DNA from: an uncultured Verrucomicrobiota bacterium | GTDB lineage: Bacteria; Verrucomicrobiota; Kiritimatiellia; CAIKKV01; CAITUY01 | Reading direction: 5' to 3' | Length of the DNA: 50,884 bases | Assembly (NCBI GenBank): GCA_964458765.1 | Contig: CAYWKN010000002.1 | Location: forward strand, 1-50,884 | Part shown: one piece after another, positions 1 through 50,884 of the stretch | How the letters are laid out: each line of letters starts with the position of its first letter | Position numbering within the stretch: the stretch's first letter is position 1 | Translations under genes and position numbers: made by a program | The notes under the pieces: generated by a model | Seen by the model: the letters and a program-made list of their open reading frames with translations, nothing else | Databases searched by the model: none | What the model was told of the DNA's origin: nothing

Positions 1-286
1 CCGCCCCGCCGCCGCGCCCCGTCCGGCCCCGCGGCCGGTTCCACCGGCGCCAACCCCAAGCCCGGAACCGCTGCCGGCTCCCGCCCTGGCCATGGCCGAA
101 CTTCCGGAATTCAAGTGGGATCAGCCGCTTCCCGGAATACCCATGCCGGCCATGACGATGGAAACGGCGTCCACGGGGGGCACAACGGTTCGTCCCCGCC
201 GCACGCGCCTCTTCCATTCCAGGGACAGCCTGCGGCAGGTCATCGTCGGCGCGGAAGTCCTTGGCAAACCGGTGGCCCTGCGCTGA
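1..286 (+). CDS. 3' end of an unidentified gene entering from the left edge (Pro/Ala-rich stretch, ends ...SLRQVIVGAEVLGKPVALR*)
   Basis: The frame of ORF 92..286 stays open back to nt 2 (RPAAAPRPAPRPVPPAPTPSPEPLPAPALAMAELPEF...). Third codon positions are GC-rich. No family recognised. Confidence 0.3.
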   Translation, partial: RPAAAPRPAPRPVPPAPTPSPEPLPAPALAMAELPEFKWDQPLPGIPMPAMTMETASTGGTTVRPRRTRLFHSRDSLRQVIVGAEVLGKPVALR

Positions 287-305
287 TCCGCCATCCCCGC
301 GCCCG

Positions 306-1268
306 TCACGGCAGCACCGGCGGCAGGCGCAGTTCCCGCACGCGGCTCAAATAGGTCAGGATCCCCCGGGCGATCCCTTCCGCCAGACGGTCCCGGTACT
401 TCGCATCCGCGATCTTCTCCGCCTCGCGCTTGTTGGAAAGGAATCCGCACTCCACCAGCACCGCCGGGCATTCCGCATTCCGGATGACAAAGAACCTCGC
501 GCGCCGGATGCCGCGGTCCTCCGCGCCGCTATGGGCCACCAACCCCTTGTGGACGAAACTGGCCAGCGCCATGTTCGCTCCGTCAAACCGGTTGCCGGGG
601 CATCCCGTGGCTCCGCGCCGGCTGTTGCGCCGCTCCTCTTCCGCCGTGGCGGGATAGCCCGCCGCCGGCACCACGTAGGTCTCGACCCCCGACGTGGCGG
701 GATTCCGCGACGCGTTGAAGTGCACGCTCACGAAGACATCCGCCCGCAGTTTTCCCATGCGCCAGCATCGCTCTTCCAGGGTCATGGCGGTGTCCCCGTC
801 GCGGGTCATCCATACCGTGACACCGCACTCCTGGAGCATCGCCCGGATCCGCTTTGCCATGTCCAGGGTCAGTTGTTTCTCCTGAATGCCGTTCCCCATC
901 CGGGCGCCGGGGTCGCCGCCCCCATGCCCCGCGTCGAGCACCACGGTCACCGCTCCGGCCTTCTTCAAGGCCCGCATGGGATAGAACACCACGCCCAGGG
1001 CATCCACCGCGTCCACCGGCGCGATCATCCATCCGCCGCGGGATTTCTCCACGGCCCGGTTCAGGTAGAGCGACATTCCATCCACCACCACCCGCCGGCT
1101 GCCGGACTCGAATACCACCGTCGAGGTCCGGCTGCGATACACGGCCGCTTTCCTGTATTCGCTCGGCGGGCCGAATCCGTGCGAGGCCATGACGTCGTTC
1201 AAGGCAAGCCCCTTCAAGGTCAAGGCGCTGGCGGGCAGGGCGGCCAGCCCCAGGAGGAGGGCCAGCAT
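306..1268 (-). CDS. N-acetylmuramoyl-L-alanine amidase (Amidase_3 type), secreted
   Basis: Has VVLDAGHGGGDPGA ... FVSVHFNAS ... GVETYV ... AVLVECGFLSN, typical of AmiA/B/C-type zinc amidases. I chose the ATG at 1268 (MLALLLGLAALPASA signal peptide) rather than the 1502 ORF start. Confidence 0.85.
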   Translation of the reverse strand: MLALLLGLAALPASALTLKGLALNDVMASHGFGPPSEYRKAAVYRSRTSTVVFESGSRRVVVDGMSLYLNRAVEKSRGGWMIAPVDAVDALGVVFYPMRALKKAGAVTVVLDAGHGGGDPGARMGNGIQEKQLTLDMAKRIRAMLQECGVTVWMTRDGDTAMTLEERCWRMGKLRADVFVSVHFNASRNPATSGVETYVVPAAGYPATAEEERRNSRRGATGCPGNRFDGANMALASFVHKGLVAHSGAEDRGIRRARFFVIRNAECPAVLVECGFLSNKREAEKIADAKYRDRLAEGIARGILTYLSRVRELRLPPVLP

Positions 1269-1419
1269 GATCTTCCGAAACGTTGCGTCTGGACTGTGAG
1301 GCGCCACAAGCTGTTCCCCGGGGTTTTTTCTGGATGACGAACCCGCACTTTGATATACGCACTCCATTGATGTCAAGCGGTGAAGCCGTTGGATGCTTTG
1401 CCGCGTGAGAGGGATGCGT

Positions 1420-2823
1420 ATGGCCGAAGTGACTCTGGAACAGGCGCCACAACAGGTCCGGGACATGTTCAACCGCGGATTCTCCGCGATGGAACGGGGC
1501 AATCTGGATTATGCCGTAGACATGTTCAGCGCCTGTATCCGCGCGGAACCCATGTTCCACAGGGCCCGGCGTTTCCTGCGTGCCGCCGAGATCAAGCTGT
1601 TCAAGAGCCGGCCCGGCGGCCAGGTGGCCGCCGCCATGACCATGCTGTCCGGCCTCCCCGGCGCCATGATGGCCCAGGCCATGCTGGGCGCCGGCAAACC
1701 CATGCAGGCGCTCGAAGCCATCGAGAAGCTTCTCCGGAAGGACCCGCTGAACCTCTCGCACATCAAACTGCTCGTCACTGCCGCCCGGGCCGCCGGGGAA
1801 CCGGAGATCGCCATCCAGACCCTGTCGCTCGCCCGGGAACACTTCGGCGCGGATACCGAACTCCTCGAAGCCCTGGGGACACTCTATATGCAGACCGACC
1901 AGCCACGGCTCGGACGCGAATGCTTCGAGAAGCTGGCGGAACTCAAACCCAATGACCCCGCCGCCCTCAAACTCCTCAAGGATGCCATGGCCATCGACAG
2001 CATGACCAAGGACGGCTGGGCGGAAGCCGCCGCCGCCGGAACCACATTCCGACGGATGATCCGCGACGAGAAGGAAGCCGAACGGCTCGAACGCGAAGGC
2101 AAGGCCGTCAAAGGCAAGGACGATATCGAGGCCCTGATCGCCGATAACAAGGCCCGCATCCAGCGCGAGCCCGCCAACATCAACTACCGCCGCGCCCTGG
2201 CCGCGCTGTATGTCAACAACAAGATGTTCGCCGAGTCCATCTCCGCCCTGCAGGACGCCCAGGTGGTGGCCGGGGGCCGCGACCCTTCCATTGATCATGC
2301 CATCAGCACCACCCGCCTGCTGGCTTTCGACGAGGAAATCGCCAAGCTGCGCGAAAGCGGACTGACGGCCGCCATCGAGGCCAAGGAGAAGGAACGCGAA
2401 GCGTTCATCTTCAACGACTTCCGGGATCGCGTCGCGCGCTATCCGAACGATCTGGGCATCCGGCACGACTTCGGCGTGCTGTTGTTCAAGCAGGACCGGA
2501 TCAACGAGGCCATCCAACAGTTCCAGGCCGCCCAGCGTAATCCCCAGCGGCGCGTCAGCGCCATGCACTATCTCGGCCTGTGCTTCCTGGCCAAGCAGCA
2601 AAACGACATGGCCCTCGAACAACTCCAGAAAGCCGCCGCCGAACTGCCCGTGATCGACGAGCAGAAGAAGGAAGTCCTCTACGATCTGGGCCGGACACTG
2701 GAAAAACTCGGCCGCCCGTCGGAAGCCATGGACTGCTTCAAGCAGATCTACCAGGCGGACATCGGCTATAAGGATGTCGCCGACAAGGTCGAGCACGGCT
2801 ACAAGACGCCGGCCGGCGTCTGA
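1420..2823 (+). CDS. Tetratricopeptide-repeat protein
   Basis: Helical A/L/Y-rich 34-aa periodic repeats throughout (e.g. ...AMHYLGLCFLAKQQNDMALEQLQKAAA...). ATG 1420 is preceded by AGAGGG. Alternative starts at 1393 and 1414. Confidence 0.75.
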   Translation: MAEVTLEQAPQQVRDMFNRGFSAMERGNLDYAVDMFSACIRAEPMFHRARRFLRAAEIKLFKSRPGGQVAAAMTMLSGLPGAMMAQAMLGAGKPMQALEAIEKLLRKDPLNLSHIKLLVTAARAAGEPEIAIQTLSLAREHFGADTELLEALGTLYMQTDQPRLGRECFEKLAELKPNDPAALKLLKDAMAIDSMTKDGWAEAAAAGTTFRRMIRDEKEAERLEREGKAVKGKDDIEALIADNKARIQREPANINYRRALAALYVNNKMFAESISALQDAQVVAGGRDPSIDHAISTTRLLAFDEEIAKLRESGLTAAIEAKEKEREAFIFNDFRDRVARYPNDLGIRHDFGVLLFKQDRINEAIQQFQAAQRNPQRRVSAMHYLGLCFLAKQQNDMALEQLQKAAAELPVIDEQKKEVLYDLGRTLEKLGRPSEAMDCFKQIYQADIGYKDVADKVEHGYKTPAGV

Positions 2824-2912
2824 CGCGGTCGCCCCTTGTCTGTTCGAACCGTGGATGGTTTCAGGTTCTCACCCGAACCGGTCGCCAATCCCCATCGAAT
2901 ACTTTTCCAGGA

Positions 2913-3596
2913 TCATGAGCGCTCCTTGCCCGGCTTCGATTTCCGCAATATCTCTTCCACCACCTGGTCAATGCCAAGGCCTGTCGTGTCAATCACCTGC
3001 GCGTCGGCGGCCACGGCAAGGGGGGCGGTCTTGCGGCCCCGGTCGCGCCGGTCGCGGTCGGCCAGGGAATCCAGCACCCGCGAGACATCTGCGGCGGCGC
3101 CCGGCGGCGCCAGTTCCGCCGACCGGCGCCGGGCCCGCTCCTCGGGGCTCGCATCCAGGTAGAACTTGGCGCGCGCATCGGGGAACACGACCGTCCCAAT
3201 ATCCCGCCCCTCCATGACCAGCGGCCCGAACTTCGTCATCCCCCGAAGCCAGTCCGTGACCGCCGCCCGCACCTCGGGCACCGCCGCCACGGCGCTGACA
3301 TGCGCGCTGACTTGTTCCGTCCGGATCTCCGCCGCCGGTTCGCAGCCATCCACGCGGTAGCGCACCGCGCGGTTGACCACCACGCATTCCACCTTCATCG
3401 CTCCCAGCGCGGCCACGATGCCGGCGGCATTGCCCGTGTCGCGCCCGGAGGCCATCGCCTTCCACGCGATGCTGCGGTACAACGCCCCGGAATCCACATA
3501 CACGCGGCCCAGCCGTTCGGCCACCTTGCGGGCCACGGTGGATTTCCCCGAGGCCGAGGGACCGTCAATGGCGATGACATCAAGCGACATGGCCAC
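2913..3596 (-). CDS. cmk: Cytidylate kinase
   Basis: IAIDGPSASGKSTVARKVAERLGRVYVDSGALYRS P-loop and Cmk signature. Overlaps the aroA stop, the usual aroA-cmk arrangement. Confidence 0.93.
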   Translation of the reverse strand: MAMSLDVIAIDGPSASGKSTVARKVAERLGRVYVDSGALYRSIAWKAMASGRDTGNAAGIVAALGAMKVECVVVNRAVRYRVDGCEPAAEIRTEQVSAHVSAVAAVPEVRAAVTDWLRGMTKFGPLVMEGRDIGTVVFPDARAKFYLDASPEERARRRSAELAPPGAAADVSRVLDSLADRDRRDRGRKTAPLAVAADAQVIDTTGLGIDQVVEEILRKSKPGKERS

Positions 3597-4905
3597 CCAC
3601 CTTCTTCAGGTCCTCCCAGAAGGAGGGATAGGACTTGTTCACACAGGCGACATCCCTCATTTCCACCGCGCCCGTGCCGTGCAAGGCCAGAATGGAAAAT
3701 GCCATCGGGATGCGGTGATCCCCGTAACTGTCGATGGCGACCCCGCTCTTCCGCCGCGCGCCGCCCCCGACCCGCATGCCGTCCGGGCGCTCCTCGACGG
3801 GGACCCCCATCCGCGTCAGGTTGTCCACCACGCTGCGGATGCGGTCCGACTCCTTCACGCGCAGTTCCGCGGCGTCGCGGATCACCGTCGGCCCTTCGGC
3901 CAGCGCCCCGGCCACGGCCACCAGCGGCAGCTCGTCGATCAGGTCGGGAATTTCCGCCCCGCCCACCTCCGTGCCGCGCAGAGTCCGGCCTTCCACGCGG
4001 ATCGTACCCATGGTTTCACACGCGGAAGCATCCGCGCCTGGAATGAACTCGATGTGCGCACCCATCCTCTGCAACACCTTGACCAGCGCATTGCGCCGCG
4101 GATTCCAGCCGACATTCCGCAGCTCGATGGAACCGCCCGGCGCAACCGCCGCCGCCACGATCCAGAAGGCCGCGGAGGAGATATCGCCGGGCACCCGCCA
4201 GGCACGCGCCCGCAAACGGGGTCCCGCCGCCCCATACCCGCGCAGGCTTACCCGCAGGCCGTCCGTGGCCACGGGCACACCCATCGCATTCAGGAGCCGT
4301 TCCGTGTGGTCACGGGTCGGCGCCACCTCGGTGACGCTCGTGACCCCCTCGGCATACAGCCCGGCCAGCAGGACGCAGGACTTCACCTGGGCCGAAGCCA
4401 CGGCGGGGCGGTAATCAATGGCCTTCAGGGTCCCGCCGGTGATGCGCACGGGGGCGCAACCCTTGGGACCCAGCAATTCCACCTTCGCGCCCATCTGCAG
4501 GAGCGGCTCCTGGATCCGCTTCATCGGCCGCGAACTCAGCGAAGCATCCCCGACCATCTCGGAGGTGAACGGCTGACCGGCGAGCAAGCCGGCCAGCAGC
4601 CGCAGTCCTGTGCCGGAGTTGCCCATATCGAGCGCGTCGGCAGGAGCACGGAAATGCCCGCCCGTGCCGGTAATCCTGAGGGATTCCCCTTCCAAGGCAT
4701 GGGAGGCCCCGAGCCGGGAAAGGACCTTGAGAATGTTCAGGCAGTCCGCGCTGCGGAGAAACCCCTCCACCCGCGATTCCCCCTCCGCCAACGCCGCCAG
4801 CAGGGCGATCCGTTGCGAGATGCTCTTGTCGCCCGGAACGCACAGCGATCCTCCGATCCTTCCGCCCGGCGAAACCACGACCGATTGTGAATTCGATCCG
4901 CTCAT
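3580..4905 (-). CDS. aroA: 3-phosphoshikimate 1-carboxyvinyltransferase (EPSP synthase)
   Basis: PGDKSISQRIALLAALAEGES, LDMGNSGTGLRLLAG, DHRIPMAF motifs. Start moved to ATG 4905 (MSGSNSQ...) inside ORF 3580..5106. Confidence 0.93.
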   Translation of the reverse strand: MSGSNSQSVVVSPGGRIGGSLCVPGDKSISQRIALLAALAEGESRVEGFLRSADCLNILKVLSRLGASHALEGESLRITGTGGHFRAPADALDMGNSGTGLRLLAGLLAGQPFTSEMVGDASLSSRPMKRIQEPLLQMGAKVELLGPKGCAPVRITGGTLKAIDYRPAVASAQVKSCVLLAGLYAEGVTSVTEVAPTRDHTERLLNAMGVPVATDGLRVSLRGYGAAGPRLRARAWRVPGDISSAAFWIVAAAVAPGGSIELRNVGWNPRRNALVKVLQRMGAHIEFIPGADASACETMGTIRVEGRTLRGTEVGGAEIPDLIDELPLVAVAGALAEGPTVIRDAAELRVKESDRIRSVVDNLTRMGVPVEERPDGMRVGGGARRKSGVAIDSYGDHRIPMAFSILALHGTGAVEMRDVACVNKSYPSFWEDLKKVGGHVA

Positions 4906-5034
4906 AAGCAAGGGCGCCACTCTACCCGTACCCACCTCCAAGATCAAGCATGCCGCAGGCAGTTGACCTATATAAGACTGTGCTGCGTCGCGGATGATTT
5001 GACAGCAATACAGGTATATGGTTAACTTGTTTAC

Positions 5035-5328
5035 ATGAAAGCCACCATTGACATTCCGGATGATCTGTACAGGCTGGTTAAGGCGAAGAGCGCCTTGAGC
5101 GGGCAACCCGTCCGCGAGGTTGTCATCGGGTTATTCCAGGACTGGATCGCGGAGGAAGAGATGCTGCCGGAACCGGCACCCTCCCATGCCGGAGAGCCGC
5201 CTCCCGCCTGGTTTGGCGTCGCGCGAAAGTACGCGGAGAAAGTCCGCCACCATGATATGGCCTCCATCCGCCAGAGTGTCGCGCACGGCCGGGCTCAAAA
5301 AGTCCCATCCAGGAAAGAAACACCATGA
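5035..5328 (+). CDS. Type II antitoxin (VapB-like)
   Basis: Small ORF (MKATIDIPDDLYRLVKAKSALSGQPVREVV...) whose stop overlaps the downstream PIN-toxin start in an ATGA junction at 5325-5328. Confidence 0.7.
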   Translation: MKATIDIPDDLYRLVKAKSALSGQPVREVVIGLFQDWIAEEEMLPEPAPSHAGEPPPAWFGVARKYAEKVRHHDMASIRQSVAHGRAQKVPSRKETP

Positions 5329-5729
5329 ATGTTGGTCTGGATACTTCCGTGGTTCTCCGTCTTCTCACCGGCGCACCCGAAAACCAAGCCGTTCTGGCGT
5401 TGACCGAGGTCCAGGCCGCCATGCAGAAGGGCGATTCGGTTCTGGTATCGGACATGGTGGTGTCGGAGGCGTACTTTGCGCTCCAATACCACTACGGCGT
5501 ACCCAAGGAGGAAAGCCTGGCTGTCCTTGCCAGGTTCCTGACCGAAAGCGGTGTCCGGCCGCTGGGGGTAGCCGCTTCGGTGCTGACCACACCCAACCTT
5601 GCCAGAAGCAACCCGGGATTCGTGGATCGAATGATCCATGCGGAATACAGCCAATCCACCGGGGAACTGCTGACGTTCGAGAAATCCGCGGGCCGGTTGC
5701 CAGGCGTTCGTGTCTTGTCGGCTTCATAG
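5325..5729 (+). CDS. vapC: PIN-domain ribonuclease toxin
   Basis: 134 aa with N-terminal GLDTSVV (first acidic residue), VSEAY and FVDRMIHA acidic positions typical of PIN. Coupled to the upstream antitoxin. Confidence 0.8.
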   Translation: MNVGLDTSVVLRLLTGAPENQAVLALTEVQAAMQKGDSVLVSDMVVSEAYFALQYHYGVPKEESLAVLARFLTESGVRPLGVAASVLTTPNLARSNPGFVDRMIHAEYSQSTGELLTFEKSAGRLPGVRVLSAS

Positions 5730-5750
5730 AAGATCGCTAGAGTCTGCCGC

Positions 5751-6920
5751 ATGAAACGCGTGTTGTTCCTCTGCTCCCAACCCTTCTTCCAGTGGCGCGG
5801 ATCGCCCATCCGGGTCGGGTTCGACGTCACCGCCCTGGCGGAATCCGGCTGGGAAGTGGACTTGCTCACGCTCCCGATCGGCGAACCCCGTTCCATCCCA
5901 GGCGTCAACGTCATCCGCGTCCCGAACCTGTTCCGCGCCCGGAAGATCTCCATCGGCCCCTCCCTCCTGAAGGCCGCGTTCGACGTTTTGATCCTGTTCA
6001 AGGCCATCCGCCTCATCCGGACCCGCCGCTATGCGGTCATCCACACGGTGGAGGACACCGGGCCCATCGGCGTTCTCGTCGCCCGCCTGGCCCGCGCCCG
6101 GCTGGTCTTCGAGAAACACTCCGATCCCTCCTCCTATCACGGACAATCCCTGCGGAATCTCGTGATGTGGGCCTACGCCAAGGTCGAACGCTTTGCCGCC
6201 CGCCATGCGGATGCCGTGATCGGGACGGGGCCCGGTCTTGTCGCCCAGGTCCGCGCCCGGGAGTCCGGCAAGACCGTCCACCACATCCCCGATATCCCCT
6301 CCTCGCGGGTCGAATCGGACCCCGCGCGCGCGGCATCGGTCCGCCGCCGGCTACAGGCCGACCCTGACGGCATCCTTGCCCTGTATGTGGGATCCTTCGC
6401 CGCCTATCAGGGGATCGAACTGCTGTTTGATGCCATTCCGAAAGTGGCGGCCGCCAACCCAAGGGTCCGGTTCGTCATCATCGGCGGGTCCGATTCCGAA
6501 ATCCGGGACCGCACGGCCCAGTTGCAGCGGAACGGCGCGGACTCCGCGGTGATCTGGGCCGGCCATATCGCACCCGACATCCTGCCCGATTATCTCTCCG
6601 CGGCCGATATCCTCCTCTCCCCCCGTCTGGCTGGCGTGAATACCCCCCTCAAACTTCTCGATTACCTCAAGGCCGGCCGCGCCATCGTGGCCACCGACAC
6701 ACAGGCCAACCGCTTGATCCTCAACGGGGCCAACGCCTGCCTGACCGCCCCGTCGGCCGAATCCTTTGCCGACGGCATCCTCCAACTGTCCGCCGATCCC
6801 GGACGCAGGCAACAACTCGCCTCCCAGGGCGCCGAATTGATCCGCACGGTGTACAACTTCGACGAATTCAAACGTCGCCTTGCCGCCTGCTATGCAGTAT
6901 TCTCATCCATTAACCATTAA
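5751..6920 (+). CDS. Glycosyltransferase family 4 (GT-B)
   Basis: C-terminal half has the GT4/GT1 pattern (LYVGSFAAYQGIELL...VIIGGS...ADILLSPR...NTPLKLLDYLKAGRAIVAT). Its last codons and stop lie inside the heptamer tract. Confidence 0.85.
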   Translation: MKRVLFLCSQPFFQWRGSPIRVGFDVTALAESGWEVDLLTLPIGEPRSIPGVNVIRVPNLFRARKISIGPSLLKAAFDVLILFKAIRLIRTRRYAVIHTVEDTGPIGVLVARLARARLVFEKHSDPSSYHGQSLRNLVMWAYAKVERFAARHADAVIGTGPGLVAQVRARESGKTVHHIPDIPSSRVESDPARAASVRRRLQADPDGILALYVGSFAAYQGIELLFDAIPKVAAANPRVRFVIIGGSDSEIRDRTAQLQRNGADSAVIWAGHIAPDILPDYLSAADILLSPRLAGVNTPLKLLDYLKAGRAIVATDTQANRLILNGANACLTAPSAESFADGILQLSADPGRRQQLASQGAELIRTVYNFDEFKRRLAACYAVFSSINH

Positions 6921-6997
6921 CCATTCCCCATTAACCATCAACCATTGCCCATCAACCATCAACCATTCCCCATTGACCATCAACCATTGCCCATGAT
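6907..6997. repeat. Imperfect heptanucleotide tandem repeat CCATYRM x13 with 21-bp superperiod
   Basis: Read directly: ccattaa ccattaa ccattcc ccattaa ccatcaa ccattgc ccatcaa ccatcaa ccattcc ccattga ccatcaa ccattgc ccatgat. It contains the stop of the upstream GT gene (taa 6918-6920). The last unit contains the ATG of the downstream reductase (6993). Confidence 0.9.
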
Positions 6998-8138
6998 CTA
7001 CAAACCCTTCGGTTCCACCGGCCTGAACATCTCCAGCCTCGGTTTCGGCGGCATGCGCTTCGAGGACCAGAACAACGTCGAGGCCTGTGCCGATCTCGTC
7101 AAGGCCTGCTATGACGCCGGCATCAACTACTTCGACACCGCCATCGGCTACGGCAAGTCGGAGGAAGTGATGGGCGTGGCCTTCAAGGAAATGGCCGCCA
7201 CAAAGGCCAAACGCCCCTTCTATGTCGCCTCCAAGACTTTCGGCTCCACGGAGGACGAGGTCCGCCGCGACTGCGAAACCTCGCTGAAGCGCCTGCAGGT
7301 GGACGCCATTGACTTCTATCACATGTGGTGCCTCCTGGAACCGGGCCGCTTCGAGGAACGCCGCGCCCAGGGCGCATTGCGCGGTTTCGAGAAGCTCAAG
7401 GCGGAGGGACTGATCCGGCATATCTGCGTTTCCTCGCACATGCATGGCGACCAGATCTCGGAAGTCCTCAAGGCCTACCCTTTCGAAAGCGTGCTGCTGG
7501 GCTATTCCGCCATGAACTTCGCGTTCCGCGACGCCGCTCTCGACAGCGCCCACCAGCTCAACCGCGCCGTCGTGGTCATGAACCCGCTCGGCGGCGGGCT
7601 CATCCCCCAGCACCCGGCGCGTTTCGATTTTGTCCGCTCCCGCGCCGGCGAAACGGTCGTCGAGGGCGCCCTGCGGTTCCTGTTCAACGACCCGCGCATC
7701 AACGTCGCGCTTGTGGGCCTGTCCAACCGCAAGCAGTTGGCCGAAGCCCTCGCCGCCGTCAACGGGTTCCGCCCGCTGGCCGCCGACCAGGTGGCCCGTA
7801 TCCGGAGTTCCATCCGGGAAGCCTTCAACCGGATGTGTACCGGCTGCGCCTATTGCGACGAATGTCCGCAAGCCATCCCGGTGCCCAAGCTCATGGACGC
7901 CTACAACCAATACATGCTGTCCGGCAAACCCGTCAGCATCACCGACCGGCTGAATTGGCACTGGGGCATCCTCCGCGAGGGGCATCATCTCGACCAGTGC
8001 ACCGAGTGCGGCGCCTGTGAGCGGGCCTGCACGCAGAAGCTGCCGATCATCCAGCGGCTGAACGAGATTCGCGCCGAGGTGCAGAACCGGGCCCGGCAGG
8101 ATGAAGCCAGGAAGAAGACGAAGGAAGACGAGGAGTAG
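6993..8138 (+). CDS. Aldo/keto reductase with C-terminal 2x[4Fe-4S]-type Cys clusters
   Basis: N-terminal AKR pattern (LGFGGMRF...INYFDTAIGYGKSEE...). C-terminal CTGCAYCDECP and CTECGACERAC motifs. TTG 6945 is an alternative in-frame start inside the repeat. Confidence 0.85.
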   Translation: MIYKPFGSTGLNISSLGFGGMRFEDQNNVEACADLVKACYDAGINYFDTAIGYGKSEEVMGVAFKEMAATKAKRPFYVASKTFGSTEDEVRRDCETSLKRLQVDAIDFYHMWCLLEPGRFEERRAQGALRGFEKLKAEGLIRHICVSSHMHGDQISEVLKAYPFESVLLGYSAMNFAFRDAALDSAHQLNRAVVVMNPLGGGLIPQHPARFDFVRSRAGETVVEGALRFLFNDPRINVALVGLSNRKQLAEALAAVNGFRPLAADQVARIRSSIREAFNRMCTGCAYCDECPQAIPVPKLMDAYNQYMLSGKPVSITDRLNWHWGILREGHHLDQCTECGACERACTQKLPIIQRLNEIRAEVQNRARQDEARKKTKEDEE

Positions 8139-8150
8139 GAATCCGGCGCC

Positions 8151-8450
8151 ATGTGGAAGGAACTCGCCAAGAACGGGAATCTCAGCGACCTGAGCCAGGC
8201 CATCACCCTGGGCCTGACGTTTGCCGTCGGGGTGGCCGTATTCTCCTTTGGCGGTTTCCTCCTCGACCAGCGCCGGGGCGGGGGGATTCTGTTCACCCTG
8301 ATCGGCATTTTCCTCGGGCTCGCGCTCGGCGCCTACGAGACATGGAAGGTAATCCTCCTGCTGAACCGGCAAGCCGGGAACCATGCCCGCCACCAACCCC
8401 CGCAAGAGGGCGGCGACCGGGACAAGGATACAGGCGCCACAGGCTCCTAA
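8151..8450 (+). CDS. AtpZ/AtpI-like small membrane protein (putative F0F1-ATPase accessory subunit)
   Basis: Two-helix protein: LSQAITLGLTFAVGVAVFSFGGFLLDQRRGGGILFTLIGIFLGLALGAY. Position directly upstream of the atp operon. Confidence 0.65.
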   Translation: MWKELAKNGNLSDLSQAITLGLTFAVGVAVFSFGGFLLDQRRGGGILFTLIGIFLGLALGAYETWKVILLLNRQAGNHARHQPPQEGGDRDKDTGATGS

Positions 8451-8468
8451 TCGGTGGCGCCTAATCGC

Positions 8469-8497
8469 TTGCACGGCAGCGTCACCTGCGGTATATT
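8469..8497 (+). promoter_or_regulatory. Sigma70-like promoter candidate for atpBEFHAGDC
   Basis: TTGCAC (8469-8474), 17-nt spacer, TATATT (8492-8497), about 150 nt upstream of the atpB ATG. Pattern match only. Confidence 0.35.
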
Positions 8498-8645
8498 TTT
8501 CCGGTTTTGTTTTGCGCGGGTTTGATCGGCGATCCTCTGCTGCGTCTCCGCCCGGCCCCTCACGCTCCCCCTGGAGCGCGACCTGCCGGCCTCCGTTGTA
8601 GACCTCCAGGCCGGGACCGGCCCAGCCCCTCCCGCCGGAACACCC

Positions 8646-9443
8646 ATGACCAACGCAATGGAAACAGTGAATGCGGCAGCCGACAGGAGCGCGGCGGTGA
8701 CGGCGTTTATCATGCACCACGTCTCCGATGCCCGCACCTGGAACTGGCTTCCCGCCGGCCACCAGCGACTTCCCGAGTTCCTTACCCTTCACGGGATCAT
8801 GGTCATCCTGTCCGGCCTGCTGCTCGTTTGGTTCCTGGCCATCGCCTGCCGCCGTCCGACCCCCGTGCCGACCGGCTGGATGAATCTTGTCGAGTTTTTT
8901 GTCAAATTCATCCGCGACGAAATGGCCGTCCCCTTCCTCGGCGAAACCGATGGACGCAGGCTGACCCCCTTGCTCTGCAGCCTCTTCTTCTACATCCTGG
9001 TCATGAACCTGGCGGGCCTGGTGCCCTGCTTCTACACGGCGACAGCCAACATCAACGTCACCGGCGGCCTGGCCGGCGTGACGCTGTTCTTCATGATCGC
9101 GGGCGCCGTGTACCGGACGGGTCCCGTGGCCTTTGTCCGCGGTTTCATCCCGCCTGGCGTCCCATGGCCGTTGCTCCTGATCATCGTCCCCATCGAGATG
9201 GTCGGGCTCTTGATCAAAGCCATGGCCTTGGCGATCCGTCTCTTCGCTAACGAACTGGCGGGGCATATCGTGGTATTCTGCCTCCTGGGCCTGCTTGTCA
9301 TCTTCGGTTGGAAGGCCCTTCCGGTCTTCCCCATGGCTGTGGCTATCTTTATCATGGAGGTGTTTGTGGCTTTCCTGCAGGCCTACATTTTCACATTGTT
9401 GTCGGCAGTGTTCATTGGCCAGCGATACCATCCATCACACTAA
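8646..9443 (+). CDS. atpB: ATP synthase F0 subunit a
   Basis: LAIRLFANELAGH motif with the essential Arg. Multi-pass hydrophobic protein in operon context. Confidence 0.93.
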   Translation: MTNAMETVNAAADRSAAVTAFIMHHVSDARTWNWLPAGHQRLPEFLTLHGIMVILSGLLLVWFLAIACRRPTPVPTGWMNLVEFFVKFIRDEMAVPFLGETDGRRLTPLLCSLFFYILVMNLAGLVPCFYTATANINVTGGLAGVTLFFMIAGAVYRTGPVAFVRGFIPPGVPWPLLLIIVPIEMVGLLIKAMALAIRLFANELAGHIVVFCLLGLLVIFGWKALPVFPMAVAIFIMEVFVAFLQAYIFTLLSAVFIGQRYHPSH

Positions 9444-9465
9444 CCACAAGACGAAGGGAGAAACC

Positions 9466-9684
9466 ATGACGGCGGAAATGACAGGTTCCATTGCGGTAAT
9501 CGGGGCGGGATTGGTAACGATTGGAGCGGGCATCGGCATCGGGCGTCTGGCGTCGGCAGCCATGGATGGGATGGCGCGTCAGCCGGAAATCGCGCCGAAG
9601 ATCCAGGTCACCATGCTGATCGCCGCGGCGCTGATCGAGGGCGTGGCGCTCTTCTGCGCCGTGATCTGCTTCCTGGACAAGTAG
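9466..9684 (+). CDS. atpE: ATP synthase F0 subunit c
   Basis: 72-aa hairpin protein: GAGIGIGRLASAAMDGMARQPE loop and AALIEGVALF carboxylate helix. ATG 9466 preceded by GAAGGGAG. Confidence 0.92.
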   Translation: MTAEMTGSIAVIGAGLVTIGAGIGIGRLASAAMDGMARQPEIAPKIQVTMLIAAALIEGVALFCAVICFLDK

Positions 9685-9690
9685 GGCGGC

Positions 9691-10248
9691 ATGGAGGGGG
9701 ATTTCCACACACAGGCCGTGACGGAAGCCGTTACGGCGGCGGGTCATGAAGCCGACGCGGGGCTGATCAACGTGTCCGGTCCCATGATGGGCCTGACGTG
9801 GGTCACGTTCGCCCTCGTGGCGTTGATCCTCTACAAGGTCGCCTGGAAGCCCATTCTCATCGCGCTGGATATGCGCGAGCAGGGCATCCGCCGGGCGCTG
9901 GAAGATGCCGAGAAGGCCCGCCGGGAAGCCGCCGCCAGCGAGGAGCGGAACCGGAAACTGATCCAGGACGCCGAACAGGAAGCCCGCCGGATCGTGGCCG
10001 AGGCCCGCGCCGCCGCGGAATCCGGCGCCCAGCAGCTTCGCGAGGAAGCGGAACAACGCGCCCGGAAACTGGCCGAGGAAACCCGCCGCGACATCGCCGC
10101 CGCCGCCGAACACGCCCGCGAAACGCTGCGCCGGGAGACCGCCGACCTGACTGTGCGGCTCACCGCCAAGGTGCTCGGCCGCAAGGTGGACGAAGCCGCC
10201 AACCGGGAACTCATCCAGGAATCGTTGCGGGAGATCGCCAAGTCATGA
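9691..10248 (+). CDS. atpF: ATP synthase F0 subunit b
   Basis: One N-terminal TM helix followed by a long charged A/E/R-rich helix. Operon position. Confidence 0.88.
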   Translation: MEGDFHTQAVTEAVTAAGHEADAGLINVSGPMMGLTWVTFALVALILYKVAWKPILIALDMREQGIRRALEDAEKARREAAASEERNRKLIQDAEQEARRIVAEARAAAESGAQQLREEAEQRARKLAEETRRDIAAAAEHARETLRRETADLTVRLTAKVLGRKVDEAANRELIQESLREIAKS

Positions 10249-10787
10249 CCCCCCGCCCCAAGACCGCCAGGCGCTATGCCCAGGCGCTCCTTTCGCTGGC
10301 CTTGGAATCGGACTCCGAACACCGGGTGGCCGCGGATATGGATCTCATGGCCCGCGCGCCGGCCGGCTCTCCGGAATTGACCGGGTTCCTGCGGAACACC
10401 CGCCTCCCGCGCGACGTCCGGCGCCGGACCCTGGAAGCGCTGTTCCGGAACCGCGTCCACCCCCTGACCTGGAAATTCCTGCTGCTCCTGGAAAGCAAGC
10501 GCCGCCTGGACCTGCTCCCGGAAATCGGCGCCGCGTTCCGTTCCCTGGACGATGCCCGCCGCGGCATCGCGCGGGGCGAACTGACCGCGGCTGCCCGCAC
10601 CGCCGATGATGCCGTGAATGCCATGGCGGCCCGTTTCAGCGCCCTCCTGCGCAAGACGGTGCTGTTGCAGCAACGCGAGAATCCCGCCCTGCTGGGTGGA
10701 TGCCGGGTCCAGGTGGGCGATCTTGTCTACGATTACAGCCTGGCGGCGCGCCTGCGCCTCGCCCGGCAGGCCCTGACCGGAACTTGA
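10245..10787 (+). CDS. atpH: ATP synthase F1 subunit delta (OSCP)
   Basis: ATGA overlap with the atpF stop. ARRYAQALLSLALE start is typical of delta/OSCP. ~180 aa. Confidence 0.85.
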   Translation: MTPRPKTARRYAQALLSLALESDSEHRVAADMDLMARAPAGSPELTGFLRNTRLPRDVRRRTLEALFRNRVHPLTWKFLLLLESKRRLDLLPEIGAAFRSLDDARRGIARGELTAAARTADDAVNAMAARFSALLRKTVLLQQRENPALLGGCRVQVGDLVYDYSLAARLRLARQALTGT

Positions 10788-10805
10788 CCGACGGGAGAAT
10801 ATGCT

Positions 10806-12323
10806 ATGGCCTTGGATTTGAGACCGGAAGAAATTACCTCGATACTGAAGAAACAGATCGGCGAGTTTGACGGAAAAGTCGAAATCTCCGAGGTCGGCAC
10901 CGTACTCAACATCGGCGATGGCATCGCCCATGTCCACGGCCTGGCGGGCGTCATGGCAGGGGAACTGGTGTCCTTCGAACGCGGCGGGGCCACCGGTCTG
11001 ACGCTGAACCTGGAGGAGGACAACGTCGGCGTGGCTGTCTTCGGCGAGGACAGTTCCATCCGGGAAGGCGATACCGTGCGCCGCACCGGGCAGATCGCCT
11101 CGGTCCCGGTCGGCGCCGCGCTGGCCGGCCGCATTCTCGACGCCCTCGGACGGCCGATCGACGGAGGCCCTGCCCTTGCCGCCGCCGAAACGCGCAAGAT
11201 CGAGCTCAAGGCGCCGGGCATCATTGACCGCGCGGACGTGCGGGAACCCCTCCAGACGGGCATCAAGGTCATTGACGCCCTGACTCCCATCGGGCGCGGG
11301 CAGCGGGAGCTGATCATCGGCGACCGCAAGACGGGCAAGACCTCCCTGGCCATAGACACCATCATCAACCAGCGCGGCGAGGACGTCGTGTGCTTCTACG
11401 TCGCCATCGGCCAGAAACGCTCCACCGTGGTCCAGGTGTGCGAGATTCTCAAGCGCCACGATGCCATGGAGTACACCACCGTGATTGCCGCCACGGCGTC
11501 CGATCCCGCCCCCATGCAGTTCCTGGCCCCCTATTCCGGCTGCGCCATGGCGGAGCACATCCGCGACAGCGGACGGCATGCCCTGATCATCTTCGATGAC
11601 CTGACCAAGCAGGCGCAGGCGTACCGCCAGCTCTCCCTGCTCCTGCGCAGGCCGCCCGGCCGCGAGGCGTTTCCCGGCGACATCTTCTACCTGCACAGCC
11701 GGCTTCTCGAACGCGCCGCCAAGCTCGGCCCCGCCCGCGGCGGCGGCAGCCTCACCGCGCTCCCCATCGTGGAAACCCAGGCGAACGACATTTCCGCCTA
11801 CATCCCCACCAATGTCATTTCCATCACCGACGGCCAGATCTTCCTGGAATCCGACGCCTTCAACGCCGGCCAGCGTCCCGCCATCAATCCCGGCATCTCG
11901 GTCTCGCGGGTCGGCGGCGATGCCCAGCTCAAGGCCATGAAGCAAACCGCCGGATCCCTGCGGCTCGACCTCGCCCAGTACCGCGAACTCGCCGGCTTCG
12001 CCCAGTTCGCCTCGGACATGGACGCGGCCACCCGGCGCCAGTTGGACCGCGGCCGCCGCCTCATGGAAATCATGAAGCAGGACGTCCACGTCACCATTCC
12101 CGTCGCCAAACAGGTGGCCATCGTCTACGCGGGGACCCAGGGATACCTGGACGGCATTCCCGTCAACAAGGTGCGTGAACTGGAAAGCGCCCTTTTCGAG
12201 ACGCTGGACCGTGAACCGGCCGAATACCTCCGGCTCTTCGCCCGGGACAAGGCCATGACGCCCGACGTCAAGGCCGCCCTGGAAGCCGTCCTGCAGCGGG
12301 TCGCCGTCAGGTCCCGAACATGA
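10806..12323 (+). CDS. atpA: ATP synthase F1 subunit alpha
   Basis: [18 protein letters not shown] Walker [30 protein letters not shown]. Confidence 0.97.
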
Positions 12324-12335
12324 CGCGGAGCGTCC

Positions 12336-14995
<2,660 letters not shown>

Positions 14996-14999
<4 letters not shown>

Positions 15000-15244
15000 A
15001 TACACCCGCTCCATCCGGAAAAAGACCGGCCATCAGCGCCATGGCCGCGGGCTTCCAGTTCGCCGTCTGTATCCTGCTCCCCGTCTGGGCGGGCATCTAT
15101 ATTGACCGGCACCAGAAGACCCACCCCTGGGGCCTCGTCACGGGGTTCATCCTCGGCCTGGTTGTGGGCACCTGGAGCGTTTTTGTGCCGCTGTGGCGCG
15201 AGTCGGATTCCCACGTCCCCAAGCCGCGGGACGAGGACGAGTAG
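14996..15244 (+). CDS. Second AtpZ/AtpI-like small membrane protein
   Basis: ATG 14996 overlaps the atpC stop. AAGFQFAVCILLPVWAGIYIDRHQKTHPWGLVTGFILGLVVG has the same two-helix pattern as the 8151..8450 product. Confidence 0.6.
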
Positions 15245-15307
15245 GCCGCGCGAACGCCATTTTCTTCCTTTCGTGTGCCGCGTGTTTTTCGTAGGGTTCC
15301 CGCCGTC

Positions 15308-15865
15308 ATGCAGCCCATTCCACAACCTGTCCGGATGCCGTGCGTCTTCTTCGACCGCGATGGCATCGTGAACCGGTCCCCCGGACCCGGCTATGTGGAG
15401 CGCTGGGAGGATTTCCACCTCCTGCCGGAATTCCCCGCGGTTCTGGCGACCGTCACGCGACTGGGCTATGCCGCCGTCATCGTCACCAACCAGCGCGGGG
15501 TGGCGCTCGGGAACATGACGCTCGAAACAGTGCAGGAGATCCACCGGCGCCTTCGGGATGTCCTCCGGACCCGTCATGGACTGGAGATCCTGGACGTTCT
15601 GTGCTGTCCCCACGACCGGGACGAGTGCGACTGCCGCAAACCGAAACCCGGCATGCTGCTCGAAGCCGCCCGGCGCCACAGCCTGGACCTCGCCCGCTCG
15701 TGGATGATCGGCGATTCCGCCAAGGACGTCGAGGCCGGCCGGGCCGCGGGCTGCCGCACCATTCTGGTCGGCGACGCCGAGCCGCCGGCCCCGCCGCCGG
15801 ACCACCGTTTCGCCAATATGTCCGCGCTGGCCTCCGGCATTGCCAAACTCCTTGCGGCAGGCTAA
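15308..15865 (+). CDS. gmhB: D-glycero-D-manno-heptose 1,7-bisphosphate phosphatase-like HAD hydrolase
   Basis: FFDRDGIVN (HAD motif I), VTNQ, Zn-finger-like CPHDRDECDCRKPKPGML, IGDSAKDVEAGRAAG. Alternative starts GTG 15275 and ATG 15335. Confidence 0.8.
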   Translation: MQPIPQPVRMPCVFFDRDGIVNRSPGPGYVERWEDFHLLPEFPAVLATVTRLGYAAVIVTNQRGVALGNMTLETVQEIHRRLRDVLRTRHGLEILDVLCCPHDRDECDCRKPKPGMLLEAARRHSLDLARSWMIGDSAKDVEAGRAAGCRTILVGDAEPPAPPPDHRFANMSALASGIAKLLAAG

Positions 15866-15922
15866 CCTGCAGGGAATTGTACGCATGGGATTGCAGGGAA
15901 CCGGACTGTCAGGGGAAACACC

Positions 15923-17845
15923 ATGAAACTATTCGTACCGGGACGGATTTGCCTCTTCGGTGAACACAGCGACTGGGCGGGAAGTTACCGCCGCATCAAC
16001 GGCGCCCTGGAAAAGGGCTATACCATCATCACCGGCACCAACCAGGGGATCCACGCCGAGGTCAAACCCCACCCCTCGAAACTCATCGTCCGGTCCACCC
16101 TCAGCGACGGCACCCCCTTCGGTCCGTTTGAAGTGCCCATGGACCGCGAGGCCCTCCTCGCCGAAGCGCAGAAGGGCGGATTCTTCAGCTACGCCGCGGG
16201 CGTCGCCTACCAGGTGCTCACGCACTACCGCGTCCGCGGCATGGAAATCAACAATACCCTGACGGACCTTCCCATCAAGAAGGGGCTTTCCTCCAGCGCC
16301 GCCGCCTGCGTCCTCGTGGCCCGCGCCTTCAACCGCCTGTACGATCTCAAGATGACCGTCCGGGGCGAAATGGAGTTCGCCTACCTCGGCGAAATCACCA
16401 CCCCCTCCCGCTGCGGCCGCATGGACCAGGGATGCGCCTACGGGAACCGTCCCACCCTCATGACGTTCGACGGCGACCGGATCGACGTGGACGAGCTTTC
16501 CATCCCCAACGACCTTCACTTTGTGATCGTGGACCTGCACGTCGGCAAGGATACGAAGGAAATCCTCAACCGCCTGAACCATTGCTACCCGTTCGCCGAA
16601 GGCGAGGTCCAGCGCGGCGTGCAGCAATATCTCGGCCCCATCAGCGCCGGGATCACCCACCGGGCCGCGCAGGCCCTGCGGGAAGGCGACGCCCGGGCCA
16701 TTGGCGCCCTCATGCGCGAAGCCCAGGCCAGTTTCGACAAGTACTGCATACCCGCCTGCCCCTCGCAGCTCACCTCGCCGGTGCTTCACAAGACGCTGGC
16801 GCATCCGGCCCTGCAGCCGCATATCCTCGGCGGCAAGGGCGTCGGTTCCCAGGGCGACGGCGCCGCCCAGTTCATCGTCCGCGACGCCGAGGCCCAGGAA
16901 AAGGCCATCGCCGTCATCGAGCGCGAGCTGGGATTGTCCTGCCTGCGCCTGGTCATCCAGGGAGGCCACCGGGTTCGGAAAGCCGTCATCCCCGCCGCCG
17001 GCTTCGGCACCCGCTTGTTCCCGGCCACCAAGGCGCTCAAGAAGGAAATGTTCCCCGTGATGGACCGCTCCGGGCGAATCAAGCCCGCCATCCTCGCCAT
17101 CGTCGAGGAAGCCGTGAACTCCGGCATCGAGGACGTGGGCCTGATCGTGCAGACATCCGACAAGGATCTGTTCGAGGACTTCTTCAACGCGCCCCCGCCC
17201 ATCGAGAACTTCAACAAGCTTTCCCGCGAGAACCAGGAATACAGCCGTTATCTTCTGGATGTCGGGCGCCGGGTGCACCTGCTGACCCAGGATGTCCAGG
17301 AGGGATTCGGGCACGCGGTCCACTGCTCCCGCAAGTTTGTCGGCAAGGAGCCGTTCCTGCTCCTGCTGGGCGATCATCTCTATGCGTCCGACACCGACCG
17401 TTCCTGTGTGGGCCAGTTGCTGGACGTCTATGAGCGGACCGGACGCAGCGTGGTCGGCCTCAAGGTGATGCCCGGGCGGGAGGTCGGCAATTTCGGCTGC
17501 GTGACCGGAATCTGGCAGAAGGAAGGCGAGATCCTGAACATCACGGAATTCGTCGAAAAACCGGATATCGAGTATGCCCGCAGCAACCTGCAGGTGGAGG
17601 GCCTGCCGGCGGACAGTTTCCTGACCATCTTCGGCATCTACATCCTCAAGCCGGAGGTGTTCGAGCTGCTGGATCACAACATCACCCGCAACCTCCGGGA
17701 GCGCGGCGAATTCCAACTGACGTCGTGCCTGGATGAACTGCGCAAGCTCGACGGGTTCACCGGTTGCGTCCTCAAGGGCCGCCGCTTCGACATCGGCCTC
17801 CCCGAAGCCTACCGCCAGACAATGATCGATTTCCGCAACGCGTAA
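15923..17845 (+). CDS. Fusion protein: N-terminal GHMP sugar kinase + C-terminal GalU-like sugar-1-phosphate nucleotidyltransferase
   Basis: PGRICLFGEHSDW (GHMP motif I), PIKKGLSSSAAACV (motif II), GGKGVGSQGDG (motif III). From about aa 350: KAVIPAAGFGTRLFPATKALKKEMFPV (GalU/NTP-transferase signature). Confidence 0.8.
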   Translation: MKLFVPGRICLFGEHSDWAGSYRRINGALEKGYTIITGTNQGIHAEVKPHPSKLIVRSTLSDGTPFGPFEVPMDREALLAEAQKGGFFSYAAGVAYQVLTHYRVRGMEINNTLTDLPIKKGLSSSAAACVLVARAFNRLYDLKMTVRGEMEFAYLGEITTPSRCGRMDQGCAYGNRPTLMTFDGDRIDVDELSIPNDLHFVIVDLHVGKDTKEILNRLNHCYPFAEGEVQRGVQQYLGPISAGITHRAAQALREGDARAIGALMREAQASFDKYCIPACPSQLTSPVLHKTLAHPALQPHILGGKGVGSQGDGAAQFIVRDAEAQEKAIAVIERELGLSCLRLVIQGGHRVRKAVIPAAGFGTRLFPATKALKKEMFPVMDRSGRIKPAILAIVEEAVNSGIEDVGLIVQTSDKDLFEDFFNAPPPIENFNKLSRENQEYSRYLLDVGRRVHLLTQDVQEGFGHAVHCSRKFVGKEPFLLLLGDHLYASDTDRSCVGQLLDVYERTGRSVVGLKVMPGREVGNFGCVTGIWQKEGEILNITEFVEKPDIEYARSNLQVEGLPADSFLTIFGIYILKPEVFELLDHNITRNLRERGEFQLTSCLDELRKLDGFTGCVLKGRRFDIGLPEAYRQTMIDFRNA

Positions 17846-17868
17846 CCGGGAAGGCCCTGAAAAAAGCC

Positions 17869-17900
17869 TTGACGCGTACACTATGTTATATCATAGTGTA
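17869..17900 (+). promoter_or_regulatory. Promoter-like hexamers overlapping a 9-6-9 perfect inverted repeat, directly upstream of hsdM
   Basis: TTGACG (17869-17874), 17 nt, CATAGT (17892-17897). Palindrome TACACTATG-ttatat-CATAGTGTA at 17877-17900, 3 nt before ATG 17904. The function is inferred. Confidence 0.4.
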
Positions 17901-17903
17901 TGC

Positions 17904-19724
17904 ATGATTACACCTGATCTTGCCAAAACCGTGCGGATTTTGCGGTCACGACTGCAACTCAGCCAGGAACAACTCGCCCAGCGGCTCAACGTCTCTTTCG
18001 CCACCGTCAACCGCTGGGAAAACGGAAAATCCGAACCCCAGGGTGCGACACGGGACGCTCTCCAAGCGCTTCTTGACGAAGTCGGCGAAGGCGAATTGGG
18101 GCTCCGCACGGAATCGGTCCAGGAAACCATCCCCGCGCGCCGGAAGCGGGGCACCGCCCGGAGCAATGTGCTTTCCACCAAGTCCATGGAACAAATGCTC
18201 TGGGATGCCGCCTGTTCCATCCGCGGGGAAAAGGACGCCCCCAAGTTCAAGGATTACATCCTCCCCCTGGTCTTCATCAAACGCCTGTCGGATGTCTTCG
18301 AGGACGAAGTGCAGCGACTGACCGAAACCTATGGCGACGCCAAGACCGCCTTGGAGATTCTTGAGTCCGACCACACCCTGGTCCGATTCTATATCCCACC
18401 GGAAGCCCGGTGGCCGGTCGTCAGCGGTCGCCAACCCTTCGCCTGGCCCGCCAACCACAAGCCCAAGACGCTGGGCGAACAACTCACCACCACGATCCGC
18501 GCCATCGTCAAGCAGAACCAAAGCCTGAGCGGCGTCATCGATATCGTGGACTTCAACGAGACCCGCAACGGCGAGCGCGAAATCAGCGACAAGGCCTTGT
18601 CCGGCGTCATCGAAACCCTTTCCGACCCCCGTTACCGGATGGGCCTGCACGATGTCGAACCGGATTTCCTCGGCCGCGCCTACGAATACCTCCTGCGCAA
18701 GTTCGCCGAGGGCCAGGGCCAGAGCGCCGGGGAGTTCTTCACCCCGCAGGAAGTCGGGTGGCTCATGGCCTACATCGTGCGGCCACGACAGGGCGAGAAC
18801 GTTTACGATTACGCCTGCGGCTCCGCCGGCCTCCTCATCAAGTGCGAATTGGCTCTGCAACAACGCGAACGCCGCATCTCGCGTCCGCTCAAACTCTACG
18901 GACAGGAACTCACCGGCTCCAGTTATGCCATCGCCCGCATGAACATGGTCGTCCACGACATGGAGGGCGAAATCGTCCGCGGCAATTCGATGACCAACCC
19001 CAAGTTCCGCGACTCGGATACCCGGCTCCGGAAATTCGACATTGTCGTGGCCAACCCCATGTGGAACCAGCCGTTCGAGGAGTCCACCTTCCAGAACGAT
19101 CCCTTCGCACGGTTCGAGGAACAGGGCGGTCTCCCCGGCGGCAAGGCCGACTGGGCCTGGCTCCAGCACACGCTGGCCTCCCTCAATCCGACCGGGCGCG
19201 CCGCCGTCGTGCTGGATACCGGCGCCGTCACCCGCGGCAGCGGCAGCCGCAACGAGGACAAGGAGAAACGCGTCCGCAAGTGGTTCGTCGACCAGGACGT
19301 CATCGAGGGCGTGATCCTTCTGCCCGACAATCTTTTCTACAACACCAGCGCGCCCGGCATCATTGTGGTGCTCAACCGCGCCAAACCGGCCTCGCGCAAG
19401 GACCGGATCATCCTGGTCAACGCCGGGGCCGAGTTCAAGAAGGGCCAGCCCAAGAACTTCATTCCCGAGCCCGGCATCCGGAAAATCGCCGATGCCTTTA
19501 TCAAGGCGGAGGACGTGCCGAACTTCGTCAAGGTCATCCCCACCGCCGAGGCGGTCCGGAACGACTACAACCTCTCCCCGTCCCGCTACGTGGGAGTGGC
19601 CACCGAGGAAGTTTACCGCGAGATTCCGGAGATCGTGGCGGAATTGCGCCAGCATGAGGCCAAGGCCGCCAAGGTCGGCAAGGAACTGGCGCGGATACTC
19701 AAACAGATCGGGGTAGCGGGATGA
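17904..19724 (+). CDS. hsdM: Type I restriction-modification methyltransferase subunit with N-terminal XRE-type HTH domain
   Basis: N-terminus LRSRLQLSQEQLAQRLNVSFATVNRWENGKSEP (HTH_3-like). HsdM_N-like region (MLWDAACSIRGEKDAPKFKDYILPLVFIKRLSD). SAM motif YDYACGSAGLL. Motif IV region VVANPMWNQ. Alternative ATG 17883 lies inside the palindrome. Confidence 0.93.
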   Translation: MITPDLAKTVRILRSRLQLSQEQLAQRLNVSFATVNRWENGKSEPQGATRDALQALLDEVGEGELGLRTESVQETIPARRKRGTARSNVLSTKSMEQMLWDAACSIRGEKDAPKFKDYILPLVFIKRLSDVFEDEVQRLTETYGDAKTALEILESDHTLVRFYIPPEARWPVVSGRQPFAWPANHKPKTLGEQLTTTIRAIVKQNQSLSGVIDIVDFNETRNGEREISDKALSGVIETLSDPRYRMGLHDVEPDFLGRAYEYLLRKFAEGQGQSAGEFFTPQEVGWLMAYIVRPRQGENVYDYACGSAGLLIKCELALQQRERRISRPLKLYGQELTGSSYAIARMNMVVHDMEGEIVRGNSMTNPKFRDSDTRLRKFDIVVANPMWNQPFEESTFQNDPFARFEEQGGLPGGKADWAWLQHTLASLNPTGRAAVVLDTGAVTRGSGSRNEDKEKRVRKWFVDQDVIEGVILLPDNLFYNTSAPGIIVVLNRAKPASRKDRIILVNAGAEFKKGQPKNFIPEPGIRKIADAFIKAEDVPNFVKVIPTAEAVRNDYNLSPSRYVGVATEEVYREIPEIVAELRQHEAKAAKVGKELARILKQIGVAG

Positions 19725-20908
19725 AAGCAAAGCGGGAAAAGCAGGTGCCTTCGCTTCTCCAGGTAAAACGTAACTCGGATGCCGTCGCCCAAGAAGAGAC
19801 AGGCAATTATCGGGACATGCTCGATGGCGTGATCCTCTTAATTAAGGAGGGCCGCCAGGTATCCGCCCGCACAGTGGACACCGTGATGACAGCGACATAT
19901 TGGTTGGTTGGGCGGCACATTGTGGAATTCGAGCAACAAGGCAACCCGCGCGCCCCATACGGTGTCGAATTGCTAAAACGCCTGGCAAATGACTTGAAGT
20001 CCCATTTTCAACGGGGCTTCGACGTGGACAACCTCCAGCGGATGCGCCGTTTCTACCTCGCATATGTTTCCGCCGAAAATTACGCGACACTGTCGCGTAA
20101 ATCCGACAGCAGAACACCGGCAAATTACGCGACAGTGTCGCGTAATTCATTGCCACCGCGTCTCGCAAGTCTCACGGCCCGCTTCCCATTGCCATGGTCC
20201 GCCTATGTCCGCCTGCTCTCGGTGAAAAACGAACACGCCCGGCGCTTCTACGAAACCGAAGCCATGCGGGGCGGATGGGGAGCCCGCCAACTCAACCGCC
20301 AAATTGACGCCCTTTTCTATGAGCGCACAGCCTTGTCCACAAACAAGGCAAAAATGCTGAAAGAAGGCGCGAAACCCCACCAAGGGGAAGAGCCCGCCGC
20401 CGAGGAACACATCAAGAATCCCTATGTGCTGGAGTTCCTGGGACTCAAGGATGAATATTCCGAAAACGATATCGAAGAAGCATTGATCCTGCATCTCGAA
20501 AGGTTCCTTTTGGAACTGGGGGGGGATTTCGCTTTTGTCGGACGGCAACGCCGGTTGCGCGTGGGTGACGAGTGGTATCGCATTGATCTGCTTTTCTACC
20601 ATCGCAGGCTACGTTGTCTGGTCATCATTGACCTGAAACGCGGCAAGTTTACCCATGCCGACGCCGGTCAAATGCACCTCTATCTCAATTATGCGCGGGA
20701 GCATTGGACCCTGCCCGGCGAAAACCCACCTGTTGGCCTTATTCTCTGCACACACAAGGATGAAGCCCTTGCCCATTATGCATTGGAAGGTCTACCCAAC
20801 AAAGTTCTGACCGCCGAGTATCGCACAACCCTGCCTGAGGAATCCGTGATAGCCGCCGAACTCGACCACACTCGCCGCCTTCTGGAAGCGCGGGAGAAGA
20901 AAGCATGA
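19721..20908 (+). CDS. DUF1016/YhcG-family PD-(D/E)xK nuclease-like protein
   Basis: ATGA overlap with the hsdM stop. NPYVLEFLGL...DIEEALILHLERFLLELGGDFAFVGRQRRL...YRIDLLFYHRRLRCLVIIDLKRGKFTHADAGQMHLYLNY matches the YhcG C-terminal nuclease-like core. Lower GC (28/60 in a sample line). Confidence 0.85.
   Translation: MKAKREKQVPSLLQVKRNSDAVAQEETGNYRDMLDGVILLIKEGRQVSARTVDTVMTATYWLVGRHIVEFEQQGNPRAPYGVELLKRLANDLKSHFQRGFDVDNLQRMRRFYLAYVSAENYATLSRKSDSRTPANYATVSRNSLPPRLASLTARFPLPWSAYVRLLSVKNEHARRFYETEAMRGGWGARQLNRQIDALFYERTALSTNKAKMLKEGAKPHQGEEPAAEEHIKNPYVLEFLGLKDEYSENDIEEALILHLERFLLELGGDFAFVGRQRRLRVGDEWYRIDLLFYHRRLRCLVIIDLKRGKFTHADAGQMHLYLNYAREHWTLPGENPPVGLILCTHKDEALAHYALEGLPNKVLTAEYRTTLPEESVIAAELDHTRRLLEAREKKA
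20080..20147. repeat. Twin perfect palindromes TTACGCGACA-N-TGTCGCGTAA inside the DUF1016 gene
   Basis: 20080-20100 ttacgcgacaCtgtcgcgtaa and 20125-20145 ttacgcgacaGtgtcgcgtaa. The second extends to a 25-bp palindrome at 20123-20147. Centres are 45 bp apart, and the copies are exact reverse complements of each other. Confidence 0.9.
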
Positions 20909-20984
20909 ACAAGGCAAAAACAACCCTTCCGCGCTCCGCCTCTCTCGCGCCACCTACTAACGCGCACCACGCTGCAAACTTGAA

Positions 20985-21038
20985 GTCACAATTTGTGACC
21001 TCAAGTTACGAGGACAACCGGTCACACATTGTGACCGG
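20985..21038. promoter_or_regulatory. Two operator-like palindromes GTCACA-N3-TGTGAC between the DUF1016 gene and hsdS
   Basis: gtcacaatttgtgac (20985-20999) and ccggtcacacattgtgaccgg (21018-21038, 9-3-9 perfect). Centres are ~36 bp apart. Regulatory role is inferred only. Confidence 0.35.
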
Positions 21039-21046
21039 TCTGCCCC

Positions 21047-22459
21047 ATGGCGGACACCGAGAACTGCCTCTCTCTCCTTCACCAAAAGGCTGAATCCATG
21101 GGACAAAAAACAAATAAACCACCCACCCGAAAAGGTGACACAGGCTTCCAGCCTGTGATTCCCGACAAGATCACGGGCAAGATGCCCGTGTCACGTTTGC
21201 CGGAAAACTGGCGCCAAACACGCATTGGCGATGCCTACTGTTTTACCCGACGGCCAAAAGGGTTGCGTTATTCCGATTACGCCACAATCCCTTTCATTCC
21301 GATGAACTTGATCCCACAGGGAGGAGCGACACAACCATCGTTCGTCGACAAGACAGCGGCGCAGATCACCAGCGGCACCTACTTTGAACAAGGAGACCTC
21401 TTGCTCTCCAAGATCACCCCGTCTTTTGAGAACGGCAAACAGGCCATCGCATCCAACCTCCCCATTCCATTCGGGGTCGCGACAACCGAGGTTATCCCTA
21501 TCCAGGCCCTCACTGGAACAAGCGACACCCATTTCTTATTCTACTGCCTGCTACAGCCGGAAGTGCGGCAGGCCATCGCATCGAAAATGGAAGGCAGCAC
21601 GGGTCGTCAACGCGTTCCCGAGCACGTCATCAGGGACTGGATCATCCCCCTCCCCCCCCTGGCCGAACAGGAACGGATTGCCGCCATCCTATGGAAGATC
21701 CAGGAAGCCATCGCAAGCGAGGCGGCGATCATCCGCAACGCCCGGGACCTCAAGAAATCCCTACTCCGCCACCTCTTCACCCACGGCCTCCACAACGAAC
21801 CGCTGAAGGAAACCGAGATCGGACGAATGCCGGAGAGTTGGGACGTTGTGACCATCGGCCATGAGTGCGGCACATGTACCTCCGCTATGAGTTACACCCA
21901 GTTCATTCATCTGGAGGAATCGGTCGAAGGGGTGATAGTACATGGTGTCAAAGTGTCAGATATGAACTTGCCGGGCAACGAAGTGCGCTTCGAGTCGGCA
22001 AACCTTGTGAAGACGCTTCCACTATCAATAGCCCAAAAGAGAACGGTTCCGTCCGGATCAGTTGTTTTCCCAAAACGAGGGGCAGCGATTGCGACGAACA
22101 AGAAACGCCTGACCACCACTTGGACAGTGCTCGATCCAAATCTGATCGCAATTGTGCCGGGCAAAGACGTCGAGTCAACTTTTCTCCTAAACTGGTTTCT
22201 CACTTTCGACTTGGCGTCAATTACTGAACCGGGGCCGACGCCGCAACTGAACAAGAAGAACGTCGTGCCGCTTTTATTCCCGAAGCCCACAAAGGAAGAA
22301 CAGCGCGAAATAACTCCCATTCTGAGCACCGTGGACGAGAACATCGCGATTCACGAGGCAAATCAGCAGACCTTGCGGGACCTGTTCAGGGCGGTGCTGA
22401 ATGGGTTGATGAGTGGAAAGATGAGGGTGGGAGAGTTGGAGATGGAGGAGGCGAGGTGA
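21047..22459 (+). CDS. hsdS: Type I restriction-modification specificity subunit
   Basis: Two target-recognition halves, each opening with LPE(N/S)W...IGD/IGH. Conserved helical spacers (PLPPLAEQERIAAILWKIQEAI... and FPKPTKEEQREITPILSTVDENI...). Start uncertain: ATG 21047, 21098 or 21182. Confidence 0.85.
   Translation: MADTENCLSLLHQKAESMGQKTNKPPTRKGDTGFQPVIPDKITGKMPVSRLPENWRQTRIGDAYCFTRRPKGLRYSDYATIPFIPMNLIPQGGATQPSFVDKTAAQITSGTYFEQGDLLLSKITPSFENGKQAIASNLPIPFGVATTEVIPIQALTGTSDTHFLFYCLLQPEVRQAIASKMEGSTGRQRVPEHVIRDWIIPLPPLAEQERIAAILWKIQEAIASEAAIIRNARDLKKSLLRHLFTHGLHNEPLKETEIGRMPESWDVVTIGHECGTCTSAMSYTQFIHLEESVEGVIVHGVKVSDMNLPGNEVRFESANLVKTLPLSIAQKRTVPSGSVVFPKRGAAIATNKKRLTTTWTVLDPNLIAIVPGKDVESTFLLNWFLTFDLASITEPGPTPQLNKKNVVPLLFPKPTKEEQREITPILSTVDENIAIHEANQQTLRDLFRAVLNGLMSGKMRVGELEMEEAR
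21135..21194 (+). repeat. 60-nt double-hairpin repeat element, copy A (5' end of hsdS)
   Basis: gtgaCACAGGCTtccAGCCTGTGattcccgacaagatCACGGGCAagaTGCCCGTGtcac. Read in-frame it gives DTGFQPVIPDKITGKMPVS. Confidence 0.9.
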
Positions 22460-22463
22460 ACAA

Positions 22464-25400
22464 ATGAAACCGAAAAACAAACCGCAACTGCGACTTCTTG
22501 ATGACTTACCTGCCGGCATGACGGAAGTCGCGGGGGACCGTTTCAACCATGGTGTCTATGCTGACAGTCTGCGCGACATCCTATTGTCCAACAGGCCCGG
22601 CATCAGTGTTGGCCTCCTTGGCAAATGGGGACAGGGGAAAAGCACCATCGTCAACCTGCTCCACAAGACGCTGTCGGGGAAGGCTCAGGTTGTCGTTTTC
22701 AACGCTTGGAAGGCCCGGGGTGATTCTGTCCGGAGGCAGATGCTGCTTGAAGTGCTTCGACAAATCGGGTCGGGTGAATATGAGAAACTGAGGCGGTTCA
22801 CCAATACGAGGTTGCCGTTTGCGTTATGGACTGCGGAGGAGCGTGAACCGTTCTCTTCCGCCAATATCCGCCACTTCCTGTTTAAGGTTCGCCATCTGCC
22901 ACTATGGATTCAGGGTGCGATCGCACTGGCCACGATCTGTGCCGTTGCTGTCACGATAACGACAATTGGCGTCTATCACGGGAATTCCACGGCTAAAGAT
23001 TTTGCTGGTTCAATCGCATTCCTAGGAGGACTTGTGATCTCATCTTTCGCTGCCGTTCTAGGATGGTTCAAAGAAACCCGCAAGAACGAATTAATGGTGT
23101 ACACAGAACCTGTATCAGAAAGCCTTACGCTCAAGTACCCGGAACAGTTCCAACGCGTATTCGAACAGGAGGTCGCGAAACACTGCAAGGCTTGTGGACG
23201 CCTGATCATCGTCGTCGACGATCTCGACCGATGTGAACCGGCCACCGTTGTTGAAGTTCTAGCTGCCATAAGGCAGTTCTCCTGCGGACATATCCACGAC
23301 CCCGGTTGTGCAGTCCAAGACTCACTGGACTGTCAATTTCTCGTTCCGTGCGACGAAGAACAGCTGGTCTTGGCGTTGGAATCAGATGGGCACAGGCGCA
23401 AGGGAACTGACGTTTGTTACCATAACTACCGTGATGAATTGTTGCGCAAGTTCTTTGATATCGTTGTAAGGATGGATCCTCCACTGCCTCAGGACTTGGT
23501 AACTTATGCTGAGACCTTGGTGACATCAGGAGTTATTGACATCGATGTCTCAGCAGCAAAAGAAATCATTGGAGTGGCCGATCCACGCGATCCACGGCAG
23601 GTCAAAAAACTGCTGAACGCACTCACACTGGCACTCGACAAGGCGCACCGGTTTCACGACATCGGCTTATTGCCTGGCTGCGAGGAGTTTCCAGATCTCC
23701 AAAAGACTCTTATCCTCTTGACGGCTCTTCGGGAGACGACCCCCTATGTCTACGATGAAATATGCAGAATGCCAGACGTCCTGGACAATCTATCATCACT
23801 CCCTCTTGAGAAGTTCAACAAGACAGAGATCGAAAAGGCAACAACAATAAGGCAACGTTGTGGATACGTGTCGTCTGTGACTGTCAGTCTCCTGACCTCT
23901 TTCCACTGGGACTCCCGCCTTTCCGGCATAAAGGACGGACCTGCTTTTATCAAAGCGGTCGGGGATGGGGACGAAACTTCCTTTAAGAACATCCTTCAGC
24001 AAGTTGAGGAGGGAGACCGAACTCGCCTGTTAGGGTTCTTCGGTGACAACGTCACAACAACCACACGTACACCAGCCCAACTGCGAAAGTCGCTTATGCT
24101 CCTGGGAGACTATGGCCTGTTGGGTGACTTGCATGAGAAGGCCGCCGCTTCAGTTCTGGATGCACTTCTGAAGACTGCGGGACTCCACCACTACTTCCCT
24201 AACGCATTGGAAGGATTGGCGCGACTGGATTGGATATCTCGACAAATACCCGCCCTGCATACTGATGCCAGGGATGACTTGGTTGAGTTTGTACTCCAGA
24301 ACTACATGAAAGAACCGAAGACACGCGAACATGAACTCAGATTCCTACTACAAACACCGTTACTGATGCGAGAAGACCTGAAGTCGCGCTTCTGTGGTAC
24401 ACTTGAAAAGTACCTGAAGGATCTGAAAGATCCCGAATGGCAGATGCATGTCGAACGCATTGTTCCGATGCTCCCAAGTGACCAAAGGCAGTGTGCTGGG
24501 TTTGTCCCTGACTTGGTCCCGTGGATGGTGCAGCGGTTATGGACCGATGACGTGAGAACGAAAGATCCGGCGGCGTGGTCCACACCTAAGTTGGCCGCCG
24601 CCATGATCGGGCATGATGCCGACAAGGCAAAAGAATGTCTTCAGAATCTCTTCGGCACCACTGGTAAACTGCAATCACCCCAACGGATTCAAAGCACGCC
24701 AGGCATTTGGCCACTCTGGAAGTTCATAACGCACCTGATGACAATCCTCGATCCCAAGAGTATTCCTGACTTTTATCCGCATCTCCAGAAATGGTTGTCG
24801 CAACAGAGTTCGAAAGAGGAAGTCGAGTGCGTCCTCAATGCCATGAAGGCACAGATACTTGCATTCAAGACTCCACAACTGAAGGAGATCGCGCAGGTCA
24901 TCTTCACTTCCATTCAAAATCAACCCGACCAGACCTGGGCGTTGACGTATCTCCCATCGAAAAGCGCCGCCACCTCCCAAAAGGTCCAATGGGACTTCTT
25001 ATGCCAGTCATTCTTCGCGAAGTTTAAGGAACACGCTTTGCAGAACGGCGTTTTCCCCAATTGGTATCAAACCATTCTCAAAAGGGTCGTTGACGACCAG
25101 TGGCCAATAACGGCCGAAGCCGACATTCTGCTGGGATACAAGATCAGAACGCAACAGGAGTCGGAGAAGTGGTTCAGCAACCTTGAACCAGTGATTAGGG
25201 GTGAGTGTCCAGTAACAAGAAAGGATATCCTTGCGCGAATGGCAGCGCAAACGGACAACATAACGGCATTTCGAATGGGAATCAAGGTGTGGACCAGCAA
25301 TATGGAGGAAAAGGAAAGGGATGAGACGTGCCGAGCAATCGCCAGTTTCCTTGAAAAGGCACCGGCGGCGGTTCTTTCCTCGAATTCAGGCGAACTCAAT

Positions 25401-25679
25401 GCCTTCACCGACATATCTTTGGCTGGTGCAGCACTGGATTATACTGTGGATCTACTGAGAGAGGATGAAAAGTGGTTACAGGGAAAAGAGCAACTGCTTG
25501 GCTTTCTTGCGAGTCGAGTTCAACTGCTGAATGGCGAGCACCGGGAGGCATTGAAGCGCAGAGCCAAGTTCCTTCAGGCTCAAAGTGACAATGTTCTGAA
25601 AACGCTTGGTTCCAAGGTGTTGGACGTTATGGAAGAGAATCAGAAACACACATCAACATTTGTGAACGACCCTACGTAA
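22464..25679 (+). CDS. KAP-family P-loop NTPase with intradomain transmembrane hairpin and ~800-aa uncharacterised C-terminal region
   Basis: Walker A GLLGKWGQGKST (aa ~51-61). Two hydrophobic helices (LPLWIQGAIALATICAVAVTITTIGVY, FAGSIAFLGGLVISSFAAVLGWF). Then Walker B LIIVVDDLDRCEP (aa ~247-259), the KAP architecture. 4-nt gap after hsdS and 21 nt before hsdR. Low GC (27/60, 26/60, 33/60 in three sampled lines). Confidence 0.85.
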   Translation: MKPKNKPQLRLLDDLPAGMTEVAGDRFNHGVYADSLRDILLSNRPGISVGLLGKWGQGKSTIVNLLHKTLSGKAQVVVFNAWKARGDSVRRQMLLEVLRQIGSGEYEKLRRFTNTRLPFALWTAEEREPFSSANIRHFLFKVRHLPLWIQGAIALATICAVAVTITTIGVYHGNSTAKDFAGSIAFLGGLVISSFAAVLGWFKETRKNELMVYTEPVSESLTLKYPEQFQRVFEQEVAKHCKACGRLIIVVDDLDRCEPATVVEVLAAIRQFSCGHIHDPGCAVQDSLDCQFLVPCDEEQLVLALESDGHRRKGTDVCYHNYRDELLRKFFDIVVRMDPPLPQDLVTYAETLVTSGVIDIDVSAAKEIIGVADPRDPRQVKKLLNALTLALDKAHRFHDIGLLPGCEEFPDLQKTLILLTALRETTPYVYDEICRMPDVLDNLSSLPLEKFNKTEIEKATTIRQRCGYVSSVTVSLLTSFHWDSRLSGIKDGPAFIKAVGDGDETSFKNILQQVEEGDRTRLLGFFGDNVTTTTRTPAQLRKSLMLLGDYGLLGDLHEKAAASVLDALLKTAGLHHYFPNALEGLARLDWISRQIPALHTDARDDLVEFVLQNYMKEPKTREHELRFLLQTPLLMREDLKSRFCGTLEKYLKDLKDPEWQMHVERIVPMLPSDQRQCAGFVPDLVPWMVQRLWTDDVRTKDPAAWSTPKLAAAMIGHDADKAKECLQNLFGTTGKLQSPQRIQSTPGIWPLWKFITHLMTILDPKSIPDFYPHLQKWLSQQSSKEEVECVLNAMKAQILAFKTPQLKEIAQVIFTSIQNQPDQTWALTYLPSKSAATSQKVQWDFLCQSFFAKFKEHALQNGVFPNWYQTILKRVVDDQWPITAEADILLGYKIRTQQESEKWFSNLEPVIRGECPVTRKDILARMAAQTDNITAFRMGIKVWTSNMEEKERDETCRAIASFLEKAPAAVLSSNSGELNAFTDISLAGAALDYTVDLLREDEKWLQGKEQLLGFLASRVQLLNGEHREALKRRAKFLQAQSDNVLKTLGSKVLDVMEENQKHTSTFVNDPT

Positions 25680-25700
25680 TCGACAACGACATTCATCCAC

Positions 25701-28700
25701 ATGAGTTCACTCGCCGTAGAATCGACAACCGTCCAATCCCCTCTCCTCCGTTATGCGGCGGAGGCCGGCTGGACGCCCATTCCCCCTTCGGATGCCGTGA
25801 AACTGCGCCAGGGGGAGGCGGGCACGATGTTCTACGGACTGGTGGAGAAAACACTGCTCAAACTGAATCCCGGCATCGTCACCACCGAGAACGTCGCCGA
25901 AATCGTCCGGCGCATCGAAGGGGTTCGCAACTCCATCGAGGGCAATGCCGAAATCCTGGCCTGGCTTCGCGGGGAACGATCCGTCTATGTCCCCTCGGAA
26001 AAACGCCAGCGGAACGTCCGGCTCGTGGATTTTGACAAGCCAGCCGCCAACACCTTCCACGTCACCCCGGAATGGCGGTACACCAATGGCTCGCAGTCGA
26101 ACCGGGCCGATATCATGTTCCTCGTCAACGGCATCCCCGTCGCCCTCGTGGAAACCAAGAGCGCCAAGAAACGCAACGGCATCGAGGAAGCCCTGATCCA
26201 GGTCCGCCGCTACCACCGCGAAACCCCCGAAATGCTCACCGCCCCCCAGGTGTTCAACCTCACCCACCTCATCGACTTCCACTACGGCGCCACCTGGAAC
26301 CTCGACCGCAAGGACCTGTTCCGATGGAAAAGTGACACAGGCTTCCAGCCTGTGTCAGCACAACCGTCCGCACGTGACACAGGCTTCCAGCCTGTGATCC
26401 CAACCAACACCACAGGCAAGATGCCTGTGTCACCCTCCTTCGAAGCCCTCATTAAGTCTTTCTTTGACCGACAACGATTCCTGACCCTCATCAAGGAATG
26501 GATCCTGTTCTACGTCAAGGACGACGAACTCCGGAAAACCGTCCTCCGTCAACACCAGGTCCGCGCTGTGGAAAAGGTGCTCGCCCGTTGCGCCGACCCC
26601 CGGAAAACCACCGGCCTGGTCTGGCACACCCAGGGTTCCGGCAAGACCTTCACCATGATCACCGCGGCGCGCCTCCTGCTGGAAGGTGACACAGGCTTCC
26701 AGCCTGTGATCTCTACCAACTCCACAGGCAAGATGCCTGTGCCACCCTCCCAACGTGACACAGGCTTCCAGCCTGTGATTCCTTCCAAGCCCACCGTCCT
26801 CCTCATCATCGACCGCAACGAACTGGAAGGACAACTCACCGGCTGGGTGGAACGACTGCTCGGCGAATTGACCGACGAGGATATCGCCATCGAACGGGCC
26901 ACCGGCAAACAACGCCTCCGGGAACTGCTGGCCTCCGACTTCCGCGGCCTCATCATCTCCACCATCCACAAATTCGACGGCCTCCCCAAGGCCGTCAACA
27001 AACGCGACAACATCTTTGTGCTGATCGACGAAGCGCACCGCTCGACCGGCGGCGACCTCGGCAATTACCTCATGGGCGCCCTTCCCAACGCCACCTTGAT
27101 CGGCTTCACCGGCACCCCCATCGACAAGACCGCCTATGGCCAGGGCACCTTCAAGACGTTCGGGCGCGAGGACAGGGACGGCTATCTGGACAAGTATTCC
27201 ATCGCGGAGTCCATGGCCGACGAAACCACGCTGAAACTGAAGTACGCGCTCGCCCCGAACGATATCCGCCTGCCCGACGAAATCCTGGAGAAGGAATTCC
27301 TCGCCCTGGCGGAAGCCGAGGGCGTCAGCGATGTGGAGGAACTGAACCGCATCCTCGACAAGGCTGTCACCCTCAAGGCTTTCCTCAAATCGGAGAGTCG
27401 CATCAAGGCCGTGGCGGCGTTTGTGGCGGACCATTTCCGCGCGAATGTCCACCCGCTCGGCTACAAGGCCTTCCTCGTGGGTGTGGATCGCGAAGCCTGC
27501 GCCCTTTACAAGCAGGCGCTCGATAAACTCCTGCCCCCGGAATGGGTGACCCCCATCTATACCGCCGCGGCCAACGACAGCGAACGCCTCCCCATCGTCG
27601 CTGCGCACCAGACGGCCGGTCCCGGCGAGACCACCGCCCGCAAACTGTTCATCAAGCCGGGTATGGATCCCCAAATCCTGATCGTGACCGACAAACTCCT
27701 GACCGGCTATGACGCGCCCATCCTGTACTGCATGTACCTGGACAAGCCCATGCGCGACCATGTCCTGCTCCAGGCCATCGCGCGCGTGAACCGGCCCTAC
27801 GAGGCGGAGGACGGCACCAAGAAACCCTGCGGTTTCGTTCTGGATTTCATCGGCGTATTCGGCAAATTGAAGAAGGCGCTCGCCTTCGACTCGAAGGAAG
27901 TCAGCGGCATTGTCGAGAACATCGAGGTCCTGTTCGCCCGCTTCAAGGAGTTGATGACCGGCCGCGCCGGCAGTTATCTGGCGCTGATCGGGAAAGCGAT
28001 GGACGACAAGGCCGTCGAGCGCGCCATTGACGCCTTTGCCAACAGGGAAAAGCGGGAGGAGTTCCAGGCCTTCTTCAAGGAGGTCGAAACCCTGTACGAA
28101 ATCCTCTCGCCATCGCCCGAACTGCGGGACTTTATCGAGCCTTTCGCGAAACTGGCCGCGTTGTACGGGATTGTGCGGAACGCCTTCGAGGTCAAGACGC
28201 CGCTGTACACCGACATCGCCAGGAAGACCGAAACCCTCGTCCGGGAAACCGCGGCAGCCTACGGGCTCAAGGGCGCCACAAAAGTCGCGGAAATCAGCGC
28301 CGGAACGTTAAAAAGCATTCAGGAGGGCGCCTCCTCCGACGGCAGCAAGGTTGTCAGTCTCGTCAAGTCGCTTGTCAAGGCGGCTGAGGACAGCGGCGGT
28401 GAGGAGCCCTATCTGATCCCGATCGCCGAACGTGCCAAGGCCATCATGGAGGCGTTCGATGACCGGCAGGAATCCACGCGCCATGCCTTGGCCGAAGTAC
28501 AGAGCCTGGCGCGGCAAAAGATCGAGGCGGAGGAAGAACGGCGGCGCACGGGCATGGGCATCAATACGTTCACCCTATACTGGGTGTTGAAGGGCGAGGG
28601 CATCCGGAATGCCCCCGAACTGGCGGCCACCCTCAATGCCATCATCGAACGCTTCCCCAACTTCAAGGACAACGGCGAGGAACGCCGGCAACTCAAGGCC

Positions 28701-28787
28701 GAGGCCTACCGGGCGCTGTTGCCGGTTGTCGGGGGGAAGACCATGGTCGCCCTCGCGGAACGTATCCTCGCGCTGAAAAGGAAATGA
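25701..28787 (+). CDS. hsdR: Type I restriction enzyme R subunit (nuclease + SF2 translocase)
   Basis: PD-(D/E)xK region ADIMFLVNGIPVALVETKSAKK. Helicase motifs HTQGSGKTFT, VLIDEAHRS, GFTGTP, QAIARVNR. Intact 1028-aa ORF despite two repeat insertions. Confidence 0.95.
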   Translation: MSSLAVESTTVQSPLLRYAAEAGWTPIPPSDAVKLRQGEAGTMFYGLVEKTLLKLNPGIVTTENVAEIVRRIEGVRNSIEGNAEILAWLRGERSVYVPSEKRQRNVRLVDFDKPAANTFHVTPEWRYTNGSQSNRADIMFLVNGIPVALVETKSAKKRNGIEEALIQVRRYHRETPEMLTAPQVFNLTHLIDFHYGATWNLDRKDLFRWKSDTGFQPVSAQPSARDTGFQPVIPTNTTGKMPVSPSFEALIKSFFDRQRFLTLIKEWILFYVKDDELRKTVLRQHQVRAVEKVLARCADPRKTTGLVWHTQGSGKTFTMITAARLLLEGDTGFQPVISTNSTGKMPVPPSQRDTGFQPVIPSKPTVLLIIDRNELEGQLTGWVERLLGELTDEDIAIERATGKQRLRELLASDFRGLIISTIHKFDGLPKAVNKRDNIFVLIDEAHRSTGGDLGNYLMGALPNATLIGFTGTPIDKTAYGQGTFKTFGREDRDGYLDKYSIAESMADETTLKLKYALAPNDIRLPDEILEKEFLALAEAEGVSDVEELNRILDKAVTLKAFLKSESRIKAVAAFVADHFRANVHPLGYKAFLVGVDREACALYKQALDKLLPPEWVTPIYTAAANDSERLPIVAAHQTAGPGETTARKLFIKPGMDPQILIVTDKLLTGYDAPILYCMYLDKPMRDHVLLQAIARVNRPYEAEDGTKKPCGFVLDFIGVFGKLKKALAFDSKEVSGIVENIEVLFARFKELMTGRAGSYLALIGKAMDDKAVERAIDAFANREKREEFQAFFKEVETLYEILSPSPELRDFIEPFAKLAALYGIVRNAFEVKTPLYTDIARKTETLVRETAAAYGLKGATKVAEISAGTLKSIQEGASSDGSKVVSLVKSLVKAAEDSGGEEPYLIPIAERAKAIMEAFDDRQESTRHALAEVQSLARQKIEAEEERRRTGMGINTFTLYWVLKGEGIRNAPELAATLNAIIERFPNFKDNGEERRQLKAEAYRALLPVVGGKTMVALAERILALKRK
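26332..26433 (+). repeat. Hairpin repeat: half copy D (26332-26357) plus full 60-nt copy B (26374-26433) inside hsdR
   Basis: D is gtgacacaggcttccagcctgtgtca (11-bp stem). B is gtgacacaggcttccagcctgtgatcccaaccaacaccacaggcaagatgcctgtgtcac. Translated SDTGFQPVSAQPSARDTGFQPVIPTNTTGKMPVS. Confidence 0.9.
26686..26779 (+). repeat. Hairpin repeat: full 60-nt copy C (26686-26745) plus half copy E (26755-26779) inside hsdR
   Basis: C is gtgacacaggcttccagcctgtgatctctaccaactccacaggcaagatgcctgtgccac. E is gtgacacaggcttccagcctgtgat. Translated GDTGFQPVISTNSTGKMPVPPSQRDTGFQPVIPS, located just after helicase motif I. Confidence 0.9.
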
Positions 28788-28791
28788 CGCC

Positions 28792-29094
28792 GTGTCCCGC
28801 AAGAAGTCATCGGCACCATGCAGGCGCTCACGTTTCAAGGCCGAGGTCGCCCGATGGTCGGAAAAGATCAAGGTCCGGCCCAGGCAGATCCGGTTGCAGC
28901 GCATGACGCGGCGATGGGCCTCCTGTTCCGCCGGGGGCCGGGTCTCCTTTAACGCCGACTTACCGGACAAGCCCCGCCGTTTCCGGGAGTATGTGATCGT
29001 GCACGAACTTCTGCACCTGAAAGTCCCCAACCACGGGAAGTTGTTCAAGAGTTTGCTCAAGGCATACCTTCCGGGCCGGGACTCGCCATCGTAA
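28792..29094 (+). CDS. Short DUF45/YgjP-like (SprT/WLM-type HExxH) metallopeptidase-like protein
   Basis: GTG start 4 nt after the hsdR stop. RRWASCSAGGRVSFNADL...REYVIVHELLHLKVPNHGKLFKSLL matches the C-terminal core of DUF45. At only 100 aa it is shorter than the ~230-aa proteins I associate with this family. Confidence 0.7.
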   Translation: MSRKKSSAPCRRSRFKAEVARWSEKIKVRPRQIRLQRMTRRWASCSAGGRVSFNADLPDKPRRFREYVIVHELLHLKVPNHGKLFKSLLKAYLPGRDSPS

Positions 29095-29162
29095 CCCGGC
29101 TGCTTGTTGGACCACTTCCCGTTTGCCTTGGGCCGGCCCGTTGCGCTACACTTCGGAGCTAT

Positions 29163-30149
29163 ATGACCACAAGGATTGCGCTCCGTGCCCTTCCGTGCCG
29201 CCTCTTCGCGGGCTTGATTCTGTTCGCCGCAGCCGTCACGTTCTGCGGAGGCTGCGCCAGCACAATGATCAAGTCCTTTTCCGCGCTGCCGGAGGAACTC
29301 CATGCGCCCGTCGTGGCCGTCACTTCCTTCGAGAACCGTTCCGGTTTCGCCGGCCAGTGGCAGTTGGGCAGCGGTATGGCCGACCTGCTGGTGCCCGAAC
29401 TGATCGCCTCCCGCGGCTTCACAGTCGTCGAACGACAGCATTTCGAGGGGCTGATAGACGAGCTCCAGCGCCAGCAGAGCAAGTTTTTCCGCAACGAGGG
29501 GAAGACCCCCATCGGACGAATGAAGAATGCCCAGTACCTGATTCGGGGCGTCATCAACGACTTCTCCCAGACCAGCGGCGGCAGCCTTTCCGTGGCCTTC
29601 CGCAGCCTGTTCTTCCTCGGGCGCGGGCACAACGCCCGTGTCGCGCTCACCCTGACGATCGTGGATATCGAAACCGGCCAGATCCTCGCCTCCGTTCAAA
29701 GCACGGGACTCGTGCGTACCCGCGAAGCGTACGTTGAAACCGACTACAAGGGCGTTTCCTTTGGCGGCGACATCTTCTTTGCCACTCCACTCGGAAAGGC
29801 CACCGCCCGCGCCATCCGCGGCGGCGTCCGCCAGATTCAGCGCGAAATGCCGGAAAACCCCTGGCGTCCCATGATCAGCGCCATTAAGAACGGCGTTGTC
29901 ATTCTCAACGGCGGCAAGGACCGGAACTTCCGCGAAGACACCGTCTACATCGTCAGGCTGCCCTCCGAACCCGTTACTGACCCGGCCACGGGGGATATCC
30001 TGACATTCCTCCCGGGCGCACGCCTCGGCACGCTTCGCGTTACACGCGTAGACGATAAGGTGGCCTACGCCCAAGTCCTCCAAGGCTCCGGATTCGAACG
30101 CGGACAGTGCCTCAGCGAAGTCCGCCAGGACAACAGCCCTTTGCCTTGA
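29163..30149 (+). CDS. CsgG/HfaB-family lipoprotein
   Basis: Lipobox ...AAAVTFCGGCAS. VAVTSFENRSGFAGQWQLGSGMADLLVPELIASRGFTVVERQHFEGLIDE resembles the CsgG family core. Confidence 0.75.
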   Translation: MTTRIALRALPCRLFAGLILFAAAVTFCGGCASTMIKSFSALPEELHAPVVAVTSFENRSGFAGQWQLGSGMADLLVPELIASRGFTVVERQHFEGLIDELQRQQSKFFRNEGKTPIGRMKNAQYLIRGVINDFSQTSGGSLSVAFRSLFFLGRGHNARVALTLTIVDIETGQILASVQSTGLVRTREAYVETDYKGVSFGGDIFFATPLGKATARAIRGGVRQIQREMPENPWRPMISAIKNGVVILNGGKDRNFREDTVYIVRLPSEPVTDPATGDILTFLPGARLGTLRVTRVDDKVAYAQVLQGSGFERGQCLSEVRQDNSPLP

Positions 30150-30226
30150 CCTTTCCTTTTTCCCATTGCACACCATTCCCGCCTTCGGTAATTTGTGCGC
30201 CATGTTGACGCTGTGTCAAAACGACC

Positions 30227-31420
30227 ATGAAAGCCGGATTTCTCGATAAGTTGATCGCCCGCCTGAACCGGCTCGATCCGGAGAGCGTGCAGACGCATTT
30301 CCTGCGGCTGGCAAAGGAAAAGGGCCTGCTGGAGACCATCTTCCAATCCATTCAGGAAGGCGTGGTGGTTCTGGATGGCCAAGGCAACATCACGTATGCC
30401 AACCGCGCCGCCGGGAAGCTGATCGGGTTCCGCCATGAGGAGGTCATCGGAAACCCGATGGCCCGCTACTTGCGGGACTTGGATTGGGATCGGATCCTGA
30501 ATCTCGACACGCAGGAATGGACGAAGCTTGTCAGCCATGAGATCGAGGTCGCCTATCCCAAACGGCGTTTCCTCAGTTTCTATGTTGTCCCTCTTTCCGC
30601 CGTGGAAAGCCGGGAGGAGGGCGCCGTGATCATCCTGCGGGATGTCACCCAGGACCGCCAGCATGAAGCCAGCCTGGTGGAGTCCGAACGCCTGAATGCC
30701 GTGACCCTTCTGGCCGCGGGGGTTGCCCACGAGATCGGCAATCCGCTCAATGCCCTGAACATCCACCTGCAATTGCTCGACCGGGAACTGAAGCAGGCCG
30801 GACCCGCGGGCAGGGAATCGCTGCTGGAACTCGTGGATGTGGCCCGCAAGGAGGTCACCCGCCTGGACCTGATCATCACGCAGTTCCTGCGCGCCATCCG
30901 CCCGACGCATCCCAACCTCGAACCCATGCCGGTGCTCGCCGTCCTCAAGGACACCCTCCGCCTCCTGAAGCAGGAAATCGAGAACCGCGGCGTCCACGTG
31001 GAACTGGAAAGCCCGGCCGGCATTCCGCCGCTGCGCCTGGACAAGGACCAGATCAAGCAGGCGTTCTTCAACATCATCAAGAACGCCCTGCAGGCCATGG
31101 CGGATGGCGGCCTCCTGCGGATCTCGGTGGCCGCGTCGGATCATTTCGTGGCCGTGGCCTTCCGTGACAACGGCCCGGGAATCTCGCCGGAGGATTTCGG
31201 CCGCATCTTCGAGCCTTACTACACCACCAAGAAGGGCGGATCGGGCCTGGGCCTGATGATCGTGCAGCGCATTATCCAGGATCACGGGGGCCGCATGGAT
31301 GTCCACAGCGAACCGGGATTCGGCACGACCTTCACGGTCTTCCTGCCGCTCGACGAACGCCGCACCCGCCTGCTGAAACCGCCAAGCCGGACCCGGTCCG
31401 AGGAGGAGCACACGGAATGA
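30227..31420 (+). CDS. Cytoplasmic PAS-domain sensor histidine kinase (NtrB-like)
   Basis: PAS-like region (IQEGVVVLDGQGNITYANRAAGKLIGF), H-box AAGVAHEIGNPLNAL, N-box FNIIKNALQAM, G-boxes DNGPGI and GGSGLGL. No TM segment. Confidence 0.87.
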   Translation: MKAGFLDKLIARLNRLDPESVQTHFLRLAKEKGLLETIFQSIQEGVVVLDGQGNITYANRAAGKLIGFRHEEVIGNPMARYLRDLDWDRILNLDTQEWTKLVSHEIEVAYPKRRFLSFYVVPLSAVESREEGAVIILRDVTQDRQHEASLVESERLNAVTLLAAGVAHEIGNPLNALNIHLQLLDRELKQAGPAGRESLLELVDVARKEVTRLDLIITQFLRAIRPTHPNLEPMPVLAVLKDTLRLLKQEIENRGVHVELESPAGIPPLRLDKDQIKQAFFNIIKNALQAMADGGLLRISVAASDHFVAVAFRDNGPGISPEDFGRIFEPYYTTKKGGSGLGLMIVQRIIQDHGGRMDVHSEPGFGTTFTVFLPLDERRTRLLKPPSRTRSEEEHTE

Positions 31421-32832
31421 GCCGCCGCACCATCATGATCGTGGATGACGACAAGAACACGCGCGAGGGCCTCAAGCGCGCCCTGCAGTCCCTCTACGAT
31501 GTCATCCTCGTGGACAGCGCCGAACGAGCCCTCCCCACCCTGGACGAGCGCCGCGTGGATGTGGTCCTGAGCGACATCCGCATGGTCGGCATGGACGGGC
31601 TGACCCTCCTCCAGCGCGTCATGGCCCGGAGCCATCCGCCCATCGTGATCATGCTGACGGCCTACGGCAGCGTCGAAACCGCCGTCGAAGCCATGAAACG
31701 CGGCGCCTACGATTTCCTGATGAAGCCGGTCAACCTGGATCATCTCGACATGCTCCTCAAGCGCGCCGTCCGGGCCTCGGAGGTGGAAGACGAGAACCTG
31801 CGCCTGCGGGAGCAACTGGACAACCGGTTCGGGCTCGAGGCCATCATCGGCAACTCCGCCGCCATGAAGGAGGTCTTCGAGGTCGTCAAGCAGGCGGCCC
31901 CCACGCAGGCCACCATCCTGCTCCAGGGCGAAAGCGGAACCGGCAAGGAACTGGTCGCCCATGCCATCCACCAGATCAGCCCGCGCTCCAAGGGGCCGTT
32001 CGTCGCCGTGCATTGCGCCGCGCTGTCGCCCACCCTTCTGGAAAGCGAACTGTTCGGCCATGAGAAAGGCGCCTTCACCGGCGCCACGGAACGGCGCCGC
32101 GGGCGCTTTGAACTGGCGGACGGCGGGACCCTGTTCCTGGACGAGATCTCGGAAATCCAGCCCGCCATCCAGGTCAAGTTGCTGCGCGTCCTCGAGGAGC
32201 GCATGTTCGAGCGGGTCGGCGGCCATGATACGCTGGAGGTGGACCTGCGGCTCGTGGCCGCGACGAACACCGACCTGCGCCAGATGGTGGCGGAAGGCAA
32301 GTTCCGCAACGACCTGTTCTTCCGTCTGGACGTCGTTTCCGTCACCCTGCCGCCGCTGCGGGAACGGACCGACGACATCCCCCTGCTGTGCGCGCATTTC
32401 CTCAAGGAGTTCAGCCAGCGCAACCACAAGCCGGTGGAGGATATCTCGGGCGACACCATGGCCGCCCTCTGCGCCTATTCCTGGCCGGGGAACGTGCGGG
32501 AATTGCGCAACGTCATCGAGCGCATGGTGGTGCTGACCCATGGGACCCGCCTGACGGTCCGTGATCTGCCGGCGGCGGTCCGGGCCTCGCTGCCGGCGGA
32601 CAGGCGGAACCTCTGGCGGATGGAACCCGCGCCGGGAGGCGCCCCGGGTTCCATCGAGGAAGCCGAGCGCGCCATGATCTACGCCGCGCTGAAGCGTCAC
32701 AAGGGGAACCGTTCCCGCGCCGCCGTCCAGCTGGGCATCAGCCGCCGCACCCTCCAGCGCAAGCTGAAGGAATACCGACTGGAGGCCTCGGCCCCGGAAC
32801 CCGGGGCGGCTACTTCGCCGGACGCTTCTTGA
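31417..32832 (+). CDS. Sigma-54-dependent response regulator (NtrC family)
   Basis: ATGA overlap with the kinase gene. Receiver domain (IMIVDDD...VVLSDIRMVGMDG), AAA+ GESGTGKE and GAFTGA, ESELFGHEKGAFTGA, C-terminal Fis-type HTH (NRSRAAVQLGISRRTLQRKL). Confidence 0.93.
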   Translation: MSRRTIMIVDDDKNTREGLKRALQSLYDVILVDSAERALPTLDERRVDVVLSDIRMVGMDGLTLLQRVMARSHPPIVIMLTAYGSVETAVEAMKRGAYDFLMKPVNLDHLDMLLKRAVRASEVEDENLRLREQLDNRFGLEAIIGNSAAMKEVFEVVKQAAPTQATILLQGESGTGKELVAHAIHQISPRSKGPFVAVHCAALSPTLLESELFGHEKGAFTGATERRRGRFELADGGTLFLDEISEIQPAIQVKLLRVLEERMFERVGGHDTLEVDLRLVAATNTDLRQMVAEGKFRNDLFFRLDVVSVTLPPLRERTDDIPLLCAHFLKEFSQRNHKPVEDISGDTMAALCAYSWPGNVRELRNVIERMVVLTHGTRLTVRDLPAAVRASLPADRRNLWRMEPAPGGAPGSIEEAERAMIYAALKRHKGNRSRAAVQLGISRRTLQRKLKEYRLEASAPEPGAATSPDAS

Positions 32833-33928
32833 GGTGCGAGATGATAAACGCCATCCGGAGGTTGTTCTCCAGATCCGGATCGGCCGGCAAGCCCAGCTCC
32901 CGCGCCCGCTGGTAATGTTTCTCCGCGGCCACGGGATCCGCCGGCCGCAGCGTAAGGAAAATCTGCGCCATGTTGTAGTGGGCTTCGGCCGATTCCGGAT
33001 GCAGCGCCAGCGCCTTCTCCGTGGCGACGCGCGCTTCCCCGATGCGCCCAAGTCCCATCCATGCCGTCCCCAGCGTCAACAACGCGTCCGCGTTGGAGGG
33101 CTTGCGCGTATCGTACGGTCTCAGGAGACCGACAGCGACATCGAACCGGCCGGCCCTGCAGGCCGCCACGGCGGCCAGGATATCGAACTCGCCCCGGTCG
33201 GGCAGCACATCCGCCGCCTCCCGGAGAAGATCGAACGCCTTCCCGAATTGTTCCTCCCGCATCAGCCGCGCGGATTCGGAACGGATGGCGGCAGCCAGCA
33301 ACACGGGCGCATTGGTGGAGGCTTCGGCTTCCCCCTGGCCATACTTGCGCAGCTTCGCCTCCAGCCTGGCCGCCTGACGGACCGCCGCCTGCGCCTGACG
33401 GATTGCCTGGTCGCGCTCCCCGCTCAGTTGCCGGATCTCCTGCTCCAACAGGATCGTCTTGCGCCCCTCCGAGGCCTCTCCCTGCGCCAGCCATGCCCGC
33501 GCCAGCTTGAGTTCCTGCGCAAGAACCCGCAGCCGCGCTTCCGCGGATGCGGCCGGAATTTCCGCCGCCGCCTTGTTGGTCACCGCCCCGGACTCGAGAA
33601 GGGCGATCATGTTCTGGCAATCCGCGACACGATACGACACCATGTCCTCGCGCCAGCCCGGATACTCCGCCTGCAGGCGGCCGAACAAGCTTGCCGCCTT
33701 CCTGTACCCCGATACCGCCTCCTCCACGCGCTGCTCCACACCCGCAAGCTCCGCATCCACAACTGCCACGTAGGCCTGCCGCAAGATATCTTCCGCGCCA
33801 CCAGCCGCATTCGTCTGCGCCCGCACCGACACGGCGGCGAGCATGCCTGCCGCCAGGAGAACAACCGCACGTTTTCCCTTGCCTGCCTTGTCCATTGCCA
33901 CGTCCTTCCTCTGTCTTCTTGCCCGCAT
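32810..33928 (-). CDS. Secreted coiled-coil/TPR protein, function unknown
   Basis: Signal-like AVVLLAAGMLAAVSVRAQ, then a Q/A/E/R-rich coiled-coil segment and C-terminal TPR-like repeats (ALLTLGTAWMGLGRIGEARVATEKALALHPESAEAHYNMAQIF). Its 3' end overlaps the ntrC-like 3' end by 23 nt. Alternative start 33895. Confidence 0.6.
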   Translation of the reverse strand: MRARRQRKDVAMDKAGKGKRAVVLLAAGMLAAVSVRAQTNAAGGAEDILRQAYVAVVDAELAGVEQRVEEAVSGYRKAASLFGRLQAEYPGWREDMVSYRVADCQNMIALLESGAVTNKAAAEIPAASAEARLRVLAQELKLARAWLAQGEASEGRKTILLEQEIRQLSGERDQAIRQAQAAVRQAARLEAKLRKYGQGEAEASTNAPVLLAAAIRSESARLMREEQFGKAFDLLREAADVLPDRGEFDILAAVAACRAGRFDVAVGLLRPYDTRKPSNADALLTLGTAWMGLGRIGEARVATEKALALHPESAEAHYNMAQIFLTLRPADPVAAEKHYQRARELGLPADPDLENNLRMAFIISHLKKRPAK

Positions 33929-34184
33929 TCTCTTTCAAAGTGTCTCTTACTGCAAGCCGGGTGTTTGCTTGAATCCCATGGTCAGGAAGAACCAGCCCCT
34001 AACCCCTCCAAGGAGATATCCAGCGTAACATCGGGAAATCCTCTTGTTTTTCCGCCATTTCGGGCATCCGGAAGACAGCAGCTAAGTCACAAGTGATTCA
34101 CGGAAAACAACTTACTGCATCCAATTGCCGGAGATAATTGCTCGTTCAAGAAAAGTGAAAATTGTTAGGCTTTTTCCTTGCTGG

Positions 34185-34200
34185 CCACTACAGGTAGTGG
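34185..34200. promoter_or_regulatory. NrdR-box-like 16-bp palindrome upstream of nrdJ
   Basis: CCACTACAGGTAGTGG matches 11/16 positions of the NrdR consensus acaCwAtATaTwGtgt, with the CTA/TAG cores intact. 108 nt upstream of the nrdJ ATG. Confidence 0.4.
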
Positions 34201-34226
34201 TAACAGTCAATTCTTGGTAAGGGAAC

Positions 34227-34242
34227 GTAGCATATCTGGTGT
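34227..34242. promoter_or_regulatory. Weaker second NrdR-box-like site
   Basis: gtagcatatctggtgt (reverse complement acaccagatatgctac, 10/16 to consensus). Its centre is 42 bp (about 4 helical turns) from the first box. Confidence 0.25.
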
Positions 34243-34307
34243 TGCTTCCTGCATCCGACAAACCGTCAATAGATCACGATTCATCCAAACCCGTCAGGAG
34301 ACCCTCC

Positions 34308-37151
34308 ATGTTCGATTCCAACGAGACCGTGGCGACCGTAGCCAAGCCGACCTCCGCCTCCCCGCAGGCCAAGACCCATGCCCCGAAGAACGGACGCAGG
34401 AGTAATGGATCCCGCAGTGCCACGGAGAAAGGCTTGAGCGTGGAACGGGTTTTCGCCGCAAAGGCCGGAGCCCCCTTTGACGGCATCGAGTGGGATCTGC
34501 GCACCGCCTCCATCACCGACGACAAGGGGAAGGTCATCTTCAACCAGGAGAACGTGGAAGTGCCCAAGACCTGGTCGGTGCTGGCGACCAACATCGTGGC
34601 CTCCAAGTATTTCTACGGGGGCGCCAAGGCCACCAAGCGCGAAACCTCCGTCCGCCAGCTCGTCCACCGCGTGGCCCGCGCCATTGCCGATGCCGGCCTG
34701 CGGGAAGGATACTTCGCCACGCCCGCCGACGCCGAGAATTTCTACACCGACCTCGCCTGGATGTGCATCCACCAGCATGGCTCGTTCAACAGCCCGGTGT
34801 GGTTCAACGTCGGCTTGCACGAATCCTATGGCGTCTCGTCGGAAAGCCGTTCCAGCTACTATTGGAATTCCGAGTCCGGCCGGATCGAATCCTCGAAGGA
34901 CAACTACAAGCACCCGCAGGCTTCCGCGTGCTTCATCCAATCGGTCAAGGACACGATGGAGGACATCATGCGCCTGGCGGGATCCGAGGCCTTGCTGTTC
35001 AAGTACGGATCGGGCACCGGCACCGACCTGAGCACGCTGCGCAGCAGCCGCGAGAAACTGTCCGGCGGCGGAACTCCCTCCGGCCCCCTGAGTTTCATGC
35101 GCGTGTTCGACCAGGTCGCGGCGGTCATCAAGTCCGGCGGCAAGACCCGCCGCGCCGCCAAGATGCAGAGCCTGAAGGTGTCCCATCCCGACATCGTGGA
35201 TTTCATCACCGCCAAGACACAGGAAGAGAAAAAGGCCTGGGCGCTGATTGACCAGGGCTACGACGGCTCCTTCGGCGGCGAAGCCTATTCGTCTGTCATG
35301 TTCCAGAACGCGAACTTCTCCGTCCGCGTCACGGATGAATTCATGGACGCCGTCGAAAAGGACGGCGAGTGGCAGACCCAGGCCGTCACCACCGGCAAGG
35401 TGGTCGACACGCACCGCGCCCGCGATCTCATGCGCAAGATCGCCGAGGGCACGCACATCTGCGGCGACCCCGGCGTCCAGTACGACACCACCGTCAACAA
35501 GTGGCACACCTGCATCAACAGCGGGCGCATCAACGCCAGCAATCCCTGCTCGGAATTCATGTTCATCGATGACAGCGCCTGCAACCTGGCTTCGCTGAAC
35601 CTGATGAAGTTCATGGACGGCTCCGGCAAGCTGGATGTCGAGCGGTTCCGCCATGCCGTCCGCCTGTTTATCATCGCGCAGGACATCCTGGTGGACAGCG
35701 CCAGTTACCCCAGCGCCGAAATCGCCCTGAACTCGCACCTGTACCGGCCGCTCGGGCTCGGTTACGCCAACCTCGGCGCAGTGCTGATGAGCCTGGGCCT
35801 GCCCTACGACAGCGATGCCGGCCGCGACTTTGCCGCCGTGATCACGGCCCTCATGACCGGCTGCGCCTACGCCACTTCCGCCGAGATCGCCGCCGAACAC
35901 GGCACCTTCACCGAGTTCGAGAAGAACCGCGAACCCATGCTGAAGGTCATCGCCATGCATGCCGAGGCCCTCGGGAAGGTGGATCGCGAGAAGTGCCCGA
36001 CAGCCGTCCATGATGCCGCCACGGACGTCTGGGACCAGGTCCAGCGCCTCGGGGACAAGCACGGGTTCCGCAACGCCCAGGTCACCCTGCTGGCGCCCAC
36101 CGGCACCATCGGGTTCATGATGGACTGCGACACCACCGGCGTCGAACCCGACATCGCCCTCATCAAGTACAAGCAACTGGCCGGCGGGGGGACGATCAAG
36201 CTGGTCAACCGCACGGTGGAAGCCGGCCTCCGCCGCCTCGGGTACAACGGCGAAATCCCCGGCATCCTCCGCTACGTGGACGAGGAGGAAACCATCGAGG
36301 GCGCGCCGGGCCTGCAGGAGGATCACCTCCCGGTTTTCGATTGCGCCTTCAAGCCGAAGAAAGGCACGCGCTGTATCTCCTACCACGCGCATATCACCAT
36401 GATGGCCGCCGTCCAGCCGTTCCTCTCGGGCGCCATCAGCAAGACCATCAACATGCCGCGGGAAGCCACCGTCGAGGAAATCATGCAGGCGTACATCCAG
36501 GGATGGAAGACGGGCCTCAAGGCCGTCGCCATCTACCGCGACGGCTCCAAGCGCACCCAGCCCCTGAACACCGGCAAGGTGACGGATGCCGCCAAGACCA
36601 CCCTGCCCGGGCGGCCTTTCCGCGCCCGCATGCCCGCGACACGCCGGTCCATCACCCACAAGTTCGAGATCGGCGGCCACGAGGGCTACATGACCGTGGG
36701 GCTCTACGAGGACGGGAAACCCGGCGAGGTATTCATCACCATGGCCAAGGAAGGCAGCACCGTCGGCGGCATCATGAACGCCTTCGGCACGGCCATTTCC
36801 CTGTGCCTCCAGTACGGCGTGCCCCTCAGCGCGCTCGTGAACAAGTTCTCGCACAGCCGGTTTGAGCCTTCCGGCTACACCAGCAACCCCGATATCCCCA
36901 TCGCCAAGTCCCTTGTGGATTACATCTTCCGCTGGATGGACATCACGTTCCCCAACGGAACGGTGAAGGAGAACGCCACCAGCCAGCCTCCCGAGGAGTC
37001 CGCGCAGGCGGCCGCCCCGGCGGCGCAGGACGCCGCGGCGTTCGTCCGCGAAGCCGATGCGCCAATCTGCGATCGCTGCGGCCACATCACCACGCGCAAC
37101 GGCGCCTGTTACCGGTGCCACAACTGCGGCAACTCCATGGGCTGTTCCTGA
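34308..37151 (+). CDS. nrdJ: Class II (adenosylcobalamin-dependent) ribonucleotide reductase
   Basis: NPCSEF active-site Cys motif, GSGTGTDLSTLR, KTINMP, C-terminal Cys pairs CDRCGH...CYRCHNCG. ATG 34308 preceded by CAGGAG. Confidence 0.93.
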   Translation: MFDSNETVATVAKPTSASPQAKTHAPKNGRRSNGSRSATEKGLSVERVFAAKAGAPFDGIEWDLRTASITDDKGKVIFNQENVEVPKTWSVLATNIVASKYFYGGAKATKRETSVRQLVHRVARAIADAGLREGYFATPADAENFYTDLAWMCIHQHGSFNSPVWFNVGLHESYGVSSESRSSYYWNSESGRIESSKDNYKHPQASACFIQSVKDTMEDIMRLAGSEALLFKYGSGTGTDLSTLRSSREKLSGGGTPSGPLSFMRVFDQVAAVIKSGGKTRRAAKMQSLKVSHPDIVDFITAKTQEEKKAWALIDQGYDGSFGGEAYSSVMFQNANFSVRVTDEFMDAVEKDGEWQTQAVTTGKVVDTHRARDLMRKIAEGTHICGDPGVQYDTTVNKWHTCINSGRINASNPCSEFMFIDDSACNLASLNLMKFMDGSGKLDVERFRHAVRLFIIAQDILVDSASYPSAEIALNSHLYRPLGLGYANLGAVLMSLGLPYDSDAGRDFAAVITALMTGCAYATSAEIAAEHGTFTEFEKNREPMLKVIAMHAEALGKVDREKCPTAVHDAATDVWDQVQRLGDKHGFRNAQVTLLAPTGTIGFMMDCDTTGVEPDIALIKYKQLAGGGTIKLVNRTVEAGLRRLGYNGEIPGILRYVDEEETIEGAPGLQEDHLPVFDCAFKPKKGTRCISYHAHITMMAAVQPFLSGAISKTINMPREATVEEIMQAYIQGWKTGLKAVAIYRDGSKRTQPLNTGKVTDAAKTTLPGRPFRARMPATRRSITHKFEIGGHEGYMTVGLYEDGKPGEVFITMAKEGSTVGGIMNAFGTAISLCLQYGVPLSALVNKFSHSRFEPSGYTSNPDIPIAKSLVDYIFRWMDITFPNGTVKENATSQPPEESAQAAAPAAQDAAAFVREADAPICDRCGHITTRNGACYRCHNCGNSMGCS

Positions 37152-37158
37152 GACAGGC

Positions 37159-38349
37159 TTACGGGCCTTTTAGATCCAGACAGACCAGACGGCCTTTGTC
37201 GTTGCGGCAATACACCAGTCCATCGCTGAGCGTCGGCATGGTCCAGCAGATGCCGTCCAACACTTTGCCCTGCCACAGTTCACGGTACTGCTCCGGCGTC
37301 GCTTCCGTGACCGCCAGAACCCCCTTCTCGCCCTGGATCAGCAGCTTGTCCCCTGCCAGCAGAAGGCTCCCGTAGGACATCCCCGCATGCTCCCACTTGA
37401 CGGAGCCAGTGGCTACTTCGATACAACGGATACTGCCCCGCCCCGTATTCCCGTGTCCGCCATAGGCGAATCCCTTTCGCAACACAGGCGTTCCGAAGTG
37501 ACTGCCCATGCTCTTGTTTTCCCAGGCCACAACAGGCGCGCCCTGTTGCATCTTCAGCAGGGCCCCGCCGCGATCATACCCGGATGTGATAAACACGTTG
37601 CCGTCCACCACAACCGGATCCGCGGCATTGACATCATAACTCGTGCTCCAGGGATACTCCCAAAGCTGGCGGCCGCTCGCCAGGTCCGACGCCACCACCT
37701 GCTTGGCCGCAAACACGATGACCGACCGGCCGGCGCCGCTGCCCGCGACCACCGGCGAGGAATAGCCGGTGTTGGCTCCGCCGGAATCCCATTTCGTCGC
37801 GCCGGTCTTCCTGTCCAGGGCCATGCCCCGCGCGCCGACGTTCAGGAGAAGCAGATCACCCTCCACCACCGGGGAGCCGGCGATGCCCCAGCCCGGCAGT
37901 TTCACGTTCAGGTCCGCCTTCAGATTCCGCTGCCACCGGCATTCGCCGGAGGCGGAATCCAGACAGAACACCTGGCCCTGGCGGCTGACGGCGTAGACCG
38001 AAGAGGAATCCGTCGCCGGCGTGCTCCGCGGTCCCGGATAGTCTCCCGCCGGGCAATCGTACGAGAACTTCCAGATTGTATTGCCCGTCCGGGCCTCCAG
38101 GCAGACCACCACATCCTTGTTGTCGCGGTTGCCCGCCGTGTACAGCTTCCCGCCCCGGATGGCCACCGCGGAATATCCGGCGCCCACCGAGCCCTCCCAC
38201 ACCATCCGGGCCGATGCCCCCTCCTTGAACCATCCGGTTTCCGCCGAGACCCCATCGCGGCCGGGGCCCCGCCATTGCGGCCAATCCGCGCCGGTCGCAA
38301 CGCCCGCCACACAACACCACATCGCCAGCTTCATGCCCAAGGATTTCAT
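37159..38349 (-). CDS. Secreted PQQ-like/BamB-like beta-propeller repeat protein
   Basis: Signal peptide MKSLGMKLAMWCCVAGVATGA, then DWPQWRGPGRDG and repeated ...G.VY.....G.v.clD..tG...W blades. It is the 3' third of ORF 37159..40329; the rest of that ORF is antisense shadow. Confidence 0.8.
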   Translation of the reverse strand: MKSLGMKLAMWCCVAGVATGADWPQWRGPGRDGVSAETGWFKEGASARMVWEGSVGAGYSAVAIRGGKLYTAGNRDNKDVVVCLEARTGNTIWKFSYDCPAGDYPGPRSTPATDSSSVYAVSRQGQVFCLDSASGECRWQRNLKADLNVKLPGWGIAGSPVVEGDLLLLNVGARGMALDRKTGATKWDSGGANTGYSSPVVAGSGAGRSVIVFAAKQVVASDLASGRQLWEYPWSTSYDVNAADPVVVDGNVFITSGYDRGGALLKMQQGAPVVAWENKSMGSHFGTPVLRKGFAYGGHGNTGRGSIRCIEVATGSVKWEHAGMSYGSLLLAGDKLLIQGEKGVLAVTEATPEQYRELWQGKVLDGICWTMPTLSDGLVYCRNDKGRLVCLDLKGP

Positions 38350-38481
38350 GGTCTTCCTTTCCATTGCCTTCCCGTGGCTATATACACCAGAATCCCGCGT
38401 TTTGAAAGGGCCGGGAAACCAACACCGCCTGTTTGCGCCTGTACAATTCCGGCATCTGTGTTGTACCCTGTTCCGCCAGCC

Positions 38482-40341
38482 ATGCAGAAGGAAGTCAAAG
38501 TTGTCTTTGAGCCTTCCGGCAGGACGGTGTATGCCCTTCCCGGAACTGTGATCCTGGAAGCCGCCGCCCGTGCCGGCCTCATCGTGCAGACACCCTGCGG
38601 CGGCGCCGGGAAGTGCGGGAAATGCCTGGTGCTCGTCCAACACGGCGAGTGTCCGGCCTCCGAGACCGACATCGCCACCCTCGGCGCCGTTCGCGTCACC
38701 GAAGGATTCCGCCTGGCCTGCCACTCGCGCATCGCCGGCCCCGTGACCCTCGAGATTCCGGACCGCTCGCTGTTCCAGTCCCAGCAGCAGATCCTGACCG
38801 CCGATTCCGGCGAAACCGTGGACATCCGCCCCCGGGTGCGGAAACTCTGCCTCCGGCTCGCCCCGCCCTCGCAGCAGGATACCCTCTCCGACGCGGAGCG
38901 TTTGCTGGCCGCGCTGCCGCCCTGCTCGATCACCCTTGAGGCCCTGCGCGCCCTGCCGGGCACCCTGCGGATTTCCGATTTTACCGTGACCTGCACCCTG
39001 GTGGAGGAGGAACTCGTGACAGTGGAGCCGGGCGACACCACCACCGCCTGTTACGGAATCGCGGTGGACATCGGCAGCACCACGCTGGTCGCCACGCTGG
39101 TCAACCTGAACACCGGCGCCGACGTGGCGGTGGCCGCGCGGGTGAACCCGCAGACATCCTTCGGGGATGATGTCATTTCCCGCATCCAGAAATGCCGGAC
39201 GGAAAAGGACGGCCTTCCCAAGCTGCAGGGATCCGTCATGGACGGCATCAACCATCTGATAGACGAACTCGAACGCAAGACCCACGTCAGCCGGAATCAT
39301 ATTTACGAGATCGTGTTCGCCGGCAACACCACCATGCAGCAGATCCTGTGCGGCATAGACCCCTCGGCGCTGGGAGAACTCCCGTTTGTTCCCGCGTTCC
39401 GGAATGCGCTGGAAACCCAGGCCGCGGAACTCCGGCTGCACCTGCCGCGGCAGGCCAGGGTTTTTGTTTTTCCGCAGATCGGCAGCTTCGTGGGCGGCGA
39501 CACGGTGGCCGGCATCATCGCCACCCGTCTCGACCGGGCCAGTGGCCCCAGCCTGCTGGTGGATATCGGCACCAATGGCGAGATTGTCCTGGCCGCCAAC
39601 GGCCGCATGCTGGCCACATCCGTGGCGGCGGGTCCCGCCTTCGAGGGGGCCCGGATCGTGAACGGCATGCGCGCCGCCCCCGGCGCCATTGAGAAGGTCC
39701 TGCTGGACGGCGATGTGCAACTGAATATCATCGGCAATGCCAAGCCGGCCGGCATTTGCGGAACCGGCCTGATAGACGCCGCCGCCGAACTTCTCCGCAC
39801 GGGGATCCTCGACACCACCGGCCGTCTCCTGGCGCCGGACGAACTCCCTGCGTCCGTGCCCGGGACCTTGCGGAACAGGTTGGTGGAGAAGGACGGCGAA
39901 ATCAACTTCCTGCTGGTGGATGCCGCCCATTCCGCCTCGCGCCAGCCCTTGTTCCTCTACCAGCGCGATATCCGCGAACTGCAACTGGCGAACGCGGCCA
40001 TCCGGGCGGGCATCAACATCCTGCTCCGCCTGGCGGGCCTTCAGCCCCCGGATCTGGAGGCTGTATTGCTGGCCGGCGCCTTTGGAAACTTCATCCGCCG
40101 CAACCACGCGCGCCGGATCGGCATGCTGCCGCCCATCCCCTGCCACCGCATCCGCTTTGTCGGCAACACCGCCTCCTTCGGGGCCAAGCGGGCGCTGTTG
40201 TCGGTGGAAGAGAAGGACTATGCGGACCGCGTGGCCCGTTCGGTGGAACACGTGGATCTGTCGCTGGATCCGGAATTCCAGATGGAGTTCAGCACGGCCA
40301 TGCTGCTTCCGGAAACGGAACCCGACCACTGCGCGGAGTAG
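38482..40341 (+). CDS. 2Fe-2S ferredoxin + ASKHA ATPase (DUF4445, RACo/corrinoid-activation-like) protein
   Basis: N-terminal plant-type ferredoxin CGGAGKCGKC...LACHS. ASKHA phosphate motifs YGIAVDIGSTTLVA and LLVDIGTNGEIVLA. Real start ATG 38482 inside ORF 37387..40341. Confidence 0.8.
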   Translation: MQKEVKVVFEPSGRTVYALPGTVILEAAARAGLIVQTPCGGAGKCGKCLVLVQHGECPASETDIATLGAVRVTEGFRLACHSRIAGPVTLEIPDRSLFQSQQQILTADSGETVDIRPRVRKLCLRLAPPSQQDTLSDAERLLAALPPCSITLEALRALPGTLRISDFTVTCTLVEEELVTVEPGDTTTACYGIAVDIGSTTLVATLVNLNTGADVAVAARVNPQTSFGDDVISRIQKCRTEKDGLPKLQGSVMDGINHLIDELERKTHVSRNHIYEIVFAGNTTMQQILCGIDPSALGELPFVPAFRNALETQAAELRLHLPRQARVFVFPQIGSFVGGDTVAGIIATRLDRASGPSLLVDIGTNGEIVLAANGRMLATSVAAGPAFEGARIVNGMRAAPGAIEKVLLDGDVQLNIIGNAKPAGICGTGLIDAAAELLRTGILDTTGRLLAPDELPASVPGTLRNRLVEKDGEINFLLVDAAHSASRQPLFLYQRDIRELQLANAAIRAGINILLRLAGLQPPDLEAVLLAGAFGNFIRRNHARRIGMLPPIPCHRIRFVGNTASFGAKRALLSVEEKDYADRVARSVEHVDLSLDPEFQMEFSTAMLLPETEPDHCAE

Positions 40342-40353
40342 AACCGCCGCCGC

Positions 40354-43300
40354 TCAGAACCATCGCTGCTGGTCCCGCTCCCGCCGCATCAGTTCGTTCT
40401 GCAGTTCGCGCGCCCGCGTATCCACGTCCTGCGTCCGTTCCGATGTCCTGAGGACCAGGTTCAGGCTGTCGCGCGCTTCCTTGAAGCGGCCGATCCGCAG
40501 TTGGGTTTCGGCCGCGTTCAGATACACCTCCAGCCAGGCATAGTCGCCCTTCTTGACATAGTCCAGGGCCTTGCGCATGTGTTCGTCGGCGGCTTTCAAG
40601 TCGCCCGTTTTCATGTACACGAGCGCCGCCGTATCGTGCAGGGCGAAATCGTCGCGGCCTCTTTCCAGGAGGCTGGGCAACAGGGCCTTGGCTTCGGCCA
40701 GCAGCCGGTCGTCCTGCGCCAGGGTGTATACCAGGTTGTTCAGGACGTTCGGATCCTTCGGGTATCGGACAGACGCCAGTTTCAGGATCCGGATGGCGCG
40801 CGCCACATCGCCTTCCCGCCGGGCCGCCTCCGCGGCGATCAGATAGGTTCTCGGACTCGCAAACTTGTCTCCCTGTTCCCGCGCAATGGCATCCTCCAGG
40901 ATCCCGACGGCGCGCTCCGTCTGCCCCTGCAGGAAGTACAATTCCCCCAGCCGCTCGCTCCAGATGCTTTCCGAGGGATACTTGGCCGCCAGGGCTTCCA
41001 GCGCCTTGGCAACATCGGGATCCCGCAAGCCCCGTTTGCCCTTGAGCGCAACGATCATCTTGTAGAACGACCACGGCTCCAGCGCCTGTTCCGCACCGTT
41101 CCGCGCGCATTGCACCGCCCACGCCTTGTCCCCCGTCTTGATGCCGCACTGGATGCCCAGGACGTAGGCGGGCAGAAGCCCCTGGCCCGTCTTGATCGCC
41201 GCCTTCGCCGCCTCGCACGCCGCGTTGGTCATGCCCTGCCGGATGAGGAAGTCCCCCGCCCTCACCAGGGTGCCCGGGGAATAGGCTCTCGCCGAAACCA
41301 CGTCCGCAATCTCCCGGCTGGCCCAGGCCGCATCCTTGCCGCTCTTCACTTCCGTGACGAGATACCCGAGCCACAGTTCGCTGTCCCAGGGACAAGCCTT
41401 CCTGGCCTTGTCCGCCAGGAGGGGATCCTTCTTCAGGATCAGGTTCAGCCGCCACGTCAGGCTCCACTCGGGCGCGTGTTCCAGCGCCCGTTCCGCCGCT
41501 TTCACCGCTTCCTCGTTGCGACCCTGCCGGAGAAGCAGGAGGGTAAGCTCCGTCAGCGCCAGACCCTTCTCCCGCGGGTCCCGCCCCGCCGACTCCCACG
41601 CGGCGAGATCGGAAACGGCTCCGCTCCCCCGGGCTTCGTACCAGCGCCGTTTGAGATCCATCAGCCGTTTCAAGTACGGCGTTGTCCGGGACGGCAACTG
41701 TTCTTTTTCACGGACATAGTCTTCGTCCAGGAGTTTTCCGCCGCGCCACTCCACCGCCCATTCCGCGGGCGCCAGAAGCTCCGTTTGCCGCGGGCGCACT
41801 CCGAGATCGCCGAGGTGTTCCACGATGGAAAGCTTTTCCCCTTCCACGATTCTCCCCGTTTCCAGGAGCAATCTCGCCTTGACCGACGGGTGCGGAGGCA
41901 CCTTCATCCCGTTCGCCAGGAAGAGAGCCTCCTCGGGGAAACCGTAGTAGTTCAGCACCCCGGCCATGGCCAGGCACCATTCCTCCGATTCCGGGAACTT
42001 GGCTCTTGCCACTTCCAGCATGCCCATGGCCAGCGGCCCGACACCGAGCGACATCCCCGCCCCCGCCATGTCCAGCCATATCGTCAGCGGCGGGAATCCC
42101 TCCAGCCGCATGTATTCGCCAAGGGTTTCGAACACCATTTCCCAGTCCTGTTTCGCCCTGAACAAGCCCGCCCGGGCCAACAGGAATTCCTTGCTCCGGC
42201 GCGGGTTGTTCTTTTCAAACGCGCGCAGCTTGGCATGGGCTTCCTCCCAGCGTCCCAACTCGCCCAGCACCTGCCCGTACAGCAACTGCAGCCGCAGATC
42301 CAGCTTGCCCGCCGCCTCCAGACGCTCCAGCGATTCCAGGCAAAGCCGCAGGCGCCGTTCATAGCCCTGCCGCGTTTCAATGCGTCCCAGTTCGTCCGCC
42401 AGCGGTATCTGCTTCCACAGGTCCTTCCACGGAGGGAAATACCGCGCGCACTGGTAGAACAGCCGGGCATCCACCACCGGTTCCCCCCCGGTCATACCGG
42501 TTCTGAGAACATTGCGGCGGAACGAGAACCACCGCCGGCCGTGTTCCGCCGGGGCGATCATCAGTATGGGATCGTCAGGCGCCTGCACCTCCATCATCCG
42601 GTACGCCAGCCAACCGATGTCCGGGCGTCCAACGGAAAAACCGGCATCCATGGCCATGGACAAATCGGCCGCGCGCCATGTGACAAGATTGGCCTTGAAT
42701 ACGGTGTCGAACCGGTCCACCCACTCGGAGTCAGGCCACTCGCGCGCCACCCGGATCAACGGCCCGAGAAAGAGCGGCTCCCGGTCCCGGCCGGCCATGG
42801 CCCTCCGCAACACGTTGGCGGCGCCGCTGATGTCATTGACCCGGAGTCTCGCCTCGGCCGCGATCACGCCCTGCACGGCCAGGGCATAGGGAAGTTCCGA
42901 ATCGCACTGCCGGATGGTCGCCCACAGGTCGCGTGCCGCCATGTAGGGGAAGAGCAAGCGGATCCGCTCCTGGGTCCCCAGTCCCCGCGCCGCCTTGACG
43001 ATGTGAAGGGCCACTTGAGAAGGTCTGTCGAGAATGGCGTTGAATTCCGCCAGCACCAGCGCAACACCGGGGAGGTCCTGCTCCCCGGGGGTAAAGGTCC
43101 GGATCAGCGCCGTGACCTCCTCCATGCGCTTGAGATTCAGCAGCAGGCGCACCTCGAGGACCCGCTCGCCGAGGAGGCGTTGCGCCAGCGGCCTGCGTCG
43201 CACGATCTTCAGCCCCTCTTCGTTCTTCCCCCTTCCGGTCAGGACCATGGCAAGGTCATAGAGCAGTTCCTCGTCTTCCGGCTTCAGGGCCAGCGCCGCC

Positions 43301-44388
43301 CGGACCGCCCGCTCGGCGTTCTCGATGTCATGCGGCATCAGCCCCTTGCAGACCCCGCGCAGCATCTCCGCCCGGTGGGCGGGCCGGAGCCGGTAGACCA
43401 CCAGCGCCGATCCGCCCAGGACCACCACAAGGGCCAGCACGGGGGCCCACCACCGGAACAGAACCCGCCAGAACGTGGGCCAGCGCCGCAGTTTCTCTTC
43501 CGGCTCGCCGACGCTGTCGCCCACCTCATCCAGTTTCTGGCGCACCCAGAACCGCCAGACCTTCTGCCGGATCAGGATGGCGTCCAGATGAATCAATCCG
43601 ACCGCCAGGAGCAGGAATACCCCCATGGAGTCATGCAGGACCTTGTCGCTCCAGAGCGCCGACCGGTCCCGGCCCAGCCACACGATGCCGGAGATGCGCA
43701 GGACATTGAGCAGGAGCACCTGCACCATGCCGATTCCCAGAAGGATGGTGACGATCCACCAGCGGAACCGCATGATCAGCCCGATACCCAGCCCGCAGAA
43801 GAACACCGTCATGGCGGTCTTCAGCCCGCTGCACTCCTCGGGAACCCCGAAGATGCGCGCTCCCGTTCGCAGAACCAGACCGTCGCCCCAAACCCGGATG
43901 TTGAAGAAATGCAGCAGCGCCTCGCTGAGTTTCACGGACACCGACTGCATCCAGAGTTGGATGGGGCCGAAAACCTGCCCGGGCAGGGGATGCACCCAGT
44001 AGATAATGAACAAGGCCAGCAGGAGATCCCGGCTGTAGCGGACCGGCAATGCCCAGGCCAGGCACGCATACAGGATCAAGAGAACACCCAGCCACTCGAA
44101 CTGGTGAACGGGCATGATCAACCCCACCACCACCAGGATGGTCCCCGCCAAAGCCAGCAGCGCCAGGATCTTTCCCGAAGGCCGGAGAGGCTTCTCCTCG
44201 ATTTTCGGCCGGAAAATGAGGACGAGCCCGAACAGCACGCCAAGCCCGAAGGACAACCCCCCGCCGGGCCCGGCGGCCAGCCTGGGCACGTTCACCCAGC
44301 ACCAGGCGGCCAGCAGCACAAAAGCGGACACCAGCACCGCCCTGCGGGAGAAGGGCATTTCTTGATTCTGTTTCGTCGCGTCCGTCAC
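40354..44388 (-). CDS. Exosortase-family transpeptidase domain fused to a ~1000-aa TPR-repeat domain
   Basis: N-terminal ~280 aa is polytopic, with FGVPEECSGLKT (Cys ~186), NVLRIS (Arg ~231) and LHDSMG (His ~252), the exosortase Cys/Arg/His pattern. The rest is continuous TPR-like helices. GTG 44388 overlaps the upstream gene stop; alternative ATG 44358. Confidence 0.8.
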   Translation of the reverse strand: MTDATKQNQEMPFSRRAVLVSAFVLLAAWCWVNVPRLAAGPGGGLSFGLGVLFGLVLIFRPKIEEKPLRPSGKILALLALAGTILVVVGLIMPVHQFEWLGVLLILYACLAWALPVRYSRDLLLALFIIYWVHPLPGQVFGPIQLWMQSVSVKLSEALLHFFNIRVWGDGLVLRTGARIFGVPEECSGLKTAMTVFFCGLGIGLIMRFRWWIVTILLGIGMVQVLLLNVLRISGIVWLGRDRSALWSDKVLHDSMGVFLLLAVGLIHLDAILIRQKVWRFWVRQKLDEVGDSVGEPEEKLRRWPTFWRVLFRWWAPVLALVVVLGGSALVVYRLRPAHRAEMLRGVCKGLMPHDIENAERAVRAALALKPEDEELLYDLAMVLTGRGKNEEGLKIVRRRPLAQRLLGERVLEVRLLLNLKRMEEVTALIRTFTPGEQDLPGVALVLAEFNAILDRPSQVALHIVKAARGLGTQERIRLLFPYMAARDLWATIRQCDSELPYALAVQGVIAAEARLRVNDISGAANVLRRAMAGRDREPLFLGPLIRVAREWPDSEWVDRFDTVFKANLVTWRAADLSMAMDAGFSVGRPDIGWLAYRMMEVQAPDDPILMIAPAEHGRRWFSFRRNVLRTGMTGGEPVVDARLFYQCARYFPPWKDLWKQIPLADELGRIETRQGYERRLRLCLESLERLEAAGKLDLRLQLLYGQVLGELGRWEEAHAKLRAFEKNNPRRSKEFLLARAGLFRAKQDWEMVFETLGEYMRLEGFPPLTIWLDMAGAGMSLGVGPLAMGMLEVARAKFPESEEWCLAMAGVLNYYGFPEEALFLANGMKVPPHPSVKARLLLETGRIVEGEKLSIVEHLGDLGVRPRQTELLAPAEWAVEWRGGKLLDEDYVREKEQLPSRTTPYLKRLMDLKRRWYEARGSGAVSDLAAWESAGRDPREKGLALTELTLLLLRQGRNEEAVKAAERALEHAPEWSLTWRLNLILKKDPLLADKARKACPWDSELWLGYLVTEVKSGKDAAWASREIADVVSARAYSPGTLVRAGDFLIRQGMTNAACEAAKAAIKTGQGLLPAYVLGIQCGIKTGDKAWAVQCARNGAEQALEPWSFYKMIVALKGKRGLRDPDVAKALEALAAKYPSESIWSERLGELYFLQGQTERAVGILEDAIAREQGDKFASPRTYLIAAEAARREGDVARAIRILKLASVRYPKDPNVLNNLVYTLAQDDRLLAEAKALLPSLLERGRDDFALHDTAALVYMKTGDLKAADEHMRKALDYVKKGDYAWLEVYLNAAETQLRIGRFKEARDSLNLVLRTSERTQDVDTRARELQNELMRRERDQQRWF

Positions 44389-45920
44389 TAGAAGTCCCTG
44401 GCATAGGTGAGCGTAACGCCCGCCATATCACGCGTGAACGCCACATCCTCGGCATCGCTGAACCGTTCAAAATGTTCGACATACGTGTTGACCGTCCAGT
44501 GCCGGGCGAGGGCATAGGCCAGACCGATGTTGCTCGCCCAGGTGTCGTAACTCTCCTGCAGCAGGCGACTGTCCACACTAACATCGCCCGGCATGGCGTC
44601 CCCATTGTCCCGCATCGTATACGCCGTGGCAAGGGTCAGGGTAAGGTATTGGGTCAACGGCCGCACCACCGTCAGTTGATTGAACCAGTCCGTATAATCG
44701 TTTGAACGATACAGACGCGCTTCCACAGCCTGGTATTCGGTCCTGAACCCAATGGACAGATCCGGATTCGCCCAGGTGATACCGTAATTGAATGCATCCA
44801 CCACTTCAAAACCGCCACTGAACCCTCCGCGCTGATTCTTGGAGTAGCCTGCCTGATGTGAAAGGCGTTCCGTCAACCGGGACAACAGCTGGATCATGCC
44901 TATGACCGTATCCGATGTGCCGTTCGTCTCCCACTGGTTTCCAGCCGTCAGTTCGGCCATGGAGTAGCCCAGCGCCAACTGCAGGGAAGTGTCCTCCGAC
45001 AAATCCGCCCCGAGAAACGCGGAGTAATCCTGCTGGAACTGATCCCCCCGACCTGCGTCGTAAAGGCGCCAGATGCCGTTGGCGCGCCCGCCGCCCACAG
45101 CCACCGGATTGATCTGCTTCTGGTAGGCCAACCCCTGGTTGTAGACGACGCTTCGTTGGATGTCGAACTCATCATCCTGGGGCAGGGTGTCCACCCGGCT
45201 CCCGGAATACGCCAGATTCTTGTCCTTGGCCATCAACCAGTCCATGTCGAGTCCCAGCATGTTCTGGAATACGGTGTACTTGTCCCCGCTGACATTATCG
45301 ACATACCCGCGCTCATCCACATAATCGGTACGATAAGAGGGGATGTCATAGATGCGGCCGCGGACAAGCGGTGTCAGTTGAAAATCAGAGGACACATTCG
45401 CGGAAACAGCCGATCCCCGGTCCCCCACGTAGGCGCTGGCCTGGCGTCCGTTGAAACTGCCCTGCCACGCGTCCTCGGACACCATGAAGGAAAACGAGCC
45501 CATCCGGGCAAAAACTGCGGGGCCGACGACATCAAACAGAAACTCATTGTCCTCTGTCCCCATAGGGAAGAACTGATAGCCCAGTGTGAAGGAAACATCG
45601 AGATCCATGTATTTGCTGATGATCAGGTAGTTCCGCAGGTTCACGCGGGCAATCAGCGGAAAATCCGATCCATCGTCAATGATCCTGCCGCGGTCATTCT
45701 GATACAGGTAACGGCTGCCTTCGCCCGAGGTAGTCACGTAGCGATACCCGGCGGAAAGACTCACAGCCACATCCGAGAAAAACGGCCCGATGCGCAGATT
45801 GGCATGGTCGGGAATCTGCCGTTCGCGGTACTCGTCGAACCGCAGCGTCTGGGCCATAGCGGCAGAGGCCGAAAGCAAGACCAGCATCGCCATCCTCGCT
45901 GTCTCTCTCATGCGTTGCAT
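44388..45920 (-). CDS. Outer-membrane beta-barrel protein (putative), exosortase-locus associated
   Basis: Signal peptide MAMLVLLSASAAMAQ, alternating-hydrophobicity strands rich in Y/G/N/D/S, C-terminal ...GVTLTYARDF (terminal aromatic). No named family recognised. Confidence 0.6.
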   Translation of the reverse strand: MQRMRETARMAMLVLLSASAAMAQTLRFDEYRERQIPDHANLRIGPFFSDVAVSLSAGYRYVTTSGEGSRYLYQNDRGRIIDDGSDFPLIARVNLRNYLIISKYMDLDVSFTLGYQFFPMGTEDNEFLFDVVGPAVFARMGSFSFMVSEDAWQGSFNGRQASAYVGDRGSAVSANVSSDFQLTPLVRGRIYDIPSYRTDYVDERGYVDNVSGDKYTVFQNMLGLDMDWLMAKDKNLAYSGSRVDTLPQDDEFDIQRSVVYNQGLAYQKQINPVAVGGGRANGIWRLYDAGRGDQFQQDYSAFLGADLSEDTSLQLALGYSMAELTAGNQWETNGTSDTVIGMIQLLSRLTERLSHQAGYSKNQRGGFSGGFEVVDAFNYGITWANPDLSIGFRTEYQAVEARLYRSNDYTDWFNQLTVVRPLTQYLTLTLATAYTMRDNGDAMPGDVSVDSRLLQESYDTWASNIGLAYALARHWTVNTYVEHFERFSDAEDVAFTRDMAGVTLTYARDF

Positions 45921-45992
45921 CCTTTCCAGTCGGGCACGCCGCCCGAGACAACACAACCACTGTCGGCGCCATGCCAACCCGCATGTCGGCCT

Positions 45993-47123
45993 TCACCCAC
46001 GACACCCGGCAAACTCTGCACGCGCTCGCTCCATCAAGGCCAGAGTTTCATGCGTCATTCGCTCCCATGTGAACTTCCGACCCCACTCCATGGCTGCCGC
46101 CCGCGTACGCGCATACAGATCCCTGTCGGACAGCAGCGCATCGATCTGGCGCGCCAAGGCCTCGACGTCGCCATGGGGAACCAGGAAACCCGTTTCCCCA
46201 TGCACTATCGACTCACGCAGCCCGGGCGAATCACTGGCCACCGCAGGTGTGCCGCAAAGATTGGCCTCCACCACTGACAATCCCCATCCTTCCTTCGGGG
46301 AGGTGTAGAGAAGCACTCCGGCCCGTTGCAGGATTTCGGTCTTTTCCCGCCCACGCTTATGTCCAACAAAAGTCACATTTTGCTCCACACCCGCTCGTCC
46401 GGCAAGCGATTTCAACGCCTCAAGATAGTCGCCGGAACCAACAATCTGGTACTCAATGGTCGGATACCTGGGTTTCAACACACGCACCGCCTCGATTCCC
46501 AACTCAATCCCCTTGTATCGCTTCAACCGCCCCAGATAGACGAGTATCGGATGGTCTGTGCGGGGCTTTTCCAGGGGTGCGTCGTACTGATCGTGGGACA
46601 GCCCGCTGTAAATCACTTCAATCTGCGCCTCCGGGATTCCACGCCTTTTCAAATCGTCTCGCGTGCCCTTGGAGAGAACGGAAAAGAAACAACGACGATA
46701 GGCCAGGGGGATGAGTCGCTCATAGGCATAGACATACGCCCCCACCGGAAACGAAGCTTCCTGGAAAACCGTGGTCCCGAATAGATGCGGAACCACGCAC
46801 AGCACAGGCACCTCCCGCTCAAACCACGGCATCAAGAACGGAAGTTTGTCAATGCCTTCAACGATGATGTCATATTGGTTCCGCCGCAGCGCCGAACGAT
46901 AGAACCAGGGAACCAAAAGGTTGAAATACGGCTGCCGCCCCCGGCGGATGAACCGAATGCCATCCATCATTTCTTCCGAAAGCGCCTGTCCATGGCCGTT
47001 GCAGAGGTAATCCACACTGTGCCCCGCGGCCGCAATACGCTTGAACACCTCCTGGAGTATCACTTCCGCACCCCCCGCCTCCGGGTGCGTGATGTCGCGG
47101 TATTCGATAACCAGTATTTTCAT
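45993..47123 (-). CDS. Glycosyltransferase family 4
   Basis: MKILVIEYRDITHPEAGGAEV... N-terminus. C-terminal ...LLYTSPKEGWGLSVVEANLCGTPAVASDSPGLRESIVHGETGFLV, an E-x7-E-type GT4 signature. Confidence 0.87.
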   Translation of the reverse strand: MKILVIEYRDITHPEAGGAEVILQEVFKRIAAAGHSVDYLCNGHGQALSEEMMDGIRFIRRGRQPYFNLLVPWFYRSALRRNQYDIIVEGIDKLPFLMPWFEREVPVLCVVPHLFGTTVFQEASFPVGAYVYAYERLIPLAYRRCFFSVLSKGTRDDLKRRGIPEAQIEVIYSGLSHDQYDAPLEKPRTDHPILVYLGRLKRYKGIELGIEAVRVLKPRYPTIEYQIVGSGDYLEALKSLAGRAGVEQNVTFVGHKRGREKTEILQRAGVLLYTSPKEGWGLSVVEANLCGTPAVASDSPGLRESIVHGETGFLVPHGDVEALARQIDALLSDRDLYARTRAAAMEWGRKFTWERMTHETLALMERARAEFAGCRG

Positions 47124-47165
47124 GATACTTCCGCCCCCCGCGCCATCCGGCGCGGCTACCCCGAG

Positions 47166-48203
47166 TCACCAAAGCAATTCATGTTGATTGACCCACCCGA
47201 GTAATCGTTCCACTCCCGTCATGGGAGTGGTCTTGGGCTGCCAGCCAAGCACAGAACGAGCCTTCTGGATGTCCGAAACATATGCCTTCTGGTCACTGGG
47301 CCGCCAATCCGCGAACTGGAGAGGAACTTTCCTGCCGGTCATGCGTTCAATCATCTCTATCAATTCGAGCAGGGAGAGCGTGTTTTCCGCGCCTCCGCCA
47401 ATGTTGAACACCCCATGCGGAACATCCGCGGTGATGAACTTGTCATATGCCGCGACCAGATCCGACACCTCCAAGACGTCCCGCACCTGCTTGCCGTCCC
47501 CATAAATCGTGATCGGCCGTCCCTTGACAGCCGCAATGATGAACCACGCCACCCATCCTTGATCCTCAAACCCGAACTGTCTGGTGCCGTAAATGCACGA
47601 CATCCGGAATACACCGGTCTTGTGCCCGTACAAACGTGCCCATTCCTGGACATAAAGATCCGCCGCCAGTTTTGAACAACCGTATGGAGTATGCTTGCAG
47701 TGATCAATGGCAAAGGATTCCGGAATGCCTTGATGATAGCGTCCCGCGATCCGATACCGCTTCGCATCCTCCACCAATTCCGCCTCGTTGACGTTGTCGC
47801 CATACACCTTGTTGGTGGAGCAGTACAGGACGGTTTTCTTCTCTCCGCTGCGACGCACGGCCTCGAGAACATTAAATGTTCCACAAACGTTGGTCTCGAA
47901 GTCCGGGCGAGGGTCCTCCACCGAAGTCGTGACGGCCGTCTGTCCGGCTATATGAAAGATCACCTCCGCCCGACAGCAGTACGGCGCGAGATCTTCATAG
48001 TCACGCACATCCTTGCATACTCTTTGAATGGTGGGGAATTGTCCCAGATACTTCCAGTTGTACTCCGCGTTCCGCTCGTCTCGCTTCAGCAATCGCCCCC
48101 GGGAGAGATTATCATAGACGACCACCTCGTTCCCCTTGCGGGCATAGTATTCCGCCACATGGCTCCCGATGAAACCAGCCCCTCCCGTTACAAGTATTCT
48201 CAT
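47166..48203 (-). CDS. NAD-dependent sugar-nucleotide epimerase/dehydratase (SDR; CDP-paratose-2-epimerase-like)
   Basis: MRILVTGGAGFIGSHV Rossmann motif, YGCSKLAAD (YxxxK), 345 aa. Confidence 0.9.
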   Translation of the reverse strand: MRILVTGGAGFIGSHVAEYYARKGNEVVVYDNLSRGRLLKRDERNAEYNWKYLGQFPTIQRVCKDVRDYEDLAPYCCRAEVIFHIAGQTAVTTSVEDPRPDFETNVCGTFNVLEAVRRSGEKKTVLYCSTNKVYGDNVNEAELVEDAKRYRIAGRYHQGIPESFAIDHCKHTPYGCSKLAADLYVQEWARLYGHKTGVFRMSCIYGTRQFGFEDQGWVAWFIIAAVKGRPITIYGDGKQVRDVLEVSDLVAAYDKFITADVPHGVFNIGGGAENTLSLLELIEMIERMTGRKVPLQFADWRPSDQKAYVSDIQKARSVLGWQPKTTPMTGVERLLGWVNQHELLW

Positions 48204-48300
48204 AGGCTACCCTCCTGCTGCTTGCCGCTGTGGCGGTCTGCCTTTCGCGCCCCCCTGTTCTGTTCGAATGAGCCACACATCTCACCGGGGGCCATCCGCT

Positions 48301-48876
48301 CTACGACCCCGGATGCTCCATCGGCACCCCACCCTTGCACAGGGGACATTGGGCCGGTTCGTACACCACGGGTTCCATGTTCAACAAACTCACCACCGGG
48401 TGGCGGAAGCGCGCCTTGCCACCGCTGCGGTCCACCAGAACGGCAATCGCCGCAACCGTTCCGCCCTGCTTTTCCACGATGTCGATTGTCTCCTGCACCC
48501 GGCCGCCCCGCGTAATCACATCTTCCGCCACCACATACGCGGCCCCCGCCGGAATCTGGAAACCCCGGCGCAGGACCAGGACTCCTTCCTGTTTCTCCGC
48601 AAAAATGGATACCACATCCAGGGCCTTGGCAACCTCATGCCCGACAAACAATCCTCCCATGGCAGGCGCAATCACACCCTCCACCCGAACCCCCGGCAGG
48701 GCAGCCCGCATCTTCATCACAAGGGCTTCACACAAACGCCCCGCAATCCTCGGATGCTGCAATACCTTGGCACACTGGAAAAACTGGTCGCTATGCAGTC
48801 CGGAACGGAGTTCAAAATGCCCTTTCAGCAACGCCCGGGTATCCAGAAACACTTGCAGGACTTCTTTGTCTGTCAT
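48301..48876 (-). CDS. pyrE: Orotate phosphoribosyltransferase
   Basis: GHFELRSGLHSDQFFQ and PRPP-binding VVAEDVITRGGRV. Start moved to ATG 48876 (MTDKEVLQ...). Confidence 0.9.
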   Translation of the reverse strand: MTDKEVLQVFLDTRALLKGHFELRSGLHSDQFFQCAKVLQHPRIAGRLCEALVMKMRAALPGVRVEGVIAPAMGGLFVGHEVAKALDVVSIFAEKQEGVLVLRRGFQIPAGAAYVVAEDVITRGGRVQETIDIVEKQGGTVAAIAVLVDRSGGKARFRHPVVSLLNMEPVVYEPAQCPLCKGGVPMEHPGS

Positions 48877-48998
48877 GGCTTGCACCTCGACGCCGTGTAT
48901 AACACGTAAATCCCCAGTCCACAACCATCCTGTTCATCCTGTGTAGCCACGTTTTCCCGGGATTTTCCTGTCCTGCGATGGATTCCGTCCGCACGGAA

Positions 48999-50882
48999 CT
49001 ACATCACCGAAACGGCATCCACATCCACCGATGCCGACACCCCTGCCGGCCACCGGAAGGCACGCAAGGCGGGTTTCAGGGCCTCCAGAATCGTGCGGGT
49101 CACAGGCGCACGCAGGATCATCTGGAACCGGTATAACCCCTTGGCCCGCTCCAGCGGAGCAACGGCCGGTCCCGCCAGAACCACCGTCGCCGGCAAGAGC
49201 GGTTTGAGCTGCCCGGCGAATGATTCCACCGCCGCCTCCACCCGTTCACGCGCCGCACCTTTGACCGAAACACAAACCAGATGCCCGAACGGCGGATACC
49301 CCAGCTCACGCCGGTACTCGAACTCCTTGTCGCAGAATCCCTCGTAGTCCAGACGGCGCGCCGCCTGCACCGCGGCATGAAACGGCGTGAACGTCTGCAC
49401 AATCACCTCACCCGGAACATCCCCGCGACCGGCCCGGCCCGCCACCTGCGTCAAGAGCTGAAACGTCCGTTCCCCCGCCCGGAAATCCGGCATGTGCAGG
49501 CTGGTGTCGGCATTGAGCACCCCGATCAGCGTCACATTGGGGAAATCCAAACCCTTGGCAATCATCTGGGTCCCCACCAGAATATCAATCTTGCCGGTCC
49601 GGAAGTCGCCAAGGATCCGGTCATGCGACCCTTTCTGCCTCGTCGTGTCCGCATCCATCCGCGCCACACGGGCCCCCGCAAAGACCTTCGCCGCCGCCGC
49701 CTCCACCCGCTGCGTGCCAATCCCCGTCAGCTTGTATTCCGGGTCCGAACAGCCGGGACACCGTTCCGGCACCCGCCGCCCCGCCCCGCACACATGGCAT
49801 TGCAGGGACTCCTCCTGCCGGTGATAGGTCAGGCTGATGCTGCAATGGTCGCAGGTCGCCACATACCCGCACTTGGGACAAACCAGGGACGTCGCATATC
49901 CGCGCCGGTTCAGGAACAACATCACCTGCTCGCCGCGCGCCATCCGCGCCCGGACCGCGCTCACCAGTTCCCCTGAAAACACCGATACCCTCCCCGTCCG
50001 CTCCGCCTCCTGCCGCATGTCAACGATCTGCATGCCGGGCATGGTCCGGTGATCCACCCGGTGCCGCATCGTCACCAGGCGGTACTTGCCCTTCCGGGCA
50101 TTGTGATAGGATTCCAGGGCCGGAGTGGCGGACCCCAGAAGCACGGCGCATCCCTGCATGTGCCCGCGCATGACGGCCACGTCGCGCGCGTTGTAGCGCG
50201 GCGCCTCCTCCTGCTTGTAGCTGTTCTCGTGCTCCTCATCCACGACGATCAGCCCGAGGTTCCGCACGGGCGCAAACACCGCCGAACGCGCCCCGATCAC
50301 AATCCGCGCCTGCCCGTCATGGATGCGATGCCATTCGTCATGGCGCTCCCCGTCCGACAGGTGGCTGTGCAACACGGCGATCACCCCGCCAAACCGGCTC
50401 CGGAACCGTTCAATGGTCTGGGGGGTCAGGGAAATCTCCGGCACCAGCACAATGGCCCCCTTGTCCTGCCGGAGCGCGTGGTCCATGGCCCTCAAGTAGA
50501 CTTCCGTCTTGCCGCTGCCCGTCACACCGTGCAGCAGGATCACCGGCGGGGCCAGCCGGTCAATGGATTCGCGAACCACTTGCAGGGCCGCCGCCTGTTC
50601 GGGCATGAGTTCGGGCGGAACGGACGGCAGAATCGTATGCCGGGCCATCGGATCGCGCAAGGAGGCCTGCTTCACGACCCGAACCAATCCCTTGCGCTCC
50701 AGCGCCCGCACGGTTCCCGCGTCGGCCCCGGAAACCTTGACCAGTTCTTGCAGGAACATCCCGCCTTGCGCACTCAAGGCGGCAAGAACAGCGGCTTGCT
50801 TCGGAGCCCGCCCCTCCCGCCCCCTTGCCCCTTGTTTCTGAATACACTCGCAACTCTTTGAAATTGAACATCCAACATCCAA
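48999..50882 (-). CDS. priA: Primosomal replication-restart helicase PriA (5' end outside the window)
   Basis: LLHGVTGSGKTEVY, VVDEEHE, Zn-binding CPKCGYVATCDHCSISLTYH...CHVCG...CPGC, GTQMIAKGLDFPNVTL. The ORF runs to the window edge. Confidence 0.93.
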   Translation of the reverse strand: MDVGCSISKSCECIQKQGARGREGRAPKQAAVLAALSAQGGMFLQELVKVSGADAGTVRALERKGLVRVVKQASLRDPMARHTILPSVPPELMPEQAAALQVVRESIDRLAPPVILLHGVTGSGKTEVYLRAMDHALRQDKGAIVLVPEISLTPQTIERFRSRFGGVIAVLHSHLSDGERHDEWHRIHDGQARIVIGARSAVFAPVRNLGLIVVDEEHENSYKQEEAPRYNARDVAVMRGHMQGCAVLLGSATPALESYHNARKGKYRLVTMRHRVDHRTMPGMQIVDMRQEAERTGRVSVFSGELVSAVRARMARGEQVMLFLNRRGYATSLVCPKCGYVATCDHCSISLTYHRQEESLQCHVCGAGRRVPERCPGCSDPEYKLTGIGTQRVEAAAAKVFAGARVARMDADTTRQKGSHDRILGDFRTGKIDILVGTQMIAKGLDFPNVTLIGVLNADTSLHMPDFRAGERTFQLLTQVAGRAGRGDVPGEVIVQTFTPFHAAVQAARRLDYEGFCDKEFEYRRELGYPPFGHLVCVSVKGAARERVEAAVESFAGQLKPLLPATVVLAGPAVAPLERAKGLYRFQMILRAPVTRTILEALKPALRAFRWPAGVSASVDVDAVSVM

Positions 50883-50884
50883 CA

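Follow-up and report, generated by a model that had tools for sequence, protein, structure and literature searches.

To our knowledge, phage defences associated with membranes are little understood, and among proteins built from an NTPase, a membrane hairpin and a solenoid only Tmn has been studied mechanistically. Tmn was characterised as a single-gene defence protein (bioRxiv 10.64898/2026.03.01.708804; bioRxiv 10.1101/2022.08.21.504612), in which an NTPase at residues 1-390 carries two inserted transmembrane helices and is followed by an ARM/HEAT solenoid and a variable C-terminus. It forms a decameric membrane complex whose solenoid arm binds the phage trigger, the protein RIIB, and activation is accompanied by increased ATP turnover, Mg2+ export and plasmolysis (bioRxiv 10.64898/2026.03.01.708804). 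Other transmembrane KAP NTPases with C-termini of unknown function were also shown to be antiphage, an activity that depends on Walker B as well as on the C-terminal region (PMC13552941). In the account of it given in PMC13552941, the founding KAP analysis proposed that prokaryotic KAP NTPases regulate membrane complexes restricting foreign DNA. A different precedent is PrrC, the anticodon nuclease of EcoprrI, whose gene lies between hsdS and hsdR (PMC12707154) and which is almost exclusively embedded in restriction-modification (R-M) systems (Payne et al.). Genes embedded in Type I R-M, BREX and DISARM systems have been mined systematically as defence candidates, and this survey is the source of the PADLOC PDC candidate classes, including PDC-S20 and PDC-S02, both of which were matched here (bioRxiv 10.1101/2024.01.29.577857).

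The locus considered here lies in a 50,884-nt stretch of DNA analysed as a whole (the window) and contains an ATG-initiated open reading frame for a KAP-family P-loop NTPase, hereafter KAP. The operon order is HTH-hsdM / yhcG / hsdS / KAP / hsdR / short ygjP (Table 1). HsdM, HsdS and HsdR, identified by Pfam, PADLOC and NCBIfam matches, are all encoded on one strand and make this a Type I R-M operon, with KAP in the PrrC-type location between hsdS and hsdR. No KAP gene in an hsd locus was described in the literature searched.

Table 1. Features of the KAP-containing Type I operon, in coordinates of the window
Feature	Coordinates	Strand	Length or basis
hsdM, Xre-type HTH fused N-terminally (HTH_3, aa 19-56)	17883..19724	+	Pfam, PADLOC
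yhcG/DUF1016 PD-(D/E)xK nuclease gene, second gene embedded in the operon	19721..20908	+	Pfam, PADLOC
Two perfect 15-bp palindromes GTCACA-N3-TGTGAC, yhcG-hsdS spacer	20985..21035	.	motif count
hsdS, specificity subunit	21047..22459	+	Pfam Methylase_S in 2 stretches; PADLOC Specificity_I 5e-42
KAP, KAP-clan, Tmn-like transmembrane NTPase with solenoid tail	22464..25679	+	1,071 aa
KAP NTPase module, aa 1-400, conserved part	22464..23663	+	alignments; identity to operon-matched homologues
KAP membrane hairpin, aa 147-214, between Walker A and Walker B	22902..23105	+	hydropathy, AF2 model
KAP all-alpha HEAT/ARM-like solenoid, aa ~401-1067	23664..25664	+	AF2 secondary structure, Foldseek, identity
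hsdR, restriction/translocase subunit	25701..28787	+	TIGR00348, Pfam
Short YgjP-like ORF, last operon gene	28792..29094	+	100 aa; Pfam YgjP-like 95 bits

The genes around KAP are readily assigned. The hsdM product matches Pfam N6_Mtase (291 bits), HsdM_N (85) and HTH_3 (37) as well as PADLOC MTase_I (7e-155), and that of hsdR matches TIGR00348 at 396 bits (cutoff 284) together with Pfam HSDR_N, SWI2_SNF2, ResIII and T1R_D3-like. The start of yhcG overlaps the hsdM stop by 4 nt, and its product matches Pfam YhcG_C (193 bits), DUF1016_N (126 bits) and the PADLOC candidate PDC-S02 (1e-129); this second embedded gene was absent from the description in the earlier note. The palindromes in the spacer behind it, two matches where 0.11 would be expected by chance, are possible operator sites; the motif is unconserved, with none found in 169 related loci. 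The terminal ORF matches only the C-terminal half of the YgjP-like metallopeptidase profile (positions 113-196 of 207), and equivalent ygjP genes of 102-109 aa are found 3' of hsdR in loci L001, L163 and L164.

KAP is separated from hsdS by 4 nt and from hsdR by 21 nt, and no terminator-like site was found on the + strand across the whole operon. These coordinates confirm what the earlier note had described, and co-transcription of KAP with hsdS and hsdR is almost certain; KAP is also translationally coupled to hsdS. The stored gene call gives a protein of 1,053 aa, 18 residues less, which would fit a start at M19. Judged by the alignments, however, the true start is the ATG at 22464, because M1, L11, L12 and D14 are invariant or nearly so across homologues.

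The N-terminal module was recognised in the earlier note as a KAP-clan NTPase with Walker A, hairpin and Walker B, and the assignment is borne out by Pfam KAP_NTPase (PF07693; 74.3 bits against a cutoff of 20, aa 31-322) and by the helices of the AF2 model. Walker A is GKWGQGKST at aa 53-61 and Walker B is LIIVVDDLDRCEP at aa 246-258, with LIIVVDDLDR occupying aa 246-255; profile match, Walker motifs and hydrophobic hairpin together place the protein in the KAP family. In homologue alignments G56, G58 and K59 of Walker A and D252 and D253 of Walker B are invariant, as are P295-C296-D297, R328-K329-F330-F331-D332 and R378/K381/N385, and the NTPase core of KAP is intact. As in Tmn/YobI proteins, the stretch from Walker A (aa 53) to Walker B (aa 248) contains two hydrophobic cores, one at aa 152-170 (Kyte-Doolittle mean 2.25) and one at aa 184-202 (mean 2.05), and no further hydrophobic segment was found elsewhere in the protein. 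In the AF2 model the hairpin consists of helices 147-171 and 177-214, joined by a short turn (172-176) and flanked by K/R-rich sequence. At least one hydrophobic segment is present at this position in 53 of 53 aligned family members, and two in most of them, while the hairpin sequence itself is unconserved. The K/R-rich flanks and the short turn fit an in-out-in topology; the hairpin splits the P-loop domain, and both NTPase halves would therefore lie on the cytosolic face of the membrane.

For the remainder of the protein (aa 270-1071) a hidden effector fold had been hoped for in the earlier note. Such a domain was rejected: by AF2 and Foldseek the ~670 C-terminal residues are a HEAT/ARM-type alpha-solenoid, all-alpha over residues 400-1067 as in Tmn/YobI proteins and without an accessory enzymatic domain. 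The model has a pLDDT of 86.6, mostly >90 in the solenoid, and the best 50 Foldseek matches in the PDB are HEAT/ARM solenoids, headed by SF3B1, importin-13, CAND1/2, PP2A-A and mTOR. Nothing in Pfam, NCBIfam or PADLOC matched past aa 322, and the C-terminal region has no housekeeping match. A sequence search of the PDB with KAP returned only generic P-loop matches, to ABC transporters. Pfam, PADLOC and Foldseek gave no HEPN, PrrC or ABC-family assignment, so that KAP is not a C-terminal HEPN anticodon nuclease on an ABC-type ATPase in the manner of PrrC.

The solenoid would probably serve as a sensor or scaffold arm. In operon-matched homologues identity is 43-46% over the NTPase module and 22-26% over the solenoid (block conservation 0.5-0.7 and ~0.35), compared with 67-70% for HsdM and 57-60% for HsdR in the same operons; the divergence of KAP resembles that of HsdS (30-34% identity). 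A conserved NTPase with a fast-diverging solenoid is what a diversifying sensor would show.

The earlier note knew of no characterised defence system with this architecture, a statement that is out of date because Tmn shares it. The relationship to Tmn rests on architecture and on the Pfam matches of relatives, Tmn itself being compared by description. Pfam KAP_NTPase matches 40 of 40 scanned relatives and YobI-ATPase (PF20693, the family of Tmn) 34 of 40, with a best E-value of 4e-14; PF20693 has no match at E<=0.01 on the window protein. No PADLOC Tmn match was obtained in 48 proteins (the window protein, 39 relatives and 8 distant ones) with a copy of PADLOC that may lack a Tmn model. Many E. 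coli plasmids reportedly carry Tmn, but no E. coli plasmid was among the PLSDB hits when tblastn was run with the window NTPase module or with a distant relative of 1,263 aa. By these comparisons the KAP family appears distinct from Tmn at the sequence level.

With regard to base composition, the low G+C content noted earlier for KAP was correct in direction, KAP having GC 0.512 and GC3 0.57 against GC 0.618 and GC3 0.81 for hsdM and GC 0.611 and GC3 0.80 for hsdR. It is not peculiar to KAP, however: hsdS (GC3 0.67) and yhcG (GC3 0.62) are low too, and the anomaly is therefore that of the whole central cassette. The borders of yhcG-hsdS-KAP are sharp and fall at gene boundaries, and the three genes form a compositionally foreign cassette in the window. 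An origin in a phage or mobile element was considered and rejected, there being no relatives on viral contigs in IMG/VR, no tRNA in the window and housekeeping genes in the flanks; the KAP family is host-encoded.

Taken together, KAP is best read as a self-contained, Tmn-like, membrane-anchored sensor-effector NTPase with an anti-phage role, carried in and expressed with the Type I R-M operon, a reading given somewhat better than even odds (roughly 55%). Its Tmn-like build, and the proximity of most of its relatives to restriction systems, make it a probable second line of defence that is produced alongside the restriction enzyme. By analogy with Tmn, KAP would oligomerise in the membrane and use its solenoid arm to recognise either a protein of the phage or a state that infection induces. 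This would trigger NTP hydrolysis, together with an effect on the membrane or on ion flux by which the infected cell is arrested, and phages that had evaded or blocked restriction would be caught in this way. A Tmn-like pore or oligomer is proposed for KAP purely by this analogy.

A tenable but rather unlikely alternative is a role as a PrrC-like guard: KAP would be kept latent by attachment of its solenoid to the Type I complex, with the variable HsdS or the M2S core as the most plausible site, until a phage anti-restriction protein of the Ocr, ArdA or Stp type disabled the enzyme; the NTPase would then fire and arrest the cell through the membrane. The slot between hsdS and hsdR is that of prrC (PMC12707154), and 6 of 8 co-linear operons have a 4-nt overlap between the hsdS stop and the KAP ATG, together with a GGAGG Shine-Dalgarno sequence. 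Among 24 informative dereplicated loci, 16 have the KAP relative in or beside a Type I hsd operon and 3 more beside other R-M-like modules (methyltransferase-helicase or Mrr). The earlier note would have given up its proposal had homologues shown no such enrichment; they are strongly enriched at R-M genes, and its objection to itself therefore does not arise. KAP clades follow R-M lineages in a rough neighbour-joining tree, and in a sister lineage within this Type I family (HsdM 55-57%, HsdR 50-53% identical) a distant KAP homologue lies upstream, in the order KAP-M-S-R. The similar rates at which solenoid and HsdS diverge, and the low GC3 that both share in the imported cassette, also favour a guard.

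Against a guard stand five of the informative loci, L003, L088, L165, L166 and L169, that have no R-M genes within 9-10 kb. R-M partners vary as well (Type I, DUF1156-methyltransferase/SNF2, ResIII/N6_N4-methyltransferase and Mrr modules), as does the position of KAP in the operon (S-KAP-R, M-KAP-S-R, R-M-S-KAP and KAP-M-S-R), which makes a conserved protein-protein interface unlikely. Standalone relatives and variable position argue against obligate R-M coupling, and the KAP family differs in this from PrrC with its near-exclusive R-M embedding (Payne et al.). Finally, position alone proves little, because unrelated defence genes (AbiD, HEC-01A, HEC-09, PDC-S62, Fic, patatin and YhcG/PDC-S02) occupy the same slots in related loci. 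The hsdR relatives on plasmids, searched for the usual content of the S-R slot, matched at just 25-30% identity and were therefore uninformative. The R-M link of KAP is thus most likely one of co-expression and of co-inheritance as a cassette with hsdS, a layered defence in a hot-spot slot, with obligate physical dependence on the restriction enzyme less likely. Even so, the tight hsdS-KAP overlap is conserved and R-M genes are adjacent in 19 of 24 loci, a stronger linkage than that of Tmn, and KAP may be more than a passenger in the operon.

That KAP is an accessory or regulatory R-M subunit, for example an NTP-driven membrane tether or an assembly/disassembly chaperone that would position or control the Type I complex at the inner membrane, is improbable. 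Translational coupling to hsdS and conserved co-inheritance would suit such a role, protein-protein scaffolds are typically solenoids, and the founding proposal of foreign-DNA restriction complexes, as relayed in PMC13552941, points in the same direction. However, the solenoid changes much more quickly than HsdM and HsdR do, standalone KAP relatives exist, and Tmn and EF_KAP, which come nearest to KAP among characterised proteins, act as autonomous defences. Most Type I systems by far, moreover, work without a KAP-like protein. Least of all is KAP likely to be a neutral passenger or decaying remnant that arrived with a swapped hsdS cassette and is functionless in its present host: yhcG-hsdS-KAP is foreign by GC3 (0.57-0.67, against ~0.8 in flanking genes), but the 1,071-codon frame, the start context and the Shine-Dalgarno sequence are intact in the window, all family-invariant catalytic residues are retained and the AF2 model is confidently folded.

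KAP represents a distinct, widely distributed family, a putative sister to that of Tmn, that current defence-finder models miss, and one that, unlike Tmn, is persistently and tightly wired into R-M operons and apparently exchanged with the specificity subunit. The ~1,090-aa transmembrane-NTPase-solenoid superfamily comprises 607 representative clusters (E<=1e-30) in bacteria, candidate-phyla-radiation lineages and archaea, and inclusion of the KAP family in PADLOC/DefenseFinder would annotate hundreds of ~1,100-aa hypothetical proteins, many from small-genome uncultured lineages. The operon offers a clonable system for asking whether Tmn-like effectors can be guards or second layers of restriction enzymes, and for asking how defence cargo is exchanged in the variable central part of Type I operons. 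It is a speculative and unlikely extension that the solenoid arm reads the state of the restriction enzyme, perhaps via the co-swapped variable HsdS, and that KAP is a membrane-acting analogue of PrrC; were it so, KAP would collapse membrane ATP or ion homeostasis when phage anti-restriction proteins neutralise the Type I complex, and the whole superfamily would be R-M guards.

Compared with known systems, the gene is effectively unassigned by PADLOC, as had been predicted. All 40 scanned family members match the QatA, PifA and PDC-S20 models at 1e-8 to 1e-19, with which they share the KAP P-loop core, but these matches are weak and cover only part of the protein, at its N-terminal end. At ~460 aa the PDC-S20 profile is shorter than KAP (1,071 aa), PifA is without transmembrane helices, and QatA is excluded by NF041923 (59 bits against a cutoff of 600) and by hsd neighbours without qatBCD. 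EF_KAP, compared by description, likewise combines transmembrane helices with a KAP NTPase domain, and its defence depends on Walker B and on a C-terminal region whose function is unknown (PMC13552941). It differs in the placing of its transmembrane helices, one N-terminal and the other within the NTPase domain, in a C-terminal region that is just 322 aa long, and in its discovery via linkage to a small serine recombinase gene rather than R-M operons (PMC13552941). With PrrC, KAP shares a co-transcribed gene between hsdS and hsdR of a Type I operon, an N-terminal NTPase domain and a plausible second-line role; PrrC, however, is a cytosolic ABC-type ATPase with a HEPN anticodon nuclease and is nearly always R-M-embedded, whereas KAP joins a KAP-clan NTPase to a hairpin and solenoid without a nuclease fold, and its family has standalone members. 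[quoted passage not shown] KAP departs from Tmn in showing no detectable sequence membership (by a PADLOC copy that may lack a Tmn model, by PF20693 on the window protein and by tblastn), in its length of 1,071 aa against ~1,270 aa for Tmn clade I, and in a very short turn between the membrane helices where Tmn has ~20 residues. Most distinctively in operon setting, Tmn is reported without conserved operon architecture, whereas the KAP family is mostly embedded in R-M operons.

The open reading frame reported at 22464-25679 is present on the forward strand, begins with ATG and encodes 1,071 amino acids, with Walker A (GKWGQGKST) at residues 53-61, Walker B (LIIVVDDLDRCEP) at residues 246-258, and a score of 74.3 bits against the Pfam KAP_NTPase profile (cutoff 20). 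In the stored annotation the protein (P0001) is called with 1,053 residues, 18 fewer than the reading frame, which would fit a start at Met19 (22518 rather than 22464). The ATG at 22464 is the better start because residues 1-14 are conserved across homologues, with Met1, Leu11 and Asp14 nearly invariant and Leu12 invariant. The gene is part of a Type I restriction-modification (R-M) operon, and the spacers of 4 nt from hsdS and 21 nt to hsdR described in the earlier note were both found. As no terminator-like site was found on the forward strand inside the operon, co-transcription of KAP with its operon neighbors is a reasonable reading, although the operon may contain an internal promoter. 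In the Type I lineage that includes the window (lineage A), the hsdS stop and the KAP ATG share a 4-nt overlap in 6 of 8 operons and GGAGG lies within the 3' end of hsdS in most; at the 4-nt gap of the window, GGAGG is found as in those operons.

Features of the window operon, with third-position G+C (GC3), the identity of lineage-A proteins to the window proteins, and the positions of known or candidate defense genes beside KAP at related loci
Feature	Coordinates	Strand	Basis or detail	GC3	Identity
Inverted repeat, 9 bp, with promoter-like site	17869-17900		TACACTATG-N6-CATAGTGTA, overlapping the hsdM ATG at 17883; TTGACG-17-CATAGT		
HTH-fused hsdM	17883-19724	+	profile matches	0.81	67-70%
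HTH of HsdM, residues 1-65	17883-18080	+	Xre-type; HTH_3 residues 19-56, HTH_31 residues 13-65		
yhcG/DUF1016	19721-20908	+	profile matches	0.62	
Palindrome 1	20985-20999		GTCACA-N3-TGTGAC		
Palindrome 2	21021-21035		GTCACA-N3-TGTGAC		
hsdS	21047-22459	+	profile matches	0.67	26-37%
KAP	22464-25679	+	profile matches	0.57	30-34%
hsdR	25701-28787	+	profile matches	0.80	57-60%
Short YgjP-like ORF, 100 aa	28792-29094	+	profile match		
Flanking genes				0.78-0.88	
KAP-adjacent defense genes, locus L164	12394-14332				
KAP-adjacent defense genes, locus L087	1014-9730				
KAP-adjacent defense genes, locus L163	5234-7754				
KAP-adjacent defense genes, locus L167	12379-14400				

The KAP protein has only two hydrophobic stretches, with cores at residues 152-170 and 184-202 between Walker A and Walker B; their K/R-rich flanks and the short turn between them fit an in-out-in hairpin that would place the two NTPase halves on the cytosolic side. 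An AlphaFold2 model made with the family alignment was confident (mean pLDDT 86.6), having a P-loop alpha/beta core, a projecting helical hairpin (residues 147-171 and 177-214) and unbroken alpha-helical repeats from about residue 400 to 1067. Comparison with the PDB using Foldseek returned HEAT/ARM solenoids only (SF3B1, importin-13, CAND1/2, PP2A-A and mTOR; E 3e-5 to 1e-3). The 800 or so residues in which no motif could be named earlier are thus, by model and fold comparison, a solenoid. The same comparison ruled out that the C-terminal region hides a nuclease, a protease or a pore-forming toxin. Invariant residues of the NTPase module are Gly56, Gly58, Lys59, Asp252, Asp253, PCD (295-297), RKFFD (328-332) and Arg378/Lys381/Asn385, and few positions in the solenoid are invariant or nearly so; conservation scored by block falls from 0.5-0.7 across the NTPase to about 0.35 across the solenoid.

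Low G+C had been attributed to the KAP gene, and the low value is real, but it is a property of the yhcG-hsdS-KAP block rather than of KAP alone. Given the low GC3 of this block and the abrupt steps at its hsdM/yhcG and KAP/hsdR borders, 19721-25679 looks like a compositionally foreign, specificity-plus-cargo cassette, imported or swapped between resident, conserved hsdM and hsdR. Within lineage A, divergence is uneven along the KAP protein itself, with identities to the window KAP of 43-46% for the NTPase module and 22-26% for the solenoid, and lineage-A KAPs are no nearer to the window KAP than are those of unrelated Type I lineages. In a rough neighbor-joining tree without support values, KAPs of a second Type I lineage group together and some non-Type-I loci are mixed into the lineage-A clade. 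Together with the GC3 cassette, these identities and the tree suggest that hsdS-KAP diversifies fast, or has repeatedly been swapped as a unit.

A search of 5.8 billion proteins identified 57 homologues matching most or all of the KAP length at 26-39% identity, 53 of which (1,066-1,167 aa) make up alignment A1. To gauge family size, 1.84 billion representative proteins were searched with a profile; about 27 representatives scored above 900 bits (the close family), 607 had E <= 1e-30, 4,680 had E <= 1e-10 and 18,421 had E <= 1e-3. Proteins of a second tier, of ~1,090 aa, resemble KAP by BLAST in the first 390 residues only; profile-profile alignment with hhalign (probability 100%, E 4e-59, 1,000 aligned columns) revealed homology over the full length, and the profiles therefore place the close family and second tier in a single superfamily of considerable size. 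Uncultured lineages in which it is common include Saccharibacteria, Paceibacterota, Omnitrophota, Chloroflexota and DPANN archaea. The ~1,090-aa proteins are also frequent in small-genome uncultured lineages, among them Saccharibacteria, Paceibacterota, Gracilibacteria, Aenigmatarchaeota, Pacearchaeota and Nitrosopumilaceae (L011-L062 and other loci), and a 3.3-kb defense gene is a notable investment for genomes this small. No KAP relatives were found on IMG/VR viral contigs.

Genomic context was compared at 169 loci on metagenome contigs of uneven length, with neighbors annotated from precomputed Pfam tables, home-made iterated profiles built from the window Hsd proteins, and extra Pfam and PADLOC scans. 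Dereplication at 90% identity left 30 close-family loci, the window included, and 24 were informative, having either enough flank to judge or an R-M neighbor despite a short flank. KAP lies in or adjoins Type I hsd genes at 16 of these 24 loci and adjoins R-M of any kind at 19. As a general expectation, under roughly 1% of randomly chosen genes would be this near a Type I locus. In the second tier, hsd-like neighbors occur at 11 of 37 informative loci; among these is a sister lineage of the window Type I family in which the genes run KAP-M-S-R and HsdM and HsdR are 55-57% and 50-53% identical to those of the window.

Gene arrangements around KAP at informative close-family loci
Class	Arrangement	Loci
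Lineage A (8 loci)	(HTH-)hsdM ... hsdS-KAP-(x)-hsdR-ygjP	window, L001, L086, L163, L008, L006, L100, L164
Second Type I lineage (4 loci)	KAP between hsdM (with Fic) and hsdS	L167, L168, L096, L097
Other arrangement	R-M-S-KAP	L007
Other arrangement	M-KAP	L090
Other arrangement	M-YhcG-ResIII-KAP	L102
Other arrangement	KAP convergent with Fic-hsdM unit	L093
Other R-M-like module	KAP, then DUF1156 methyltransferase and SNF2 helicase	L162
Other R-M-like module	ResIII, AAA_15, PDC-M41B and N6_N4 methyltransferase before KAP	L087
Other R-M-like module	KAP, then Mrr	L005
No R-M within 9-10 kb (5 loci)	KAP in retron and toxin-antitoxin island (L165); KAP adjoining SNF2 helicase (L166)	L003, L088, L165, L166, L169

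Known or candidate defense genes adjoining KAP in related operons include HEC-01A (AAA_15 ABC ATPase), HEC-09 (NYN), AbiD, PDC-S62, and PDC-M48B with patatin, along with a PDC-M41B/M30B module having ResIII and an N6_N4 methyltransferase. Because AbiD, HEC-01A, HEC-09, PDC-S62, Fic, patatin and PDC-M48B also occupy the operon slots of related loci, these Type I operons are defense hot-spots.

The window operon has several further features. A second embedded gene, yhcG, encodes a YhcG/DUF1016 PD-(D/E)xK nuclease, with a PADLOC match to candidate PDC-S02 (1e-129). There is a 4-nt overlap between the yhcG start and the hsdM stop, and L001, L100 and L163 likewise have yhcG between hsdM and hsdS. 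The HTH-HsdM fusion is kept in L001, L163 and L164 and apparently missing in the sister lineage (L018, L110, L111 and L113), whose HsdM is some 90 aa shorter, with alignment beginning only at residue 96 of the window protein; the HTH may be a built-in controller resembling C-proteins. Two perfect 15-bp palindromes, set 36 bp apart within the 138 bp between yhcG and hsdS (2 observed, 0.11 expected by chance; none found in the 169 related loci), are candidate operator sites for an HTH regulator upstream of hsdS-KAP-hsdR. At the hsdM start, the inverted repeat and promoter-like site suggest a leaderless or autoregulated operon start. Directly after hsdR, the YgjP-like reading frame matches the C-terminal half only of a metallopeptidase profile (positions 113-196 of 207); L001, L163 and L164 have equivalents of 102-109 aa after hsdR, and full-length versions of 235-245 aa occur in the second Type I lineage (L167 and L168).

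By analogy with the anti-phage NTPase Tmn, the KAP protein is somewhat favored (probability roughly 0.55) to be an autonomous sensor-effector. On this reading, a phage product would be recognized by the solenoid, and the NTPase together with the membrane hairpin would then carry out an energy- or ion-based arrest. The gene itself would be cargo in the operon's variable central part, and its expression along with the Type I genes would add a second layer of defense. A guard role like that of PrrC, the anticodon nuclease encoded between hsdS and hsdR, draws support from the tight coupling to hsdS, the R-M neighbors at 19 of 24 informative loci and the parallel divergence of KAP and HsdS, but is rather unlikely given that standalone relatives exist, R-M partners are heterogeneous and the position of KAP in operons is variable. 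Less likely than either are an accessory subunit, which is doubtful, and a neutral passenger, which is highly improbable.

Tmn is described as a YobI-family NTPase whose P-loop domain is marked by an insertion of two transmembrane helices. Its NTPase region covers residues 1-390, and its ARM/HEAT-like solenoid arms bind T2 RIIB, the phage trigger; it forms a decameric membrane complex, and infection-induced ATP turnover and Mg2+ export lead to plasmolysis. Gabija, Septu I and PrrC act synergistically with Tmn, and its operon architecture is not conserved (bioRxiv 10.64898/2026.03.01.708804; bioRxiv 10.1101/2022.08.21.504612). The window KAP matches every architectural feature of Tmn that could be compared with its published description. 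The window KAP gave only weak N-terminal matches to QatA, PifA and PDC-S20 in a PADLOC copy that may lack a Tmn model, and it is missed by the Pfam YobI-ATPase profile, which matches 34 of 40 relatives. Experiments published in 2026 established antiphage activity for KAP NTPases that have transmembrane helices and an uncharacterized C-terminal region (PMC13552941). Payne et al. systematically mined Type I R-M operons for embedded genes (bioRxiv 10.1101/2024.01.29.577857), and their survey gave the PADLOC PDC candidates, including PDC-S02, the class of the window yhcG, and PDC-S20, a KAP family of shorter proteins; PrrC was their example of an almost exclusively embedded gene. A literature search of incomplete coverage found no description of this KAP family, nor of a Tmn-like protein conserved inside hsd operons. 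The KAP/Tmn architecture and the principle of guilt-by-embedding are thus already known, and what is new is a distinct KAP family with a previously undescribed, conserved R-M linkage, for which the window operon is a well-defined, testable system.

Follow-up and report, generated by a model that had tools for sequence, protein, structure and literature searches.

A type I restriction-modification (R-M) operon in which identical hairpin repeats lie inside hsdR, and at the 5' end of hsdS, raises the question of what such repeats are and how they came to be there. The original prediction offered two answers, namely a REP- or MITE-like element that colonises coding DNA and a structured DNA or RNA signal specific to this operon. 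The window analysed here is the whole 50.9-kb stretch of DNA, and its repeats are very probably REP and REPIN elements belonging to a RAYT-mobilised family and tolerated in the R-M genes, rather than an operon-specific signal. RAYTs are REP-associated Y1/HUH tyrosine transposases. The features concerned are collected in Table 1.

Table 1. Features of the R-M island and the repeats within it (window positions)
Feature	Position	Strand	Description
Type I R-M island	17883..29094	+	hsdM with HTH, DUF1016/YhcG, hsdS, KAP NTPase, hsdR, YgjP-like
hsdS	21047..22459	+	5' region rearranged relative to the syntenic orthologue L121
REPIN-like doublet, hsdS 5' end	21135..21194	+	Coding status uncertain: N-terminal extension or 5' UTR
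KAP-family NTPase gene	22464..25679	+	GC 0.50-0.53; occupies the hsdS-hsdR slot
hsdR	25701..28787	+	1028 aa; HSDR_N, ResIII/SWI2_SNF2, T1R_D3-like
Solo REP, hsdR site 1	26332..26357	+	aa 211-219, DTGFQPV
REPIN-like doublet, hsdR site 1	26374..26433	+	aa 225-244, RDTGFQPVIPTNTTGKMPVS
REPIN-like doublet, hsdR site 2	26686..26745	+	aa 329-349
Solo REP, hsdR site 2	26755..26777	+	aa 352-359, RDTGFQPV

Eight hairpins within the R-M island

Five exact copies of the 23-mer GTGACACAGGCTTCCAGCCTGTG are present on the + strand at the predicted positions (21135, 26332, 26374, 26686 and 26755), against none in 100 dinucleotide shuffles. The single unit is 23 nt long, its 8-bp stem closing a 3-nt loop, and it folds as DNA with -8.5 kcal/mol (z -4.4). 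A second hairpin, CACRGGCAAGATGCCYGTG, occurs at 21172 in a G...C form and at 26411 and 26723 in an A...T form, and its minus strand matches the 23-mer with three loop mismatches. The three predicted 60-nt units were recovered as doublets, each with a 14-nt spacer, with pairwise identities of 82-100% and folding energies as DNA of -17 to -20 kcal/mol (z -5 to -6.7). In the hsdS doublet, for example, REP 1 consists of a GTGA head and the hairpin CACAGGCT-TCC-AGCCTGTG, and the spacer is followed by an inverted REP 2, CACGGGCA-AGA-TGCCCGTG plus TCAC. The proposed GTGAC...GTCAC termini do not hold for the unit at 26686, which ends in GCCAC; its outer end, CCAC, is the canonical GTGG head read on the other strand.

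All eight hairpins lie within the R-M island and none in the remaining ~40 kb of the window, and the claim that the 50.9 kb holds no copy beyond hsdS and hsdR stood when degenerate relatives were included. Seven of the eight REPs end in GTGA/TCAC and one in GTGG/CCAC. Both the predominance of GTGA over the canonical GTAG or GTGG and the confinement of the window copies to the R-M island are counterpoints to a REP reading.

The window repeats are co-oriented with transcription and are read in the frame DTGFQPV...TGKMPV. The other two + frames do contain TGA, as had been predicted, but two to three frames of the opposite strand are open and encode TGWKPVS, SQAGSLCH and HRLEACV, so the notion of a single viable frame is valid for one orientation only. 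As a general rule of one frame and one orientation it is wrong: the copies in the HsdR protein P0006 and in GuaA run the opposite way.

Stable hairpins, limited within the window to the R-M island and co-oriented with its transcription, would also suit an operon-specific structured signal (an attenuator, a site of RNase processing or an element of translational control) that regulates the hsd genes. The opposite orientation seen in related hsdR genes counts against such a signal, as does a search of Rfam 15, in which generic miRNA-hairpin matches of 21-28 bits, against gathering scores of 57-128, were the only hits and none was above threshold.

Two permissive loops of HsdR

The 1028-aa hsdR reading frame is intact, and its product exceeds that of the closest orthologue (975 aa) by ~53 aa. 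The placement of the insertions originally proposed was borne out: site 1 is the linker that joins the PD-(D/E)xK nuclease domain to helicase domain 1, and site 2 is the loop past the helix after motif I, about 13 residues beyond the motif. An alignment of HsdR with EcoR124I breaks at both sites. In an AF2 model both inserts are coil, with pLDDT values of 27-45; at a pTM of 0.33 surface exposure is unprovable, so that only local secondary structure and confidence were used.

Across 120 HsdR homologues nearly all indels of at least 5 aa are located at these same two sites, and they derive from at least five different palindromic repeat families. Both are permissive loops, and nearly all differences in length between the 120 homologues are found there.

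As linkers that vary naturally across the family, the two sites could suggest that the inserts are an ancestral linker peptide of the HsdR/HsdS lineage and the nucleotide hairpins incidental. The peptide is, however, absent from the closest orthologue and from most of the 120 homologues, a comparison that refutes an ancestral protein feature. Moreover, the five copies are 100% identical in nucleotide sequence, whereas the flanking gene is 8-11% diverged from that of the orthologue L121, and this DNA recurs in unrelated genes and between genes; we consider the probability of this explanation negligible.

Empty orthologous sites and a second assembly

The closest syntenic orthologue (L121/P0002), at 89-94% nucleotide identity, is without any copy of the repeat, which indicates that the window copies are lineage-specific insertions. 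The insertions are not clean in the strict sense: the L121 sites are empty, but native codons have been lost at both hsdR sites, four at site 1 (SEVK) and six at site 2 (DKETFA). Set against the empty sites of L121, none of the three insertion sites showed a target-site duplication. A simple cut-and-paste model gives no explanation for the replacement of codons at the inserts.

The inserts recur in an independent JGI assembly, in a full-length 1028-aa hsdR that encodes the near-identical protein P0001, and an assembly artefact is thereby rejected. The sole polymorphic spot between these two near-identical assemblies is the junction of one REP, where a 4-base cluster at the 5' foot of the 26332 REP (26329-26332) distinguishes them and the palindrome extends to TGACACAGGCT-TCC-AGCCTGTGTCA, with an 11-bp stem. 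This shows that palindromes here can also be perfected by templated mutation (template switching), and constitutes direct evidence of templated palindrome extension in which two HsdR codons were rewritten.

The same observation bears on the G...C and A...T forms of hairpin 2, the difference between which had been taken as a compensatory change arguing for selection on structure. That argument is weak, as the G-C form is a frequent pre-existing subfamily allele, and it is weakened further by the 4-base cluster, where a palindrome was perfected through templated mutation. Stems of the family do covary, position 5 being A-T in 37 copies, G-C in 17 and C-G in 10, a count that includes some chance loop matches and is indicative rather than a formal test.

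Polymorphism at a REP junction could also point to switching, with the direct repeats acting as recombination substrates that toggle restriction, or with RAYT-driven excision and re-insertion in hsdR; an in-frame deletion of 312 nt from 26374 to 26686, for instance, would remove motif I. Each start-to-start spacing inside hsdR (42, 312 and 69 nt) is divisible by 3, and a RAYT gene adjoins hsdR in sister islands. However, purifying selection already demands in-frame spacing, the polymorphism is explained by template switching rather than excision, the gene is full-length in both assemblies, and no variant of hsdR deleted at the repeats was found among the 120 homologues. Such switching is accordingly very hard to credit.

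The hairpin family in other genomes

The 19-nt hairpin was found at a minimum of 120 genome loci, representing ~10 phyla among the matches listed; these hosts include PVC, Desulfobacterota and further phyla. Single genomes hold several copies, with at least 5-6 loci in each of CAMARB01, JAZDKM01 and JAXMBK01. The exact GTGA-headed 23-mer was found on 58 metagenome contigs, including doublets with the 14-nt-spacer architecture; L128 and L148 have the doublet architecture of the window. Inverted, REPIN-like doublets are frequent among family copies, and in one sample series a larger inverted repeat of ~130 nt encloses the doublet. Among 144 copies in the matches listed, 114 (79%) have a GT[A/G]G head (GTGG in 77, GTAG in 37), and on its letters GTGA can be regarded as a one-base variant of this GTGG/GTAG head.

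About 85% of the family copies among the matches listed lie outside long ORFs; the window copies are intragenic, that of hsdS possibly excepted. Elsewhere, in-frame copies are found inside MutS, PurL, GuaA and HemC, with Pfam domains flanking on both sides, and intragenic copies occur in several frames and both orientations. In total, more than 170 fetched loci carry the hairpin, in unrelated genes and in intergenic DNA. R-M genes are nearby at none of the 120 genome loci among the matches listed and at 4 of the 58 metagenome loci.

This distribution, across more than 170 loci with few R-M neighbours, leaves the proposed operon-specific signal unsupported, and the closest orthologous operon does without the hairpins. 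RNA-level roles have been proposed for many REPs (PMC3733652), and the hsdS copy, whose hairpin 2 has an in-frame ATG in its loop, closely precedes the TRD; even so, regulation of the hsd genes by the repeats appears distinctly unlikely.

Association with RAYT genes

In the fetched loci, hairpins of the family flank seven RAYT-like genes on both sides. Those of L109 and L079 score 94.8 and 93.1 bits against NCBIfam NF047646 (cut-off 80); the remaining genes reach 63-68 bits with this model and match Pfam Y1_Tnp at or near its threshold. Loci in which a RAYT gene is flanked by the same REPs are L064, L079, L109, L122, L152, L168, L171, L182 and L183. The 50.9-kb window holds no RAYT gene.

The inverted termini GTGAC...GTCAC, together with the ~130-nt inverted repeat that encloses the doublet in one sample series, could instead speak for a MITE of the classical kind, one that descends from an IS bearing terminal inverted repeats and making target-site duplications and that has no relation to RAYTs. 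Against this stand the absence of duplications at the three sites, the 4-6 native codons missing at the hsdR sites, the existence of solo single-hairpin copies, the GT[A/G]G-type heads and the hairpins that bracket RAYT genes, and a MITE of this kind is most unlikely. The broader claim, that a REP/MITE-like element has colonised coding DNA, is supported by the heads, the doublets, the RAYT bracketing, the multiple copies within genomes and the in-frame inserts in housekeeping genes.

The hsdS copy and the slot between hsdS and hsdR

The predicted hsdS copy is present; it lies at the extreme 5' end of the gene, upstream of the first Methylase_S domain (from aa 52), and its coding status is uncertain. 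The ancestral ATGA-overlap start of hsdS at 20905 is out of frame, with a stop at 21093, and the copy may therefore form an N-terminal extension or part of the 5' UTR. Candidate start codons of hsdS are at 21047, 21098 and 21182. Phase variation by an hsdS shufflon was considered and rejected, as there is a single hsdS, the operon has no recombinase gene and the repeats are direct; they occupy loops of hsdR and the 5' end of hsdS rather than forming inverted repeats of TRD cassettes.

The point of insertion of the island relative to a HAD-hydrolase gene differs between the window and L121, and so does the gene between hsdS and hsdR, which is a 23S_rRNA_IVP-like gene in L121. In L122, L150/L171, L152, L182 and L183/L184 the same slot holds a RAYT gene, and in these islands hsdR likewise carries doublets at site 1 or 2. 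Cargo at the hsdS-hsdR slot varies within this island family, and what is new is that the RAYT gene of the GTGA-head subfamily is repeatedly found there. No report of a RAYT gene as hsdS-hsdR cargo was found in the literature searched, in which queries combining RAYT and restriction-modification gave spurious word matches only.

A reading that goes further would make the RAYT clade and its GTGA-headed REPINs an integral, co-inherited module of the R-M island family, the gene always lying between hsdS and hsdR and the hairpins of the hsdR loops and the hsdS 5' end serving as cis sites by which the RAYT, or the extrusion of the hairpins itself, modulates restriction or drives island rearrangement or mobility. 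We regard this as very unlikely; if true, the DNA would be more than a passenger, and a transposase would have been domesticated and coupled to a defence system.

Discussion

The preferred reading is that of REP and REPIN elements tolerated as selfish DNA. Short hairpins with a 4-nt head, as singles and inverted doublets, would be moved by a RAYT acting on single-stranded hairpin DNA, and copies would in this way have entered hsdR and hsdS within a type I R-M island that is itself mobile. Selection would have spared only those insertions that keep the frame and fall in tolerant places, namely the nuclease/helicase linker, the loop after the motif I helix and the hsdS 5' end, where the inserts would contribute disordered loop residues and are probably neutral for HsdR function. 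The likely local source is the RAYT gene of the hsdS-hsdR slot in sister islands, a slot now occupied in the window by the KAP NTPase gene. A RAYT would formerly have been present in this organism or would act there in trans.

In-gene insertion of REPs is, as a class, known and already published biology, and the finding is for this reason mostly an ordinary one. The case serves mainly as a clean, well-controlled example, in which the orthologous site is empty, a second assembly is available and the permissive loops have been mapped. Three aspects may reach further, one of them the templated palindrome extension described above. An identical 19-nt hairpin across ~10 phyla, among the matches listed, is hard to square with a strictly vertical, lineage-specific co-evolution of REPINs and RAYTs, and the residence of a RAYT clade in the hsdS-hsdR slot suggests that R-M islands can carry REPIN systems between genomes. 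For annotation, the peptides TGFQPV, TGKMPV, TGWKPV and HRLEAC may serve to flag REP-derived segments.

Comparison with known systems

REP and REPIN elements and their RAYT transposases were reportedly the subject of studies by Nunvar in 2010 and by Bertels and Rainey in 2011. IS200/IS605 elements resemble RAYTs in belonging to the Y1 HUH superfamily (Pfam Y1_Tnp), and by analogy the substrate is presumed to be a DNA hairpin in single-stranded form, next to a tetranucleotide. They differ from the present case in that no transposase lies between the window hairpins, the REPs being dispersed non-autonomous copies, and in that the RAYT of the relatives is a single gene at a fixed operon position and not a multi-copy element. 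Type I R-M loci can carry accessory genes between hsdS and hsdR, such as the prrC anticodon nuclease. The island family fills the same slot with a KAP NTPase, a 23S_rRNA_IVP-like gene or a RAYT, a likeness in position.

Rickettsia palindromic elements (RPE), reportedly described by Ogata et al. in 2000, are likewise palindromic, are inserted in frame in protein genes at positions compatible with function and are read as selfish DNA filtered by selection. RPE-1 measures ~100-150 bp, is limited to Rickettsia and has no known dedicated transposase, whereas the window elements are 23-60 nt and RAYT-associated. Membership of the RPE was rejected, as size, sequence and hosts differ and the likeness is one of behaviour only.

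The nearest relatives are the GTAG-type REPs, in an account of which the RPE are also mentioned (PMC3733652). Intragenic GTAG-REPs, a documented minority, were described from Verrucomicrobia in 2013 as singles and dimers that sometimes occur twice per ORF (Di Nocera, De Gregorio & Rocco; PMC3733652); in Opitutus terrae, GTAG-17 to GTAG-20 are intragenic elements, and GTGG predominates in GTAG-20. Like them, the window family has hairpins of ~23 nt that carry a 4-nt head and occur alone or as inverted dimers whose spacers vary; both comprise sub-families in which the complementary stems exist in alternative versions, and in both the repeats bracket RAYT genes. Intragenic copies likewise add ~7 aa when single and 20-30 aa when dimeric, can be present two to an ORF, and often lie in genes for helicases or DNA repair. 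Back-translation of the O. terrae GTAG-19 peptides (GTGVPPV...GRDARAT) implies a stem almost identical to CACGGGC/GCCCGTG. The window peptides and sequences have no exact match in the supplements of PMC3733652, which list neither the loops of the window subfamily (TTCCA, AAGAT) nor its GTGA head. The window subfamily further differs in its hosts, which are type I R-M genes and have no counterpart in the published table, and in its RAYT, which is missing from the window and resides, in related islands, inside the R-M operon itself.

Hairpin repeats of the hsd operon

The original prediction of a 23-mer repeated five times, together with double hairpins, is real: the exact positions of GTGACACAGGCTTCCAGCCTGTG, all on the + strand, were reproduced, and no copy arose in 100 dinucleotide-preserving shuffles. 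Regular-expression and fuzzy scans of the whole 50.9 kb upheld the absence of further copies. Three of the five 23-mers are separated by a 14-nt spacer from hairpin 2, CACRGGCAAGATGCCYGTG, and the resulting 60-nt units share 82–100% mutual identity. Since the minus strand of hairpin 2 differs from the 23-mer at three positions, all in the loop, each unit is a pair of inverted, related hairpins. Folding of the unit as single-stranded DNA gives a single long hairpin (−20.2 kcal/mol) or a pair of local ones (−17 to −18.5 kcal/mol); z-scores range from −5 to −6.7. A count of perfect hairpins whose stem is 8 bp or longer gave 24 entries in the window versus ∼ 6 in shuffles, and nearly all of those in the window lie within the R-M operon. 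The claim that only one frame can survive inside a gene holds for the + orientation, where the DTGFQPV...TGKMPV frame alone is open; on the opposite strand, however, two to three frames are open.

At hsdS the repeat lies close to the start of the gene. In L121, the locus with the closest syntenic operon, hsdS starts at an ATGA overlapping the DUF1016 stop codon. The same start is found in the window at 20905, where it opens a 62-codon frame (stop at 21093) different from that of the TRD body of hsdS. The body ORF begins at 21047, the gene caller's pick is 21098, and an in-frame ATG at 21182 lies inside the loop of hairpin 2; the Methylase_S domain begins at aa 52, just past the element. This copy may encode an N-terminal extension or may lie in the 5′ UTR; the candidate start codons are 21047, 21098 and 21182. 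Other palindromes of the operon are listed in the table; that over the predicted hsdM start may be an operator for autoregulation.

Features of the window and of the fetched loci
Feature	Position or locus	Remarks
23-mer	21135, 26332, 26374, 26686, 26755	
Hairpin 2, G...C form	21172	
Hairpin 2, A...T form	26411, 26723	
hsdM	17883–19724	N-terminal HTH
DUF1016/YhcG	19721–20908	
hsdS	21047–22459	
KAP-family NTPase	22464–25679	GC 0.50–0.53
hsdR	25701–28787	1028 aa
YgjP-like gene		after hsdR, last gene of operon
Palindrome at hsdM start	17877–17900	TACACTATGTTATATCATAGTGTA, perfect; hsdM product has N-terminal HTH_3 domain
DUF1016/YhcG palindromes	20078–20147	TTACGCGACACTGTCGCGTAA and AATTACGCGACAGTGTCGCGTAATT, perfect, each also an exact inverted repeat of the other; in frame in variable linker (NYATLSRKS...NYATVSRNS); other paired motifs (xTLSxxS) at equivalent position in L121 and L182
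hsdS leader palindromes	20986–21039	AACTTGAAGTCACAATTTGTGACCTCAAGTT (common to L121) and ACCGGTCACACATTGTGACCGGT (window only), encoding NLKSQFVTSS and NRSHIVTG
Tandem array	6907–7011	period 21 nt, 7-nt CCATTAA/CCATCAA-like units (repeat-scan family D3)
Ga0310124/Ga0310125 series	L123–L125, L132, L151, L155, L156, L169, L174, L178	
RAYT, sister island L122	L122:1–879	RAYT-hsdR-YgjP
RAYT, sister island L150/L171	L171:2716–3627	hsdM (82% identical to window's)-DUF1016-hsdS-RAYT-hsdR (73%)
RAYT, L152	L152:2415–3197	much more divergent system, HsdM 55%, HsdR 47%
RAYT, sister island L182	L182:4457–5227	hsdM(HTH)-DUF1016-hsdS-RAYT-hsdR-YgjP; HsdM 80%, HsdR 74%
RAYT, sister islands L183/L184	L183:1346–2152	hsdS-RAYT-hsdR-YgjP
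REP in MutS gene	L027	
REP in PurL-type FGAM synthase gene	L096	
REP in GMP synthase gene	L043	opposite orientation, peptide TQAGSLCH
REP in porphobilinogen deaminase gene	L051	

Two loops of HsdR accept inserts

HsdR homologues are mostly 971–972 aa long, and the closest, P0002 (975 aa), is encoded by the L121 operon, which has 89–94% nucleotide identity to the window and contains no hairpins. Site 1 reads K-S-(DTGFQPV)-SAQPS-(AR DTGFQPVIPTNTTGKMPVS)-PSFE in the window and K-S-SAQPS-(SEVK)-PSFE in L121, and site 2 reads LLE-(34 aa)-KPTV versus LLE-(DKETFA)-KPTV. The expectation of clean insertions thus stands in that the inserts are absent from this close orthologue, but 4–6 native codons were lost alongside insertion; no target-site duplication is visible at either site. 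An assembly artefact is excluded, because the same inserts occur in an independent JGI assembly (contig L181).

Among the best 120 HsdR homologues, indels of at least 5 aa fall virtually all at site 1 (∼ 31 sequences) or site 2 (∼ 8), and the extra residues trace to five or more distinct families of palindrome-type repeats, with peptides TGFQPV/TGKMPV/TGILPV/TGWKPV; SPSSSPPKGGGE; RDSVPSVV; LSDKSDTSD; and GQECPTY. In homologues P0011–P0113, from other lineages, these two loops contain peptides characteristic of other palindromic repeat families (SPSSSPPKGGGE, RDSVPSVV, LSDKSDTSD, GQECPTY and EILRSAQN), which makes HsdR a natural ‘collector’ of REP-like elements specific to each lineage. Moreover, the homologue P0006 (from L122) carries window-type hairpins at both sites in reversed orientation, and its insertion was therefore independent of that in the window.

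Both sites are exact break points of the alignment to EcoR124I HsdR; site 1 is the nuclease/helicase-1 linker and site 2 a short loop past the helix that follows motif I. In an AlphaFold2 model of low global confidence (pLDDT 63, pTM 0.33) both inserts are coil (pLDDT 27–45), placed between helix 314–328 and strand 365–370. The most economical reading is that selection acts as a filter, by which only in-frame insertions in permissive loops would persist.

The repeat as a REP/REPIN element

A scan with the 19-nt hairpin, taking one genome per species, gave at least 144 copies at 120 or more loci. Hosts among the matches listed comprise Planctomycetota, Verrucomicrobiota, Desulfobacterota, Binatota, Acidobacteriota, Elusimicrobiota, Omnitrophota, Fibrobacterota, Lentisphaeria and a Peptococcaceae genome, and single genomes often have several loci. 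In the same matches the head, the tetranucleotide immediately 5′ of the hairpin, is GTGG in 77/144 copies and GTAG in 37/144, and many copies form inverted doublets (GTGG-hairpin...hairpin-CCAC). Searches of all ORFs of the fetched loci with phmmer and jackhmmer identified seven proteins resembling RAYTs (REP-associated tyrosine transposases), each bracketed by these hairpins. Two of them (L109, 94.8 bits; L079, 93.1 bits) exceed the cut-off of 80 of the NCBIfam model ‘REP-associated tyrosine transposase’, and the others score 63–68 bits on it, with Pfam Y1_Tnp at or near threshold. Together, the heads, the inverted doublets and the bracketed RAYT-like genes indicate that the window element is a GTAG super-family REP/REPIN.

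The window subfamily has a GTGA head, with one of its eight ends being the canonical GTGG/CCAC. The exact GTGA-headed 23-mer is present in 58 metagenome contigs, which include doublets with the 14-nt-spacer architecture of the window and a dispersed repeat, in the Ga0310124/Ga0310125 sample series, with the hsdS-type G-C hairpin 2. The GTGA doublet of this series is nested in a larger dispersed repeat of ∼ 130 nt with its own outer inverted repeats, GTATCTGTTGCGGAAAG...CTTTCCGCAACAGATAC.

Stem variation and templated mutation

The G-C for A-T exchange between copies of hairpin 2 had been taken as a compensatory change, and hence as selection on structure. This argument is weak. Partner hairpins have alternative, mutually complementary stems (position 5: A-T 37, G-C 17, C-G 10; position 7: G-C 50, C-G 12), and the G-C pair of the hsdS copy is a frequent subfamily allele, not an event within this operon. 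In addition, selection is not the sole way to keep palindromes perfect. Between the JGI assembly and the window there are 5 differences in 23,087 positions (99.98% identity over 23 kb). Four of them form one consecutive run at the foot of the solo hairpin (AAAG at 26329–26332 in the window, GTGC at 10629–10632 in L181). The GTGC is the exact complement of the 3′ flank; with it the perfect stem grows from 11 to 15 bp, the folding energy goes from −12.2 to −20.0 kcal/mol and HsdR K210-S211 becomes S-A. L121 keeps TGG AAA, and the window state is therefore ancestral. Such a cluster bears the signature of a templated mutation by intrastrand template switching, known as quasipalindrome correction.

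A RAYT resident in related R-M islands

In L121 the R-M operon sits between a HAD-hydrolase gene and the gene found immediately after HAD in the window (15329–15856; next gene 15923–16204), the window island lying 1.7 kb further on. This different insertion point relative to the HAD-hydrolase neighbourhood (14392–16204; 17883–29094 versus L121) means that the island has moved and that the operon is a mobile island. The hsdS-hsdR cargo is the KAP NTPase in the window versus a 23S_rRNA_IVP-like gene in L121.

In sister islands a GTGA-subfamily RAYT fills the hsdS-hsdR slot, and the hsdR of these RAYT-bearing islands also has doublets at site 1 or 2. RAYT relatives that are 61% and 55% identical lie in unrelated housekeeping contexts. 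The RAYT clade of the sister islands is a resident of R-M islands. The hairpin itself is not R-M-specific, since R-M genes adjoin it at 0/120 of the GTGG/GTAG loci among the matches listed and at 4/58 GTGA loci; an operon-specific signal, also proposed originally, is thus not supported. In a simple history, the REPs of the window would have been seeded locally from a neighbouring RAYT, now absent from this lineage, where a low-GC KAP NTPase would have come to occupy the slot; alternatively, a source elsewhere in the genome could have supplied them in trans. No report of the RAYT/R-M-island linkage was found in the searchable literature. JGI gives the name ‘type I restriction enzyme R subunit’ to two RAYT homologues, P0142 and P0219 (L186–L188), although the P0219 gene sits between Sua5 and MurJ genes; the names probably reflect annotation transfer from RAYT-hsdR neighbours or fusions.

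REPs in coding DNA and comparison with known elements

Among the matches listed, 21/144 genome copies lie in frames without a stop codon for 80 codons or more to each side, and in four bona fide host genes (for MutS, PurL, GMP synthase and porphobilinogen deaminase) Pfam domains flank the insert on either side. With the REP heads, inverted doublets and bracketed RAYTs, these hosts show that a REP/MITE-like element colonising coding DNA was the right prediction. A whole REP-RAYT-REP unit lies apparently in frame within a carbamoyl-phosphate synthase large-subunit gene (L168:4951–9180), with CarB domains of the 1410-aa ORF either side of a Y1_Tnp/REP_Tyr_transpos match at aa ∼ 945–1047. In an Elusimicrobia RAYT-like ORF (L064:890–1657) the ORF's own REP hairpin recurs in frame, as STGFQPV ahead of the RRNLPHWQ motif, again past the HUH motif, and as TGKMPV at the C-terminus.

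The interest of the finding is modest, and is supported by the identical hairpin across phyla, the RAYT-in-R-M-island linkage and the example of templated mutation. Colonisation of coding DNA is general and is already published as a documented behaviour of GTAG-type REPs. The PVC superphylum has GTAG-tagged REPs, in which Opitutus terrae is highly enriched, and most GTAG-20 elements have a GTGG head; intragenic REPs are known as singles and dimers encoding 20–30 aa, sometimes twice in one ORF, and often lie in genes for helicases, replication and repair (Di Nocera, De Gregorio and Rocco 2013, PMC3733652). The tables of that paper lack the window's exact loops and peptides, and back-translation of its O. 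terrae GTAG-19 peptides, GTGVPPV...GRDARAT, implies nearly the same stem as that of the window.
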